64,000 nucleotides of DNA from a virus (taxonomy: Duplodnaviria; Caudoviricetes). The DNA lies in IMG/VR virus record IMGVR_UViG_3300009502_000047, positions 2,241 through 66,240 of that record. One strand, written 5' to 3'. The position numbers and the translations under genes are program-made. Shown here piece after piece: positions 1 to 64,000 of the stretch. The notes below the pieces were generated by a model. That model searched no databases, had not been told where the DNA came from, and was given only the letters and a program-made list of their open reading frames with translations. Within the stretch, counting starts at the first letter, position 1, and the number at the start of each line of letters is the position of its first letter.

Positions 1-582
1 GAATTTAGGGGTATCTGTATTATTATCAGAGAAAGTTGTGTAGGCATCAGTTGTAGCATCCAACCATTCTGAATTAGCATTATCATTAATCCTATAGGAT
101 ACAGTTCCACTTCCATCTTCTATTGCAGTAGGTAATGAAGGTTGTTCTCCTTGCTCAGTTGGCAAGGCTATCTCATCATCTTCATCAGGGTCAGCTGGAT
201 CGGGGATAACAGGAACATATGGTTCAGTTGTTACAGTAGTTAAACCAATGGTGAACCACTGAGAGACATCCAGTAAACTTCTCCAACTATTAAAGACTAT
301 TTTACCACCACCATTTATTAAATGGATGATTGTAGCCCAAGCATCTGCATTACTCTGCATCTCACTTAATGAGAAGTTAACAGTGTAAACTTTTTGACTG
401 TAATACATGAAATAAGATGAGGATGAGAAGGGCTTTTTAATTCCACCATAAGTTGCTGCGATAGTAGAGAGATCTGTTGATGGTGAATTAACCATTATCT
501 CAGCCCTGACATAGTAATTACCATTATCATATCGTGTTTGGGCCTGATACCACGAGACCAATTTAGGTACAGTATTACTCAT
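1..582 (-). CDS. Putative tail/baseplate protein (3' end runs off the window)
   Basis: Read manually: ATG at 582 overlaps the TGA of 579..1166 (ATGA); frame open to position 1 (MSNTVPKLVSWYQAQTRYDNGNYYVRAE...). Confidence 0.7.
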   Translation of the reverse strand, partial: MSNTVPKLVSWYQAQTRYDNGNYYVRAEIMVNSPSTDLSTIAATYGGIKKPFSSSSYFMYYSQKVYTVNFSLSEMQSNADAWATIIHLINGGGKIVFNSWRSLLDVSQWFTIGLTTVTTEPYVPVIPDPADPDEDDEIALPTEQGEQPSLPTAIEDGSGTVSYRINDNANSEWLDATTDAYTTFSDNNTDTPKF

Positions 583-1166
583 GAGTACTCCTCTTTGTTA
601 TATAAGAAGGTTAAGGTATTTTGTATATCATTTATTTTAATTGCTGTACTTGCATTGTTTGTAACTGTGATTAATAAATGACCATTGGGTGCAAAACTGG
701 GATTTGACTTACTACATATTGATGTTGTTGTGATGGCCCTGACTAATGCTCGTTTAACTACAGAGACTCCATCAATCTGGTTGGTTAAATTGGAGGAACC
801 CTTATCAAACTGAACCATGTCACTTGGAAATGACTGTCCATCATCACTTACCCATGAACCCGACAAGGTAAAGTCAAATGGATGGGTATCTGTTGTGATG
901 GCTTTGGGTGTACTGATGTCCAGTTGGATGACCAAGTTACCTTCACGGTACTTGAGGGGTAAGTTGGTTACATCAATTCTATATGCATAACTTCCGCTCC
1001 CTGCTATGGTCTTGGGATGAGCAGTTGCTGTGTAGCTAACTGTTGTTGTTTCACGGGGTGCTGTAGATGATAAATCTGTATTAACTGTTACGTTTATATC
1101 ATCAGGACTTATGCTCTCATCCATAACAAAGGTAAAGGGAACTGTTGTCCCTGCAGGTACATCCAT
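579..1166 (-). CDS. Putative tail-tip structural protein
   Basis: Thr/Ser/Val-rich, beta-like 195 aa downstream of the tape measure gene. Confidence 0.55.
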   Translation of the reverse strand: MDVPAGTTVPFTFVMDESISPDDINVTVNTDLSSTAPRETTTVSYTATAHPKTIAGSGSYAYRIDVTNLPLKYREGNLVIQLDISTPKAITTDTHPFDFTLSGSWVSDDGQSFPSDMVQFDKGSSNLTNQIDGVSVVKRALVRAITTTSICSKSNPSFAPNGHLLITVTNNASTAIKINDIQNTLTFLYNKEEYS

Positions 1167-1167
1167 A

Positions 1168-2385
1168 TTAGCTACTCTCCACTACTTTATTTTCTGTTGG
1201 AATTGGTAAACCATCTGTTATTTCGCTTAACTGATTTGTATAGATATCAAAGATAGATAATTTATTTTTACCAATTGTTATATCTGTATATTGGTCAGTA
1301 ATATGTATATCAGTTATCTTCCAATATATTGCATTACCACTTTTAAATGCACTGTAATTTAGAGGAGTAGTTATATATGGGTTACTATGTCCTTTCCACT
1401 CCATATATAATTGTTCATCTGAATTTGTTTTATCTCCAATACCAGTAAACAAAGTACCTTCAATATAACTAAGAGCTTGACCAGCAGGCCAATGTAATGT
1501 AAAGGATTCATGTGTATCCTGTCTATCATTTAAGATTGAGGATGCAAAGACATTTAAATCATCTTGTGTATAGGTTCCATCAATTTTATATTTAGCTACT
1601 AATGGAGAAGAAGTGGATGTAGATGATGTTGCTAATCCCATCATTTTACCATCTGAACTAATAACATATACCTTTTGAACTGGAGTTAATTCAGTAGACT
1701 CTATCTTACTGCATGTAGTCCATGGTTGTGTAAGATCTAAACATGACCACCCATTGGATAACCCATAATTAACACTTATTATATACTTACTTCCTCCAGC
1801 ATATGCAGTAGCAGTAAACCACATATCTAAACCAAGTGTATCAGTCATCATCTTTCTGATAGCAGATACCACCATCATATTACCAAATTCCATATCTGGA
1901 ATAGGTACTTTATCAAGTAGGGGGATAGTAGTTAAGTTACCTACTCCACTCATATCATGAAAGTTAACAGAGGTTAATATTATATTATCATTATCAACGT
2001 GATTATCAATTAAATCAACTATAAGTCTGTTAATAGTTTTTTTATTATTAAATTTATCTTTACTTTTAATTACTAAATTATGGTTATCTCCATCAGTTAA
2101 TGGGACATTATATAAAAATGATGATATTTCTTCAACAGTTACCGCAAAGATACTTTTACCCTGATCTGCACATTTAATTACCTTTGCATAGTCAAAAACA
2201 GGTTTTGGATATGTACTACAATATATCCTGACTAAATTTGCAGTTACACCATCTGATGTAGGTATAAATGATGGAGAGTTGAAGGTAGCTCTATTAACTT
2301 TCTTTGTTGACCTATCAATAGATAAATTTGTTATTTTTATTACAGTTCCATCGTTTAGTACTACAGTCCAATTTATCTCACTCAT
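1168..2385 (-). CDS. Putative baseplate hub / tail-tip protein
   Basis: 405 aa, third gene after the tape measure; call rests on size and position. Confidence 0.5.
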   Translation of the reverse strand: MSEINWTVVLNDGTVIKITNLSIDRSTKKVNRATFNSPSFIPTSDGVTANLVRIYCSTYPKPVFDYAKVIKCADQGKSIFAVTVEEISSFLYNVPLTDGDNHNLVIKSKDKFNNKKTINRLIVDLIDNHVDNDNIILTSVNFHDMSGVGNLTTIPLLDKVPIPDMEFGNMMVVSAIRKMMTDTLGLDMWFTATAYAGGSKYIISVNYGLSNGWSCLDLTQPWTTCSKIESTELTPVQKVYVISSDGKMMGLATSSTSTSSPLVAKYKIDGTYTQDDLNVFASSILNDRQDTHESFTLHWPAGQALSYIEGTLFTGIGDKTNSDEQLYMEWKGHSNPYITTPLNYSAFKSGNAIYWKITDIHITDQYTDITIGKNKLSIFDIYTNQLSEITDGLPIPTENKVVESS

Positions 2386-2877
2386 TTATATCAACTCAAA
2401 TAACATACCTTCAATCTGATCTTCCCATTGATAAATCAAACTTAAATCAAATGATTTTAACATAGGTTTAATAGATTCCTCATCATTATCAACACCTGTT
2501 ATCTTCCAATAACCATACTGTAAGATAATAGGTATATTTAACTTAGATTTTACTGTATCAACATTGATAACATATCCAATATATGGACAAAAATCAAAGT
2601 CATCATATTCAGTTCCTATGGTACATTGTGCCTTAAGAGTCTTATCATTTAATCCCAATGTTATAACTCTGGCATGATCATACATTGGTGTACCAATTGA
2701 ATTCCATATTCCACCAGTTTCACTTATAACAGTTGTATTTAACTTGCCACCAATAGTAAGATTACTTATGTTAATAGGAGGTATGTAAACTCCTGCTGAA
2801 GTATAAATTGGTTTGGCATTTGAATTGGCACTATTGATAGGTGATTCTATAATCCATAAATTAAGATATATCACCAT
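2386..2877 (-). CDS. Putative tail-tip protein
   Basis: Position in the tail operon, tightly coupled to neighbours. Confidence 0.45.
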   Translation of the reverse strand: MVIYLNLWIIESPINSANSNAKPIYTSAGVYIPPINISNLTIGGKLNTTVISETGGIWNSIGTPMYDHARVITLGLNDKTLKAQCTIGTEYDDFDFCPYIGYVINVDTVKSKLNIPIILQYGYWKITGVDNDEESIKPMLKSFDLSLIYQWEDQIEGMLFELI

Positions 2878-3337
2878 ACCACCTCATGATACTTAGATCT
2901 ATGTTATATTGATTAAATTTAGAAACATCCTGAGTTTCAGTTACATCAGTAACCAACCAACAGGTATTAACTGGTAATTTAACAGGTATCTCTGATTCAA
3001 GTACTATTAACATTATGCCCATACTAATTACATTATGTATATAAGCATTAAGCGGATTTATTACTCCATTATGAATTGTAGATGCAGTATAAATTTCACC
3101 AGTATTTATATCAGCAAGATTACCAGTTAACTTATATGATATTGGTTCTACACCAATTGGGACATTAATAGGTAATGGCCCATTATTAGCCAAAACAGAT
3201 TTAATCTTGCTACCACCAGTAATTCTATTAATCATAAAGACATAATCACCCTTGGGAACAAGAGTAAATTTTTTATTACCATATTTCCCATCAGCATGCA
3301 TATCAATTTTACTTTGATTAATTTGAAATCTCACCAC
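2861..3337 (-). CDS. Putative distal tail (Dit-like) protein
   Basis: 158 aa immediately after the tape measure gene, overlapping its stop. Confidence 0.45.
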   Translation of the reverse strand: MVRFQINQSKIDMHADGKYGNKKFTLVPKGDYVFMINRITGGSKIKSVLANNGPLPINVPIGVEPISYKLTGNLADINTGEIYTASTIHNGVINPLNAYIHNVISMGIMLIVLESEIPVKLPVNTCWLVTDVTETQDVSKFNQYNIDLSIMRWYGDIS

Positions 3338-6300
3338 TTTCTACTCACCAGTCCTATGACTCTGGCAACTTCATTAGATAATTGTGTTATTAAACTTTCA
3401 TCCATAACATTTCCCTGAATTGTAACTGGAACCGTTATATTAATTATCTTGGCCTCTGACTGTACCGGGACACTATTAACAGAGTTACCTGAATTATTAC
3501 CTACTATATTTGCTACAGACGAGCTAGTCTTATGCATTTTACTTATGGTGTTTTGTAAAGCCTGTGAAGCCTTCCACAATGCATATTGATTTCCTGTAGT
3601 ATCACCAATTGCCTTACCTGAATTAATTGCAGTCAATGTCGAATAATTCTTCTTTGTTGCATCAGCATTAACCACAAATTCATTATCACTTAACAGTGTG
3701 GGTATGCTATCAGATGTTTCACTTCCCGGCCCAGTTACTAATCCCCCAGATGCTCTTGCTCCGGGTTTTTTACTGGGTGACTCTGGTTGTGCTGTTGTTA
3801 TTCCCAATAATGCCAATACCTGGGGACTGTTGGATAAAATATACATTAGTTGTTTGGCAAATACAGGATCATATTCCATCGTACCGCTTACACTACCCCT
3901 TGAAGTAGTCAACATGGTTTGAATATCAGATAATGTCTTACCTTTAAATTTGTCAGAGTTATTCTCAATATATTTCTCTACCAGATAAAGTGATTCGTTA
4001 CCTTGAACTCCCCATTCAAATGTCTTTTTATATTCTTCATCAGTTCCTCCACCACCATTACCAGATGGATAGGTTGATTGCTGTGGTTGGTTGGTTCCTG
4101 TATTTGAAGATATTGTCCCGGTATTATTTTTTATTAAATTAGATATTTGTGCATTATATTGTGATATTGTATTCAAAATTGATGCTGCACCAGTTAATGC
4201 ACTCGTACCTAATGTATTAATCTTTGGTATGTTAGTATTAATTGAAGATGCAAGTTTACCTGTTGCTACAGATGCTGGATTTATCTGACTACTAAAAGTA
4301 ACAGCACCATCTTTGGCAGTTGAGATACTAATTCCATATTTAGATAACGCATCTATACTCGTTGCCGTAGCATTTGATTGATTGTTAAAAGCTATCTGAG
4401 CCTTTGTACCATCAGGAAGTGCTACTCCCATGGTCTTATTGGCAAGGTCACCCATCTTTAAATTTACATCAGAAGATACATTTGTTAAATCAAGGAATTT
4501 CTCTTGTACACCTGTTAATGCATTGGGAATATATTTACAGGCATCTGTCATGTTTGTTTGTGAGTCTGTCAATATGTTGGTAGCATCAACCTGTTTAATC
4601 TGTGATTCAGTACCCTTAACTACAGCATCAGACATATCATTGACATTTACACCAAAGATACTTAGGAATCCAGCCTTTTCTTTTATCTTATCAGCAAAGT
4701 CCTTCATGGCCTCTTCCTGATTGGGTGTGGACATTGCTTCATATTTATTACCCTCTAATGTCGCAAAACTGGCTAAATTACCCATACCCGGAAACATATT
4801 ATTCATGGCATTAATTGCTGGTTTAGCAGCTCCATGTTCATTTAACCAGTCATAAATACCAGATGCAGAAGTTAGAGTACCAACACCTAATCCCGGCATA
4901 CCTTCAGATACTTTGGATAATTCAGTAGGGGCTTTGGCTGCTGCTCCTATACCTAAAAATGGAAGAGTAAAAGCATTTATACCCGGTATTGAACCTGCAA
5001 GTGAAAGTGTATTTATACCCAGATTAACTGCTTTACTACCTAAATCATTGGCTCCTTTTACAAAGTCATTTTGTCTGAAATTCTCAAAAGTATCATGGAA
5101 ATTCTGCATCTTGGCATTACCAACTGCATTGATTAAAAGTCCATTTCCATAGGTACCCATTCCACCTGATCCCAAAGATAAAATCTGATCTGGTACAGGT
5201 GTATTTTCAATTGCTGTCTTTGTTGCTTTATTTGTTATATCTTTTCTAATTGCACTTAGTTCTTCATCACTTAATCCAGCAGGTAAATTATTTGTCCTGC
5301 TATTAACAAGTTGATTAGGTAAATTTTCACCTGTGGTTTTTGCTCCAAATAATGGAGCAGCAGGAACTGCATATTCACCAACAGCACCTATAATACCCCC
5401 AAGACCAAGTGCTCCTGCACCCATCATTAACGCAGTGCTTGTACCAAGGCCAATTGCAGATTCTTTGGCTGCCTCATCGTTACTTGCACCTTTACCCTTT
5501 GCAGTTCCAAAGCCTGTTAAGAGTAAAAGTGGATCTATTGGATTAATTGCAAACTCAGCACCTGCTTTTAATCTATCAGCAGCAAAAGCCTTGGGATCTT
5601 TAATAACATCTCCAACGCCACTCTTTAAGGTATCCCACCATGAAGGTGCTTCTGGTTTTGCTTCTGGAGCTGATGGGAAGTTAGTTTCTCCACCTTTAAA
5701 ATCACCACCAGCATTCTTGGTTGTTGCCTCATCAATAATTCTCTGATTGGCTTCGCTAGTTATCTTATCTAACTCATTAAACTTATCAGCTAATTCCTCT
5801 CTGGTTCTATCTACATCAGATTGTTTAACACCAGTGTCTTCACCTGTTTTTTCATCTGTTTTTGTATCTTGTTTATTCTCATCGGGTTTGGTCTTATCTT
5901 TTTCATCTGTTTTTTCATCTGTTTTTTCATCTGTTTTTTCATCTTGTTTAGTATCCTGCTTGGGTTCTCCACCAAATTTATCTTTGAGTTCTCCTAATCT
6001 CTCCCAGATATCTTTGAGCCAATCAGTTATTGATGATATATCGAATTTAAAGTCTGGGAAAGTAGGCCATGGGAAGCTAGTAATTCCACCATTTGTTATG
6101 TTACTGTTATTGGTAGTTTCATTTGAAATACCAGCAAGACCCTGAAGTTGACTTTGGTTATCAACGATTACATGGAATGCTCCACTTCCACCATATGCAC
6201 TGGATAAAAAGTTATTACTGTTATATGCAGAGTCAGCTTGGTTCTGTAATATTGAGTTATTTATGTTCATCTGGTATCTTTGGTCACTGACATAACTGTC

Positions 6301-9300
6301 AGGCAATGATACTGATGGCATAGGTGTTCCTTCAGCAAATCCCTTGATTTTAATAGGTCTATCATGATTCATTGCAGAAACTAATGCCCTGTTGGTGGGA
6401 CTTTCCATTGCCTTTTCTTTAACAATGGCTTCATGTCTGGAAACAGCAACTAAATTCTTATCTTCAGTTGGCCCTCCTGATCCCTCAATTACCCCGGTAT
6501 CACCCACTTCTGCGGGTGTGTATCCGGTAGCAAAACCAACTGCCTTGCCAACAAATGAAGCTGCACCATTAAATTCATTGACACCAGCACCTTTTCCAAG
6601 TAACAACTCGGATGGTGTTGGAATGACCATTTGGCCTGCAACATAGTTGACAACTCTACCAACTGCTTCCCATAATAACACGATTGTACTCAATGCCAAT
6701 ACTAACTTTACAACTCCCGCATATGCTCTATTTGTAGCAAATGCAAAGGTATCTACATAAGCAGAAGAAGCCAATGCTGCTTTACCAAATGTACTAAATA
6801 TTAAACTTCCACCAGCTAAAATGGACATGAATGGTTGTATCACCCACATCATTGGTACTAATGCAGCTAAGAATGTAACCAATCCTTTCTGTCCAGCCAC
6901 AGATGTTAATATACCCACTAATGTAGTTAGTCCATCAACTAGGGTAGGTAAAGATGCAATTAATCCACCATTACCATCCTTACCAACCATCATATCAGAT
7001 AGTTTATCTAGGATGGTATTTCCCTTTGTTCCTGCAGTTACCTTATTGACAACTGCATCAAATGCATCCATTAAACCCTTGACAAAGTTGGTATTTAAAA
7101 GAATCTTACTTGCCATTCCTGACATTAAGGTAGATGCTACTGCTGTAACTGCAGTTGATCTCTTCCATGCATCTACAAAGTTTCCTGCAGATACCCCCAT
7201 CTTATTAAGTTGAGCATCAATATCGATGAAATCCTTACCAAAAATCTTTGCATAAGAATAATTGGTAAACATTGACTGTAAATTAGATGCACTACTCAGT
7301 ATGGTAGTGATGGTATTTTGTAAGACCTTATATATATTGGTCAATGAGAAGTTGATACCCATAGCGGTCATGGAAACAGAAACTGCAGCCCAATTTAAGG
7401 TCTGCATATGTTTACCCATCCAATTAAGTAGTCTCTCACCAGCACCTAGATGCTTATTTAACTTCTCAAATCCCTCTATATTTTTACCTGTAGTTGATGA
7501 TTCTGACAGAACATGGGGTGCTTCATGTGGTGATATCTTATCTGCATATGATGCATTTAACTCTGTAAAATAATTTGCAAAATCAAAACCCTGTGTTTTG
7601 GCAGCTTCAACTGCTGTTTTGGGTATCAGGAAGCTACCCGATGCACTATAGATTGGTCTCTGACCACCCTGTTGTGTTACTGTCTCTTTGATATCACCCA
7701 ATGTATTAAGTTGCTTAGATGACTTTATGCCTGTAATCTGTGAGAGGAAGTTGATATTTTCCTGTTTCCATTTATTTAAATCATCTTGAGATTCAAAGTT
7801 AACTACACTCTTATATTGGGTAAATGGAGTTTGCTTAAACTCATATGATTTAGGCTTCCAATCCATCTTTTTAACAGCATCACTTGATGCAGCAATTCCA
7901 GCTTCAAATTTACTTAAGTCCGTTTTTGGGACATTTAGTTGACCAGAAATACCTGCTGCTCTTCCTGCCAAACCTTTCATGAAATTGGCATCCTGTTGGT
8001 TGATATTGGAAGTTAAAACACCACTCAAATTCTTTGTTATATCAGTAGGATTAACCAGACTAAATTTAAGGTTGCCTGATGTAAATTGTTTTGTTAAGTT
8101 ATCCATTATCAATTTAAATTCGGCAACATCAGTTGGATTATCAGTAAATCCTCTTCCCGGTAATCCCCTCTGTTTATCTCCATAGATAGTTTTATGCAAA
8201 GTATCTAAAATAGCATTTATTGCGTTAACTGAACTGGATTCGCGTCTATTTACTAAATTATTATATGTAGAGTCAACTGTTGCATTAGGATCTACCTCAC
8301 CACCAAGAGTATATCCCTTGGGTTTATCTTCACTGGAATCCCTATCCAGTATAAAACTACCCGGTTCTGCATATCCAAAGTTCTTATCACCTTCGGTATA
8401 TTCCCCCTCCAGTTTATGTCCACCAAATGGATTGACTACATCAGAAAGTGCATTTAACTTCTTAAGATTATTAATACCAATTTTGGATACGTCTTCAGGA
8501 TCAAAGATAGTCTCCCCTGCATTATACCTAATTGGAACCATCCCACCATCATTGAAGCCAGGAATTATTTTTTCCTGTATCTGTTCATGAGTATTTACCT
8601 TATTACCTGTATTTTCACTATCTTCTATCTTGGATATTTCAGATACATAATTTCCACGAATGTTCTCTTCATTTACATCATATGGTAAGTTAGATAACAT
8701 ATCAAACTTTTGTAAAAGTGGAATTAATAAGGGTGAATTTATCATTGGTCTACTGAGACGACTAAAGAAACTGTTATCTAATATCTCCCCGGAATATGAG
8801 ATACCTTCTTTTGCCCTCTTTCTACTTTCTTCTTCTAATGACCTTGTTGCATCGTACTTACTAAACTTGGTATTGTCTGGTAAATCTTGGAAAGGTATTG
8901 GTTTAAACTCTTCCAGTTGTTCAGGGATTGTCATCACATAGTCATTATGTGATAACTTAGGTAACCATGGATAATTTGATGGATGTAAAACAGAGTAGCC
9001 TTTGGGTTCAGGAGCCTTGAGAGGTAACTTACTTCTTCTGGGAAATATACCTGGACTAAAGTAGTTGTATAGACCTGATAAAAACCTTGAGTGTATAGAT
9101 GTTGGCTTATCAGAGTATCTTTTAGGTAATATAGATAAATTATTAATTTCCTTTACATTTCCAGTTATACGATTCTGTAATTCCTCATTGAATTCATCTC
9201 CAGTGTAGGTAAATTCCTCACCATATTCACCCATTGGTTGTTTATTTTCTTTGGTAGTTAAACCCTCACCTTTATCTTTAAATAATGATTCTTTATATGC

Positions 9301-12300
9301 CTGTTTATAATTTGATATTTTATTCCGTATGGATACTATATCATTTCTGTTACCACGGTTTTTTGCATCTTCAAGTTGATTTCTTAAATCAGATAATGTA
9401 TCCTTATACTCAACTTTATATTTATCCTTGTCAGAGGTTAAATCATTAAATTTACCCGTAGTAAATCGTGTATTACCCTTCAATCTATATTCTAAGTCTC
9501 TAATCCACTGGATAGGTATACCTGTCTGTCCATGGGTTTCTGCCATCTCCACATCTGATCTAAATATACCTGTTTTACCAATGTAATTGGGATCTACATT
9601 CTTACGTGTAGATTCAGTTAAGTTAGACAGTAACTTATTATTTACTGTCCTATAGATATCTTTGAATACATCAAGCCTTGAATTGTGAGTACCAGATGAA
9701 CCATACATACCTGTGCGAGTACCCGGAGTTAAACCGGGTATCTCAAATCCAAAGGATGTAATTCCATATTTCTTTAAGTCAGATAATGTAATATTGTGTC
9801 CGGTTGTAGTCTTTTTTGCTATTTTATCTAAAGACATACCCCGAGCAAAGTTGTCAATATGTTCATCAATATCCCAGATACCATCATATTCCTTCTTAGC
9901 TAACTCTGTTATTGCACCTCTATATCTGGGATCAAAGTTTGTATTTCGTCTAACATACTCCATTATTTTATCAGGTCTGGACATTGCCTTAACGTGTGGA
10001 GTTGATTTAGTCCAGTCAAAATCATCAATATTTATATCCCCAGTATCTATTTTCTGAAATAAATTAGATAATCTTTGAACTTCTGCTTCAACAACTTCCT
10101 TTTTAATCTTAAATTTATCATCACCATATTCTGCATGGATGTCACTTGGTATACCCTCAGCAAAAAGACCTAATGTACTATCAGTTAAACTTCCCTTACC
10201 CACTAACTTCTCACTATCATCAACAAATCTAACTGGATTCTGACCTTCTACATTTGGGAAAAACTTTGCTATCTTATCATTAGATTGGGTAAACTGGGTA
10301 ATAGAGTGTGATATTGCATTACCCAGAAATTTACCTGATGTCATTGTCTTAAGTATATCACTCTCTTTGCCCTTAGATAGATCAGTTGTAAAGTCATCTC
10401 GTATCAACCCTTCTTTACCTAAATTCTTAATTATCTTAGGGAAATCACCAACCGGGTCACTGCTTACTTCACCTAAATCAAGACCATATGATTTACGACC
10501 TTCAGTGATTGAGTTAATAAAGTTCTTTAACTTTCCACCCTGATTCATCGCACGTAAGAAGATACTGCTTAATGATCCGGGTGCTGGTTTGTCACCTCTA
10601 AACTCAGGGACTGCTTTATTAGTTACTGTTTTGAAAAAAGCCTTTACTCCCTGATTATAAATGTTAACATTGTGATCCTTAAATTTACTATATTCTTCAA
10701 GTGTATCAAATAACATACTTGAGTACTTAATACCTTCAAATTGGTCACGGACATATTTATATGAACTGCGACCCAGTAAATACCTTAGTTTTTCCTCATA
10801 AAATACACGTTTACCCAATTCACTATCTGCATATCTCTCTGTATTATGCTCCTTGGGTATCATGTTCCACCAAGTATCGTGAGCAGAGACTCTTTTACGT
10901 GACATTGAAAACGATAAATCTTGGAAGGTACCCAAGTGCTTACCTAATGTCCCATATCTCCTATATTTATTATTAAATTCATTCCAGTCAATTGAATGAA
11001 CATTACCAGATTCATCTGTGTTTGCTGAAGACATCAATTTACTTCGTATAAAGTCCTGTACTCTGGGAGAGTAACCTTCAATATCCTCGACCATATTACG
11101 GATGGAAGATTGATGTAATTTGGGATTAACCCAGATACCCGCATTCTGCAAAACAGGATCAGTTATAAATGGTTCTTTAATACCAGTTGTACTGGAAATA
11201 GGTATAGCCTTTATATTTTCAATATCACCTTCACCATATCCTGTACCTGCTGCAAAATCCAATATCCTCTTATTATCGTCATTAGTATATGATAATGCAA
11301 ATTTATGTGGAGTTCCTGTGTAAGATGCTGAGAACTTATCAACAGCAGGGAAAAACTCCCTTACATCTTCAGGAAGTAATGAAGGGTCAAACATTGAGAT
11401 GTCAATTGCACCCTTTTTCTCCAAGCTCTCACGTTGCTGAGCACCTCTCGAAGCAGAACCAAGTGGTGAAACTGTTTTATTTAATCTTGTGACATTACCG
11501 GGATTCTCAAATAATTTAAGATATGATCCCTGAATTGCATCAACAATCTTATTTACCTTTGTTGGAGATAATCCCCTCAACGAAGTCCTTTGTCCACTTA
11601 TTAATCTCTCAACAAATTCAAATTTCTTAAGTGTATTAACACCCTTTGCTGGATCTTGTGGCCCTCTAGGATCTATCATGTAATCCTGAATTGCTGTACG
11701 TAATTTGTAAGCCTGTTTATTTTTGTCCTCAATTATTTTAACACCAAAGTCAGATGAATAATCATCTAAGTTAGATAGTATAGCATCTGATTCTCCAATG
11801 TTACTTTTACCATGAGAAAATACCCTGAGTAACATTAAGTTATATAGATCATTGTGTTTAATCCGGGTACCTGACTTAACATTTAATCCACCCTTCCCCA
11901 ATATCTCAGAATTTATCTTATTCAAACTATCAGGTGCAAAGGAACCATATCTAACTCTGTTATTTAAATCATATATAGAGTACCCACCAGACCTCATCTG
12001 TTTATCAAATGCAGCAACAGGTACATCAGGAAGAAAAATCTGTCTGTTTTTATTCCCTCTAATAGATTCACCTGCAAAGTTGAGTACATCATTCATCTTC
12101 ATCTGTTTCTTGACACCATTATCAATAACAGTTAAAGTGCGAGTATCTAACCCCATGTACCTAGATAAGTTAGCCTTAAAATTCTTGGATATATCACCCA
12201 TAAATAAATTGGTTATTGATGCAACCTTTGGGTTCTTCTGCATCATTGTCTTGAAAATCTGACCCGTGGCTATAACATCATAAGCAGCATATTTAATCTG

Positions 12301-13176
12301 TGATTTACGGAGTTTACTTGATGCCCAGTCATGATCTGTTTTTTTAGTAAGATTGACTCCCAAAACACGAGATGCAATTGAACTTAAATCATGTTTATCA
12401 CGTTCTGCATCAATTGATCTTGATACGTGCATCGTATCAAAGATTCTATCAGTAAATCCTTTATCTTCTATATCAGATTCTTTTAATATCCCAGCCTTGG
12501 TTAAAAAAGCTAAGTCATAAGATGCATTTTGAAAGACTAAATTAGATTTGGTTTTTCTCATTAGGTGGGACAAGACCTTGGGATCATTTATCTTGTCCAT
12601 ATCTATAATATGAACTACATCGGTATCTGGATCATGAAGTTGAACTAATCTTGTATGAGCATCATGTGGTAAGATATATCTCGCTGTCTCTGTATCAATA
12701 GCAACATTCTTTGACTTCTCATAGTGTAAGATAGCTTTATTTAAATCATTGTCATTGGTAACATAAACCTGCTTGTATTTTTTAAATGCTTCATCTTCAT
12801 GAACAAGAGGTTTTATTGTAGACTGTTGATGAGTTGTGGGTATCTCATCCAATGGTTGGCCCTGATATTTATTATATCTGGCATTCTCATCATAATTCTG
12901 TATATCTATCTTGTGGACAGTAGCAATTTCATCCAGTCTCTTCCTTAATTTCTCCCTAACCTCTACACTTTCTTTTTTTTGAAATTCTATATACAATTTT
13001 TCAATATCATCATATGCTTCTTTATATCTTTTTATATCATCTCCTTTAAGTTCAGAGACCAACTTTGAATTATCAATCTGACTTAATCCCCGTCTTAACT
13101 CATAAAAAGATTGATCATTAGACAGGCCAAACCTTAATAAATTCATGTTTTCCTGCCAATTATCTTTGTAATCCAT
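3331..13176 (-). CDS. Giant tape-measure-like protein with an N-terminal DEDDy 3'-5' exonuclease domain (3281 aa)
   Basis: Follows tail tubes and chaperones. C-terminal half is Ala/Gly-rich with hydrophobic helices and the TMP-type motif ASGGLVTGPGSETSDSIPTLLSDNEFVVNA. N-terminal part has Exo I AIDTET, Exo II FQNASYD and Exo III YAAYD. Confidence 0.8.
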   Translation of the reverse strand: MDYKDNWQENMNLLRFGLSNDQSFYELRRGLSQIDNSKLVSELKGDDIKRYKEAYDDIEKLYIEFQKKESVEVREKLRKRLDEIATVHKIDIQNYDENARYNKYQGQPLDEIPTTHQQSTIKPLVHEDEAFKKYKQVYVTNDNDLNKAILHYEKSKNVAIDTETARYILPHDAHTRLVQLHDPDTDVVHIIDMDKINDPKVLSHLMRKTKSNLVFQNASYDLAFLTKAGILKESDIEDKGFTDRIFDTMHVSRSIDAERDKHDLSSIASRVLGVNLTKKTDHDWASSKLRKSQIKYAAYDVIATGQIFKTMMQKNPKVASITNLFMGDISKNFKANLSRYMGLDTRTLTVIDNGVKKQMKMNDVLNFAGESIRGNKNRQIFLPDVPVAAFDKQMRSGGYSIYDLNNRVRYGSFAPDSLNKINSEILGKGGLNVKSGTRIKHNDLYNLMLLRVFSHGKSNIGESDAILSNLDDYSSDFGVKIIEDKNKQAYKLRTAIQDYMIDPRGPQDPAKGVNTLKKFEFVERLISGQRTSLRGLSPTKVNKIVDAIQGSYLKLFENPGNVTRLNKTVSPLGSASRGAQQRESLEKKGAIDISMFDPSLLPEDVREFFPAVDKFSASYTGTPHKFALSYTNDDNKRILDFAAGTGYGEGDIENIKAIPISSTTGIKEPFITDPVLQNAGIWVNPKLHQSSIRNMVEDIEGYSPRVQDFIRSKLMSSANTDESGNVHSIDWNEFNNKYRRYGTLGKHLGTFQDLSFSMSRKRVSAHDTWWNMIPKEHNTERYADSELGKRVFYEEKLRYLLGRSSYKYVRDQFEGIKYSSMLFDTLEEYSKFKDHNVNIYNQGVKAFFKTVTNKAVPEFRGDKPAPGSLSSIFLRAMNQGGKLKNFINSITEGRKSYGLDLGEVSSDPVGDFPKIIKNLGKEGLIRDDFTTDLSKGKESDILKTMTSGKFLGNAISHSITQFTQSNDKIAKFFPNVEGQNPVRFVDDSEKLVGKGSLTDSTLGLFAEGIPSDIHAEYGDDKFKIKKEVVEAEVQRLSNLFQKIDTGDINIDDFDWTKSTPHVKAMSRPDKIMEYVRRNTNFDPRYRGAITELAKKEYDGIWDIDEHIDNFARGMSLDKIAKKTTTGHNITLSDLKKYGITSFGFEIPGLTPGTRTGMYGSSGTHNSRLDVFKDIYRTVNNKLLSNLTESTRKNVDPNYIGKTGIFRSDVEMAETHGQTGIPIQWIRDLEYRLKGNTRFTTGKFNDLTSDKDKYKVEYKDTLSDLRNQLEDAKNRGNRNDIVSIRNKISNYKQAYKESLFKDKGEGLTTKENKQPMGEYGEEFTYTGDEFNEELQNRITGNVKEINNLSILPKRYSDKPTSIHSRFLSGLYNYFSPGIFPRRSKLPLKAPEPKGYSVLHPSNYPWLPKLSHNDYVMTIPEQLEEFKPIPFQDLPDNTKFSKYDATRSLEEESRKRAKEGISYSGEILDNSFFSRLSRPMINSPLLIPLLQKFDMLSNLPYDVNEENIRGNYVSEISKIEDSENTGNKVNTHEQIQEKIIPGFNDGGMVPIRYNAGETIFDPEDVSKIGINNLKKLNALSDVVNPFGGHKLEGEYTEGDKNFGYAEPGSFILDRDSSEDKPKGYTLGGEVDPNATVDSTYNNLVNRRESSSVNAINAILDTLHKTIYGDKQRGLPGRGFTDNPTDVAEFKLIMDNLTKQFTSGNLKFSLVNPTDITKNLSGVLTSNINQQDANFMKGLAGRAAGISGQLNVPKTDLSKFEAGIAASSDAVKKMDWKPKSYEFKQTPFTQYKSVVNFESQDDLNKWKQENINFLSQITGIKSSKQLNTLGDIKETVTQQGGQRPIYSASGSFLIPKTAVEAAKTQGFDFANYFTELNASYADKISPHEAPHVLSESSTTGKNIEGFEKLNKHLGAGERLLNWMGKHMQTLNWAAVSVSMTAMGINFSLTNIYKVLQNTITTILSSASNLQSMFTNYSYAKIFGKDFIDIDAQLNKMGVSAGNFVDAWKRSTAVTAVASTLMSGMASKILLNTNFVKGLMDAFDAVVNKVTAGTKGNTILDKLSDMMVGKDGNGGLIASLPTLVDGLTTLVGILTSVAGQKGLVTFLAALVPMMWVIQPFMSILAGGSLIFSTFGKAALASSAYVDTFAFATNRAYAGVVKLVLALSTIVLLWEAVGRVVNYVAGQMVIPTPSELLLGKGAGVNEFNGAASFVGKAVGFATGYTPAEVGDTGVIEGSGGPTEDKNLVAVSRHEAIVKEKAMESPTNRALVSAMNHDRPIKIKGFAEGTPMPSVSLPDSYVSDQRYQMNINNSILQNQADSAYNSNNFLSSAYGGSGAFHVIVDNQSQLQGLAGISNETTNNSNITNGGITSFPWPTFPDFKFDISSITDWLKDIWERLGELKDKFGGEPKQDTKQDEKTDEKTDEKTDEKDKTKPDENKQDTKTDEKTGEDTGVKQSDVDRTREELADKFNELDKITSEANQRIIDEATTKNAGGDFKGGETNFPSAPEAKPEAPSWWDTLKSGVGDVIKDPKAFAADRLKAGAEFAINPIDPLLLLTGFGTAKGKGASNDEAAKESAIGLGTSTALMMGAGALGLGGIIGAVGEYAVPAAPLFGAKTTGENLPNQLVNSRTNNLPAGLSDEELSAIRKDITNKATKTAIENTPVPDQILSLGSGGMGTYGNGLLINAVGNAKMQNFHDTFENFRQNDFVKGANDLGSKAVNLGINTLSLAGSIPGINAFTLPFLGIGAAAKAPTELSKVSEGMPGLGVGTLTSASGIYDWLNEHGAAKPAINAMNNMFPGMGNLASFATLEGNKYEAMSTPNQEEAMKDFADKIKEKAGFLSIFGVNVNDMSDAVVKGTESQIKQVDATNILTDSQTNMTDACKYIPNALTGVQEKFLDLTNVSSDVNLKMGDLANKTMGVALPDGTKAQIAFNNQSNATATSIDALSKYGISISTAKDGAVTFSSQINPASVATGKLASSINTNIPKINTLGTSALTGAASILNTISQYNAQISNLIKNNTGTISSNTGTNQPQQSTYPSGNGGGGTDEEYKKTFEWGVQGNESLYLVEKYIENNSDKFKGKTLSDIQTMLTTSRGSVSGTMEYDPVFAKQLMYILSNSPQVLALLGITTAQPESPSKKPGARASGGLVTGPGSETSDSIPTLLSDNEFVVNADATKKNYSTLTAINSGKAIGDTTGNQYALWKASQALQNTISKMHKTSSSVANIVGNNSGNSVNSVPVQSEAKIINITVPVTIQGNVMDESLITQLSNEVARVIGLVSRKW
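5899..5944. repeat. 12-bp tandem repeat (about 3.8 copies) encoding (DEKT)n in the tape measure protein
   Basis: tttttcatctgt at 5899, 5911, 5923 and a partial copy at 5935. Confidence 0.9.
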
Positions 13177-13186
13177 GTTATATCAC

Positions 13187-13414
13187 CTATTTTTTACTTT
13201 CTATATGTTCAGCGTAAATTGAGCTAATTTTAAAGTCAAACATCAATCTCTGATACCATTCACCCGGATTATTCCAATCCAACAGATCAGATGGTCTTTG
13301 TCCACACATCTTGGCTAATTTACCTAAAGATAATTGTAAGTCTAAATCCCTTTGTAAATCATCTTCGGGATTCCACTTACAAAATTTCTCATCGTACGAA
13401 TCGAAATAATTCAC
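13187..13414 (-). CDS. Tail assembly chaperone, downstream ORF (gpT-like; probably reached by +1 frameshift)
   Basis: Overlaps the upstream chaperone in its +1 frame, directly before the tape measure gene. Confidence 0.65.
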   Translation of the reverse strand: MNYFDSYDEKFCKWNPEDDLQRDLDLQLSLGKLAKMCGQRPSDLLDWNNPGEWYQRLMFDFKISSIYAEHIESKK

Positions 13415-13793
13415 CTTGAAGGTTCATCACCATAAACATTGCATTAAATATTGCATACTGGTCTTCACCCGGCATAGTATCATAGGTAAACGGCCCATCT
13501 ACAATAATATGTGGCAAAATCTGCTGGCACCACTGTGCAAAGGCTTCATCAAAGTTAAACTGATCTGCTGGTGATGCAATCAACTGACCTCTTTCATCCC
13601 TAGTTTTGGGTAAAGCCTTTACCATAAGTGAGATATGTTTACCACCCAGTGGCCCTACTGGTTTCCTTATCGTATAAATATGACCTGCAATTTCCAACTT
13701 AAATTCTGTATTTACAATTGCAAGTTCTTCAGGAGACTTCTCAATCTCAACTGGTTCTTCAATCTTACTTTCTGTGTTGGTCTTTCTAACCAT
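13389..13793 (-). CDS. Tail assembly chaperone (gpG-like)
   Basis: Between tail tube and tape measure genes; ends ...TTA TTT CGA TTC GTA CGA TGA. Confidence 0.7.
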   Translation of the reverse strand: MVRKTNTESKIEEPVEIEKSPEELAIVNTEFKLEIAGHIYTIRKPVGPLGGKHISLMVKALPKTRDERGQLIASPADQFNFDEAFAQWCQQILPHIIVDGPFTYDTMPGEDQYAIFNAMFMVMNLQGELFRFVR

Positions 13794-13810
13794 ACACAAA
13801 GATATAATCC

Positions 13811-13823
13811 TACCATTTAAAAA
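13811..13823 (-). promoter_or_regulatory. Putative late promoter (TTTTTAAATGGTA)
   Basis: TATA-like box plus TGGTA, about 30 nt upstream of ATG 13793; motif recurs at 19755, 25638, 61605. Confidence 0.55.
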
Positions 13824-13829
13824 AGATTT

Positions 13830-14891
13830 TTAGTTTGTTAGCAGATAGAATGAATCTGCACTGGGTGTAATAACTTGGAAGTTAACTGTCTTCTCAAATT
13901 GATTACGTGCCTGCACTGACCTATTCATTTCAGTAAACTTAAGTGCATCAGTACCCGATATAATGGCTAATTGAGCCTCATTTATTGCAGGTGTGCCACT
14001 TAATGCTGGGCCACTTGCAGTAGGCCCATACAAATACATAGCCAGAGTACCACATCCAAGATCGTTGGATTTAGCCTGTAATCCACCAGTTGATTCGAGA
14101 TTTCCACCTCTCATGACCTGTTCAATCTGAGTCCATTGATTACTACCAAAGGTAAAGGTACCTGTGATAGTAGTTAGACCATTAAGCCAGTGTCCTCTAA
14201 TAAATGGACTACCTAAATATGCAAATTGCTCATCAAATTTCCTTGTGATATTTAAGGTCATTGACTTAGCCACAATCGATACTCCACCGACTAAAACAGC
14301 CATGTTATAGAATACCAATGGTGATTCTGTATTGGTAGCAGCAGTATAGGTTACTTCATCTATATCACTACCTGTATATGCCTTAGAAGCCATCCAGTTA
14401 AATTTGGCCTTGACAAACTGAGCTGTCTCACAGGTTATATCCATGGATGAAACTGCACAGTTAACATACAAGGTATTCTTCATGGCTTGATCATCACCCA
14501 GTATCATATCAAATACACCGGGTATATTTCCAAGTGTATAGATATAATAAGGAGTAAATGTCAAACCATCTACGCCACCAATTCCTCTCTTTGCTATTCC
14601 AGCATGTGAAACACCTGATGCTCTATTACCAAACATCGAGTGTAATAGTTCAGCTAACATAATGGGTCTCAATGAACCATCAAGAGTTCCTGAAGCCTTA
14701 AACAGTCCACCTGCCATAGATGCCACTGATGGCTGATCAATAGCTTCCTCAACGATTGGGTTCCTGCTAACAGGATCACTAAACCCGGAAAGTGTTAACT
14801 CATTAAAATCAGTCAACGTAGGTTTAGCATGTGAATCACTAAAAGCTGACTTATTTTTAACAAGTACATACCTGTCAATACCTTGGGTCAT
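13830..14891 (-). CDS. Major tail (tube) protein, paralogue 2
   Basis: 353 aa before the chaperones; shares IDRYV, FSDP, RKFDE, NGLT and NRSVQxRNQFEKT with the upstream gene. Confidence 0.7.
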   Translation of the reverse strand: MTQGIDRYVLVKNKSAFSDSHAKPTLTDFNELTLSGFSDPVSRNPIVEEAIDQPSVASMAGGLFKASGTLDGSLRPIMLAELLHSMFGNRASGVSHAGIAKRGIGGVDGLTFTPYYIYTLGNIPGVFDMILGDDQAMKNTLYVNCAVSSMDITCETAQFVKAKFNWMASKAYTGSDIDEVTYTAATNTESPLVFYNMAVLVGGVSIVAKSMTLNITRKFDEQFAYLGSPFIRGHWLNGLTTITGTFTFGSNQWTQIEQVMRGGNLESTGGLQAKSNDLGCGTLAMYLYGPTASGPALSGTPAINEAQLAIISGTDALKFTEMNRSVQARNQFEKTVNFQVITPSADSFYLLTN

Positions 14892-15979
14892 GCGTCAACA
14901 TCTCCTATGGTTATTTTGAAGTCATCATCTGTCTTAAAAGAAGCCTGCCAATTAAGTGTCTTCTCAAACTGATTTCTACCCTGAACAGACCTGTTAAATT
15001 CAATATACTTCATGTTATTAATTGCAAAACAACATGTTGAGGTAGCACCAGTTGGATCAAATAACTTCAATCTTGCATACTTCCCAAATATCGGGTTATC
15101 CAATGGTTCAAGCACAGGATCAGTTATATTTCCAATGATTGTCTGTCTAAGTGCATCCCATTGTTTGCTACCAAAGGTAATAGTACCATTTAGAGAAGTT
15201 AAACCATTCATAATTAAATCACGTAGATACGGAGTACCCAGTGTGTAATAATTCTCATCAAACTTCCTGTCAATGGTCATTGTAAAGCCTTTAGCCTCAC
15301 AATCATGCCAAACATTTCCATCATCACTTATCTGAACGACACCATTGTAAAAGTAACTACCCTCTTCTGTTGAATCTATATATCCACTTATATCTCCAAA
15401 GGTAGTGTCACCAGCACTTGGTTCTATGATGGTTGCATGCTTACCAATCCATCCAAACTTAGCTGTTGCTGCAGCACCCACGGTCATGGATAATTCCATG
15501 GACTTAACACCAACACCACCATACTGTATAATCCTACCATTACCAACGCCAGAATTTCCAGTCCCATATGCCTGATCATCACCAACTCTAAGTGTAAGAG
15601 CACGAGGCTGTGAACCTAATGTCATCTCTAGTTTTTTGGGTGATGCAGCATTATATGCTCCAAATGGATCATCACTAGCAGCCTGTGTGTTACCCGGATA
15701 TCCCATCATTGCAGATACTGCCCACATCATGTTCTTAGGTCTGAAGAAACCCTCAAATCCACCGCCTACCTTGTAAGGCCCACCGATAACGGCAGCAGCA
15801 GCTTTAAGTTTAAGAGTCTCTTCAATGGAAGGTTGTCTGTTGATTGGATCACTAAACTGCGTTACACGCATCTTATACCACTTATTGTCTGCTCCACCAT
15901 CACTATTTATAGTTCCGTAAGTATCTCCGGTACCCTCAAAGCCAGTGTGATAAGCGACATATCTATCAATATTAGCCAT
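14888..15979 (-). CDS. Major tail (tube) protein, paralogue 1
   Basis: Starts MANIDRYV after a GGAGG RBS; clear paralogue of 13830..14891. Confidence 0.7.
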   Translation of the reverse strand: MANIDRYVAYHTGFEGTGDTYGTINSDGGADNKWYKMRVTQFSDPINRQPSIEETLKLKAAAAVIGGPYKVGGGFEGFFRPKNMMWAVSAMMGYPGNTQAASDDPFGAYNAASPKKLEMTLGSQPRALTLRVGDDQAYGTGNSGVGNGRIIQYGGVGVKSMELSMTVGAAATAKFGWIGKHATIIEPSAGDTTFGDISGYIDSTEEGSYFYNGVVQISDDGNVWHDCEAKGFTMTIDRKFDENYYTLGTPYLRDLIMNGLTSLNGTITFGSKQWDALRQTIIGNITDPVLEPLDNPIFGKYARLKLFDPTGATSTCCFAINNMKYIEFNRSVQGRNQFEKTLNWQASFKTDDDFKITIGDVDA

Positions 15980-16358
15980 GTTGTACAAACCTCCTAAAGC
16001 TAAATTCTTGTTCTACTCTAATCATAGTACCACCATTATCAAAGAAATTTGTTTTCTCAAACATAAAGGATGTACAGTCAGTCACTCCCGAATTCATCAC
16101 ATCCGACTCAACAATCTGAAGAAAATCATCAGTCCTGTCAACTATGTTAATAGGATCATCAATAGTATAACCAATGATGCAGATAACCTTCCTTAGATAT
16201 GAATCAGTTGTTTCGGGTGTCGGATCAATACCAGAGATAATAACATAACATTCCTTTGGACGTAGTTGCTCCTGTCTCCTAGTATTAACCTTCCAGTTCA
16301 GCTTCTTTAACGACTTTATAACTTCATTATATACATCTATGCTAGACAACATCATCAC
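15972..16358 (-). CDS. Putative tail terminator
   Basis: About 128 aa directly before the tail tube gene. Confidence 0.5.
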   Translation of the reverse strand: MMMLSSIDVYNEVIKSLKKLNWKVNTRRQEQLRPKECYVIISGIDPTPETTDSYLRKVICIIGYTIDDPINIVDRTDDFLQIVESDVMNSGVTDCTSFMFEKTNFFDNGGTMIRVEQEFSFRRFVQHG

Positions 16359-16921
16359 CTGCTAATATAACCATGACCAAACTGATCTGGTTTAACCAAT
16401 GTCTTACCAAACATATTAACATCATTCAATGAGTAACTTTGAACACTAGATAAATTACCTTCTAACTCATATTCAGCATTCTTCATACTTAACGTAAAAG
16501 CAGTAGTAAATGCTAAATCCCATCGTTTCCAGTATTCTCTTGTTATACCAGCCCATCTCCCATGATGAATTCTGTATCCCAATACCGGATTATATGCTCC
16601 AGCACCTGGTTGAGCACCATTCTGAAGTATCTCAACAATCTGATCATTTTTTATGTCCATTCTCAAATCATATCTATAGACATAAGGTCTTTCAAGAGCA
16701 TATAAAATGTGATTTTTTCTGATAGCAGGTGTATTACGTTCTATAATCTGACCCCTAGTAGTAACAAAATGAGTCTTGTATGACCTGTTAAAATATGAGT
16801 TACAATGTTTACGCCAGAAATTCCATGCTACCTTTCCATGTTTTACTAAAATCTCATTAAACATAGGATTTAAACTAAGTCTCCTATCAAAGGTATACAC
16901 ATAACGTTTTTTAAGTAACAT
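16355..16921 (-). CDS. Putative neck / tail-completion protein
   Basis: Basic protein between adaptor and terminator positions. Confidence 0.4.
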   Translation of the reverse strand: MLLKKRYVYTFDRRLSLNPMFNEILVKHGKVAWNFWRKHCNSYFNRSYKTHFVTTRGQIIERNTPAIRKNHILYALERPYVYRYDLRMDIKNDQIVEILQNGAQPGAGAYNPVLGYRIHHGRWAGITREYWKRWDLAFTTAFTLSMKNAEYELEGNLSSVQSYSLNDVNMFGKTLVKPDQFGHGYISR

Positions 16922-16923
16922 TA

Positions 16924-17334
16924 TTATCTATCAGGTATAATCGTCTTTGTTAGTCCAAATCCACAGGCTGCCTGCTTATTCAGTGTCTTCGTATCTATGT
17001 TTAGCTCCTCATCAAGAGGATACTCAGAGATAGGAAGTAAGAAATTACGGGCAATCGACCTCAATGCCCTTATTCTGACTAATGAGGTCGGTGGCAATTC
17101 GCCAAGCTGCCTTTCAGCTAAAGATGTATAAGTTACGTAGTTGTAATAAGCCGCGACTGCAACAATAGCCTCTTTGAGATATGATTCTTCCACATTGGGA
17201 ATCACAATCATTTCAACAAATTTATCGGCTCTGATGATATCATTGTAAACTATCTCATCTGCATCATACTGTATGTCAATATCACTTAGGATAGTCCTGA
17301 CTTCCAGTATCAGATTAGATAGTTCAATAGCCAT
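16924..17334 (-). CDS. Putative head-tail adaptor
   Basis: Helical 136 aa right after the capsid gene (EVRTIL...EAIVAVAAY). Confidence 0.55.
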   Translation of the reverse strand: MAIELSNLILEVRTILSDIDIQYDADEIVYNDIIRADKFVEMIVIPNVEESYLKEAIVAVAAYYNYVTYTSLAERQLGELPPTSLVRIRALRSIARNFLLPISEYPLDEELNIDTKTLNKQAACGFGLTKTIIPDR

Positions 17335-18209
17335 TACGCTACACCTGTAATCATCTGTACACGGTTGTTATGAGACTTATCGTCTTTGCTGTTAGGCAGG
17401 ATAAAAGTCTTGTACATCTGTGTGACATAATAATCATTACCAACACCCGGTACCCTAACCGGTTCTGAAAGTGGTATCTGATTACCCGAATAAGTCAGGT
17501 GAAGTGCTGTCTCATTGGACTGCATGACCAACATAGCTTTATTACTATATAGACGAGTTGGCTTTAAAGTCAACCTGTAATTAGTTGTAATCCAGTTTCC
17601 AATTGAATTCTGAATATTTGCCATCTCGGTTGGCTTCATAAGATAAGGCCAGAGTTTAGCCGGATAGTAAAGTAACAACCCACCAATATCCTGATCGGTT
17701 ATGTAAGTTGTATCAAAGATTTTACCTATAACAGTTGCAATATCATCAGCAATACTGGCATCTCCAGAAGTCCATGCCTTTGTAGCTGCTGTAGTGCCAC
17801 CCTTACCAGATTCCAGAGTCCCTGCAATCTCAATATCCTTGGCCCTTGCAAGACCCTTTGATGACATTGCATTTGACTGCTGCATCTCAATCTCAATCTG
17901 GTTTCTGACTTTAGCCTCATCAGTTATCCTGATTCTGGTCTGATACTTCTTCATTGAAGTCTGTACTTTATACCATTCAATCTTCTGGAAATCAGCAAGA
18001 GCACCCTCTGTAATTTCTTCAACTTCCATAAACTGCATATCTGGTAATGTCACCTGAAATTCAAGTGAATCAATTGGTGTCATTGTCACAGCATCTGAGA
18101 ACATCATCAGAGTCTCAGCCTGTTTATATAACATTCTTTGAACTATATCGGCCTTAAGAGCCTCCATAGCTCCATCAGTGGAGACATTTGCTCCCCAAAG
18201 TGATGCCAT
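17334..18209 (-). CDS. Major capsid protein (HK97 fold, inferred)
   Basis: 291 aa after protease-scaffold and decoration genes; EEITEGA...KKY...ITDEA and LARAKD-I patterns; ends ITGV. Confidence 0.75.
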   Translation of the reverse strand: MASLWGANVSTDGAMEALKADIVQRMLYKQAETLMMFSDAVTMTPIDSLEFQVTLPDMQFMEVEEITEGALADFQKIEWYKVQTSMKKYQTRIRITDEAKVRNQIEIEMQQSNAMSSKGLARAKDIEIAGTLESGKGGTTAATKAWTSGDASIADDIATVIGKIFDTTYITDQDIGGLLLYYPAKLWPYLMKPTEMANIQNSIGNWITTNYRLTLKPTRLYSNKAMLVMQSNETALHLTYSGNQIPLSEPVRVPGVGNDYYVTQMYKTFILPNSKDDKSHNNRVQMITGVA

Positions 18210-18220
18210 TTTCTTTCACC

Positions 18221-18682
18221 TCACGCCGATATATATCTCTTATCAATTTCAACAATTACAAAAGTACCACTATTAATATTAATAGCTTCCATGGCAATAC
18301 CTACCTGCCATGCTGCTCCACTTCCAGCGTACTTATCTACACAACCTGCCCCTGCAGTAACAATCCTATCTCCAATAGAAATTGCTGCATTATCTGATAC
18401 AAGAGGAATTGCCCATCTTGTTCCAGTTAACATTGGGAACTTTGCAATAGCCTGTCCTGTGAGAAACACAGGTGTAGACTCAGGTCTCCAGTTCGTAACC
18501 GGGTCAACTGAACTATCAAGCATCAATCCCTGCGGATCTCTACCATCACCAGTCAAACCATAATTGCCAGTATTCTTAGCAGTAACTAAACTGCCAGAAA
18601 ACTCAACAGCATCGTCAACGGTTACCTTTTTACCAGCCATGCCGATACCAAGGTCATTGACTAATCCACCTTTAAGTGCCAT
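18221..18682 (-). CDS. Capsid decoration/cement protein
   Basis: Gly/Ala-rich 153 aa between scaffold and capsid; AISIGDRIV...VGIAMEA pattern. Confidence 0.65.
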   Translation of the reverse strand: MALKGGLVNDLGIGMAGKKVTVDDAVEFSGSLVTAKNTGNYGLTGDGRDPQGLMLDSSVDPVTNWRPESTPVFLTGQAIAKFPMLTGTRWAIPLVSDNAAISIGDRIVTAGAGCVDKYAGSGAAWQVGIAMEAININSGTFVIVEIDKRYISA

Positions 18683-18693
18683 TTAAAACTCAC

Positions 18694-19728
18694 CTACTTA
18701 TACAGTTCCTTATACTGCTCATATGTTATGCCAATATCTTTACAAGCTTCTCTAATCTGAAGTTCCTGCTGATTTTCAGTAGAAGTAGCAGATGCTCCAA
18801 TATTAACCGGAGGTTGCATTAGACTTCCAGACTTTGCGATGTTCTCCTTAATCTTAGTAAGTGTAGCAATCTTCTGCTTAGGATCAAGTCCAGCCACAAT
18901 AGTACCCGGATTAGCAACACCCAGTCCCTTAAGTTCATTAACAATACTACTGTACTGATTTTCCAACATCTTCTCATTATCAGCCTTAAGTGAGTCAATG
19001 GTTTGCTTCATCATCTCAAAGTCTTCAACGCTAATCGTTGGAGCTGTTGGAGGATTACTAGCAACAGGTTTATCAGTCACTTTAGGTTCAACAAGAGGGA
19101 TATCAGCAACTACAGGAGTAGGTGGTGTTGCAACAACCGGGGGTGTAGACGATACATCAGTTGTCACCGGAGGTTCAACTACAGCCGAAAATGCTTTACT
19201 TACTGTAAGAATCTCTTTATCAGTGAGACCCTTTGATTTAAGGAATTTATCAACATCGTTCATATCAACAGGCTCTTCCACAGGTTTTGAGAAAGCTGTG
19301 ATGACAACATTTACATTATTGCCATCAATGGCTGGATCTTTGACAAATGCCATTCCAACCAGTTTTACATCTACAACCTTATCCCCCTCATAAACAAACT
19401 CAAGTTCTGGAGAAATATGATCATAACCTTCCATAACAATTTTCTGCTTTGCTTTTTGATCAAATACAAAGCCATTATGAGCTAAATCAAATATTTCTTC
19501 ATCCAGAGCAAATTTGAATCCATACCCAATGTTCTTCCTGCTTGGATCTCCAAGTTTCTCATGGGTCAGATAGAAAGGAATATGGTCATCGATGTTTTCA
19601 TACGCTAACCTTACATCTTCTTTAGTGATGGGAGTAGGTTTACCATCAACACCAGTATATACTCCGGGCTTAACCACAGAGCTACTGGTCTTGTAGATTT
19701 CACTACTTTTCCAGCTAAGCGAATTCAT
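18694..19728 (-). CDS. Prohead protease-scaffold fusion
   Basis: N-terminal H...ISPEL...LVGMAFVKDPA (Mu gpI/assemblin-like), Pro-rich linker, coiled-coil C-terminus. Confidence 0.7.
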   Translation of the reverse strand: MNSLSWKSSEIYKTSSSVVKPGVYTGVDGKPTPITKEDVRLAYENIDDHIPFYLTHEKLGDPSRKNIGYGFKFALDEEIFDLAHNGFVFDQKAKQKIVMEGYDHISPELEFVYEGDKVVDVKLVGMAFVKDPAIDGNNVNVVITAFSKPVEEPVDMNDVDKFLKSKGLTDKEILTVSKAFSAVVEPPVTTDVSSTPPVVATPPTPVVADIPLVEPKVTDKPVASNPPTAPTISVEDFEMMKQTIDSLKADNEKMLENQYSSIVNELKGLGVANPGTIVAGLDPKQKIATLTKIKENIAKSGSLMQPPVNIGASATSTENQQELQIREACKDIGITYEQYKELYK

Positions 19729-19754
19729 ACTCCATCAATTAAGATTTATATAAC

Positions 19755-19767
19755 TACCACTATAAAA
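19755..19767 (-). promoter_or_regulatory. Putative late promoter (TTTTATAGTGGTA)
   Basis: Upstream of protease-scaffold; identical 13-mer at 25638-25650. Confidence 0.65.
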
Positions 19768-19805
19768 GCGATATCTTTAAATATACAATAAAGTTTAAAT
19801 ACTGC

Positions 19806-19829
19806 GTAATTTTGCTGACGCAAAATTAC
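19806..19829. repeat. Inverted repeat GTAATTTTGC-TGAC-GCAAAATTAC
   Basis: Perfect 10-bp arms; related copies at 26264 and 26304. Confidence 0.8.
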
Positions 19830-19843
19830 TTAAAAAGAGTGGC

Positions 19844-19882
19844 GGCCCAACTATTAGGAGGGAAGTTTCACAATTTCCCTCC
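19844..19882 (-). terminator. Hairpin element after the portal gene, repeated near 60163
   Basis: ggcccaactattaggagggaagtttcacaatttccctcc; GGAGGGAA/TTCCCTCC stem; terminator role is inferred. Confidence 0.4.
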
Positions 19883-19894
19883 AGGCCAATTAAC

Positions 19895-21433
19895 TTAATA
19901 TTTATTGACAATGGCTTGTCCACTATCCGTAGAATGTTGATTATCTGAATGAGGAGTCTGACTATACTTATCAGACTGAGGGCCAGTGGTATTGGCTACC
20001 TTACCAGTCCCAGTTGAACCACCCACATTATTAATGCCCATCTTCTGTGCAGCAATATTAACTATATTCTTCCTCTGATCTTCGGCTAGAGGAGCATAAT
20101 CATCAACTGCTCTGATTTCGTCCTCGGTATAAACACCAATTCCTGCCATAACTGCTTCTTGCCTATATCTCTCTAACTTAGTGTTAGCCAGCTCAAACTT
20201 TAACTTGGCTTCCAATAAATCAACCGGATATCTTGCATTAATTAACAGTAATCTCTTCTTAATGTTGTCAATGATAACATCCAAGATATTGTTGGCTGTA
20301 GCAATGACTTTAACTGCCATGTAATTAGACACAATCAATTCGCTTGCATATGAATTACTGGATGATCCAGTTACAATTGACTTGGGCACACCAGTTGCAC
20401 CCCAAAGCTGATCGGTTATTTGTAGGATGATGTCATTCGGAGCCATATAGTTTGACGAGGAATGCTCAATAGGAGTTATCTTGATAGCAGAGGTAGTTAC
20501 ATATCCCTGATCTGGTACTTTGTCTTCAAGTGCCTTGGCATATGCCGCAATCATGTTATTAACTGCAGATTGAGCAGCAACCATCTTCTCATCCTTGGTA
20601 CCCACGAATTTGTCTAGGGTAAACATCTCCATATCCAGCGTATGATGATCCCTTGGTACATTTGACCATCTCCAAAGTATATCTATGATGGTAATCTGTC
20701 GTTTCTGCCACACTGGAATAACAGCCCTCTTTAACGGCGAAACAGCATATAAACCAAATGTCTGCCTGCCCCTCAAATCAAAGCAATGAACAGGAGTCTC
20801 CTTGTACTTAACTATGTAAAACTTTTCCTTGGGTATTATACGTTGATACTGACTCCATCCTTCAAGCACAATTAGGTAATTAGACTGGGTCATCTTGATA
20901 TTAGGGTCACCAGTCCCATCAATCCTATTTAAATTATCAACAATGGTAATATCTTTGTTGGGCAAGATAGTTAATGACAAATCATCCAGTATCTCAAGAT
21001 ATAATTGTCCTTGGGTATGAACTATCTCCGCATATACCTCAATGATACCTTTAATCTTTAAATTCTTCTTCATCTGGTTAGCTGCATTGACCATCTCATC
21101 AGCCAGATTCTCATCATAATTTATGTTGGATAAAAGAGCATCCGGCAAGTCCTTCAGCTTCTTTGATTTATCATAGATGAAGTATTGGAAAGATTCAGCC
21201 ACCATCGTACTGAATTTATCAACAGAAGCCCCGATTTCAGCCTCTCTCATATATAATTCTTCATAAATCTCCTCCTCAGTCATCTGCTCAAATCTAGACT
21301 TACTAATTAAGAAGTTAGCCAACTGTGAGGTTATGTTACGACTGGCTGTCATCCCGCCCTGCATATTATAGCCCATAGTTCCGGCAGCAAAGGCTTTGGT
21401 AATGACTGATTTAGCCCTGTTATATAATCCCAT
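19895..21433 (-). CDS. Portal protein
   Basis: 512 aa after terminase; GLYAVSPL, ATGVPKSIV...SNSYAS and TEDEIRAVDDYAPL portal-type motifs. Confidence 0.85.
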   Translation of the reverse strand: MGLYNRAKSVITKAFAAGTMGYNMQGGMTASRNITSQLANFLISKSRFEQMTEEEIYEELYMREAEIGASVDKFSTMVAESFQYFIYDKSKKLKDLPDALLSNINYDENLADEMVNAANQMKKNLKIKGIIEVYAEIVHTQGQLYLEILDDLSLTILPNKDITIVDNLNRIDGTGDPNIKMTQSNYLIVLEGWSQYQRIIPKEKFYIVKYKETPVHCFDLRGRQTFGLYAVSPLKRAVIPVWQKRQITIIDILWRWSNVPRDHHTLDMEMFTLDKFVGTKDEKMVAAQSAVNNMIAAYAKALEDKVPDQGYVTTSAIKITPIEHSSSNYMAPNDIILQITDQLWGATGVPKSIVTGSSSNSYASELIVSNYMAVKVIATANNILDVIIDNIKKRLLLINARYPVDLLEAKLKFELANTKLERYRQEAVMAGIGVYTEDEIRAVDDYAPLAEDQRKNIVNIAAQKMGINNVGGSTGTGKVANTTGPQSDKYSQTPHSDNQHSTDSGQAIVNKY

Positions 21434-21588
21434 TATCTATGTCCTCCATGTTTTACAGCCATAATGACTGATTTAGCCCATGTTCTATACTTGTCCTTGA
21501 CCTTTACATCAAGAGATGTGAATTCACCGACATTGTTTGCTAGAAAAATCATCTCTGCAATTGTCTCATGTAAGTTATTATCTACCAT
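21433..21588 (-). CDS. Small hypothetical protein (51 aa)
   Basis: Read manually: MVDNNLHETIAEMIFLANNVGEF...; fills the terminase-portal gap with TAATG coupling. Confidence 0.55.
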   Translation of the reverse strand: MVDNNLHETIAEMIFLANNVGEFTSLDVKVKDKYRTWAKSVIMAVKHGGHR

Positions 21589-21590
21589 TG

Positions 21591-24500
21591 TCATACTACC
21601 TGAAAACCCATTACCATGGGAGTTAAATTTTCCAATTCAAAGTTGTCCATAAACCATATTACATTTGCCACACAGTCTGCTATATCTTTCGAGTTATGCA
21701 CAAAAACACCAGATAATAAGCCAAAGTTATTCCATCTCTCAACTTCTAAATCATAAACCGGGATTGCATAATCCAGATATATATTAATCTTAAATATGAC
21801 TATGTGGTTATCACCCGTTGTTTCATGCATAAATTTAGCCCATGAATCAAAGTTATTTTCTCGTAGCACCCTCATAATTACATTTCTATCACAATTCAAC
21901 ATTTTAGATGCCTGATGTGGATTTAATGCTCCCTTACATTTTGCCTCCTCTAATGAAGATATGTCAATATCCCTAAATTCATAGTAACCATCTCCACCAA
22001 TCTGGTGAATTCTACATGGCATTAACCTATCAAGTTCAGGGACTATGTCTTTGGCTGCCTTATAAGTACCATCTCTCATCATAATTGGATGTTCAGGAGT
22101 ACATTTGAATGATGCTCCCGAGTCCAGTACAATCTCAATAAGTTCATTGACATATTTGGTTAACTTACCCTTTGCATAACCGGGAACCAACCTACCATCA
22201 GGAGTACATGACATAACCCATATGGTTTTATCCTGTAACTCTGAGATTGTGGGACAACTTCCATCTAATGCCCTGATTCTGGTTTCTCCAACAAAACAAC
22301 CACTGTAAGGGTGATCGACTTTTGGCTTACGAGGATTGTTAATGACCAACAAATCCTCAGCTTCTCTTTTTAACTCCTCATCTTCCACCACCATGACCTT
22401 AAAGTCACCTTCCTCCGAATTCTGAAGTTCTCTCCATCTGTCATAATCTTCCTTCTCCACAATATGTTTTTGAGCAGTAATACCAAATTTTTCTTCTACC
22501 TTCTCAATTATTTCTGGAAACATCCAAGTGTCAAAGACCAATTCATTAATATTTAATTTGGGAATTGCCCTTTCCATAAATGACCATATATCACTTGGCT
22601 TTATGTACGAAGCACCATCGTCCTTGGTAAACTTAATGGCTCCATCCACAACATACAAATGTTCGTCCTGATATCCACAGGACATTCCAAACCCATCATT
22701 TTTAACTGCAGGATCAATAGCCATAACTCTGCTTCTCATAGTTCGGTTAACCCGGAAGTCTGAGCGTAGAACATTAGTCATCTTGGTCATGACAATACCT
22801 TCGGGGAACTGCATACCACCCGTCATCTCCGGGGCACACGCAAAGTCCCTATAAAATGCCCCCATATCTCCCTTAGCTCTATATTCAGCTTTCAGTCCTT
22901 CCTCTGATAAGTGGGGATTCATTTCCCATGACTTATATAAGACTGAAACAGTATGTGGAGCACTTAATCCCTGCTTATATAGCGTCATCATGATTCCAGT
23001 GGGAGTCTGGGGTGAAGAACAAGCTAAAACATGCCCATCAAAGCCAAGAGTAGCCGTGGACTTACTCAACCTCGTATAAATTTCCCAAGCACCTCGTCTG
23101 GATTCAGTTTGCTCAAAGAGGTCTAATTCATCAAAGACTACAAGCTTACTGGTACGACCTACGGCAGTATTGGCCCATGAACCCAGAACTTCAGCATGGA
23201 CATGCTTATCGTTGCAGTTGATACGCCCCTTATAGAAGTCGGTATTAGTCCAACTGCTAATCCACTCGTTAGACTCCAGCATATTGTACATGTTGCTGTA
23301 AACACCATCTTCAGCAAGTTCCGTGGACGTTGCTACCCCAATGATGAAGATTTTTTGGTTCTTAAGTAAGTTGTAATGGACAGAAGGACTTTCCAAAGTA
23401 CAGATGTCAAAGAATTCATAGGCCATTATCATACTGGCAAGAGCGGTCTTCCCAGAGTTATGCGAGACAATACCATTAGATATAAATTCATGATAACCGG
23501 GAACATGAACATCATAAAGTATTTCATCATTACACTGTTCAATGCTTACTATTTCATCATAGAATAAATGATTATAACGAACCCATTTAAGATATTCAAC
23601 AGCATTATGTTTACCATCAAAATAATCAATGATTTTATCTAATATAAAATAAGTTATTCCACTGGCTTTGGGTGTATTCTTACGAAGGTTGCCATAACAT
23701 TGATGTCTGATTTCTTCCCAACCTTCACTATCAACTACACTTTCACGTTTCATTTTACGAAGTAACTTATGTAAATGGGGTATTTTGTCAACCTGACTGG
23801 TAGACTTTAAACTTGGTTCTTTTATCTTTCTTGGAAGCGTAAAACCTATTTTATCATAGAATAAACGAGCAGCATCATGATAGATAGTTAAGCACCAACA
23901 ATATGATTTTTCTCCATTTTGACGAGTGTACTTAATAGATTTATATCTTACTGATGATATAATACCATATTGAGTAACTAATATATTTTGAACCTGTTTT
24001 ATTAATTTCTCACTTGTACAGTCAAGATGAACTGAAGAACCATTATTTAATATATAACCATCTGTATCAAATAATCCCTGTAAAAATGCAGTTATCTCAT
24101 TTATAGAACCATTAAGTATTGAATTAGGTACTGTTTTATTATATGAACCAACATAATCTAGGTCAAGTTGTTCTCTGGCTACTTTGCTATTTACTCGTAA
24201 GTCAACTGTACAGCCATTTTTTTTACCATTGTATCTCAATGGAACCAAATTAAATTTTTCCTTTACAATAGATGTAAAATCAGATATTAATCTCTCATCG
24301 GCAGAGGTAAATGTAAATGAGTTTTTTCTTGCCATTGTATAGCAACCATCACCTACAAGTAATCCCAGCAATCTGGCAATACGTAAGTCACCTATGGGTT
24401 TCCATGATCCATTGGGTGTTTTACGTGATATACATACAAAATCACCCACTTTTAATTCAGGTAATTTCTGCCAGACATGATCACCATGACTATTCATCAC

Positions 24501-24956
24501 TAATACAGGATGTTTATGTGAACCCTTTAACTCATAACCATATCTTGTTTTAAATTTGATAATTGGTTGAGAATCCTGTTCTATTTTATGAGTATAATCA
24601 TACATGCCAAATCGAGTTAAGATACTTCCAGATTCATCTATGTCTTTGATTTGTTGAATGCCTTCCTTGGTATAAACTAATGTATCCCCAGTGACGCATC
24701 TCATCCCACAACACATATGTAAATACTTGTTTGGAGGCAGGGATGGGTCGTATTTTTGCTGATAAAATCTACGGGCTATATCAGCCTGAACTGGAAATAA
24801 TTCATTGCCCAGTACCTCGGTCATAAACCAGACAGGATCTTGTCTACCTTTCAGCACAGTCCTCATGTACTGGAAGTAGTCTTTGCCGTCTAAGGTTTCG
24901 CCTTTAGTAACTTCGCATTCTGTTTGTCTAGTATCTCGATTATTTTTCCTCGGCAT
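21591..24956 (-). CDS. terL: Terminase large subunit with two inteins
   Basis: Spliced Walker A CGMR/SGKT, Walker B VVFDE, nuclease AIDPA and C-terminal SG/SKDIAD; extein about 505 aa. Confidence 0.92.
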   Translation of the reverse strand: MPRKNNRDTRQTECEVTKGETLDGKDYFQYMRTVLKGRQDPVWFMTEVLGNELFPVQADIARRFYQQKYDPSLPPNKYLHMCCGMRCVTGDTLVYTKEGIQQIKDIDESGSILTRFGMYDYTHKIEQDSQPIIKFKTRYGYELKGSHKHPVLVMNSHGDHVWQKLPELKVGDFVCISRKTPNGSWKPIGDLRIARLLGLLVGDGCYTMARKNSFTFTSADERLISDFTSIVKEKFNLVPLRYNGKKNGCTVDLRVNSKVAREQLDLDYVGSYNKTVPNSILNGSINEITAFLQGLFDTDGYILNNGSSVHLDCTSEKLIKQVQNILVTQYGIISSVRYKSIKYTRQNGEKSYCWCLTIYHDAARLFYDKIGFTLPRKIKEPSLKSTSQVDKIPHLHKLLRKMKRESVVDSEGWEEIRHQCYGNLRKNTPKASGITYFILDKIIDYFDGKHNAVEYLKWVRYNHLFYDEIVSIEQCNDEILYDVHVPGYHEFISNGIVSHNSGKTALASMIMAYEFFDICTLESPSVHYNLLKNQKIFIIGVATSTELAEDGVYSNMYNMLESNEWISSWTNTDFYKGRINCNDKHVHAEVLGSWANTAVGRTSKLVVFDELDLFEQTESRRGAWEIYTRLSKSTATLGFDGHVLACSSPQTPTGIMMTLYKQGLSAPHTVSVLYKSWEMNPHLSEEGLKAEYRAKGDMGAFYRDFACAPEMTGGMQFPEGIVMTKMTNVLRSDFRVNRTMRSRVMAIDPAVKNDGFGMSCGYQDEHLYVVDGAIKFTKDDGASYIKPSDIWSFMERAIPKLNINELVFDTWMFPEIIEKVEEKFGITAQKHIVEKEDYDRWRELQNSEEGDFKVMVVEDEELKREAEDLLVINNPRKPKVDHPYSGCFVGETRIRALDGSCPTISELQDKTIWVMSCTPDGRLVPGYAKGKLTKYVNELIEIVLDSGASFKCTPEHPIMMRDGTYKAAKDIVPELDRLMPCRIHQIGGDGYYEFRDIDISSLEEAKCKGALNPHQASKMLNCDRNVIMRVLRENNFDSWAKFMHETTGDNHIVIFKINIYLDYAIPVYDLEVERWNNFGLLSGVFVHNSKDIADCVANVIWFMDNFELENLTPMVMGFQVV
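21693..22298 (-). mobile_element. Short intein (202 aa) in the terminase nuclease domain
   Basis: Starts CFVGET, block B CTPEHP, ends VYDLEV...VFVHN followed by Ser. Confidence 0.9.
23457..24698 (-). mobile_element. Intein with LAGLIDADG homing endonuclease (414 aa) in terminase Walker A
   Basis: Starts CVTGDT; LLGLLVGDG and FLQGLFDTDG; ends IVSHN followed by Ser. Confidence 0.95.
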
Positions 24957-25399
24957 TTAGTACAAACTCCATTTACAATGACCTCTGTGAGCATCATATA
25001 ATTATTTTTGATTAGGGTAATCTGCTGTGTGGTATTACCCTCATTAAATCTGCCTTGTAATTCAGCAATCGTCTTGATAGTCTCCCTAGCCTCCTTAGAT
25101 AATTTAACGCATAGTTCAATTGAGTTTCTATCAAGTCGCCCAGTACCTACAACGGTATCAGTCCATTCCCTGACATTGTTGAAGATACGAAGTAACTCAT
25201 TCATGACCATATCTGGAGACGTTAACTCACCAGTTACTTCATCTTCAATTATCTCATGGTTATTTACGTGGTCATTTATAGCATCAAATGACATATTGAA
25301 GAAGAGAGCAGCCTCTCCAACGCTCTGGTTGCCCATTACTATATTACGTGTCCAAGTTCTACCAAGAGCCTTGGCATCACACATTGGGCAATTGGTCAT
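24890..25399 (-). CDS. Putative terminase small subunit
   Basis: Directly upstream of terL; CxxC, HTH-like segment, helical C-terminus. Confidence 0.6.
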   Translation of the reverse strand: MTNCPMCDAKALGRTWTRNIVMGNQSVGEAALFFNMSFDAINDHVNNHEIIEDEVTGELTSPDMVMNELLRIFNNVREWTDTVVGTGRLDRNSIELCVKLSKEARETIKTIAELQGRFNEGNTTQQITLIKNNYMMLTEVIVNGVCTKCRGKIIEILDKQNAKLLKAKP

Positions 25400-25617
25400 T
25401 TACGCCCAACAACCTGTGGAGTGAATAAACCTACGAAGATACCAATAGTCGTTGATAAGGTAGATGTGATGAAAATAGGCACATCCTTGCCAATTATAAC
25501 CACATAAATTCCACAAAATAAAGCTGATAAGATAACTGCTGCAAGCACACCCACAGAGATAACGATAAACTTAATATCTGTGGTGCTAGTTGGCAGTTCT
25601 TTTTCCAAATCTTCCAT
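25396..25617 (-). CDS. Small two-TM membrane protein (holin-like?)
   Basis: 73 aa with two hydrophobic segments. Confidence 0.5.
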   Translation of the reverse strand: MEDLEKELPTSTTDIKFIVISVGVLAAVILSALFCGIYVVIIGKDVPIFITSTLSTTIGIFVGLFTPQVVGRK

Positions 25618-25637
25618 ATATCTAAATACTTGTCGTT

Positions 25638-25650
25638 TACCACTATAAAA
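25638..25650 (-). promoter_or_regulatory. Putative late promoter (TTTTATAGTGGTA)
   Basis: About 33 nt upstream of ATG 25617; identical to 19755-19767. Confidence 0.65.
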
Positions 25651-25654
25651 AAGT

Positions 25655-26239
25655 TTATGGAGATATTTTAACAGACCGCTTAAGGGTCATGTTACCAACA
25701 CCCATCAATCTTGACGTTGATTGGTTGAGCATTGATGTACCTTTGAATGACCACTCACTATGGCCTATGTCTCCTATTCCATTACCGCTCATCTCTACAT
25801 TATATAGAGTGCCCGGTTTCCCACTCGTATAGAAGTCAGCGTTATTACCTACGAAGTTAGATGTCTGCGTAGAACCACTGCCACTCGTTAATTTATCTAT
25901 GTCCTTTGCTGAAGACAGACCACACTGGTTGGTTGGTGCTGTTTTAACATGTGTTGAACTCTGTGCATCATAAAGCAAGGCATTACCCTTTGATTTAACA
26001 GCACTTTCTGACTCACCTGTAGAAGTGTCCAGATACTTGCTGAACTCTGCTCCACCAGTTGCCAAGCCGCTTGCCGCATGGTCAGTCTCATCATAGGAGT
26101 TATTTCCCTTATTTACATTCACAACATTATCCATATATATGACAGTGTCACCCTTTGCACTGGACATGATTAATGATGCCTGTGAAAGAGCAACAACTGC
26201 CATAATTAATAGGCTGAAAGTTAGTATTTCTTTAAACAT
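25655..26239 (-). CDS. Secreted Ser/Gly-rich protein
   Basis: N-terminal signal peptide MFKEILTFSLLIMAVVALSQA. Confidence 0.7.
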   Translation of the reverse strand: MFKEILTFSLLIMAVVALSQASLIMSSAKGDTVIYMDNVVNVNKGNNSYDETDHAASGLATGGAEFSKYLDTSTGESESAVKSKGNALLYDAQSSTHVKTAPTNQCGLSSAKDIDKLTSGSGSTQTSNFVGNNADFYTSGKPGTLYNVEMSGNGIGDIGHSEWSFKGTSMLNQSTSRLMGVGNMTLKRSVKISP

Positions 26240-26263
26240 AGTGTTCCACCACCAAGTTATTAC

Positions 26264-26325
26264 GTAATTTTACTTCGTAAAATTACTCCAGAATAATACC
26301 GGAGTAATTTTCGTTAGAAAATTAC
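26264..26325. repeat. Two tandem GTAATTTT...AAAATTAC inverted repeats
   Basis: 26264-26286 and 26304-26325. Confidence 0.8.
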
Positions 26326-26590
26326 GGAGTTATCCAAATTAGCTGTAAAAGCCAATTTTTCATCATATTATGGGATTATTGGTTACCCCATACGAGTAAC
26401 ACGTATATATATATTGCTACCAGTATAGTAAACTTTTTTAAGCCAAGTTTTTTGTGTTGGGTTGTTTGGGTAGTTTTTGGATGTACTTAAGGTATTTAGT
26501 GTTTTTGTGTAATTGTGTTAGGAAATTACGGAGTATATAAGACTTTCTATCCAATTTGTGGATTTTTTGGATTCACTTACTGCTACCTGT

Positions 26591-26598
26591 TTTATATA
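26591..26598 (+). promoter_or_regulatory. TATA box of rightward (early) operon 1
   Basis: TTTATATA at the start of the plus-strand gene block. Confidence 0.55.
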
Positions 26599-26624
26599 TC
26601 TATTATTGAGCATTATCTGCTTTT

Positions 26625-26880
26625 TTCTTCCGTGACGGAAGAAGAGATGACAGTGAATGCTCATCTGCCGTGAGGTATTCACGGTACCCCATGGAGGTGA
26701 AAATAACAGGGCAATAAGAATTGAAGATGAGTAGGGGTCAAACCCTATCATCCTTTAGTCCAGCATGACGTTAAACTGCTAGGCTGGGACAATACGATTG
26801 CGATACATTCGTACTACGACCCCTGATTACCCAGCCGACTACCACTGTTAGAAGTCGCCTCTCTAGCAGTGGCTTCGCCC
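26625..26880 (+). ncRNA. Candidate structured RNA / 5' leader
   Basis: At least six stems beginning about 27 nt after the TATA box. Confidence 0.4.
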
Positions 26881-27122
26881 CAGAGGTGAGATGTCAGTCA
26901 TGCCATGACTATAAACAGGCAGGTGTAATCCCACCATTTCCACCAATGAAGGGGCACAATCAAAGGTGTAAGACTATGTTACAATATAAAATAGAAGTGG
27001 TTCTTCAGAATGGAGAACCAGCCAACCTCTATGCACCAGATGCATATGAGGCCCAGTGTATAGCAGAAGAATTCGCATCGGCACGAGTTGTGCCCATAGT
27101 AATAGCATGGTAGATGATATCA

Positions 27123-27278
27123 ATGTACTATAAAATTGAAGCGTTATTTGGTGAAGTTGTTGAGTCAGTCAATACACTAACATTAACAGATGCAGAGGTA
27201 GAGGAACAAGACTTCCTGCTTGCAGGGGCAGAAGTACAAGTGTACAAAATGTATGGGGTGATGCCCTGTGCATTCTAA
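27123..27278 (+). CDS. Small hypothetical protein
   Basis: Read manually: MYYKIEALFGEVVES...; resembles the preceding ORF (LQYKIEVV...). Confidence 0.5.
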   Translation: MYYKIEALFGEVVESVNTLTLTDAEVEEQDFLLAGAEVQVYKMYGVMPCAF

Positions 27279-27478
27279 AGTAAAGCAAGATGAAATCAAG
27301 TCATATGCCATTAAGTTGGCAGTAGGTCATGGGCTGATGACATATAAGATGTCATCACTCCCCAAGTTCTATTCAGATATCAGGAAATCAGTAAAGCACT
27401 ATCCTGATATTAGTGATGCAGAGATAGCAATCGAACTGACAAAGATCATGTTTGACCGCATAAAGATGGGATGGTAAC

Positions 27479-27799
27479 ATGAAAACTAAAGTTGTAGAGG
27501 GAAAGGTAACGGCAATCACCGTTACTTTTGAAAGTATGACTCTATCAGTATCAGAGTATGTCTTCTTAAACAAAAAGTTTGGAGAATTCAAACTCGATTA
27601 TTATATCGATGGAATTATTAGCAGGTTGAGAAGCTACGAAAACAACACATATTGGATGGATAGCCCAGAAACCGTCCAAATGTGGACGGATGCCTGTAAG
27701 ATACAGGCAAGAATGATAGAGTCAATGAACTCTATCTCACAAAAAGGAGAGTGGAAAATAAAACATGAAAAGAATGGGATATGTGATACATATGAGTAA
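27479..27799 (+). CDS. Hypothetical early protein
   Basis: ORF in tightly packed plus-strand array. Confidence 0.55.
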   Translation: MKTKVVEGKVTAITVTFESMTLSVSEYVFLNKKFGEFKLDYYIDGIISRLRSYENNTYWMDSPETVQMWTDACKIQARMIESMNSISQKGEWKIKHEKNGICDTYE

Positions 27800-28837
27800 T
27801 TTCACTATCAAGCAAAGAGAGTTGATGATGATAATGTGGGACATTTTATGGGATGACCCACAGGAGTGGTACAAAGTACCAGATATCACTTCCCATAAAG
27901 CCCGTACATTGAGAGCATTGGAGAGGAAAGGATGGATAAGAGTACTGCACAGAACTGATACAGGTTGCCCCTGTGTCATACGCCCAAGATACCCAAAGTA
28001 GATGGGCCTCCTATTAGCACAACAGGCAATTAGCCTAAATGTGCATTCAATCAAAACACCTATTTTCACACAGGGACATCCGGGTTCACATACGGATGTC
28101 CTTCTACCCACCTGAGCACGTGGGTTACCAACTACTCAACAGGAGATAATCATGGTAGACCCATACGAAGCCAAACTCCGAAAGGAGTGGTGCCTCGGTA
28201 AGTTGCTGTATCTTAAGTCAGCAATGACACCAAAGCAAACCGAGTTAATCAGAAAACTGATTGAACTCGAGGGAACCCCATATTATTGGGGCGAGAGTGA
28301 TGACTTCAAAGACATAACTGTCAAAGAGTTACAGCAGAAATGCTTTAACTGCTGTTACTATGACAGTTACAGTGTTTATTATAGGGACGTGAAATAAAAT
28401 GGCAGAACTAATTGTACCGAATAACATGGCTTCGTCAGAAGTCGGAGTGCCCAGCAAAGGTGGGGCACTAAAAGTGTACTACAATGCGAACAACTATCGA
28501 CAATCTATTCGCACCATAGACAATGCGATACGACTACACAAGTACTTCTTTGAGGAGTACCAGAAGATACACGAGGTGAAGTAAATGACAGGGTATGTTC
28601 CGATGCAATATAACTCGGAAACAAAAAGGATGGAATTCATTCCGACAAAGACTGCTCTCAAAGCAGCAGTTAAGGCTGGGAGAGAACTCCCAGTCATCAA
28701 CCCCAATCATCAGGATGAATACAATCGAGCAGTTGCAGAAACTGTGGCTATAGTAGGGCCTGATCCCTACAAGAACCGCAAGTGGTACGCCACAGTCACA
28801 GTTGACTGTGAGGGATTTATTGTAACGGTGAAATAAA

Positions 28838-29077
28838 ATGGCAGAGAAATATAACGGATGGACAAACTATGAGACATGGGCGGTTAACCTGTGGCTCACT
28901 AATGATGCAGAAAGTTATAGATATTACTCTAAACTCTCTGTGGATGAGTTAAAAGAAGAAATAGAGAACAGTGCACCCACCAATGGGTGCTGTAATCTCT
29001 ATGCAGACTTGTTGAATTCGGCTCTTTCCAGTGTAAACTGGTATGAGATCGTTAAGTCATTTAGGAGTGATGAGTAA
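28838..29077 (+). CDS. Conserved viral hypothetical protein (YNGWTNYETW type)
   Basis: YNGWTNYETWAVNLW motif, which I recall from many phage small proteins. Confidence 0.65.
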   Translation: MAEKYNGWTNYETWAVNLWLTNDAESYRYYSKLSVDELKEEIENSAPTNGCCNLYADLLNSALSSVNWYEIVKSFRSDE

Positions 29078-29809
29078 TGTTAGCAACAGTTAGATGTAAA
29101 AAGTGCAACATAACATTTAAACTAGACATAGGTGATAAGTCACCTGATGAAGTTGTAGAAGGATGGAAGAACATAGATAGTTTCCACTGCAAAGTAGGTT
29201 GCCATGTGGAATTGAGTAGCCCAGCCAACTACTGGAACATAATTTCACTGGGAGAAGGTCATGCTCCCTCCGATGAAGAGTTCATGGAGCGGTTTAAAGG
29301 CCGTGAAACATGGACTACCGAGGAGTTTAGTCAACAGTTTAAAGATATTGGGTTCTGTGCTCCATGTGTCACAGGGACACATATCCCAACAGGAAGGAAG
29401 ATGGTGCTGGAGTTCTGTCACACTCCATCAGGAAAACGTATTTATTATGACTAAATATAGAACGTGCCGGATATGTAAATGCAGGATAAACATATCCAAA
29501 CAAAACCATTCTTATGGTATCATAGGAAGGGTTAAACACTTCTTTTGTTGGGAGTGTTCAGGTGTAAAGGCAGATGAATACCTAGATAACGGAGGTGAAT
29601 AATGGTTTGTAGATTTTACCATCACCTATCACCTGATGAGGGTGATGGAGAGACATGTGAGTATGAAGATGCTTACTGTCCAATGTATAGCGAAGAAAGA
29701 GGCCAACAGTTACTCTGTGAGGATGTAAGTGGATGGCAATGCATCAATGTTGACACAAGAGACCCCGATGATGCCTACGAGAGGTGGAGGGATGAAAGGA
29801 GTGAACACA

Positions 29810-30475
29810 ATGACTAAACAGTACAAAGTAACACTGTCCTTTGGCAGTGGTAAAATGGGAGCGTCAGATGGATCAAAGACAAAGGCCATTGGGCCTGATG
29901 GATTAATAAGATCCATCAACACCAATCCGTTATCAAATCCATTCTGTATGTATAATAGTCAGATAACCACACCATGGAATGTGTGTGGTCACTGCTATTC
30001 CATCAAAATGTGTAGACAATCACGCCAGAACTGTGTAGGTGCATGGGAGCGTAACTCCATAGCACTAAGTAATATGTCTTTGGAGGCTAAAGACTTCCAA
30101 CCTCCCAGACCAGAGGAGGATGTCATACGTATTAACAGTCATGGTGAACTGATAAACCGGCAGCATCTTCTGAACACATATGAGTTTGCCAATGCATATC
30201 CCAATGTGTTGGTGGTGTTGTGGACAAAGAGGGCCAATCTTTTACTGGGGACAATCCAACCCCCAGAGAACTATAGAATAATCTATAGTAACCCTAGCCT
30301 TGATCATGTGAGACATAGACCCCCAATAGAAACAGGTATAATAAATGGGATATTTAATGTGGTTACTAATCACAATGACCCAGAGATAAACTGCATTGGG
30401 AAATGTAGAGCATGTATGCGATGTTACCAATGGGATGAGATGCCCGGTGTGATAATAGAAGGGATGAAGAAATAA
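29810..30475 (+). CDS. Cys-rich Gp88-like / radical-SAM-like protein
   Basis: C...CxxCY, IRINSHGE, WTKR and C-terminal CxxxCxxCxxC; GGAGTG RBS. Confidence 0.5.
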   Translation: MTKQYKVTLSFGSGKMGASDGSKTKAIGPDGLIRSINTNPLSNPFCMYNSQITTPWNVCGHCYSIKMCRQSRQNCVGAWERNSIALSNMSLEAKDFQPPRPEEDVIRINSHGELINRQHLLNTYEFANAYPNVLVVLWTKRANLLLGTIQPPENYRIIYSNPSLDHVRHRPPIETGIINGIFNVVTNHNDPEINCIGKCRACMRCYQWDEMPGVIIEGMKK

Positions 30476-31077
30476 TTAATCATCCCTTCCTCCTATATTC
30501 TGGCCCTGATAGCCATTGCTATGGTTGTCAGGCGATTAACGGAGGAACAAAAAATGGTAGCAAACACAACCACCAACAACATGGTACAGAATCTGAACAA
30601 CATCCTGAATCAGATCAAATACATGGATGAACAGTTATTAAAGTTCAGTGTACTCTATGCAAATACACCTATTGAACAGGATGTAGCCATGAAGATGGCG
30701 ATGTTCGAGATGCAGATTAACCAACTATCAGCCAAGGCTGATGGGTTAATCAACCATATATCCAAATATACATACAATTACCGCATGTGAGCGGTAACTC
30801 ACTCAAATTTTTAAGGTGATTACAATGAAACTAAAAATATATTTTGACGATAAGACATCTGTTGAGTACTATTGTATACAGTCGATGTATCATGACAACA
30901 TCAATGACATCTCCCTATTCTACTTGGAAGATGGTAGTGATTTATTCTATCATGATGGTGACAAGAAGATAACAGTGTATAACGATGGAATGAGCATAAA
31001 CAGTATACCATCCCTCATCTACAAAAATATTCGATCCATCTCACTATACTAATCTTTTTATCACCACACAATAACAG

Positions 31078-31262
31078 TGGGTCATACCATTGTCATTGCA
31101 TAACCCAGCGTGCAGGGTGAATTGCACTTGGCAATCATAGCACGAAAAGTACGAGATTGCCGTTGGGTAATTCCAGCAATATGCCCTTAAGTTGGGACTC
31201 CTTATCGCCCCTATAATACATGGCCTACCATTAAGCGCCATGCCCCAACCTAACATATTAGG
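31078..31262. ncRNA. Candidate structured RNA at a convergent junction
   Basis: Run of adjacent and nested stems in a non-coding gap. Confidence 0.35.
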
Positions 31263-31383
31263 CGCCAATTAAAACACGAGGCCCAAATAGCAGTTAGACT
31301 AATTCAGCAAAACCCACATACAAATAATAAGCCAATTTTCATTAAGCGAAAAAATTATATTAAATCAGTTATACTTTAATCAA

Positions 31384-31968
31384 CTAGACACTATCTATGC
31401 CACGCTGCACTATCTCTATGGCTATATCCTTAACAGCCACGGGTTTATACCTGCCATCCTCAAAAACCAGCAAATTATCCTTATTAACTATCACCCGCAT
31501 CATCTTCATTAGGCCCACATGTATAGCAAAATGCTGCTCTATATCCCTACAGACATATACATTAGCCTCATCTGTATTAGACGGATCACAATCAATATAA
31601 TGTCGCCTAAATGCCATTGGATCAACTAACATCAAGTCCTTCACATAGTCCAAAATATCATTAATCGGCCTACTAAACAGCACCTGTAACTCAAAGATAT
31701 CCTTCGTAATAAACCATTCAGGCAATAATTGACGCTCTTCGGAGCTCCAAACTGACATGTCCCTCTTTGGTGTCTTCTGTGACGTAGTACCCCACCTACT
31801 ACTTATCAAAGGTGTCCGCATAATAACAGAAGGCTCTCCTTTTCGCTTTAAATTCTGAACGGCCCTATATACCTGCCTCGTTGACACTTTCATAGCCTCT
31901 GCCATCTCCTGCGCGGTCTGCTTTCCATACATATTTATCACATAACCCTCTAACTCCGTACAACGCAT
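31384..31968 (-). CDS. HTH DNA-binding protein (regulator)
   Basis: TAQEMAEAMKVSTRQVYRAVQNLKRKG; upstream BRE-TATA AAAAGG-TTAAATA at about 31990-32003. Confidence 0.7.
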   Translation of the reverse strand: MRCTELEGYVINMYGKQTAQEMAEAMKVSTRQVYRAVQNLKRKGEPSVIMRTPLISSRWGTTSQKTPKRDMSVWSSEERQLLPEWFITKDIFELQVLFSRPINDILDYVKDLMLVDPMAFRRHYIDCDPSNTDEANVYVCRDIEQHFAIHVGLMKMMRVIVNKDNLLVFEDGRYKPVAVKDIAIEIVQRGIDSV

Positions 31969-32102
31969 ATTTATCTATTTAAGCCCCAAATATTTAACCT
32001 TTTTCTACATGTGACATACCACTACAGGCCATCTATGACCATACTGCACCCTGCTCAAATCGAGTTCATAAATTAGCCTCTGATTGTCCATTAAATGGCG
32101 TA

Positions 32103-32226
32103 AATCGTTCTGAATACATGCGACATGCATTCTAAGGCCGTAGGAGGCTGCGCGTTTTTTTGGGCATTTTAATCAATTTTTTTTCCCTTAAACGGATTTT
32201 AATCGCTCTGAATACATGCGACATGC
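32103..32226. repeat. 26-bp direct repeat pair in a ~1 kb non-coding region
   Basis: aatcgYtctgaatacatgcgacatgc at 32103-32128 and 32201-32226, one mismatch. Confidence 0.85.
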
Positions 32227-32696
32227 GTGTAAAAATCGAAATGCTCGTTTTTTGCTTAGATGGAATCGGGGTTCAGAATGGACTCCGATTGACTTTTGCA
32301 GCAAAACGAACATATAAATAATACGATTAGCGTCCATGTTTCGAGCATATAAAGATTTCACATTTTATTAAAAAAAACTCTCACATAACGACATTTTTAG
32401 AAGGGGGTCAAGGTTTAGGGTCTTGACCATGTAAAAATACACCCACCACAAAAATATGTAATTCTAAGACAAAAGGTAATAAATCACGAAACACCTTGTT
32501 GTAGAGATATCTTCCCAACACTATATAAAACCACCCCTTCAATCTCCCCGTATCATCCCCCAAATTTAATCCCCCCATTACCTACACAACAACCCTTAAG
32601 TATCACTCCCAAAAACTTCCAAACAACGCTGCGCTCATTTCCCAATAAGCCAACTTTTACAGCCAAATTACCTTTACTTTCTTTACAATCTTAACA

Positions 32697-32706
32697 ACCT
32701 TTATAT
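32697..32706 (+). promoter_or_regulatory. TATA box of rightward operon 2 (ACCTTTATAT)
   Basis: Identical 10-mer at 43041-43050. Confidence 0.6.
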
Positions 32707-32729
32707 GCTGATAAACCAACCTATTATAG

Positions 32730-32966
32730 TGCAACGGATGTGGAATTACCCATCCACCGCATGTGGCCGTTTACCCGAGCAATCGCTTGCGATTGTGAGA
32801 TCCCACTAAATCACCAGCATAATCTGAAGTGAGTTCCATCCAAGATAGAGTAAGTACTCGGTTTTATTTCATAAAACCTCAAACAGGGTACATATGCAGG
32901 CCAGTGGGTGGAATGATGTAAGCGGGTCTGTTTACCTCAAATAACGCAATTTACTACGTAAATTGC
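32730..32966 (+). ncRNA. Candidate structured RNA / 5' leader
   Basis: Multiple nested stems directly after the TATA box. Confidence 0.4.
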
Positions 32967-33454
32967 TTAACTAATCTCAAACCCTATTTAGACTAAAATT
33001 GAAGAGATTTAACATGACTACTAAAATAGCCTACGTTAAGACCTACATAGATTGCTGTGATACACGGTGCCCTCACTTCCAGCGGATACGTGGCGACCCA
33101 GCAGTATACGGTCATTGTGCCAGATTTTTAACCCACAAGCCCGTAACAATGTCAGAAATCGCAGACAAACCATTCCCTGACTTCTGTCAACTAGAAGACT
33201 TTTGACATCCTATGACTAAAGAACTCCGTGTAGACGTTAAATACGTCACAGTGAGCGATGCAACAAGCGATGTCCAAACATCTCTATTACACCGCCCAAT
33301 CACTATCAAAGTGACCAACAACAATGGCAAGTGGACTCAATTCATAGAGTGCCCTAACTCCCTTGTAATGTATAAATGTGATGAAGTAGTAATCGATGAA
33401 AACCCTGACATGGTAATTGTCCTAGTTAAACTAGCAGAGGAGTAAGATAAAATC

Positions 33455-34333
33455 ATGACAAACGCAGCACCAAGAATGAACTTAAACCCCAAGAATCTAA
33501 ACAGCAGACAACCCCGTTACACCCTCGAACAAATCAGTCACTATACCAACTACCTTGACACAGCCCACAGTGAACCCCTTTATCGAGCACTAAACAATCC
33601 CACACCCTTTAACTGTGTAGTCAACGACCATACCAACGAGGCCGTCTGTACCACCTCCCAGATGTATAGCATCATCCAGCACAAACAAGCCATAGATACC
33701 GTTCTCCTTGGCCTCCAAGGTGAAGGAATCGAAGCCAAAGGTATCATCAAAGACTATGGCAATGTCGCAGTCCTTGAACTCCTCTTTGACAACGCTGTCA
33801 AAGCCAACGACAACCAGCCAGTCACCATGGGTATCCGCTTCGTTAATTCCTTTAACAAGTCCACAGGCTTCTCCGGTGGTGCTTATGCATGGAGACAAAT
33901 TTGTAGCAACGGTATGCACGCCATGGCCCTGCTCCGTAACACTAACATCTACTTCAAGCACATCGGCGAGGCAGAACTACGTATGGAGAAAGCCATCGGT
34001 AAATTTATGAACAACTTGACCCGCAACGAGGAACTCCTAGTTTCCTTCATCAACACTGCCCTCGATACCCCTGTTCGCTTCAAGGACAACGCCGAGAAAA
34101 TAGCCACCATCGCAGCCTATGTCGGAAGCGAACGCCGGGCTAAATCCGTTATCGAAGTCACAGGCATACCTAACGACACCGATGTCTACAGCCTTTACAA
34201 CGCCATAACCGACTACGCAAGTCACCAAGAAATGTCCTACAGTATGGTCAATACCTTGCAACAGGGTGCTCAACACCTACTTTCCAATGCCCGTGACTTC
34301 TCCGTAATCGAAGCAGTCCCAGTGTCCACCTAA
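33455..34333 (+). CDS. DUF932-family protein
   Basis: NSFNKSTGF...WRQICSNG and C-terminal YSLYNAITDYASH. Confidence 0.75.
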   Translation: MTNAAPRMNLNPKNLNSRQPRYTLEQISHYTNYLDTAHSEPLYRALNNPTPFNCVVNDHTNEAVCTTSQMYSIIQHKQAIDTVLLGLQGEGIEAKGIIKDYGNVAVLELLFDNAVKANDNQPVTMGIRFVNSFNKSTGFSGGAYAWRQICSNGMHAMALLRNTNIYFKHIGEAELRMEKAIGKFMNNLTRNEELLVSFINTALDTPVRFKDNAEKIATIAAYVGSERRAKSVIEVTGIPNDTDVYSLYNAITDYASHQEMSYSMVNTLQQGAQHLLSNARDFSVIEAVPVST

Positions 34334-35125
34334 ACAGAGGTTAAACAGAATGATGAACATACCACCCACCCAACAATTTTCAGCCATAGGCAAAGGTGTC
34401 AAACTCGCATGGCTTATCACCATGTCCGCAGTTTCTAAAGAAACTGCTCAATTTAAAAAAATTGTAGTAGTAGCAAACAACCTCCGAGAAATCGTCAACC
34501 ACTATGATGACGTAATCGAAGCCCAATGTCTGGGAGAAGGAGAGTACCTCCTCAGTACCGGAGAAGTGACTTTAATATGACCAATATGACCAACGAAACA
34601 CCATTCCCCAAGTACCTACTGATAGAACGTCTAACCAACGAAGATAACAGCAACAGCCCTGATATAATCGAGATGGTCAACGACTTCGATACCGCCATCA
34701 CCAACATGATTTGGTATAACAGCAGGGGACGTGACATCGAAATCTATACCCTGATGGACAAGCTCGGTGTTGGATGGTGCAAGAAGGGGGCCAGTGCCTG
34801 TCCCCCATCGCCCCCCGCGCCCTCCTCGATTGAAAACAAAAGGGCTGTACTACCAGCTTATGGCCCTTACATGAAAGGAAAGACGACCATACAAACATGA
34901 CAGTATCATACAAAGGAGAACAACCATGATTGACAAAGAAGGAACCCTGAAACAACAAATTTACAGATGTGTAGCTTGTTTAGAAAGAATATGCACATTG
35001 ACTACAGACATACATCCCATATGTTGTCCAAATATACCCGGAAGAACCACAAATTGGGTAAAACTTACCCAGCCACCAAACAGAGACACAGTTGCCAGAA
35101 TAGTTGATAAAATTATGGAGGAACT

Positions 35126-35407
35126 ATGATAACCTGCTTGAACTGCGGTAACGACATCTTTTATGACCAATGTGATGACACAGCCTACATTGATGACGAT
35201 GAGGACACCTTTTGTTCACCTGAATGTGCCCTTGAAGCACATGGACACGACCTTCACCTAACCTGTGAAAAATGTAACACCGAAGTAGTCATTCCATGTA
35301 GCATCGAAGGTAAAATTCTCTGTCGTAAATGTGCCCTGAAATCACTCAAAATCAGGAGACTGACAGAGGACAAATATGATGAACTATGCCCAGACAACGG
35401 AGACTAA
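35126..35407 (+). CDS. Double zinc-finger protein
   Basis: CxxC...FCSPEC, CxxC...CxxC; similar layout to 37175..37453. Confidence 0.65.
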   Translation: MITCLNCGNDIFYDQCDDTAYIDDDEDTFCSPECALEAHGHDLHLTCEKCNTEVVIPCSIEGKILCRKCALKSLKIRRLTEDKYDELCPDNGD

Positions 35408-37174
35408 CCATGAAAGTAGAATTTCTGAATGAATCAGGTACTGATATATACAGTGTAACATGTGTAACCAAATACATACCTGAAAGCCGTGTCAACCACC
35501 CGGCCTTCAACACAATTGAAAAGGAATTCGTCTTTAACAAAAAAGATAAAGCAGTTTATATCTTCAATCAGGGTGCTAAAACTCACAACAATGTTATTGA
35601 GGATGTCCATTCTTTCAAACTAACCAATAACCCAGTCATGAAAGCAGAAGTATATGCACATGATAAACTGGACAAGCCAGCATTCATGATTTATGACATC
35701 ACTCGAATACGAACCTTTGCAACGGTCACAGTCTACGACACCGACCGTGGTGATGTATTCACCTACACTCCATCCCTGAAACGACTATTCAGGTCATCTA
35801 CGACTCATGACAGTGTCAGTAACTACCTATTTGAAGAAAAGATAGACTGCATAGAAGTTGATGCCCATGATTCTTGACCTGCACATAGTTCCATGGGTAC
35901 ATTGCCCAGTCCAAACCTGTGGAATGACCATCAAATTCTGCAAGATGTGCAAATATCACATAGGTATCGTAGACAACATAGTAAAATGCAGGGTTCTCGA
36001 ATCCTACAAGGATGCACCATGACCAATACCTTTGACATCATCCCATGGGTTAACTGTCCCATAATGATAGGAGGCTGTATCCTTTCCATGTGCAAGAAGT
36101 GTAAGTACCACATTAAATTACTGAATGACCAAGTGCAGTGTAATGCCTTGGATGACTACCATGACAACATACTGTGACATTTGTGGAGATGAAAGACACC
36201 ATGACAATCTACTCACCATTTGGCTTTCCAGTGGACATCATCCGCGTAACAAGCCATTGCAATGTACGAGTCCAGTTTCAGGATGGCTCGAAGAAAGACT
36301 ACCATATCGCTGAACTCAAAGCCGATGGCGGTTACATAGAGGTCAGAAAAGCCATAGAAAGCGTAGCACACAAAAACCGAATGGCACCGCCGCAGGAATA
36401 CTTATCTGATTGTCAAGTAAAGGCACTCCGGGCCATCATTTATGATGGTGCCTATCCAGTAGCATGGATACGTCGTAGTGACCTAGCTAAAATCTATGGC
36501 TATAAAAACATGCATCCTGATGTCCAGAAAGCCATAGGAAAGATAGCCGACAACTTTGAAGTCTTCGTAGAGCAACTATCAAAATACATGAACTCGGCTC
36601 TCGATGAACACGTAACCTATCTAATTAACCAAGAGGCTAAACAATGAACTGTCCATTTTTTTACACAGCCCAAGACAATGGTGACTCCTATGGTTGTGAC
36701 ATAGATTACTGTCCCTTCTACAAGCAAAAATATCATGAGATGATAAAGCGAGAGAAGTGCGAATCAGTAGAAAAATCACCTATAGGTAAGAAAATCGAAA
36801 AATTATCTGAAGTCATCCATGGACAAGACCTGATGTATTACATATCAGTGTCCAACCACGAAATGTACAAACAAATAATGGAATATGCCCGATGGCAACT
36901 AAAACAACAGGAGTTAGCAACATGACTGAACCAAACATGATAACACCACTAAACATACTGGCAACCTACATGAAAATGATAGGTTCAGAACCGAAAAACG
37001 TAGATCAGAAAGATTTAATATCACTAATGAGAATACCAAACGATCAACTACTCATCCTAGAAAGCCAAATGAAAGAGGAATGCCTCGTAACCATGCAGAA
37101 GGTAACAGAGAGATTCATCAAAAACTACCTTCTAACAATAAACTCACCATTAACAGTCAACTGGGAGGCCAGAG

Positions 37175-37453
37175 ATGTCAACTCAACACACATGCAGTAA
37201 GTGTAATCACGAAGTTGTAGCCCTCTACAGCCCCATCACAGAAAAATACTACTGCAGCACTGACTGCTGGATTGATGACAGCAATCGAATCGAACACCTT
37301 GAAGCCATCTACTGCAACGACTGTGAAACCGAACTCATCACACAGAACGGCGAAGTCTTCTACGATATTAACAGAAAGAGAATCCTCTGCAAGACCTGTG
37401 CCATGACCTACGATCATCTTGAACCTTTCTACGGCGATGACGATGAGGACTGA
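37175..37453 (+). CDS. Double zinc-finger protein
   Basis: CxxC...YCSTDC, CxxC...ILCKTCA. Confidence 0.65.
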   Translation: MSTQHTCSKCNHEVVALYSPITEKYYCSTDCWIDDSNRIEHLEAIYCNDCETELITQNGEVFYDINRKRILCKTCAMTYDHLEPFYGDDDED

Positions 37454-39018
37454 ACAAGAAATCCAAGAGGCACTGATCCAGATGCAAAACACACCACCAC
37501 CCATGCAACCCTACTGCGAACAGTACATCTATATGGGAGTCATCAGGGCACTAGACTGGGTACTCAACGACAAAAGCAAAGAAAATATTGAATGGATGTA
37601 ACTTAAAATGACAACCAACTTTGTATGTCCCTATAACAACTGGAAGGCTAAAAAATGACCCTGATATCTTGCAGTGCATGTGGATGTGATTACATCTACA
37701 AGAAAAGCAACTTCAAATACACCTTAACAATCAAGGTCAAGACCTGTATGAAAGACCTGGAAACCCGACCCACAATCAAAAAGGTATTTTGCTCCCAGCG
37801 ATGTTTAAATGCCTACTTATCCAAATACCTCGAAGAATACCACAAGTACCTATTAACAGAGGCCCAAATATGATTGAATATAGATGTGATAACTGTGGTA
37901 TTGTCATGGAAGAAGGTAGCATAGTCCACCAGTTTGTAATCTTTTACCACAAAATGCAGCCTGAAGAAGTGCTCTGTGGGCATTGCTTTGACGAAAACTG
38001 GCGTGATGCCAGCGATGAGGATTAACCATGGAACTAAAAGGTTTAGGCAAGGGTGCCTTCATCCAAATCCTATCTTATATCCATGGCCCAGTTATCAACA
38101 AGGTCGAGAGATTACCCGATAGGTCTATCATCACCCACTACTACAAAGACAGCCAACGGATAGCCACCTTCCGTGACAGGTTCAAAAGTGGCTTCATTGA
38201 AGATGTTAACCAAGAGGTAAGTAACAGCATGACATTAAACAACAACATCTATGTATCTGAATACGAAATTCTGAACTCCATCTACAGCATCAAAAAAGTA
38301 GATAACAACTGGATTCTATTCAACAAGCTAACCAACAGACCATATTCACCACCATCCATGTTCTCTACCCCTGACCTAGCCTACTCCTATTACCTCAATC
38401 ACTTACGGAGTGACAGCATATGATAGGTGAAAGAATGACACTGATTGACGGACGAGCATGGAAATGTGACCAATGTGGTGATGGTGTCTACTGTTATCTA
38501 ATCTATGATTTTAGCAGAGTTAAGCCATCATATTGCCCAGTCGATGGAGAAGACAATGAACCTTGCTGGGAGTGTTTAGACTAATGATATTAACCATTGT
38601 CTACAAGAGTGGAATTGAAATAAATATTCCCGAAGTAACACACTGTATGTACGATGCTCAAACAGGTTACTGTCATTATTCCTTCATATCAAACGATAGA
38701 GTAGAACGAAGGATGACCATTGAGCATGAACAAGTCTTTGAAGGTAACATCTTAATTAACGAAAGCAGAATTGCAAAGGTGATAGTCAATGACTAAATTA
38801 AAAGAGTTAGTTGACCTTGAAACCGCGATTAAAACGAAATTGAGCGTTGATGTAAATAAGCTGATTCCTTGTGATGCTTGTGCCGGGTGTAATTTCTTTA
38901 TGGTTGGAAAAAAGGACTGTTGTCTGGTTGTAGAATTAAGGAGAATATGCAACGGGTAGAAAATTATCTAAATTAATGTGTATAGATTGTTTTAAAAGCA
39001 TCTATATACGGAGAGAAG

Positions 39019-39390
39019 ATGATGACTGAAGAATTGATTGTTGCAATAATAATCCAAAAAGACCTTGGCATGTCCTGTGGGAAGATTGGCGTTCAATGTG
39101 CTCACGGATTATCTAATATGTTCATGAACTACGAAGAAGCCGGTATCATGATTAGAACTTTAAACGATTGGTATTTTAATCATGATCAGAAAAAGATTGT
39201 TCTTAAAGTTCAAGATAAAAGTACTTTACATGCAGTCGAAAGTGAACTGGAGTATAATGAGATAGCATTTGAGCAGATATACGATTTGGGTCTCACTCAA
39301 CTAGATGGTGAAACCCTTACAGGCATCTGTACATATCCAGTGGATAAAATTATCTTGGAACCATTTATCAAAGGACTGAAGTTATTATGA
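39019..39390 (+). CDS. pth2: Peptidyl-tRNA hydrolase, Pth2 type
   Basis: DLGMSCGKIGVQCAHG, QKKIVLK, IYDLGLTQ, ends LKLL. Confidence 0.9.
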   Translation: MMTEELIVAIIIQKDLGMSCGKIGVQCAHGLSNMFMNYEEAGIMIRTLNDWYFNHDQKKIVLKVQDKSTLHAVESELEYNEIAFEQIYDLGLTQLDGETLTGICTYPVDKIILEPFIKGLKLL

Positions 39391-39524
39391 AAAGTGAACA
39401 GGAAATTCGAGAAAGACTATTTCGCTATAAAGAGATGGAAAAGCAGGATATTATTGGACTTGTTTCAATTGGTTTAATGGAATTAGAGTGGGTATTAGAA
39501 GAAGAACAAGGGGAACTAATATGA
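39387..39524 (+). CDS. Small protein, MKxxxEI...LxWVL family
   Basis: Read manually: MKSEQEIRERLFRYKEMEKQDIIGLVSIGLMELEWVLEEEQGELI. Confidence 0.65.
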   Translation: MKSEQEIRERLFRYKEMEKQDIIGLVSIGLMELEWVLEEEQGELI

Positions 39525-39892
39525 AAAGTGAACAGGAAATAACCAAGTTAACATTATGCATTGACTTTGATGGTGTCATCCATAGTTATTCCAAAGGATG
39601 GCAAGACGGAAGCATCTATGATGCACCAGTACCCGGTGCTTTAGATTTCATCAAAGAAGCCTTAAAACATTTCAAAGTGGTCATCTATAGCACCAGAGCA
39701 TCAACACAATCAGGACAACTCGACATCCTAAATTACTTAATTGACCATAAATTTCCAACCAACACCCTAGAGATAACAGACAAAAAGCCAATAGCCTTCT
39801 TAACCATTGATGACAGAGCCATCTTATTCACTGGTAAATTCCCATCCATACAAGAGATTATTGACTTCAAAACATGGAATGCATCATCATGA
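39521..39892 (+). CDS. HAD-superfamily phosphatase
   Basis: CIDFDGVIH (DxD), YSTR, KP...IDDRA. Confidence 0.85.
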   Translation: MKSEQEITKLTLCIDFDGVIHSYSKGWQDGSIYDAPVPGALDFIKEALKHFKVVIYSTRASTQSGQLDILNYLIDHKFPTNTLEITDKKPIAFLTIDDRAILFTGKFPSIQEIIDFKTWNASS

Positions 39893-39895
39893 CAC

Positions 39896-40036
39896 ATGAA
39901 AACTAAAGAAGAGATTAAGCAGAGACTTGCATATTGTAAGGAAAATGAACCTGCCTTTATGAATAGACCTGAAAGATATTTTCGAGGATATATTGATGCT
40001 TTAACATGGATAATAGAAGAGGAACAGGGGAATTAA
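39896..40036 (+). CDS. Small protein, MKxxxEI...LxWVL family
   Basis: Read manually: MKTKEEIKQRLAYCKE...GYIDALTWIIEEEQGN. Confidence 0.65.
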   Translation: MKTKEEIKQRLAYCKENEPAFMNRPERYFRGYIDALTWIIEEEQGN

Positions 40037-41172
40037 CATGAAAAGATGTAAGAAATGTGGTATATTTTTACGTTCTGATAATAAATCAGGTGTATGTTAT
40101 ATTTGTCAGACAGGTATATCATTTGCCAGACGAAAGACGACTGATGCTGAACAACTAAAAGCCAAGGACTTTTTAATATCCAATAACTTTCCGTCAACTG
40201 TCCATCGTGATGATATTGTTGACTTAATTTGTCCACATAACATCTACAAAAACAGTAAAAGTCTGGATAAAGAAGAAGTTAGATTAATCAGACGAACAGT
40301 TTCCTATGTTCTGAAAGAACATGGCTATACCAAGTCAAATAGCAGAGGAACAATATGGAGCAATGCAAGACTTGCAGATACAACCTGCTAATCGAACCCA
40401 TATCTCACACCGAGATTTGCCTATTAACCAAAAAAGCATCACCATGCTTCAAGACAGTAATCTACACCCTATGCAAAGAAGTAATCAACTGTCCATTAGA
40501 AGAAATGGAGTTAGGATTTATATGAAATCTATGGTATTAACAATATTCCAAGAACTCTACGAGCAAGGCAGCATTGATGCTAATGACCCCTACTTAATCG
40601 AGGCTTTCCAATGAAAGATGAAGTAGCATGTTCATGTTGTAAGAAACTTATTAAACCAGATGACCTGGTCTTCATTCTCAAAGGCCACACATTCATTTGT
40701 TGTAGCCTTGGATGTCTAATCAACGTCTATGGCATAAACGTACGGACAATGAAATTAAAGGACTTCGCCCACAAATGTCACAAGTATAAGGAGATGATTA
40801 AAGAATATGACAAATCTAATTAATTGCACAGCACACAACATCGTTTTATTTATCAAAGAAAACGAGAAGATAACCATCAAACCTTCAGGATACCGAAGCA
40901 GAATAACTTACGATCAGTATTTTGAAGATAACATCGAAGTCAATGACGTTGATATCCCCATCTATATAAATTCCTATAACCATCACAGTGGCTTACCACC
41001 GCCTGAAAAGGATACTCTTTGTATCGTCTCAATGATGGCTGCCTGTGAATTAGCTAACATACGTGATGACTTAATAGTGCCCAATACAGCCCCAACAGCC
41101 TGTATACGTGACGAATACGGAAACATAAAGGGTGTCTCATCCTTCTTAAAGATTACAGGGAGATAGATAATC

Positions 41173-41928
41173 ATGACCTTAAACTTCATTATATCTGATG
41201 TCCATTTGATGTCAGATACATCAAAAGAAAAACAACAGTTAATAATAACCTTTTACGATTATGTAAAAGAAAATGGTCATCAACTAATTAACCTAGGTGA
41301 CTACTTTGATTTCTGGAGATCAAATAACACAGATTGCATCATCCACAATGTAAATGTAATTGAAACTGAACCTGTAGATGCCATCTACATTATAGGTAAT
41401 CACGATTACCTTGGAGATTCCTTTGGATATTATAGATACAAAACAAAGGATAAGATAATTTATACACATGGCTGTGAACTTGATGTTGTAGCCAACATGG
41501 AAGGTTTATCCTACTACAATTACATGAGGATAGCCAAGAGGTTGTCAGCCAATGGAACTGCAGTTGGCTCTGTTTTATCTACCATGTGGAATTTCTCTGA
41601 TTATGCTGGTAAAATATGGAGGTTTACCCGAAATCACGGAGACTGGGACAACGACATCACCCGCATTGAGCAACTGGTAGCCAACAACCTATCCCATAAG
41701 TTATGTCGTAATATCCCCCGTGACTTCTATGTCTTCTTTGGTCATACCCACCGACAGTATGTAGGGCCATATGGTGCAAACCCCGGAGCATTCCCCGATT
41801 ACCTAATCTATAACGATGAATCTAAATTAATTACATTAAAGACTTGGAGAGGATTTTATGAGGACAATAAAAATAACTTTAGCCCTCGCACTATTACTAA
41901 TCAGCCTGTTGATATCCCCAGCAGTTAG
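41173..41928 (+). CDS. Calcineurin-like metallophosphoesterase
   Basis: SDVH, GDYFD, GNHD, THG, GHTH motifs. Confidence 0.9.
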   Translation: MTLNFIISDVHLMSDTSKEKQQLIITFYDYVKENGHQLINLGDYFDFWRSNNTDCIIHNVNVIETEPVDAIYIIGNHDYLGDSFGYYRYKTKDKIIYTHGCELDVVANMEGLSYYNYMRIAKRLSANGTAVGSVLSTMWNFSDYAGKIWRFTRNHGDWDNDITRIEQLVANNLSHKLCRNIPRDFYVFFGHTHRQYVGPYGANPGAFPDYLIYNDESKLITLKTWRGFYEDNKNNFSPRTITNQPVDIPSS

Positions 41929-42496
41929 CTCAATGACCAGTTGTGAGAAGGCTAGTAACAACCCATCAGATATGGTGGCATTAGGAGACTGTAACTGGGA
42001 AAACCACAATGTTGAGGGAGCAGAAGATGCTTATAGCCAGACATCTGGAGTAACTTACCTGGCCAAGATGGGAGAGGTTAAACTTAAAACAGGAGATTAT
42101 AAAGAAGGCAGACGTATGCTCTTACTTTCAGAGCAGTGGGAGACTCTATGTGCCTATGAGTACAACAATGATTACAAGAGAGAAGCAGCAGATGACTGCA
42201 TTCAGATGGGGCCTAATGATAGGGCTGTATTTGCCAATGTAGACAGTGGTCAGTGTGACAGAGCAATTGACCTAGTTAAAAACTATGGTTACTGTGCTGA
42301 AGAGTCTTATTGCAGAGATTATGCCTATGCCTGTAAAGCATATGATAGACCCTTGTTACCCTACGCAACAGACAAAGTTGACTGGCCTCGTATAATCGTA
42401 ATGATATTAGTTCTCTTTATTATCATTGGATTACCAACAGTAGTTATCTTGGGAACATGGGATGTTAAGAGAAAACAGAGGAGAGATAAGAAATGA
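41858..42496 (+). CDS. Exported, C-terminally anchored Cys-rich TPR-like membrane protein
   Basis: Signal peptide, TPR-like helices, C-terminal TM followed by basic tail. Confidence 0.7.
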   Translation: MRTIKITLALALLLISLLISPAVSSMTSCEKASNNPSDMVALGDCNWENHNVEGAEDAYSQTSGVTYLAKMGEVKLKTGDYKEGRRMLLLSEQWETLCAYEYNNDYKREAADDCIQMGPNDRAVFANVDSGQCDRAIDLVKNYGYCAEESYCRDYAYACKAYDRPLLPYATDKVDWPRIIVMILVLFIIIGLPTVVILGTWDVKRKQRRDKK

Positions 42497-43040
42497 AAGA
42501 GGTAGTTGCTAATCAATTTGCAAACAAAGACATTTATCAGAAGGTAACAGATTATCTGGAAAGACACAATTATCCTAGGCTGGTCAATCGTGACAGCCTA
42601 ATTATCTCTGTGTTCCCAGAAGCTTTCCCTGATAAGTGGTCGCAGCGCAATATGAAGATAATCAGGAAGTTTAGGAAGTCAACTTCCCTCTCCCTTATAT
42701 ATCACAAGTATACAAGGGATAATAGCATTGGAAGTATATACAGGAGATATAATGGATGATTTTCAAATTGAGTGCATAACAACGTCTGTTATAGAGAAAT
42801 TAAGTAAGTATCCATTAACCAAAATGGTTAAGCAGGATGTACTTACGAAGACTTACCAACTTATAAATGAAACTCTCAAAGAGTGGAGGTAACCAAAGTG
42901 TAATATAGTTTCAGAGTCCATAGAAGTATGGTGGTTTGTTATACTATATACCTCAAGTTATGTCTTGTGTATCTCTAACAAACCAGCTATTTCTTGACGA
43001 AATTAATACAGGGGTCTTAGTTCCACCACCACCCCTGTAT

Positions 43041-43050
43041 ACCTTTATAT
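43041..43050 (+). promoter_or_regulatory. TATA box of the replication operon (ACCTTTATAT)
   Basis: About 26 nt before ATG 43076 (leaderless spacing); preceded by hairpin atacagggg/cccctgtat. Confidence 0.6.
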
Positions 43051-43602
43051 TGGTTCGCTTGGTATGTATATATATATGAGTGACACCAATCTCCGCGAAA
43101 TATATACTTACTTTGTCGAAGAAGAAAAGAAACGTGTCGCTATGGGTAATAAAGCCGATACTATAAGAACTTTTGTTAAGTTATTATCAGCACAGTTTAA
43201 TGAAACTAAATTGGTCAGGTCGGCTACATGGCACGCACTGAAGAACAAACATGAAGAAAAAAACATCACCCAAAGTTATTTTGGACATGTTGTATCTGAA
43301 GAGTGGGAGACAATTTGTGATAAGGATGGCGTGATATGGATAGATCTAACAAGACCACGGAGAAGAAAGTGAAACCTCTATTAACAGTAAGCAACTTAAG
43401 CAGACTTAAGTCACCTCATATTATCTCTACCTTCCTATCTTCGCCGTATGCAAATTCATCAGTTAACATAGAGGTAACAGGGCGACAAAAACGGAATGTT
43501 TACATCGCTTTACATCAATACCTAAAGATACACCCTAATATCCCTGTAGAAGTCAACATGATAGAGGGTACTATTGTTTTATCTAAGAGGTAAGACAATC
43601 AA

Positions 43603-43848
43603 ATGACTTTAGGTGATAATATCATCCAGTTCTATGAGAACAACTGGAAGGATGATGAATTCTATACCATAAGTGACTTCGTTAAGATCTTTGATGCTAA
43701 TAGACATGCTATTCGACACCATCTAATTAGAATGGTAAAGAAAGGCCACCTATTCAGAATCAAATATGAAAGATATACATGGTATGGAAAGTCTATGCAC
43801 CTTGAGGTGTTTAGACGATTTGAAATAATTGGAGTTGAACTCGAATGA
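43603..43848 (+). CDS. Winged-helix DNA-binding protein
   Basis: YTISDFVKIFDANRHAIRHHLIRMVKKGHL. Confidence 0.6.
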   Translation: MTLGDNIIQFYENNWKDDEFYTISDFVKIFDANRHAIRHHLIRMVKKGHLFRIKYERYTWYGKSMHLEVFRRFEIIGVELE

Positions 43849-43913
43849 AAGTACAAAAGGTATCTACATCAAGCCTTGAGAGTTACTCCCCAAGACAACA
43901 GGAAGAAACCAAC

Positions 43914-44873
43914 ATGACAGCAGACTACGTAAAACTTTTAAACGATGCCGGAATTGAGAATGCAGAAGAAGTTGTCGAGAAGATAACTGCAAAGGTAAAT
44001 GAAGCATGTAAAGGAGAAAAACCTGATTTCATTGCTGCAGCTCTTGATACCAAAATTAAACAGTATGCAAGCAAGCCAAAAGGAGATAGATTTAGTGGTA
44101 TACTTGTAGCACTCGGAGACATCAAAGATACCAACCAATACTCAAAGAACATGGCAATCAAAGCCTACAATGACAACCCGACAGTTGCACTCCGTAAGAA
44201 GATGGTTCAGGTTGTATCGGGAGAAGTAATCCCCCTTGATGACAAGAAATTCTTTGATAAGGCAGGTAAGAATCCAAATCCTAACTATGGCAAACCCCTG
44301 AAAACCAGACTCTCACGTAGTGGTATTCTCCTAACCGAAGATAATAACCTAATCAATGTCTATGGAGACTTTGATGCTCAACTTGGTGCCTACGTTACCT
44401 TAACAGGCAACTACAACAAAGACAAAAATATCATCAACGTTAACACCAATGGTTGCAAACTTGGAGACGAAGTAGACCCAAGTGATGTATGGAAGACCTT
44501 ATTTGCAGCAGGCAAGAAGTCATCTGTGGCAGTATCCCTAAGCAAAGTCTTTGGTCTCAAGAATAACACAGTCTTCATGACTACAGGGGTAGTAGCAGCA
44601 AGCCGGGAGACTTCAAACGGTGGTGCTATGCTCAATATCTCTGACGAAACAGTAGATGAAGAGTTAACTGCATTCAGTGATTCAGAAGAAGTTAAAGATA
44701 ACATGCTCAATGTTGCACCCGGTAACCAAGTAATAATCATTGGACGCACCAAATCCTACGTCAACAGGCGTGGTGACGATGTTTTCAACGCAGTTATCAC
44801 AGGAGTAACTGTTAATCCAGAGAGTAGTAAACTTGCTGACACCCTGAAGGACATAGATATCGATGATATCTAA
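43914..44873 (+). CDS. Putative OB-fold ssDNA-binding protein (RPA-like)
   Basis: OB-like C-terminal region (TTGVV...PGNQVIIIGR), acidic tail, next to a Sak4-like ATPase. Confidence 0.6.
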   Translation: MTADYVKLLNDAGIENAEEVVEKITAKVNEACKGEKPDFIAAALDTKIKQYASKPKGDRFSGILVALGDIKDTNQYSKNMAIKAYNDNPTVALRKKMVQVVSGEVIPLDDKKFFDKAGKNPNPNYGKPLKTRLSRSGILLTEDNNLINVYGDFDAQLGAYVTLTGNYNKDKNIINVNTNGCKLGDEVDPSDVWKTLFAAGKKSSVAVSLSKVFGLKNNTVFMTTGVVAASRETSNGGAMLNISDETVDEELTAFSDSEEVKDNMLNVAPGNQVIIIGRTKSYVNRRGDDVFNAVITGVTVNPESSKLADTLKDIDIDDI

Positions 44874-44986
44874 GGATAAAATTTTATCCTTTCTAAATTC
44901 CAGATTAGATTGTATGCTGGGCACAGAAATGAAGGCATTTACAAAGAACTTAATTCATAAAATCGAAGAAGGAGACTTTAACTACA

Positions 44987-45781
44987 ATGGCATTCGGAGC
45001 GAAGAAGACAACAGTTGACAACGAAGTACCCTCTGTCAACCTATTAGACATCTTTAAACCATCAATTGACTTGGAAGTTGTACCAGCCCTGCACATGGCT
45101 ATCTATGGACGGGCCAAGACAGGAAAATCATGGTTTAGCCTGACAGCAAAGCCACCCATCTACATAATAGATACCGAAGGAAGCATCAAAATCAACATCA
45201 AAAGTTTCCCAGAGGAAATCCGTAACCAAATATTTATAGCAGAAGTCTTACTGGCAGCCGACAAGCTAAACAGAAAGATTGACTTAACCAAGTCCTTACA
45301 AGCACTAACAGATGCAATTGACTTAATCACTACCCACACCATGTCTCAAGATATCACAGGGACAATAGTGATTGACTCAGCAACCGACATCTGGGACTGG
45401 CTTGGCATCTGGCTTGAAGATGGACTCGGCAAGGGCGAAGGTGACCGCATCAACCGCCTAGAGTGGGGTAAAGCTAACAAACGATACACCCAGCTAATGT
45501 ATATGTTACTTAGGTCTAACTGGAATGTAATCATGACCTTCAGAGCAGCCCCAGCCGTAGACAACAAAGGCAGTGACCTAGGCTACGACAAAGCAAGATG
45601 GCAGAAAAACTCTGAATACTGGTTTGACTTAATAGCCGAGATTACCCGAGAAGGTAGCGATCACATAATCCAGACGACTGGTGGGAGATTCGGAGATGAG
45701 ACTTTAGACTTTACCAATGCAACATGGACAGAAGTAAGAGATGAGATATCCAGTAAATCAGGAGTGAAATTTATTACATGA
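44987..45781 (+). CDS. AAA_24 / Sak4-like ATPase (recombination)
   Basis: IYGRAKTGKS, IDTEG, IVIDSAT. Confidence 0.8.
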   Translation: MAFGAKKTTVDNEVPSVNLLDIFKPSIDLEVVPALHMAIYGRAKTGKSWFSLTAKPPIYIIDTEGSIKINIKSFPEEIRNQIFIAEVLLAADKLNRKIDLTKSLQALTDAIDLITTHTMSQDITGTIVIDSATDIWDWLGIWLEDGLGKGEGDRINRLEWGKANKRYTQLMYMLLRSNWNVIMTFRAAPAVDNKGSDLGYDKARWQKNSEYWFDLIAEITREGSDHIIQTTGGRFGDETLDFTNATWTEVRDEISSKSGVKFIT

Positions 45782-46089
45782 CAGCATTTGCAGGAGATAA
45801 CGATGATAAACCTCAACGACTTCAAAAGAAATCAGAGAGACAATCCTTTGCTTTTATACTTGAAAAAATCAGGGATTATATAGATGCTAAAGATGGTGTC
45901 TATAAAAAAGACCCCATGTATAAAATAGACATTGAAGATGCTTTATCCCAATTAAAAATAAAGGCAATACGTGCCCAACTGGTAGTCCACAAGGCCAAAC
46001 TCGAAGATGAGCTTATGGACTGTGTTATCTACAGCATCTTAATTATGGAGCGGTTATCCAAAGATGAGAGATACTTTAATGAACAGTAG
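45778..46089 (+). CDS. DUF1599/Nmad1-like all-alpha protein
   Basis: K..VY...K..R...EDELMDCVIYSI pattern. Confidence 0.45.
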   Translation: MTAFAGDNDDKPQRLQKKSERQSFAFILEKIRDYIDAKDGVYKKDPMYKIDIEDALSQLKIKAIRAQLVVHKAKLEDELMDCVIYSILIMERLSKDERYFNEQ

Positions 46090-46100
46090 GTGGTTTTACT

Positions 46101-46739
46101 CTGAAGTTTATTCCCTTCATAAGAAAAGGAGACCACGTTAATGTACTCAAACGAGCAAATTTCGATTCTATATGTCTGGGAGATGAACTTTGGGATGAGT
46201 CGGACAGTAGGGATGCCATCTCCTCCATCACATGGGATACAGTTGTCATCATGCGAAAACAACAATCCTTTAAGTATTGTACCGAGATAGCCGAGTGTTT
46301 AACAGCAAAACACATTTTTATATTAACAAAACCCGGTCACACAGATGATTTACCTCACATAGGTGAGAACTACGAGGCTGCCTTCCTACTAAAATTAAAT
46401 AGTAAAGTTACCTTGGAAGACTTAAAGGATGTAGCCAAGGAATGGCGAAGCTCCCGAGTACCCTACTTTATATGCAGTAACCATGCACCCGGCTTAGTTG
46501 AATACCTAAATCTAGGCAAGTACAACTATCTAATGACCAGATTCCAGAGCAATAATGTCCTCGACATAATAAACTTACGAGCCAGCAAGATAAGTGCAGT
46601 AATATCCGAGATAGTAACGTATGACCCCAAAGACATGATATTACAAAGTCTTGCTTACAAAGACAACTTATCTTCCTATGATATCAAAGGACTAATTGAT
46701 GTCAGACACATCTGCGAGCGTGGTTTCAATGGTGGATGA
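46101..46739 (+). CDS. Hypothetical protein, probable CTG start
   Basis: Frame of 46251..46739 is open back to 46083; AGGTGG RBS 7 nt before CTG 46101. Confidence 0.55.
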   Translation: MKFIPFIRKGDHVNVLKRANFDSICLGDELWDESDSRDAISSITWDTVVIMRKQQSFKYCTEIAECLTAKHIFILTKPGHTDDLPHIGENYEAAFLLKLNSKVTLEDLKDVAKEWRSSRVPYFICSNHAPGLVEYLNLGKYNYLMTRFQSNNVLDIINLRASKISAVISEIVTYDPKDMILQSLAYKDNLSSYDIKGLIDVRHICERGFNGG

Positions 46740-49700
46740 CAATGACTCCATATTTATCTGGGAGGATTCCACCTATAAGTTGGATAGAGGAAAACCCATA
46801 ATTTATATTTATGGACGGAATTACCATGACCCAACCATCACCCGAGAATTCAAAGTCAAAGGTTTCAAACCCTATTTCTACGTACCAGACGACACTGCTG
46901 TCATTCTACCCTCAGTTACTTTCAGAGGAGAAGTCAGACAGGATGCCCTTGGGCGTAAAGTACGGAAAGTCTACACAGGTATGCCATCTGACGTCTCAAG
47001 ATTGCGAGAGTTGTATGAATGGACAGACGAAGCCGACATCCTCTTCGATAAGCGCTTCGTCATTGATAAAAAAATCAACTATTCCTTCAGAGTATCAGAG
47101 AGTGATGAACTTACACCCGTCACAGTCGAAACTCCTCTAATCCCAAGAGTTTGTTTTTTCGACATTGAAGTCAGGGCACCCTACGGTATAGTCCCACTCC
47201 CTGACTTTGCCAATTATCCCATAGTCACTATCCAGTGCATGGACAGCTACACGAAGAAGATAACCATATTTACTATCGACATGCCCAAGATAGCAGATGA
47301 CCAAGTAGCCTGCAAAGACGAACGTGAGTTACTAAAGTCCTTTTCCACATACGTAAGCCACATGGACTTTGATAGTCTATCAGGATGGTGGAGCAATGCC
47401 TATGATTTACCATACATCATCCATAGAGCTAAAAATCTAAACCAAGGAATAACCAGTTTATCTCGTCTTGGTGTACAACCTACCTGCAAACCCATCGAAG
47501 GTAGCCGTGAGTATTTTGTAAAGATAACAGGCAGACAGTGTCTTGACATGCTCGCAGCCTACAAGAAGATATCAGCTGGCAAATCTGAACTAGATGACTA
47601 CGGCCTTAAAACAGTTTCCAAATCCTATGGTTTTGCCTACACAGACTACGGTGCCAACATTGATGAGCTATATAACAGTGGTAAATATGAAACTTTACTA
47701 GAGTACTGTCGTAACGATGTTCGTGCCCTAGACATAATAGATACCAAAGAAGGTATGTTTGAATTCTTTGAAGGAATGAGACATGTAGCAGGCATTAAAC
47801 TAGAAGAGACCCTAATGAACTCCCGAGTTATCGAGAGTTTAATCATGCGAAATGGCATCAAACCAATGCCCACCAAACGACATGTCACTACAGGAATAGA
47901 GAAATTTGAAGGTGCCTTGGTAGTAGACCCAATCATCGGCCTACACTCCAACGTAGGTACCTTTGATGCTACTGCCTTATACCCAACCATCATGCTTGGT
48001 CTCAACATCAGTCCCGATATAGATGGAATCGTAGTCAAAACCCTCTCAATAGCAGTAGATGAACGTGAGAAGCTGAGGAAGTATCGTAATGAAACTGGTG
48101 ATAACTCCAAGAAGTCTAAAGAAAACATCTGGAAGTTTATTGCCAACAGTTTCTACGGAGTCATAGGCTGGGATAAATTTCGATTATACAATGTCGAACA
48201 GGCTGCCTTGGTTACAAAGACTGGACGAGACCTAAATGTCTTCCTACAGACCTGTGCAGTTGATAAGGGTAAGACTGTTGTTGCTGGTGATAGTATAATA
48301 GGATCAACTAAAGTTTCAATTAATGGTAAATTAATTCCAATTGAACAATTGTTTACCAATGTTTCATATTCATGCCCAAATGGTAAAGAATATTGTAAAC
48401 TAACAGATACTTATGCAGATACTATTGATTCAAATGGAAATCATAGAATATCTAATGTGCCCTATGTTATGAGGCATAAAACAAATAAAAAACTCTATAA
48501 AATATCATTTAACAACACACAATCTCTAACTGTCACCGAAGATCATTGTATATTTGGTTTATTAAATAAATCAATTATATGTGTAGAACCTATTGAATTA
48601 GGTAAAACAGTTAAATCACTTATTTATCAAAAACATCAATTATCTACATCTCTTATATCCAGCAATTATCCTATTGAGTTAGTAAAGTTATTGGGATATT
48701 ATGTAGGAAATGGATGTATAGATTATAAAAAAGAAAAACCCATTGGTATAATGATTGCAACTGGAAATGATACAGATGAAATACTAAAAAAAATAATAAA
48801 TCCTCTTATTAACTTGGGATTTATAGATAGAGTTGCAATAAAAAATAATAAAGGTGACATCAGGATATATGGTAAGATTACCTCTTTAATATATAATTTA
48901 TTTGGACAATCCAAACATGTAATACCTGATTTTATATGGGAAGATACCTGTGAAAATAAAGCAGCATTTATTAGTGGATTTTTTAGTGCAGATGGTACTG
49001 TATTATCACGTAATAACAAACCAATTATACGTGCTACTCAAATTAATCAGGAATTCCTAATTAATTTACAGAATCTACTTTTACATGTAGGTATTTCATC
49101 TACAGTATTTAGAGATAATACCCCAAATTCTTATAAGGGTAAAACATCAGGTACCATAAATTATATATTATATATTAAAGATACATCTGATTTTACATCT
49201 AATGTACAATTTATCCAAGAACGTAAAAATAAAAAGACATTAAATTGTACACTAACTAATCGTAATTATTCATTGGTAACAATAAAATCAATAGAGATGA
49301 TTGACAATTATAACGATTATGTATATGATATAGAAGTTAAAGATACCCATAGATTTTTTGCTAATTTTATATTAGTACATAATACTGACTCTGTACTCGT
49401 AAAACCTATTAACTCTGCAGATGAAGGTTTACAACTTCAGCAGTTCATGAATGATCAGCTTCGGGACATCTTCACTCCTAGTATCAACTCCACCCATATC
49501 TTCACTGTAAAATTTGAGAAGTTATATTCCAGAATATTCTTCAAAACAACAGTCAATTCAAAGAAAGCAGCTAAGAAGAGATATGCAGGTCAAGTAGTGT
49601 GGGATGAAGGAGTTACATGTAACAAACTATCATTCTCTGGCAACGAGCTAAAAAGAAGTGATCAGGCAATCTTATCCAAGAGAATAGTTAAGTCCTTTTT

Positions 49701-50097
49701 AGATACACTTCTCATGGAAGGTGATGTAGATAAAGCAGTTAATCTAGTCCGTAAAGCCTATCAGGATGTATCATCAGGTAGTATCTCAGTCCATGACATC
49801 TCAATACCTAGAGACATCAAAGCATCTAATCACAATGATCCATGGAGCCGTGGTCTAAAAGTCTTAAACGAAGAGTACCATGAGACAATACCAGCTGGTG
49901 TTAAGCCCCGTGTATTATATCTTCTCCATGACAAAACTGTAGTCATACATCCCGAATTAAATCTATCTGGTCTCCAGATTGACTACAAATTAACTGCCAA
50001 CAAAGTCATTGAAAAGAAAATGAAGTCCTACATAGAATCTTTAGGATACACATGGAATAACATAGTCCATGGACAAAAAAATCTATTCGACTTTTAA
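46729..50097 (+). CDS. polB: Family B DNA polymerase with intein
   Basis: Exo FDIE and YCRND; Pol A DATALYPT; B KFIANSFYG; C AGD/TDS; KKRYAG. Confidence 0.95.
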   Translation: MVDDNDSIFIWEDSTYKLDRGKPIIYIYGRNYHDPTITREFKVKGFKPYFYVPDDTAVILPSVTFRGEVRQDALGRKVRKVYTGMPSDVSRLRELYEWTDEADILFDKRFVIDKKINYSFRVSESDELTPVTVETPLIPRVCFFDIEVRAPYGIVPLPDFANYPIVTIQCMDSYTKKITIFTIDMPKIADDQVACKDERELLKSFSTYVSHMDFDSLSGWWSNAYDLPYIIHRAKNLNQGITSLSRLGVQPTCKPIEGSREYFVKITGRQCLDMLAAYKKISAGKSELDDYGLKTVSKSYGFAYTDYGANIDELYNSGKYETLLEYCRNDVRALDIIDTKEGMFEFFEGMRHVAGIKLEETLMNSRVIESLIMRNGIKPMPTKRHVTTGIEKFEGALVVDPIIGLHSNVGTFDATALYPTIMLGLNISPDIDGIVVKTLSIAVDEREKLRKYRNETGDNSKKSKENIWKFIANSFYGVIGWDKFRLYNVEQAALVTKTGRDLNVFLQTCAVDKGKTVVAGDSIIGSTKVSINGKLIPIEQLFTNVSYSCPNGKEYCKLTDTYADTIDSNGNHRISNVPYVMRHKTNKKLYKISFNNTQSLTVTEDHCIFGLLNKSIICVEPIELGKTVKSLIYQKHQLSTSLISSNYPIELVKLLGYYVGNGCIDYKKEKPIGIMIATGNDTDEILKKIINPLINLGFIDRVAIKNNKGDIRIYGKITSLIYNLFGQSKHVIPDFIWEDTCENKAAFISGFFSADGTVLSRNNKPIIRATQINQEFLINLQNLLLHVGISSTVFRDNTPNSYKGKTSGTINYILYIKDTSDFTSNVQFIQERKNKKTLNCTLTNRNYSLVTIKSIEMIDNYNDYVYDIEVKDTHRFFANFILVHNTDSVLVKPINSADEGLQLQQFMNDQLRDIFTPSINSTHIFTVKFEKLYSRIFFKTTVNSKKAAKKRYAGQVVWDEGVTCNKLSFSGNELKRSDQAILSKRIVKSFLDTLLMEGDVDKAVNLVRKAYQDVSSGSISVHDISIPRDIKASNHNDPWSRGLKVLNEEYHETIPAGVKPRVLYLLHDKTVVIHPELNLSGLQIDYKLTANKVIEKKMKSYIESLGYTWNNIVHGQKNLFDF
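48292..49383 (+). mobile_element. Intein with LAGLIDADG endonuclease (364 aa) at the PolB motif C site
   Basis: Starts SIIGST, block B VTEDH, LLGYYVGNG and FISGFFSADG, ends ILVHN followed by Thr. Confidence 0.95.
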
Positions 50098-50263
50098 ATA
50101 AAGGAGATAAAATGTTACCTATGGCACCACTATGCCCTTACAGAAACTGGTCAGCGTGTTTACGAGACCTATGTATCGCCTATTACACAACCAAAAAGGT
50201 AAACAAAAATGCAGAACCCGACACCATAGTTCACTGCAAGTTTATCGACAAAGGAGTTAAGCC

Positions 50264-50917
50264 ATGACATTTTTTGTTAAAACACTGGCAGAAGCCCACG
50301 ATTTAGCAGTAAAACGAGTAATTCTTGATGGTATTCACATTACCACCGAGAACAATGAAGAGACTATTGAATTACCTTACAGTTTCCAAGTTATAATTAG
50401 CCATCCACTAATATATCCACAAACATCACCCGGATTTACCAAGTATGGCCCAGCATTTCTAACTGCCTACACCAAAAAGGTAATGGACATGACTCCCAAT
50501 AAAAATGATGGGAGTGATGCCTCATACACCTACGGAAACAGATTACGTGAATATACAACCATTGACCAAATAGAAACAACCATCACCAAACTAAATAAGA
50601 GCCCAAGGACAAGACGGGCAATCATGCACACATGGAGAGTAGCACAGGACATATATTCCCCGGAGCCTCCCTGCATGCAGACTGTTCAATTAACCATCCG
50701 AGATGGTAAACTAAACATGACAGTTTACTTCAGGAGCAACGACATGTTAATGGCCTACGGAGCCAACCTTTACGCTTTATCCCAGCTCCTTGCAAACATG
50801 GCAATTCAGACCAATACACTACCCGGACATCTTGAAACCATCTCATGTTGTCCTCACATCTATATAGAACGTGATAAAGACGAATTAAACGAGATGAGAA
50901 GGTATATCAATGTTTAA
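50264..50917 (+). CDS. thyA: Thymidylate synthase, archaeal ThyA type
   Basis: YTYGNRLR, RRA, PPCM, FRSND...AYGAN, HIY. Confidence 0.85.
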   Translation: MTFFVKTLAEAHDLAVKRVILDGIHITTENNEETIELPYSFQVIISHPLIYPQTSPGFTKYGPAFLTAYTKKVMDMTPNKNDGSDASYTYGNRLREYTTIDQIETTITKLNKSPRTRRAIMHTWRVAQDIYSPEPPCMQTVQLTIRDGKLNMTVYFRSNDMLMAYGANLYALSQLLANMAIQTNTLPGHLETISCCPHIYIERDKDELNEMRRYINV

Positions 50918-51605
50918 GGAGACAGTTGATACAAAGTCCTTTCAACAATGGTTATCCAGTATCTTTATCTTTAATAAATACCCAACTTTCAGGCCATCTC
51001 CCGAGGGTATTTACTGCCAAGCCGTAGACCCCAGTAACACCAGAGTTATCCATACAACCTTTAAAATCGACAATTTTACAACAGACTGGGAACCTTTCTC
51101 TCTTGACATCGAGAGATTAATCAAAGCAAAAACAACATCATCAACCATCGACATATCCACAGCAGACAACGACTACATCTTTAAGATAGGTAGGTTGACC
51201 CTAACTATACGAAAGAACTTTGAAGTTAAACCCATCCAAAACATCCCATCGTTTGATTATCAAGTCAAGATAACCAGTATAACACCAAAGGACTTTGTTG
51301 AGTTATTAAATACCTTCTCAATCATCAAAACAGATTCTGACAAAGCCATACGATTTGCCTACGAAGATAAAGTCTTTACTGCAATAGCCATCCCAGATAA
51401 AACCATCAAATATGAGTTACCTACATCCTGTGAGATAACAGAGAGATATTCAAGTAAATTTTCTTTTGACTTAACCATGGATTTATCAGGTATAATAAAA
51501 GCAGCAGATAACTTAACCATCTACATAGACAATGACAAACCCATTACCTTTACTATGGGTAATTATACATCTATAATGGTAACACCCAGAATATCTGAGG
51601 ACTGA
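50910..51605 (+). CDS. pcn: PCNA-like sliding clamp
   Basis: 231 aa; GIYCQAVDPS, SKFS, DKPI, C-terminal MVTPRI. Confidence 0.8.
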   Translation: MFKETVDTKSFQQWLSSIFIFNKYPTFRPSPEGIYCQAVDPSNTRVIHTTFKIDNFTTDWEPFSLDIERLIKAKTTSSTIDISTADNDYIFKIGRLTLTIRKNFEVKPIQNIPSFDYQVKITSITPKDFVELLNTFSIIKTDSDKAIRFAYEDKVFTAIAIPDKTIKYELPTSCEITERYSSKFSFDLTMDLSGIIKAADNLTIYIDNDKPITFTMGNYTSIMVTPRISED

Positions 51606-51949
51606 TGATTTATCATGGCATTAAAAAAGATAACAGAAGAAGATAGATGCTACATTATCTACGAAGGTAATAAAATATGGCGTATTCACTTAACCTACAA
51701 AGGAGTTCTAAATTCTTTTACAGAATTACATAACTACAAAGTTAAGATTTCAAAGACCGTATTAGATGAAATAACCAAGCAATTAAACAACAACATACCT
51801 AGCTTTGAGATTAGAAATGATTTATTGAAAAAATCAGTTAAATTAAATGAAGAAATAAAAGAACCCATGAACGTAAACAGTAAAGACAACTTCCTATATC
51901 ATGGGTCTACAAAAAGCAACTATCACTTTGAAGAACATGATTTAATGGG

Positions 51950-52474
51950 ATGATGTTTATGACATTCAAAAACAAATATCTAAAGCATCTATCCTATATC
52001 ATAACTCATAAATTCTGGGTCTTAATCTACTGTTTTAAACATGGCCTATATCTTCAGGGTATATTGCATGACCTATCCAGATTTACACCCATTGAATTCA
52101 TGGTATATGCCAAGACAAAGGTTGAACGTAACAGCACTGGTTACTATAATCCCAGCATTTTAAAGTATGCTTGGAATCACCATGCACATCACAACAAACA
52201 TCATTGGCAATACTGGGTGACAATCGGAGACAACGGAACTCTGGACATCCTTAATATGCCCTTTAAATATGTAGTTGAGATGATTTGTGATTGGTATGGT
52301 GCAGGTAGAGCACAACACACCAATCCAACCGGAGACCCACAGGAACTGTTAAATTTCTATATGGAAAATGGTTTTAAATTCATAGTTACCTTTGAGACCA
52401 ATGAGCTAATTAAGGAAGTAATAGCAAGAGAAATCAAAAGTACAAGAAAAGAAACATTTGGAGACATAGTTTAA
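51950..52474 (+). CDS. DUF5662-like HD-type hydrolase
   Basis: HK...HDLSRF...AWNHHAHHNKHHWQYW...EMICDW. Confidence 0.75.
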   Translation: MMFMTFKNKYLKHLSYIITHKFWVLIYCFKHGLYLQGILHDLSRFTPIEFMVYAKTKVERNSTGYYNPSILKYAWNHHAHHNKHHWQYWVTIGDNGTLDILNMPFKYVVEMICDWYGAGRAQHTNPTGDPQELLNFYMENGFKFIVTFETNELIKEVIAREIKSTRKETFGDIV

Positions 52475-52776
52475 CATGATTACTTGGAAGGTTTACATTA
52501 AGAAGTTAGAGGAAGCCAGAAAGAGAATGGTAGTGGAAAATATGGATGATATGACAATGGGCATCTTTAAAGATGAAATTGAGATAGCACAGAAGGCAAT
52601 GCGAAACAAAATATCCCCAGAAGACTTCTTACAAATATCTATTAATGAAGCATGTGGCAAAGCAACCAAATTATTGGAATTCAATGATATCTCAGAATAC
52701 AAACTGTATTTAGTTAACTTCATAATTAAACTGTCAACCAGAAACAAAATTCTGGATAAGAGGTAGGTGGATAAAC

Positions 52777-53463
52777 TTGGTTTTAATTAGGAAATCAATG
52801 ATAGAAGAATTTCATTTTTGTCCCTACAAATTCAAAAAGAGGTACATAGATGAGAGTATAGTTGACTTACCAAACCAATCCATGTTGATGGGTACTCGTT
52901 TTCATGAGGTAGCCGAGAAATTCTTTGACAATCACGAATCAGCCTTATGCTATGACTTCACTAAACATTACAATAACCACGAAGTTAAGATGATAGACTG
53001 GTTTATGGACATGGAAATGAAGAGGTTAGCATGGCTTATAGACCAAGATAGACAGGAAGAATGGATGCCGCTTCATCGTGAAGTAACCCTGACCAACGAG
53101 GAATTAAATATCACAGGGACAATTGACAGGGTAGACTGGATTGACAAGGAAAGGGGTATCATCAGACTTGTAGAGTATAAGACAAGTAAGAAGGTGGATG
53201 ATGCTTCATTACGCCGACAACTTGGTTTCTATTCGTACTTATACAACAATACCCTTAACATGGGGAAAGTAGAGAAACTTAGATTAATCAATCCACGCCT
53301 TCAAGTTGTGATTGATTACGATGTACCCTCAGTGGAATCAATAATGAAACATGTGGATAATTTAAAAGATTCAATGTTAAATAATAACTTTCCTCCCAAA
53401 TGCAATCCAATCAAATTATCAACTTGTCGATGTTGTTCCCCTGATGAAGTACTTCCAGATTAA
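52777..53463 (+). CDS. PD-(D/E)XK RecB/Cas4-like exonuclease
   Basis: CP...GTRFH, GTIDRVD, VEYKT, QLGFY, C-terminal Cys cluster. Confidence 0.85.
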   Translation: MVLIRKSMIEEFHFCPYKFKKRYIDESIVDLPNQSMLMGTRFHEVAEKFFDNHESALCYDFTKHYNNHEVKMIDWFMDMEMKRLAWLIDQDRQEEWMPLHREVTLTNEELNITGTIDRVDWIDKERGIIRLVEYKTSKKVDDASLRRQLGFYSYLYNNTLNMGKVEKLRLINPRLQVVIDYDVPSVESIMKHVDNLKDSMLNNNFPPKCNPIKLSTCRCCSPDEVLPD

Positions 53464-53692
53464 CTTAGATAGAAGGATAAACCATGACACTTGAACATTT
53501 ACTTTTGGAAAAGTTAGATTACATTGAGCATGAACTTCACTTAGTTAAATGTGAATTAGCCGCAGTACGTGGTACATTGGATAATCATCATGACGAAAAC
53601 AGGACGTAAAATCTTCCTATTAGACTATAACATCTGTTTAAAAAAGAAGTTGGATGAAGGTTTGTCGGTAAAAGAAGCACAGGAGTTTTGTA

Positions 53693-55783
53693 ATGAGCAA
53701 CGTAGACGAAATATTAAAAGATAGATATTATCAACCCGGAGAATCCTCTTGGAGTGATATAGCCAAGAGAGTAAGTAACTTCATAGGTAACACTGAACTA
53801 GAACGTGAAATATTTTACAAGTTAATCAACGATAAAGTCTTCATACCAGCCTCACCTATTTTAATGAATGCAGGAACAGATGTCCCAATGCTATTTGCAT
53901 GCTTCGGACTAACTCCGAATGATTCCATGGACTCAATCATGAAGACCATGGTTACCTCTGCGAAAATAATGAAGATGGGTGGTGGGATTGGTATTGACTG
54001 GTCTAGATTACGACCCGAAGGTGCTCCGGTAGGTTCAACAAATGGAACATCTTCAGGGCCAGTGTCCTTCATGAGTTTATTTAACGAAGTGATTGACGTA
54101 GTCAAACAGGCAGGGAAACGAAGAGGAGCAGGTATTAGTCTCTTGAGCATAGACCACCCTGACATCCCATCATTCATCCACTCAAAGCACACTGAAGGCA
54201 AATTTCCCAACTTCAACATCAGTGTTAAAATAACTGATGACTTTATGCATCATTTAGATGTCCCAGAAAATAAGCATAGATTGGATGCAATTGCCAAGGC
54301 CATGTGGGATAATGGTGAACCCGGCATTCTCTTCATCGACAACTACCTTAATTCCCTACCCATAGTATTATCAGAAAACGAAAATTTGGTCGCGAATCCA
54401 TGCGGGGAGCAAGGATTGATCTCCAATATCGAAACGGGGGCAGGAGAATGCTGTTGTCTTGGTAGCATGGACATGAGCAAGATGGAATCAGAAGAGATGC
54501 TCCGTGATACAGTTAAGTGGTCAGTAACCTTCCTAGATAGGTGCATAGACAAAGCAATTTATCCATCGCCCGAAATTGAGGAGATGCAAAAGTCATCAAG
54601 ACGCATTGGTCTTGGTGAAATGGGCTGGGCAGACTACCTAATCGGATGTGGCATTAGATATGGTAGTGAACGATGCATCAAAGAAATAACCATAATGAAA
54701 AAGATAATCAGGGATGCAGCATTCAAAGCATCAGCCGAATTAGCCAGAGAAGCAGATGATACCTTCCCATGGAACTACAGATTAAAGGAAGAAAGTGACT
54801 TTGGCTTCAGACGAAACATGCTTTTATCATCAATTGCTCCTACAGGTAGTATAGCCATCTTTGCAGGGTGCTCATGGGGAATCGAACCCATCACCAAGCT
54901 AGTCTATGACAGAAAGAATGCCATAGGTGAAGTAACCAAGAAAGTACATCCACTATTTCTCATAGAACTCCAGAAACTTGATCTGGATAACATAGATGAA
55001 GTAATTGACGAAGTTTACATCAAAGGTACGTGTCAACACATAACCAGTTTACCACAGAGTTTCCGTGATATCTTTGTATGTGCCACAGATGTCTTGCCAT
55101 TCCAACACATTGACGTACAGGCTGCCTTTCAAAGTCTAACAGATACATCTATCAGCAAGACCATAAACTGCCCAGCCTCGACAAGCGTAAGCGACATAGA
55201 ATCCATGATTCACTATGGATGGTCAAAGGGGCTTAAAGGCTTCACAGTCATCAGGGAAGGAAGCAGGGAGGTAGTCTATACCCATGGTAGTTCTGGCATA
55301 GTAAAGAAAAATACAGGCCCCAACTACGTACGACCAATTGAATGCCCAGCCCGAAGGTACATCATGAAGGTAGGCTGTGGAACAATGTCCATAATCGTAT
55401 CAGGTGACCCCCAAACCATGGAGGCCATAGAAGTTTATCTAATACCCATATCAGGTGGGGGATGTGCAGGGCACTGTGCCGGGGAAGGCATGACAATAAG
55501 CAATAGTCTACAATACGGAGTTCCTGCAGAAGTACTAACCAAATCATTACGTAAGGTAGTTTGCAAGGCTTGCATAGGAAAGGATGGATTAGATGCCAAG
55601 TCATGTCCAGATGCCATCGCATTAGCCCTAGACAAATTTACTAATGGTAAGGGAAAATTATATACTGATCCATTACCTGTTCCATCAGTCAGTGACATAT
55701 GCCCTAAATGCGGAACTATCCTGACAGTAATTGAGGGATGCATCAGTTGTACAGCATGTAACGGATATTCAAGGTGTAGTTAA
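53693..55783 (+). CDS. nrdJ: Class II (B12-dependent) ribonucleotide reductase
   Basis: PASPIL, ACF, NPCGEQ, IAPTGS, ISKTIN, SCPD domain and C-terminal Zn ribbon. Confidence 0.92.
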   Translation: MSNVDEILKDRYYQPGESSWSDIAKRVSNFIGNTELEREIFYKLINDKVFIPASPILMNAGTDVPMLFACFGLTPNDSMDSIMKTMVTSAKIMKMGGGIGIDWSRLRPEGAPVGSTNGTSSGPVSFMSLFNEVIDVVKQAGKRRGAGISLLSIDHPDIPSFIHSKHTEGKFPNFNISVKITDDFMHHLDVPENKHRLDAIAKAMWDNGEPGILFIDNYLNSLPIVLSENENLVANPCGEQGLISNIETGAGECCCLGSMDMSKMESEEMLRDTVKWSVTFLDRCIDKAIYPSPEIEEMQKSSRRIGLGEMGWADYLIGCGIRYGSERCIKEITIMKKIIRDAAFKASAELAREADDTFPWNYRLKEESDFGFRRNMLLSSIAPTGSIAIFAGCSWGIEPITKLVYDRKNAIGEVTKKVHPLFLIELQKLDLDNIDEVIDEVYIKGTCQHITSLPQSFRDIFVCATDVLPFQHIDVQAAFQSLTDTSISKTINCPASTSVSDIESMIHYGWSKGLKGFTVIREGSREVVYTHGSSGIVKKNTGPNYVRPIECPARRYIMKVGCGTMSIIVSGDPQTMEAIEVYLIPISGGGCAGHCAGEGMTISNSLQYGVPAEVLTKSLRKVVCKACIGKDGLDAKSCPDAIALALDKFTNGKGKLYTDPLPVPSVSDICPKCGTILTVIEGCISCTACNGYSRCS

Positions 55784-55924
55784 TGAATGAAATAACAGAA
55801 GAAATTAATAAAGCAATGGTTAAATTTAGTAATTTAACATTTCCCGAGATTCTTGGGATGCTCTTTGAAATGTATGATGAGGATTTATTTGGTATGACCA
55901 ACCTGGAATTTGTGGGTGCATTAG

Positions 55925-56200
55925 ATGGTTTTCAGCAAATTTACTAAGAGACCAATAACCATAGATGCCGAAAGAATTTCAGAGACCATTGAAATCAAAA
56001 CCCGAGAGGGAAGTCTATTAGGATATAGGGGTGACTGGCTAATCAAAGGCATAGAGGGCGAGTTGTACCCATGTGGTGACGCTATATTCCGAAAGACCTA
56101 CGAACCATCGGGTGATGGTAAATGCAGATATTGTATGCATCAAAAAAGCCAACTATGTAATGACTTTGAAACATGTATCTTTGAATGGAAAGAGGAATAA
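55925..56200 (+). CDS. PGDYG-like phage protein
   Basis: IKTREG...GDWLIKGIEGELYPC...FRKTYE. Confidence 0.7.
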   Translation: MVFSKFTKRPITIDAERISETIEIKTREGSLLGYRGDWLIKGIEGELYPCGDAIFRKTYEPSGDGKCRYCMHQKSQLCNDFETCIFEWKEE

Positions 56201-56528
56201 CTATGAAGTTAAATGGAACTATTGAAATATCAAATTTTAATCAGGTAGCAATTGAACATACCCTGTGGAACAAAAACCCATATGGATGGTGGACACCCGA
56301 AGATAATACTGGTAAATATGCCCACAACATCCCCCACAACAAGATGGTAAACAAAATCAAACAGTATCAGGGCAGTCGTAAGTACAAAGTCTGGATATCA
56401 GGTTATACCATCAACATTACCAGAAAACCACGTAAAGCAACAGTGATAAGAAATAAACCAGTCCTAGTACCAAGACGAGTTTTCAAGCGTCTTATGTACG
56501 TCATTGGTAATCTGTGGGTAGGTAAAAA

Positions 56529-56858
56529 ATGATTGATGTAAAACCTTTTTGTGACTATGCAATCAGACTCTTTGGGGCTAACAATCAGATTGACAAGTCT
56601 ATTGAGGAACTATCCGAGTTAATTCAGGCCTTAATTCATCGTAAACATAAACGTCCTGAAGAATATGACAGGGTAGCCGAAGAAATTGCAGATGTAATGC
56701 TGATGTTAGAGCAGCTTAAGATAGTCTATGGAATCCCACAGAGTACTTTGGATAGGATAATCTCTGACAAAATACAGCGTGTTTACCACAGGTATAGTAC
56801 GGGAGCAACTGAAACATGGACAACAGAATCGACAAGGAACTTTGGTTCCTCAAGTTAG
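56529..56858 (+). CDS. MazG-like NTP pyrophosphohydrolase
   Basis: EELSEL...EEIADV. Confidence 0.8.
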   Translation: MIDVKPFCDYAIRLFGANNQIDKSIEELSELIQALIHRKHKRPEEYDRVAEEIADVMLMLEQLKIVYGIPQSTLDRIISDKIQRVYHRYSTGATETWTTESTRNFGSSS

Positions 56859-57295
56859 CCAAGGTCATAGCCGAGCGTAGTACCTGTCTTCGCCGACATT
56901 ACGGAAGCATCATAGTCAACGACTACGATGAGATTATCTCCACAGGTTATAACGGAGCACCACGAGGTCAGCACCACTGCGAGAAATGTTATCGCATAGA
57001 ACATAAAATTCCTGCAGGTAGTCATTATGAAAAATGCTTTAGTATTCATGCAGAATGTAATGCAATAATACAGGCAGGCAAAGACGCCCGAGGCTGTACC
57101 ATCTACATAAACGGATACAATGTCATTAGCAACAACGATGACAAAATATCCTATTTACCGTGTTTGATGTGTAGCAGAATCATAGTTAACTCGGGATTAG
57201 ATAGAATAATTGTTCCTGATGAATCAGGTGAATCTTACATCATGATAGAACCTACTTTAGCCTATTTATCAGCAAATTTAAAGGAGGGCATGTAA
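56816..57295 (+). CDS. dCMP deaminase
   Basis: RSTC, GYNG, HAECNA, PCLMC. Confidence 0.9.
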   Translation: MDNRIDKELWFLKLAKVIAERSTCLRRHYGSIIVNDYDEIISTGYNGAPRGQHHCEKCYRIEHKIPAGSHYEKCFSIHAECNAIIQAGKDARGCTIYINGYNVISNNDDKISYLPCLMCSRIIVNSGLDRIIVPDESGESYIMIEPTLAYLSANLKEGM

Positions 57296-57888
57296 TGTTT
57301 TTCAAAAATAAAAAGAATAAAGACATTAATAAACTTAAAGACAGAATTCAGAATTTAGAGTTGGTAATCTCGGAATTTATTGATTCCAAGTCTCCACAGA
57401 ACATCCCTAAATACTATTTTAGATATCCTATTAATCCCATTAAAGTAGAGCATGTATGTGACGAGGAACTCCAGGTAATGTCAGTAGTTAAATACTTGGT
57501 CACAGTTGTAGTTCCAATGTCTGAACCATCCACCAAACAAGTATTTAGGATGACACGTAAGGAACTAGATGACTTCATGGTTGCCTTACCTTCGATCGGT
57601 GGTGCTTATATCACAGACTTAAGAGGTGAAGATTTATAATGAACATGGATGCTACAATCTCAATTTTAATTAAAGACCACGTTTATACAGCCATAATCAA
57701 TGACTTTTATGATATCAAAATGAGGAATATAGATGGTAATTCCGATTACTTTCAATGTGGAATATTTGATGAACATACAATCCCTACAGATCATATTATC
57801 CTTGACTATATTCACGCTATCAAAGGTACTCATTTTTACTCTGAGTGGATGGAGAAGTGGACGACTGTAGCCTTTCAGGTGATGAGTC

Positions 57889-58530
57889 GTGATCATAACT
57901 GTTGATACCAGAGAACCACCTGAAAACTATGAGTTTCTGGTAAACACTTTTCGCACTACCCAATTTAAAAAGGCTGCTTTACCTGAAGGCGATTACTCAA
58001 CAGAAAAAGTCCTTGTTGAACGTAAGACTCTCTCTGACTTATATGGCAGTATAATGGGTAGCAAAGATAAATCAGGCAGACTACAACATCAAGTCTCCAG
58101 ATTAACTACTCACACAGATCAAATAGTATTAATTATGATTATAGGCAATATGTTTGATTATATCCGTAAGATGGATAAGCTCGGCATAAACGTAAACCCT
58201 GACATTATATACGCTACAATCTCTTCTATAATCTGCCGGGAACATATCCATTTCTTATGGTACGAACATGAATCAGATGCCTTAATCAACATGGTTAGAT
58301 TCATGATGAAAGTCGAAGATGACAAGCATCATGTGCCTTCAAGACGAGAACCTGATCATCTTGCTGCGCGTCTGTTAAACATCTCATTACCCCAATGGCT
58401 GGCCCTAAAGTCCAAATACGGGACTATTTACGGAGTGATGCAAGCCTCTGATACCCAAATAATGGAAGTCAAAGGTATTGGGAAGATTAAAGCCGGAAAG
58501 ATTAAGGAGATATTAAAATCGGGGTGGTGA
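57889..58530 (+). CDS. ERCC4/XPF-family structure-specific nuclease with HhH
   Basis: VDTRE, GDY, VERKTLSD, VKGIGKIKA. Confidence 0.9.
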   Translation: MIITVDTREPPENYEFLVNTFRTTQFKKAALPEGDYSTEKVLVERKTLSDLYGSIMGSKDKSGRLQHQVSRLTTHTDQIVLIMIIGNMFDYIRKMDKLGINVNPDIIYATISSIICREHIHFLWYEHESDALINMVRFMMKVEDDKHHVPSRREPDHLAARLLNISLPQWLALKSKYGTIYGVMQASDTQIMEVKGIGKIKAGKIKEILKSGW

Positions 58531-58534
58531 CAAT

Positions 58535-59689
58535 GTGGACATATATACCGACATAATGGATGAACTAAATAGTAGAAATACCTATAAATCAGATGTATAT
58601 GCTCCCTTTTACATTTGCAGTTATATGTCCCATATGTTCAACATCTTCAACCAACATCATCAGATATACTGGGAATCCAAACGACTTCCCAATCTTCGTC
58701 TTCATCTTCTCTTTGTAGCTCCTCGGGGATACATGAAAACTTACTACCTCTCAACCATGGGTGGTAATGACCACAGTATCTTTCCTACTGACACACCATT
58801 TCCAATGGGTTACGAGCAGTCAATGACTGAATCAGGTTTAATAGGCACTATCAACTCACATGATGGCGAAGCAGTTACCACAGCAGGTGCAGCAAGTGAA
58901 TACCGAAATGGCTTCATGCTAATCGATGAATTCAGCAGCATAACCGAGTCAATGTCCCAAGCCTATAACAAAACCTTGGAATCCCACATGTTAACCCTCT
59001 TGGATTCAGGTCACGTTAACAAGAGATTAGGCCCCGGTGTCCTTAGATACGACAGCCAGATGACTTTATGGGCTGGTGTCCAACCCGCCAAGTACGACTT
59101 ATCATCAGGTTTAGGTCGCAGAATCTGTTATTTAGTTTTCATGCCAACACGCCACGACAATGATAACCTCATGGAAGTTATGAATTCAACCCGAAACATA
59201 AAACCATCAGCCGATGAGTCATATAAACGACACGAAAAAGTTAAGAATTTACAAGCTGGCTTCCACTGCATCAAAGACATAGAATTCGGAGATTCAGTCT
59301 ACAAAACCTACAAAGATCTCAAACTCTTTTCGTTTGAAACATCTCTCTTCGACAGATTACTAATTGGATGGCATATAGCCCGTCAGGGTGTAGAAGGTCA
59401 CATGACTATTGATGTAGACAAAGATGCCTATAAACTCTTAAAGCAACAGAAAGAATGGCGCGATAACATAGCAAGGGGTGCAGATCATTCCCAGATGTCT
59501 CACATAATCAAGACATGTAGCAATGAGAAGGAGATAACAGAAGGCATGATAAAAGCCAATAAATCCTGTATCATAAACGAATGCCTTATGATTGGATGGT
59601 CATCAATCCAAGTATCATCAGTTCTAAATGACATGGCAACAGTAGGGTTACTACGAATAAAAGGAGGTGAAGTATGGTTAAACGTATAA
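58535..59689 (+). CDS. MCM-like AAA+ ATPase (putative replicative helicase)
   Basis: Walker A-like APRGYMKT, TESGLIG, LIDEF, C-terminal winged helix; no MCM N-terminal domain. Confidence 0.7.
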   Translation: MDIYTDIMDELNSRNTYKSDVYAPFYICSYMSHMFNIFNQHHQIYWESKRLPNLRLHLLFVAPRGYMKTYYLSTMGGNDHSIFPTDTPFPMGYEQSMTESGLIGTINSHDGEAVTTAGAASEYRNGFMLIDEFSSITESMSQAYNKTLESHMLTLLDSGHVNKRLGPGVLRYDSQMTLWAGVQPAKYDLSSGLGRRICYLVFMPTRHDNDNLMEVMNSTRNIKPSADESYKRHEKVKNLQAGFHCIKDIEFGDSVYKTYKDLKLFSFETSLFDRLLIGWHIARQGVEGHMTIDVDKDAYKLLKQQKEWRDNIARGADHSQMSHIIKTCSNEKEITEGMIKANKSCIINECLMIGWSSIQVSSVLNDMATVGLLRIKGGEVWLNV

Positions 59690-60150
59690 TCTCAGTCAAC
59701 TTAGATGAGGAATTAATTGAGAAGATTAAAGACACAGGGATGAGACCCACTGAAGTAGTCACATGGGCATTAACTCTCTACCTAAACGATGTAGGTGACG
59801 ATGTACTCCATAACATCAGGGTTAAACGAATGAAAGCCGAATTACTCTACTTAACTAACTCAATAAACCTCTGGGATAAACAATTAGAAGATGGCAAGGA
59901 ACGAATTATATATTTAACCGAACGAATAACCAAGATACATGAAGAACATCAAATTGAATTGGACAAGAAAGCAGGAAATGAGGCTGTACGTAAGCTAAAT
60001 GACCTAATTAAATCCTATGAATACGATATAAGCAAAATATTAGCTGATTCAGAAACTACAACTTATATAGCAGCAATTAAACGATTTAATCCTTTATTCA
60101 AGATTACCAGTCACATAAACCGATTGAAAAAGTTAATTAACTATAAATAA
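59674..60150 (+). CDS. RHH-like DNA-binding, coiled-coil protein
   Basis: KRIISVNLDEELIEKI...EVVTWAL. Confidence 0.55.
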   Translation: MVKRIISVNLDEELIEKIKDTGMRPTEVVTWALTLYLNDVGDDVLHNIRVKRMKAELLYLTNSINLWDKQLEDGKERIIYLTERITKIHEEHQIELDKKAGNEAVRKLNDLIKSYEYDISKILADSETTTYIAAIKRFNPLFKITSHINRLKKLINYK

Positions 60151-60162
60151 TAATATTATTGT

Positions 60163-60210
60163 GGCCCACTATTAGGAGGGAATTTCATATTTCCCTTTGA
60201 GTACCTAATA
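60163..60210. terminator. Hairpin at the convergent junction, copy of the 19844 element
   Basis: ggcccactattaggagggaatttcatatttccct; tattagg pairs with cctaata. Confidence 0.45.
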
Positions 60211-60240
60211 AGGATATGGTTCGAGTTCCGTGTCTTTATC

Positions 60241-60651
60241 TTATAAACTATCATTTTGAACTGCAGTTGAAACTGTAAAGTCAATTATTTTGTCAGAATA
60301 GTCTTGTTTTATAACTTCCAATGATGAGCAGCCTACATCCTCGCAGGTATCTATATCGTTCTGTGAGAAATCAGAGCCATTGGGATGGTTATGGACAAAA
60401 TGTAAGCCTTTTAAAATTATCTTGTCATAGTTGTCAATGCCTATGAAATTAGCATCGCCGTTTTTAATCCACTTAACCTCGCCATTGTCATCGTAGGCAA
60501 AGCCAACTTCAGTCGGTGAATTTCTGGCATACTCATAATAATAGTGTAAAAGAGTGGGTAAACTTCCTGAAAACAACAGCAGGGTAGTAATAAGAATTAC
60601 TCCCTTTGTTGCCTTCCTAATTTGTGGGCCACCTCTATAGTTAGCTGTCAT
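60241..60651 (-). CDS. JAB/MPN-like metalloprotein with N-terminal hydrophobic segment
   Basis: E...HNHPNGSDFSQND (JAMM-like HxH-x-S-xx-D). Confidence 0.65.
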   Translation of the reverse strand: MTANYRGGPQIRKATKGVILITTLLLFSGSLPTLLHYYYEYARNSPTEVGFAYDDNGEVKWIKNGDANFIGIDNYDKIILKGLHFVHNHPNGSDFSQNDIDTCEDVGCSSLEVIKQDYSDKIIDFTVSTAVQNDSL

Positions 60652-60679
60652 GCTTTATAACCTTTATTTTCTTTATCAA

Positions 60680-61018
60680 TTAGGTCATAATAAACAGCCA
60701 AAGTGACTCGTTTACTGGTAATGACTTAACCATTCCTGATTTGTCAGTTATTCTGAAGACCATTGGATACATACCCGGAGTGTCTGTGATGTCGATTGGT
60801 TCATCATCTGGGTCAGGTTCTGCATCAGGATCAATTCCCCAGTCATAAGTTATTTGACCAGTTATGTCCTCGTCAATTGTACATTCTCCGTTTGTGACTA
60901 ATGAGCCGATTGTAACAGTGACTGTGGTATCTTTAAGGTCTACTGGGGTGTTATCAGCATTCTGAATAACATAGGTTAAAGGACTTGTATCTCCGGTCTT
61001 AATTCTGATTGTTGACAT
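60680..61018 (-). CDS. BppU-N-like tail/baseplate protein
   Basis: IKTGDT..L...PVDL...GQITY pattern. Confidence 0.6.
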   Translation of the reverse strand: MSTIRIKTGDTSPLTYVIQNADNTPVDLKDTTVTVTIGSLVTNGECTIDEDITGQITYDWGIDPDAEPDPDDEPIDITDTPGMYPMVFRITDKSGMVKSLPVNESLWLFIMT

Positions 61019-61030
61019 GGTTAAGTTTAT

Positions 61031-61534
61031 CTAATTAACTTTAACCCAGTCAGAGCCTGTTGCTCCACGAGCAATATAAACATCTGCTGGAGTTGCTGAT
61101 GAGTTAATGTAGATGGCACCTATGAATGCAGGTACTCCACTTGGGACTCCTGAACCAGATGTTGCTGCAACTACACCTGCATGGGTGTGACTCGTGATTG
61201 AACCAGTGAGAACTGCTTCAACTTCGCCTTTGGTTATGTCAGAGTTCTTCTGGGCATTGCTGGGTGCATGTGCAACCTGTGAGTGATCATAGGCTGTTTT
61301 GCCTCTGTCTCCCCTATATGCAGTTGAGGATGTCTCACCAAGTTGTAAACCACCATATGCACCGTCTCCCACGTATGTGAGTGACGCGAATGCATGGACA
61401 CCATCACCTACTTTCATTTTGCCTGTGTCGGTTTCAAGAAGTAAGTAGTCGCTTGTATATACCTTGGTATCTGCTGTGAGACCTGTAGCAGTGTTTTTGA
61501 GGAGTTTAATCCTTCTAAAAAGTCTTTCTGTCAT
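61031..61534 (-). CDS. Tail-fibre-related protein
   Basis: ETDTGKMKVGDG...L.Y (Mtd-N/hyaluronidase-N-like) and LGETSSTAYRGDRGK motif. Confidence 0.7.
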   Translation of the reverse strand: MTERLFRRIKLLKNTATGLTADTKVYTSDYLLLETDTGKMKVGDGVHAFASLTYVGDGAYGGLQLGETSSTAYRGDRGKTAYDHSQVAHAPSNAQKNSDITKGEVEAVLTGSITSHTHAGVVAATSGSGVPSGVPAFIGAIYINSSATPADVYIARGATGSDWVKVN

Positions 61535-61604
61535 TGGACATTACATCCCGGTGGATTCTTTAAGATGTGGAAACCACTTCCACCTTAATTAATAGCTTTA
61601 TAAT

Positions 61605-61617
61605 TACCAGTATAAAG
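61605..61617 (-). promoter_or_regulatory. Putative late promoter (CTTTATACTGGTA)
   Basis: Same TATA+TGGTA motif, upstream of 61031..61534. Confidence 0.5.
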
Positions 61618-61751
61618 ATTAAAGGGATGAGGGGAAAGAGATCTCATCCCAGAGGTTACCAATGGATCTAAAGTTTCGTATACAGGATATAGTGTCTGTT
61701 GCCACGAAAACAGACAATAAAAGAGTTAGATTCAAAAGTATTTAATTATTT

Positions 61752-61847
61752 TTACTTCTTTGGCTTTGGTACATTTTTCTTTGCTGTTGGTGTAACTCTG
61801 CCTTTAATAGAAGGATTTGGTACATTACCCTTGCCTTTACATGCCAT
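61752..61847 (-). CDS. 31-aa Lys/Pro-rich peptide
   Basis: Read manually: MACKGKGNVPNPSIKGRVTPTAKKNVPKPKK; GGGGTGA RBS, ATG directly after upstream TAA. Confidence 0.5.
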   Translation of the reverse strand: MACKGKGNVPNPSIKGRVTPTAKKNVPKPKK

Positions 61848-61982
61848 TTAACTCACCCCCAATATCTCATTACATTCTGCCTGTGTGAGTTTCCCTGATA
61901 ACACCAATGCATTAAGAGTTTCCTCTGTGCATTTACCCTGCTGATATCTAATCAAATAGAATCTTTTCATAACTTCGCTCAT
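61848..61982 (-). CDS. XkdX-like small protein (44 aa)
   Basis: Read manually: MSEVMKRFYLIRYQQGKCTEETLNALVLSGKLTQAECNEILGVS. Confidence 0.65.
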   Translation of the reverse strand: MSEVMKRFYLIRYQQGKCTEETLNALVLSGKLTQAECNEILGVS

Positions 61983-62338
61983 AATCCACCTTCTACAATG
62001 GCTGCTATCATATCTTCAAGTGCTGTTACCCGTTCATTCGAATCGGGTGTTGCATCTGCAACTTCGATTCCATGTTTCGCTTTTGCATAAGATATAATCT
62101 CCGATTCGTTTGAAGATAGATACTCTTCAATAGATGCCCTGTCGATAAACGGTCTTGGCAATGACCACCACAAAACTTCTTCACTATACTGATAGTAAGT
62201 TTGTGATGAGTTACTCATTTCATCAGTGCGTTCAATCGTTGTGATATCCCAATGGCATAGTAGTCTGGCACTGCCATTTTCAACGATATCAATCTCAATG
62301 CTTTTTGGCTCAATGTGACTTTCAGACATCATAATCAC
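61979..62338 (-). CDS. Tail-fibre assembly (XkdW-like) protein
   Basis: YQYSEE and C-terminal ERVTALEDMIA; lies between fibre and XkdX-like gene. Confidence 0.6.
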   Translation of the reverse strand: MIMMSESHIEPKSIEIDIVENGSARLLCHWDITTIERTDEMSNSSQTYYQYSEEVLWWSLPRPFIDRASIEEYLSSNESEIISYAKAKHGIEVADATPDSNERVTALEDMIAAIVEGGL

Positions 62339-63540
62339 CCCAAAAACTCGAGGCGAGCACCGAGCTCCACAGAGGTCACACCGACGGTGTTACTCGAACC
62401 CATAACCGTGACCCCCACCCGACCGCCATAATACCAACCGCCGCCCGAAAGCAGGACACCTGTTTGGTTCAGAACATGTGAAAAAAATCCGTCACACATA
62501 TATGTGGATGCACTACCAGATGCCGCAATTGGGATAAATAATCCCGCCATTAAACTTTCATATAAAATTGCATTGGAATAAGTCCCACTGATTCCTGTAA
62601 CAGGGGCAGCCGTAGACAAAAGTGATCCCGATGATTGAGTTTCAGCAGGGGTACCACTTCCATCTGGATTCAATATTCTATAATGCTGATTATCAAGTGT
62701 TGTGTTATATCCAATGATACAATGCCATAAATTACCCCATGGATTTTCTAATCCTCTCCAAACTACGGGGGTATTATCATTTGTCCCCGTTCCCTGTCCG
62801 GTTCCATTTGGAGCGATATTAATATTTGCCGAATCTGCTCCTGTGGCTTTTACAGCGCTATTCCCTGTATTTGAAACTCCTGCACCAATCCCGTTTGTTT
62901 GAGACTGTGAATCGAAATGAGCATATTCTATATAGTAGAGAAGTAACCTTGCACTTAACGCCCAAATATCTTCTATTCCCCAACCCGTACCAATATTGTT
63001 TCCACGAGTTTCAAACGTGCTCATGGTTTGAGAAACTAATGCAGTTTGTCCGGTTTTTGAACCTAGCTTCGAGCTGCCAGCATCATAGGCTTCATACGCT
63101 CCAAGATATGCTTGAGCCAGGGGAGATGCTGAATGTCCACGTTGATAGAACCACGGATGAATTGCAAACCCAGTATATGCTGTGGGGGATATCCAATATC
63201 TATACCTATTAGTTCCTGGATTATCTGTTTTCCAATAAAATCGGGGATATCTGACCATCACATAATCACTTGACAATGTTAATCCGTCACCTCTGGCATT
63301 AGTTCCAAATGTGGCTGTTCCCGCTGCATTAAGGGTGCACCGTTTGATGTTGCCCCATATTGTATGTTGGTCAAACAGGGGAACATAACCTGCAGGTAAA
63401 TAATTTCCGTTCACATCAATTCTTTTCATTTTTGGATTAGATGAATTAAAATTCATTTCTACGCCCAAAATAGAATTGGCGTTAAAATATGTTTCTAATT
63501 GATCTAATCCTGGCATATTAATAGCGTTTTGATGTACCAT
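62335..63540 (-). CDS. Receptor-binding/tail-fibre protein with C-type-lectin (Mtd/FGE-like) C-terminus
   Basis: YLGAYEA, WRGLENPWGNLW, C-terminal GGGW...G...GARL. Confidence 0.75.
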   Translation of the reverse strand: MVHQNAINMPGLDQLETYFNANSILGVEMNFNSSNPKMKRIDVNGNYLPAGYVPLFDQHTIWGNIKRCTLNAAGTATFGTNARGDGLTLSSDYVMVRYPRFYWKTDNPGTNRYRYWISPTAYTGFAIHPWFYQRGHSASPLAQAYLGAYEAYDAGSSKLGSKTGQTALVSQTMSTFETRGNNIGTGWGIEDIWALSARLLLYYIEYAHFDSQSQTNGIGAGVSNTGNSAVKATGADSANINIAPNGTGQGTGTNDNTPVVWRGLENPWGNLWHCIIGYNTTLDNQHYRILNPDGSGTPAETQSSGSLLSTAAPVTGISGTYSNAILYESLMAGLFIPIAASGSASTYMCDGFFSHVLNQTGVLLSGGGWYYGGRVGVTVMGSSNTVGVTSVELGARLEFLG

Positions 63541-63999
63541 TTAAATCACGTCCGGATATCCAATTGAACTTCTCACTGTAAAACCTACATCAGCGGTAGT
63601 GCAAATTAGATCAAGACAGTCATACTGCCCAACTGCTGCAATATAGCCACCAGTCCCGACAGTTGATGTCAGAGACCCGAATCGGATATATTGGTTTGCA
63701 TTTTGGGCAATTTTCCACAACCCTGCCCCTTTGCCTACAATTGCAATGACCTTTCCTACAGCACAGGTGCTTGGTAATGTCCCTGTGACTAATGCCGCAT
63801 TGTTGGCGATGTAACCCGTATCCGCCGCAAGGGTGACAGTAGTTCCAGTTACTTCAGTCCAGGTAATGCCACTACCACCAGTTCCGAATCTTGAATCATC
63901 ACCTGCTGCAACGGTTCCGGTTGTTGTTCCAACATTTAGAACAGCAGCACCACCAAGACCAAGTAATGTCTTAATCTGTGAAACAGATAGGGCAGTTAT
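63541..63999 (-). CDS. Tail fibre protein (5' end outside the window)
   Basis: Read manually: ...LGLGGAAVLNVGTTTGTVAAGDDSRF...TLPSTCAVG...; stop abuts ATG 63540. Confidence 0.75.
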   Translation of the reverse strand: MTALSVSQIKTLLGLGGAAVLNVGTTTGTVAAGDDSRFGTGGSGITWTEVTGTTVTLAADTGYIANNAALVTGTLPSTCAVGKVIAIVGKGAGLWKIAQNANQYIRFGSLTSTVGTGGYIAAVGQYDCLDLICTTADVGFTVRSSIGYPDVI

Positions 64000-64000
64000 C

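Follow-up and report, generated by a model that had tools for sequence, protein, structure and literature searches.

An apparently active DEDDy exonuclease at the head of a viral tape measure protein, a plausible cargo for delivery at infection

The DNA analysed here (the window, 64,000 nucleotides) belongs to an uncultivated freshwater long-tailed virus, and its record is a metagenome-derived linear contig that is 46% complete. It contains a giant open reading frame which, in the interpretation that we favour on balance, encodes the tape measure protein of this virus, with an N-terminal cargo that includes a catalytically intact exonuclease and is delivered at infection. The ruler and channel-forming part would be roughly the last 1,400 residues, and the first approximately 1,900 residues would be non-ruler cargo, in which the only recognisable domain is a DEDDy exonuclease of the PolA/RNase D/NrnC type. 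The open reading frame and its N-terminal features are as follows:

3331..13176, minus strand: giant open reading frame of 3,281 aa, a stop-free frame in the tape-measure slot
12769..13176, minus strand: N-terminal leader, aa 1-136, with sub-threshold Pfam matches only
12238..12768, minus strand: DEDDy 3'-5' exonuclease domain, aa 137-313, from PF01612, an AlphaFold model and Foldseek
12688..12696, minus strand: Exo I motif D161-T-E163, aligned to the DTE of NrnC; D and E invariant in alignment A3
12514..12516, minus strand: Exo II aspartate D221, aligned to the Exo II aspartate of NrnC; invariant in A3
12277..12291, minus strand: Exo III motif Y296-x3-D300, aligned to the YAASD of NrnC; Y and D invariant in A3

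An earlier sequence-only reading had pointed to motifs of the DnaQ superfamily at about aa 140-310, and profile searches and structure prediction both agree with it. The Pfam model PF01612 (DNA_pol_A_exo1) matches aa 137-313 with an E-value of 4.7e-22 and 79.1 bits against a cut-off of 23.6, covering profile positions 2-170 of 173, and the match of the NCBIfam models for bifunctional exonuclease/DNA polymerases is confined to their exonuclease part (E 3.3e-21). The AlphaFold model of the domain (pLDDT 93.9, pTM 0.91) has an RNase H-like alpha/beta fold of the DnaQ-like kind, for which Foldseek returned 130 PDB chains at E<=0.001. The best of these were NrnC, the Pol I exonuclease, RNase D, Rrp6 and WRN, with TM scores of about 0.7 (NrnC 7mqe: E 4.1e-10, TM 0.71-0.76), and the best PDB match by sequence was also to NrnC (7mpl, E 7.4e-9). 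The motifs begin at aa 159 (AIDTET), aa 215 (FQNASYDL) and aa 296 (YAAYD) and align to Exo I, II and III of NrnC. The nearest structures include nanoRNases, which act on very short oligonucleotides, and as regards the substrate this counts against our main interpretation.

Residues D161, E163, D221, Y296 and D300 are invariant in all eight rows of alignment A3, which include five tape-measure sequences only 15-23% identical to the window domain. The active site is intact and the domain apparently active. Several DEDD-fold domains of other proteins are inactive binders, and here too the fold might merely bind and plug the DNA end, or take part in assembly or dock a chaperone, holding the leading genome end undegraded; its predicted place, which would adjoin the genome end, suits such a role. 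We nevertheless regard a purely structural role as improbable, because invariance of the five catalytic residues at such divergence is expected of retained chemistry.

No polymerase family was detected by Pfam anywhere in the giant open reading frame, as had been claimed for the region after the exonuclease. The PolB of the virus, encoded at 46696-50097, does have its own proofreading domain (PF03104, E 3.2e-16), for which reason the exonuclease is not the replicative proofreader. The best matches of this PolB among phage records are haloarchaeal tailed viruses. The window also encodes an ERCC4+HhH nuclease and a TrmB-type HTH protein, a contig of one relative was binned in a Methanospirillum MAG, and no tRNA was found in the 64,000 nucleotides. 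The hosts are possibly archaeal, these hints being weak, and no host is assigned.

Identification of the giant protein as a tape measure rests largely on its position and on its homology to relatives, because the PHROG tape-measure profiles match only about 70 of its residues; the Pfam and NCBIfam tape-measure models gave no match. The features concerned are:

6364..7482, minus strand: tape-measure core, aa 1899-2271, with the hydrophobic segments of aa 2071-2178, from BLASTP and hydropathy
3541..3759, minus strand: C-terminal tape-measure motif (GG...SDSIP...LSDNEFVV), aa 3140-3212, from phrog_25241 and phrog_17300
13187..13799, minus strand: two overlapping small open reading frames (136 and 75 aa) just upstream of the giant one, from the layout of reading frames
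13830..15988, minus strand: two tandem tail-tube paralogues (353 and 366 aa), phrog_290 at E 1.2e-13 and 1.4e-11
1168..3337, minus strand: three downstream genes (158, 163 and 405 aa), kept after the giant open reading frame in relatives

The gene order runs from the two tube genes through a probable chaperone pair to the giant open reading frame and the probable distal-tail genes, and is the same in relatives, which places the 3,281-aa protein at the tape-measure position as originally proposed. The 353-aa tube protein also matches PF18906 (Phage_tube_2, E 1.3e-11). The 136-aa and 75-aa proteins are probably the tail assembly chaperones, judged from their position, and the former is found directly upstream of the giant open reading frame in seven of the 11 relative loci searched. 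On the downstream side, tblastn located the 405-aa protein in 7/11 of the relative loci, the 158-aa protein in two and the 163-aa protein in one; profile searches assigned none of the three to a family, and they are probably distal tail proteins. As there is no sheath-sized gene between the capsid and tube genes, the tail is probably non-contractile.

Within the protein itself, aa 1899-2271 share homology with the core of P0113, a 4,862-aa open reading frame in a syntenic position that strongly matches tape-measure profiles such as phrog_305 (E 3e-33). In BLASTP the core found this and three other syntenic giant open reading frames (E 9e-19 for P0113, 2e-26 for P0116, 1e-19 for P0114 and 5.5e-18 for P0115). 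Hydrophobic segments, defined by Kyte-Doolittle windows above 1.5, lie at aa 2071-2178 and aa 2581-2601. At aa 3140-3212 two profiles annotated as tail length tape measure protein match (phrog_25241, E 8.5e-14; phrog_17300, E 1e-10), and the motif found there occurs three times in P0113. Together with the conserved gene order, these observations uphold the description of the C-terminal half as tape-measure-like.

Given that the record is an incomplete linear contig from a metagenome, the exonuclease and the tape measure could in principle be separate genes that a misassembly has joined. The short contigs of all four sequencing runs that cover the open reading frame do stop at about 5915-5944, within an internal repeat:

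5842..5964, minus strand: Lys/Asp/Glu/Thr-rich repeat (TDEK units), with one unit less in a second allele

However, this break sits far downstream of the exonuclease, within the ruler half. A single 32.9-kb contig of run X1, which may be the source run, extends across 5915-13900, and contigs of runs X5 and X7 overlap over the start of the open reading frame, the exonuclease and the junction downstream of it. The four runs come from three studies, and no indels were listed in the contigs over the open reading frame. The same architecture is present in the second allele, a 3,501-aa protein (P0003) that is 99% identical to the window protein and was assembled separately on a 17.6-kb contig, and the fusion recurs in diverged relatives. 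A search for shorter proteins was empty, and thus no split form of the N-terminal 700 residues was seen. An artefact, which the sequence-only reading had named as what would overturn its proposal, is very improbable on this evidence and effectively refuted already; the open reading frame is continuous. Among the runs listed there were no RNA datasets containing the window sequence.

The N-terminal region outside the exonuclease has no other recognisable domain:

8557..12237, minus strand: orphan cargo region, aa 314-1540, with no Pfam, PHROG or NCBIfam family
8518..8556, minus strand: Gly-Gly linker (FNDGGMVP...), the natural insertion site of a 224-aa module, from P0003 and run contigs

Among 1.84 billion representatives, the leader (aa 1-136) had no relatives beyond its own cluster, and aa 314-1540 likewise found only their own cluster. 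Pfam, PHROGs and NCBIfam gave no second enzyme in aa 314-1540; the methyltransferase and HhH relics suggested earlier were not borne out by any profile search. An ESM Atlas feature search with aa 321-1100 returned only unnamed clusters (scores <=0.88), and an AlphaFold2 single-sequence model of aa 331-1100 had a pLDDT of 36.3, too low to use. When the N-terminal 700 residues were compared with 50,697 phage records, the only matches were the Pol A genes of two Pseudanabaena phages, and no close relatives were found among viral contigs. The major capsid protein, portal and tape-measure core had no match in the phage records.

The Gly-Gly linker marks a point at which a whole module is gained or lost in natural populations. 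The 3,501-aa allele carries there an extra 224-aa module with an HEIAH motif, flanked by FNDGG/FNRGG repeats and lacking a significant Pfam match. One contig of run X7 has about 666 extra bases at 8543-8548, whereas contigs of runs X1 and X6 cross the site without them. Modules with HExxH motifs are found in the 3,501-aa allele, P0114 and L013; in the window allele the sole match is HEAPH, with a proline inside the motif, and is not convincing.

A search for the same architecture in other viral genomes, proposed alongside the original claim, showed that the fusion is recurrent. Of 10 distinct lineages of core-related tape measures, six carry an N-terminal exonuclease with invariant catalytic residues, making it the commonest cargo of the family. 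Our own exonuclease HMM detects it in these six with E-values from 1e-51 to 8e-14, while the Pfam model passes its cut-off in P0114, in L009 and in the window protein, falls short of it in L007, and gives no match in L010 and L014. The other lineages have at the same position a GNAT domain (L013, PF00583, E 1.1e-9), an ART-like module (P0113, a weak ART-PolyVal match, E 0.027) or sequence without an assigned family. A parallel in layout is the 3,330-aa protein of L007, with an N-terminal DEDDy exonuclease, about 2,000 unassigned residues, the same core family and the same flanking genes. What it has in common with the window protein is limited to the exonuclease and the core, which are 21-25% identical; no homology was detected between the middle regions, and the L007 exonuclease is much further from the family consensus (16.5 bits versus 79 bits). 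The approximately 1,200 residues that follow the window exonuclease have no detectable homology to their counterpart in the other lineage with an exonuclease (P0114, P0115, L009, L010 and L014), in which about 2,000 aa of the middle are conserved, and an HMM built from P0114 and P0115 matches only the exonuclease and core of the window protein. For a tree of 29 exonuclease domains, in which long branches were flagged, 30% of the bootstrap replicates recovered the relevant grouping as monophyletic, and the tree neither shows nor excludes a single acquisition by the window lineage and the other lineage.

The best reading of these comparisons is that the N-terminal cargo region of the tape measure may be swapped between lineages. 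More tentatively, the head-proximal half of the tape measure might be a general enzyme carrier in this virus group, with exonuclease, acetyltransferase, ADP-ribosyltransferase-like and metallopeptidase-like modules exchanged at Gly-Gly linkers, possibly even between co-circulating strains, and with the exonuclease trimming the leading genome end or host defence nucleic acids during passage of the DNA through the channel. If this were true, the siphovirus tail lumen would be an effector injector comparable to the polyvalent-protein and internal-core systems, and the nuclease a new class of tail-delivered enzyme.

In phages that have been studied, the tape measure is fixed by its C-terminus in the tail tip and exits the tail ahead of the DNA. 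The N-terminal cargo should therefore be head-proximal, beside the leading end of the genome, and would be the last part of the protein to enter the cell, directly before the DNA. There, at the entry channel or just within it, the exonuclease would act on free 3' ends. It might trim the incoming genome end, for example baring the complementary single strands of terminal repeats so that the genome can circularise or be primed, or it might degrade nucleic acids of the host, or short oligonucleotides, that would hinder infection. Carriage of the nuclease in the virion and its delivery are plausible. The analysis shows the domain with its fold and intact active site, the gene position, the continuous reading frame and the conserved fusion, and from these we infer packaging, delivery, substrate and timing. 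The case for delivery is strengthened because the fusion is conserved and its catalytic residues do not vary, and because sister proteins have effector-type cargo in the same place. A difficulty is that a folded 20-kDa domain and about 1,500 further residues per chain are hard to place in the lumen of the tail tube.

The awkward size of the cargo would be avoided if the giant protein were a polyprotein cleaved at assembly, with only the C-terminal ruler entering the tail and the exonuclease working late inside the infected cell, for instance in recombination, concatemer processing or DNA maturation. Co-expression with late genes would then be all that the fusion provides. The tape measure proteins of lambda and T5 are described as proteolytically processed (PMC12617516), the modules of this family are bounded by Gly-Gly linkers, and the HExxH modules noted above are possible processing peptidases. 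However, the window allele lacks a convincing module of this kind, and fusion to a tail protein in six of 10 lineages is not evidently needed by a late intracellular exonuclease. The sister GNAT and ART-like cargoes belong to classes proposed in the consulted parts of two papers to be injected (PMC5512222; PMC7824862), and in the sole studied precedent, P23-45 gp96, the enzyme remains on the full-size tape measure in virions. We consider cleavage unlikely, and delivery with the tape measure remains our preferred explanation.

The usual view of tape measure proteins is that they set tail length and form a channel, with cell-wall hydrolases as their only additional enzymes. P23-45 showed that an RNA polymerase can be carried as well, and the present family suggests a broader strategy, in which various nucleic-acid or protein-modifying enzymes occupy the N-terminal half. 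If delivered, the exonuclease would act in the first moments of infection, a stage that is hard to study, and a 180-residue domain with a known active site offers an assayable handle on genome-end handling or neutralisation of host nucleic acids at entry. The presence/absence polymorphism of a whole module in lake populations also allows the function of the cargo to be tested by comparing strains.

The sequence-only reading had called this a new system with no described example. That was overstated, as a tape measure with an N-terminal nucleic-acid enzyme is already published and the system is not wholly new; as for the exonuclease-tape-measure fusion itself, none was found in the literature searched, supplementary files apart. 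In the accessible part of PMC7824862, the terms "tape measure protein" and "exonuclease domain" occur unrelated to each other. The published precedent is gp96 of P23-45 (Chaban et al. 2024; PMC10770324), which has relatives in P74-26, G20c and TSP4. The consulted part of that paper describes a tape measure whose N-terminal part is a virion RNA polymerase. Virions were shown to contain this enzyme still joined to the rest of the full-size tape measure, and its delivery together with the DNA was proposed. On that description both gp96 (5,002 aa) and the window protein (3,281 aa) are giant and have a nucleic-acid enzyme in the N-terminal part, followed by ruler parts that are transmembrane or hydrophobic. 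They differ in that the gp96 enzyme is a two-barrel RNA polymerase whereas that of the window is a DEDDy exonuclease, and the window protein is known from sequence alone; the window allele also has no metallopeptidase domain. A gp96-type two-barrel polymerase found no support in the window protein: its sole DxDxD (aa 182) falls within the exonuclease domain, and no such motif is conserved across the five proteins scanned (P0001, which is the window protein, and P0113-P0116). In phmmer the 1,220 residues after the exonuclease (aa 321-1540) gave no match to PDB sequences at E<=10 and therefore have no detectable match to the deposited gp96 fragments. A very diverged polymerase is conceivable, the fold of aa 331-1100 having been modelled at pLDDT 36 only.

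A second comparison is with the polyvalent proteins of phages and conjugative elements (Iyer et al. 2017; PMC5512222). These are likewise very large chains made up of enzymatic modules, presumed to be injected along with the DNA. The sister tape measures have a GNAT domain, a weak ART-PolyVal match and, in some, HExxH modules, all of them domain classes named for polyvalent proteins. In the main text of that paper "tape measure" does not occur and "exonuclease" occurs in the reference list only. The window protein was not classed as a polyvalent protein, as it has one recognisable enzyme domain and no convincing zincin-like HExxH peptidase. Finally, NrnC, diDNase, RNase D and the Pol I proofreading domain (PF01612) have the same fold and DEDDy catalytic set as the window domain. 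They are free-standing or polymerase-linked cellular enzymes, and the best family models are exonuclease/polymerase fusions, whereas the window exonuclease heads a tail protein of 3,281 aa without a polymerase or HRDC domain.

The giant ORF is a single open frame of 3,281 codons on the minus strand of the window (3331-13176), and the sequence-only reading had placed it at the tape-measure position. The gene layout agrees with this, with tube and putative chaperone genes on one side of the ORF and the downstream genes on the other.

Genes around the giant ORF (window coordinates, strand, feature, basis)
21591-24956, minus: large terminase with intein (family searches)
19895-21433, minus: ORF in portal position (position only; no PHROG or Pfam match and no match in phage records)
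18694-19728, minus: protease (family search)
17334-18209, minus: major capsid protein (family search)
15972-17334, minus: three small ORFs (no PHROG family)
14888-15988 and 13830-14891, minus: two tail-tube paralogues (phrog_290 for both)
13389-13799 and 13187-13414, minus: two overlapping small ORFs in chaperone position (ORF layout)
3331-13176, minus: giant ORF (open frame)
1168-3337, minus: genes of 158, 163 and 405 aa, downstream of the giant ORF (ORF layout)

The 353-aa tail-tube paralogue also matched PF18906 (E 1.3e-11), and the window ORF layout has no sheath-sized ORF between the capsid and tube genes. The two tube paralogues are in tandem (13830-15988, minus strand) and diverged, and three relative loci (L005, L013 and L016) likewise have two tube matches upstream of the giant ORF. 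Within the giant protein, PHROG tape-measure profiles match residues 3140-3212 only, at a Gly-Gly...SDSIP...LSDxEFV motif (phrog_25241, E 8.5e-14; phrog_17300, E 1e-10), and by hydropathy aa 2071-2178 and 2581-2601 are membrane-like. The comparative evidence is the stronger argument. A record reached through a tail-tube relative in viral contigs (record G001) has a 4,862-aa ORF in the same slot, whose C-terminal half matches tape-measure profiles strongly (phrog_305, E 3e-33; phrog_1272, E 5.6e-15) and whose residues 1868-2212 align to aa 1899-2271 of the window protein, the tape-measure core (E 9e-19). The order tube, chaperone, giant ORF and downstream genes is kept in the fetched relatives, and the 11 relative loci searched gave matches to the tube (10), the chaperone (7) and the 405-aa downstream protein (7). 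The giant ORF is accepted here as a probable tape measure protein, more from position and homology to relatives than from direct profile matches.

A DEDDy exonuclease without a following polymerase domain had been described in this ORF. A Pfam search placed PF01612 (DNA_pol_A_exo1) at residues 137-313 (window 12238-12768), with an E-value of 4.7e-22 and 79.1 bits (curated cut-off 23.6 bits), over profile positions 2-170 of 173. The best NCBIfam models were bifunctional exonuclease/DNA polymerases, matched in their exonuclease part only (E 3.3e-21), with RNase D next; Pfam and NCBIfam gave no polymerase, HRDC or any other family elsewhere in the ORF. The motifs AIDTET (aa 159), FQNASYDL (aa 215) and YAAYD (aa 296) coincide with Exo I, II and III of NrnC in a HMMER alignment to 7mpl (E 7.4e-9), and the catalytic set is D161, E163, D221, Y296 and D300. 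Residues 126-342 were modelled with AlphaFold2 from a 29-sequence alignment; the model had a mean pLDDT of 93.9 and a pTM of 0.91, and Foldseek found 130 PDB chains for it at E<=0.001, with NrnC as the top match (E 4.1e-10, TM 0.71-0.76) and Aquifex Pol I, apicoplast polymerase, RNase D, Rrp6, Nibbler and WRN also at the top. The model and its neighbours speak against a domain that does not fold as DnaQ-like. Family matches, motifs and fold therefore confirm the exonuclease. PolB of this virus has, as had been stated, a proofreading domain of its own (PF03104, E 3.2e-16), and for this reason we do not regard the tape-measure exonuclease as the replicative proofreader.

The source record, a linear contig in IMG/VR, is 66,240 bases long and has an estimated completeness of 46%. 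In a large protein database (lengths searched 1,804-5,742 aa) only two proteins matched aa 1-700: the product of the record itself and a second protein of 3,501 aa, encoded on a 17,630-base contig of an ENA assembly. The latter is 99% identical to the window protein on either side of an insertion of 224 residues that follows about aa 1545. Eight runs from freshwater or lakes, in three studies, contain at least 0.91 of the ORF's sampled words. Contigs from the four runs compared at contig level, one of them possibly the source of the record, cover 30 of 30 ORF bins, and no indels are listed for them. A 32.9-kb contig of run X1 extends across 5915-13900 with zero differences, and a 2.5-kb contig of run X5 across 11365-13863 contains the chaperone, the ORF start and the exonuclease with its downstream junction. 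These contigs link the exonuclease to its flanks and support the continuity of the ORF; together with the ENA allele and the four runs without indels, they effectively exclude an assembly chimera.

In all four runs short-read contigs break at about 5915-5944, inside a TDEK-type charged repeat of the ruler half (5842-5964, minus strand) whose copy number varies between alleles. One contig of run X7 has about 666 extra bases at 8543-8548, where the 224-aa module is inserted, while contigs of X1 and X6 pass through without them, and both alleles therefore circulate. The inserted module (site within 8518-8556), found in the ENA allele and the X7 contig and absent from the window, contains a HEIAH (zincin-like) motif, has FNDGG/FNRGG repeats on both sides and gave no significant Pfam match.

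A comparison of the first 1,200 residues of the window protein with 1.84 billion representative proteins gave 109 matches at E<=0.001. Those outside the protein's own cluster (best E 4.6e-10) fell only on the exonuclease region, about aa 50-365 and mostly 130-330, and most were proteins of about 600 aa with the domain N-terminal. Both the leader and the stretch of ~1,200 residues that follows the exonuclease are orphans. A search with the core (aa 1880-2300) led to P0114, in which PF01612 is likewise N-terminal. Three cores were aligned (A2), and a scan of viral, metagenome and genome contigs with this alignment led to further giant ORFs. With near-identical copies merged, there are 10 distinct core-related tape measures, and six, including the window's, have an N-terminal exonuclease.

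Distinct core-related tape measures (protein or locus, length, N-terminal region)
Window lineage, P0001 and its P0003 allele (99%): 3,281 and 3,501 aa; DEDDy exonuclease
Second exonuclease lineage, P0114: 3,910 aa; DEDDy exonuclease
Second exonuclease lineage, P0115 on L007 (L015, 99.7%): 3,330 aa; DEDDy exonuclease
Second exonuclease lineage, L009: at least 3,169 aa; DEDDy exonuclease
Second exonuclease lineage, L010: 3,353 aa; DEDDy exonuclease
Second exonuclease lineage, L014: 3,443 aa; DEDDy exonuclease
Without exonuclease, P0113 (L012, 97%): 4,862 aa; module in common with P0116; weak PF18760 ART-PolyVal match (E 0.027, below cut-off)
Without exonuclease, P0116: 2,318 aa; module in common with P0113
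Without exonuclease, L008: about 1,690 aa; cargo of no assigned family
Without exonuclease, L013 (L011, L016, 99-100%): 2,646 aa; GNAT PF00583 (E 1.1e-9)

The five members of the second lineage have 28-36% mutual identity over their full length. PF01612 is above its cut-off in the window protein, P0114 (24.8 bits) and L009 (26.6 bits) and below it in L007 (16.5 bits, E 0.0076), and L010 and L014 gave no Pfam exonuclease match. Our own HMM, built from the representative matches with P0001, P0114 and P0115 in the training set and L009, L010 and L014 outside it, matched these last three with E-values of 1.6e-17, 9.4e-16 and 8.1e-14. The Exo I D and E, Exo II D and Exo III Y and D are invariant across the eight rows of an alignment of the window domain, four second-lineage domains and three free-standing relatives. 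Second-lineage domains are 15-23% identical to the window's, and apart from the exonuclease, the core and some short stretches the two lineages have nothing in common; a 29-domain tree is compatible with a single acquisition of the exonuclease as well as with several. L015 (3140-12643) and L007 (3167-13159) are 99.885% identical in DNA, and the L015 tape measure has three in-frame stops (TAG, TGA, TAA) in place of the Glu, Trp and Glu of L007. The first of these stops is inside the exonuclease domain, and they point to a defective variant or to errors in base calling.

HExxH modules occur in three lineages. The N-terminal cargo of the L013 tape measure (4454-12391; also L011 and L016) has GNAT in two stretches and a HELIH motif, and one copy of this type comes from a 25-kb contig that bins with a Methanospirillum MAG. 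The 4,862-aa and 2,318-aa tape measures (L004 3348-17933, minus; L005 6479-13435, plus) have a common module, NLTFWRG...SG[KR]WFTPD..., between Gly-Gly linkers; in the longer protein it is this module that matches, weakly and below the cut-off, PF18760, an ADP-ribosyltransferase family of polyvalent proteins. With GNAT or ART-like modules in the same place in sister proteins, HExxH modules, and gain or loss of a whole module between Gly-Gly linkers in natural populations, the cargo looks like injected effectors, and the pattern fits a cargo region with effectors of the polyvalent-protein type (PMC5512222).

An archaeal host is indicated weakly and indirectly. One hint is the relative's contig in the Methanospirillum MAG. 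The best PolB matches in phage records are haloarchaeal tailed viruses, and an ERCC4 nuclease with a C-terminal HhH (57889-58530, plus) and a TrmB/HTH_11-type regulator (31384-31968, minus) would add an archaeal flavour consistent with them. The window also encodes a Cas4-like PD-(D/E)XK nuclease (52777-53463, plus), and the large terminase (1,121 aa; 21591-24956, minus) and family B DNA polymerase (1,133 aa; 46696-50097, plus) both have inteins with LAGLIDADG homing-endonuclease domains (PF14890, PF14528).

In lambda, C-terminal tape-measure residues bind the tip hub and the bulk of the protein occupies the tube lumen; the protein must be ejected before the genome and then contributes to a trans-envelope channel (PMC12617516). 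Virions of Thermus phage P23-45 contain an N-terminal RNA polymerase within the full-size gp96 protein, and the authors of that work propose a role for it at the channel during DNA entry (PMC10770324). The N-terminal cargo of the window protein would be head-proximal, beside the leading genome end, and would enter last. DNA 3' ends are favoured as the likely substrate because in sequence the domain is closest to polymerase-linked proofreading families, and short oligonucleotides may also be in play given the structural neighbours NrnC and diDNase. At the usual tape-measure scale of ~0.15 nm per residue, the predicted tail length is about 200 nm for the ruler part from aa ~1900 and about 490 nm for the whole chain.

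The sequence-only reading knew of no described example. Our literature searches found no described exonuclease-tape-measure fusion, and the main text of the polyvalent-protein paper has no mention of tape measures or DEDD exonucleases (PMC5512222). The design itself has a precedent. The closest published case is P23-45 gp96, which has the same design with another enzyme, an RNA polymerase instead of an exonuclease. A motif scan and a PDB sequence search did not find the tested RNA-polymerase features in the window protein, and a very diverged polymerase may lie within its orphan region. The window lineage is very different in sequence from the second exonuclease lineage and its exonuclease is much more canonical. 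The window also adds natural module polymorphism and evidence that N-terminal cargo is exchangeable across the tape-measure family.
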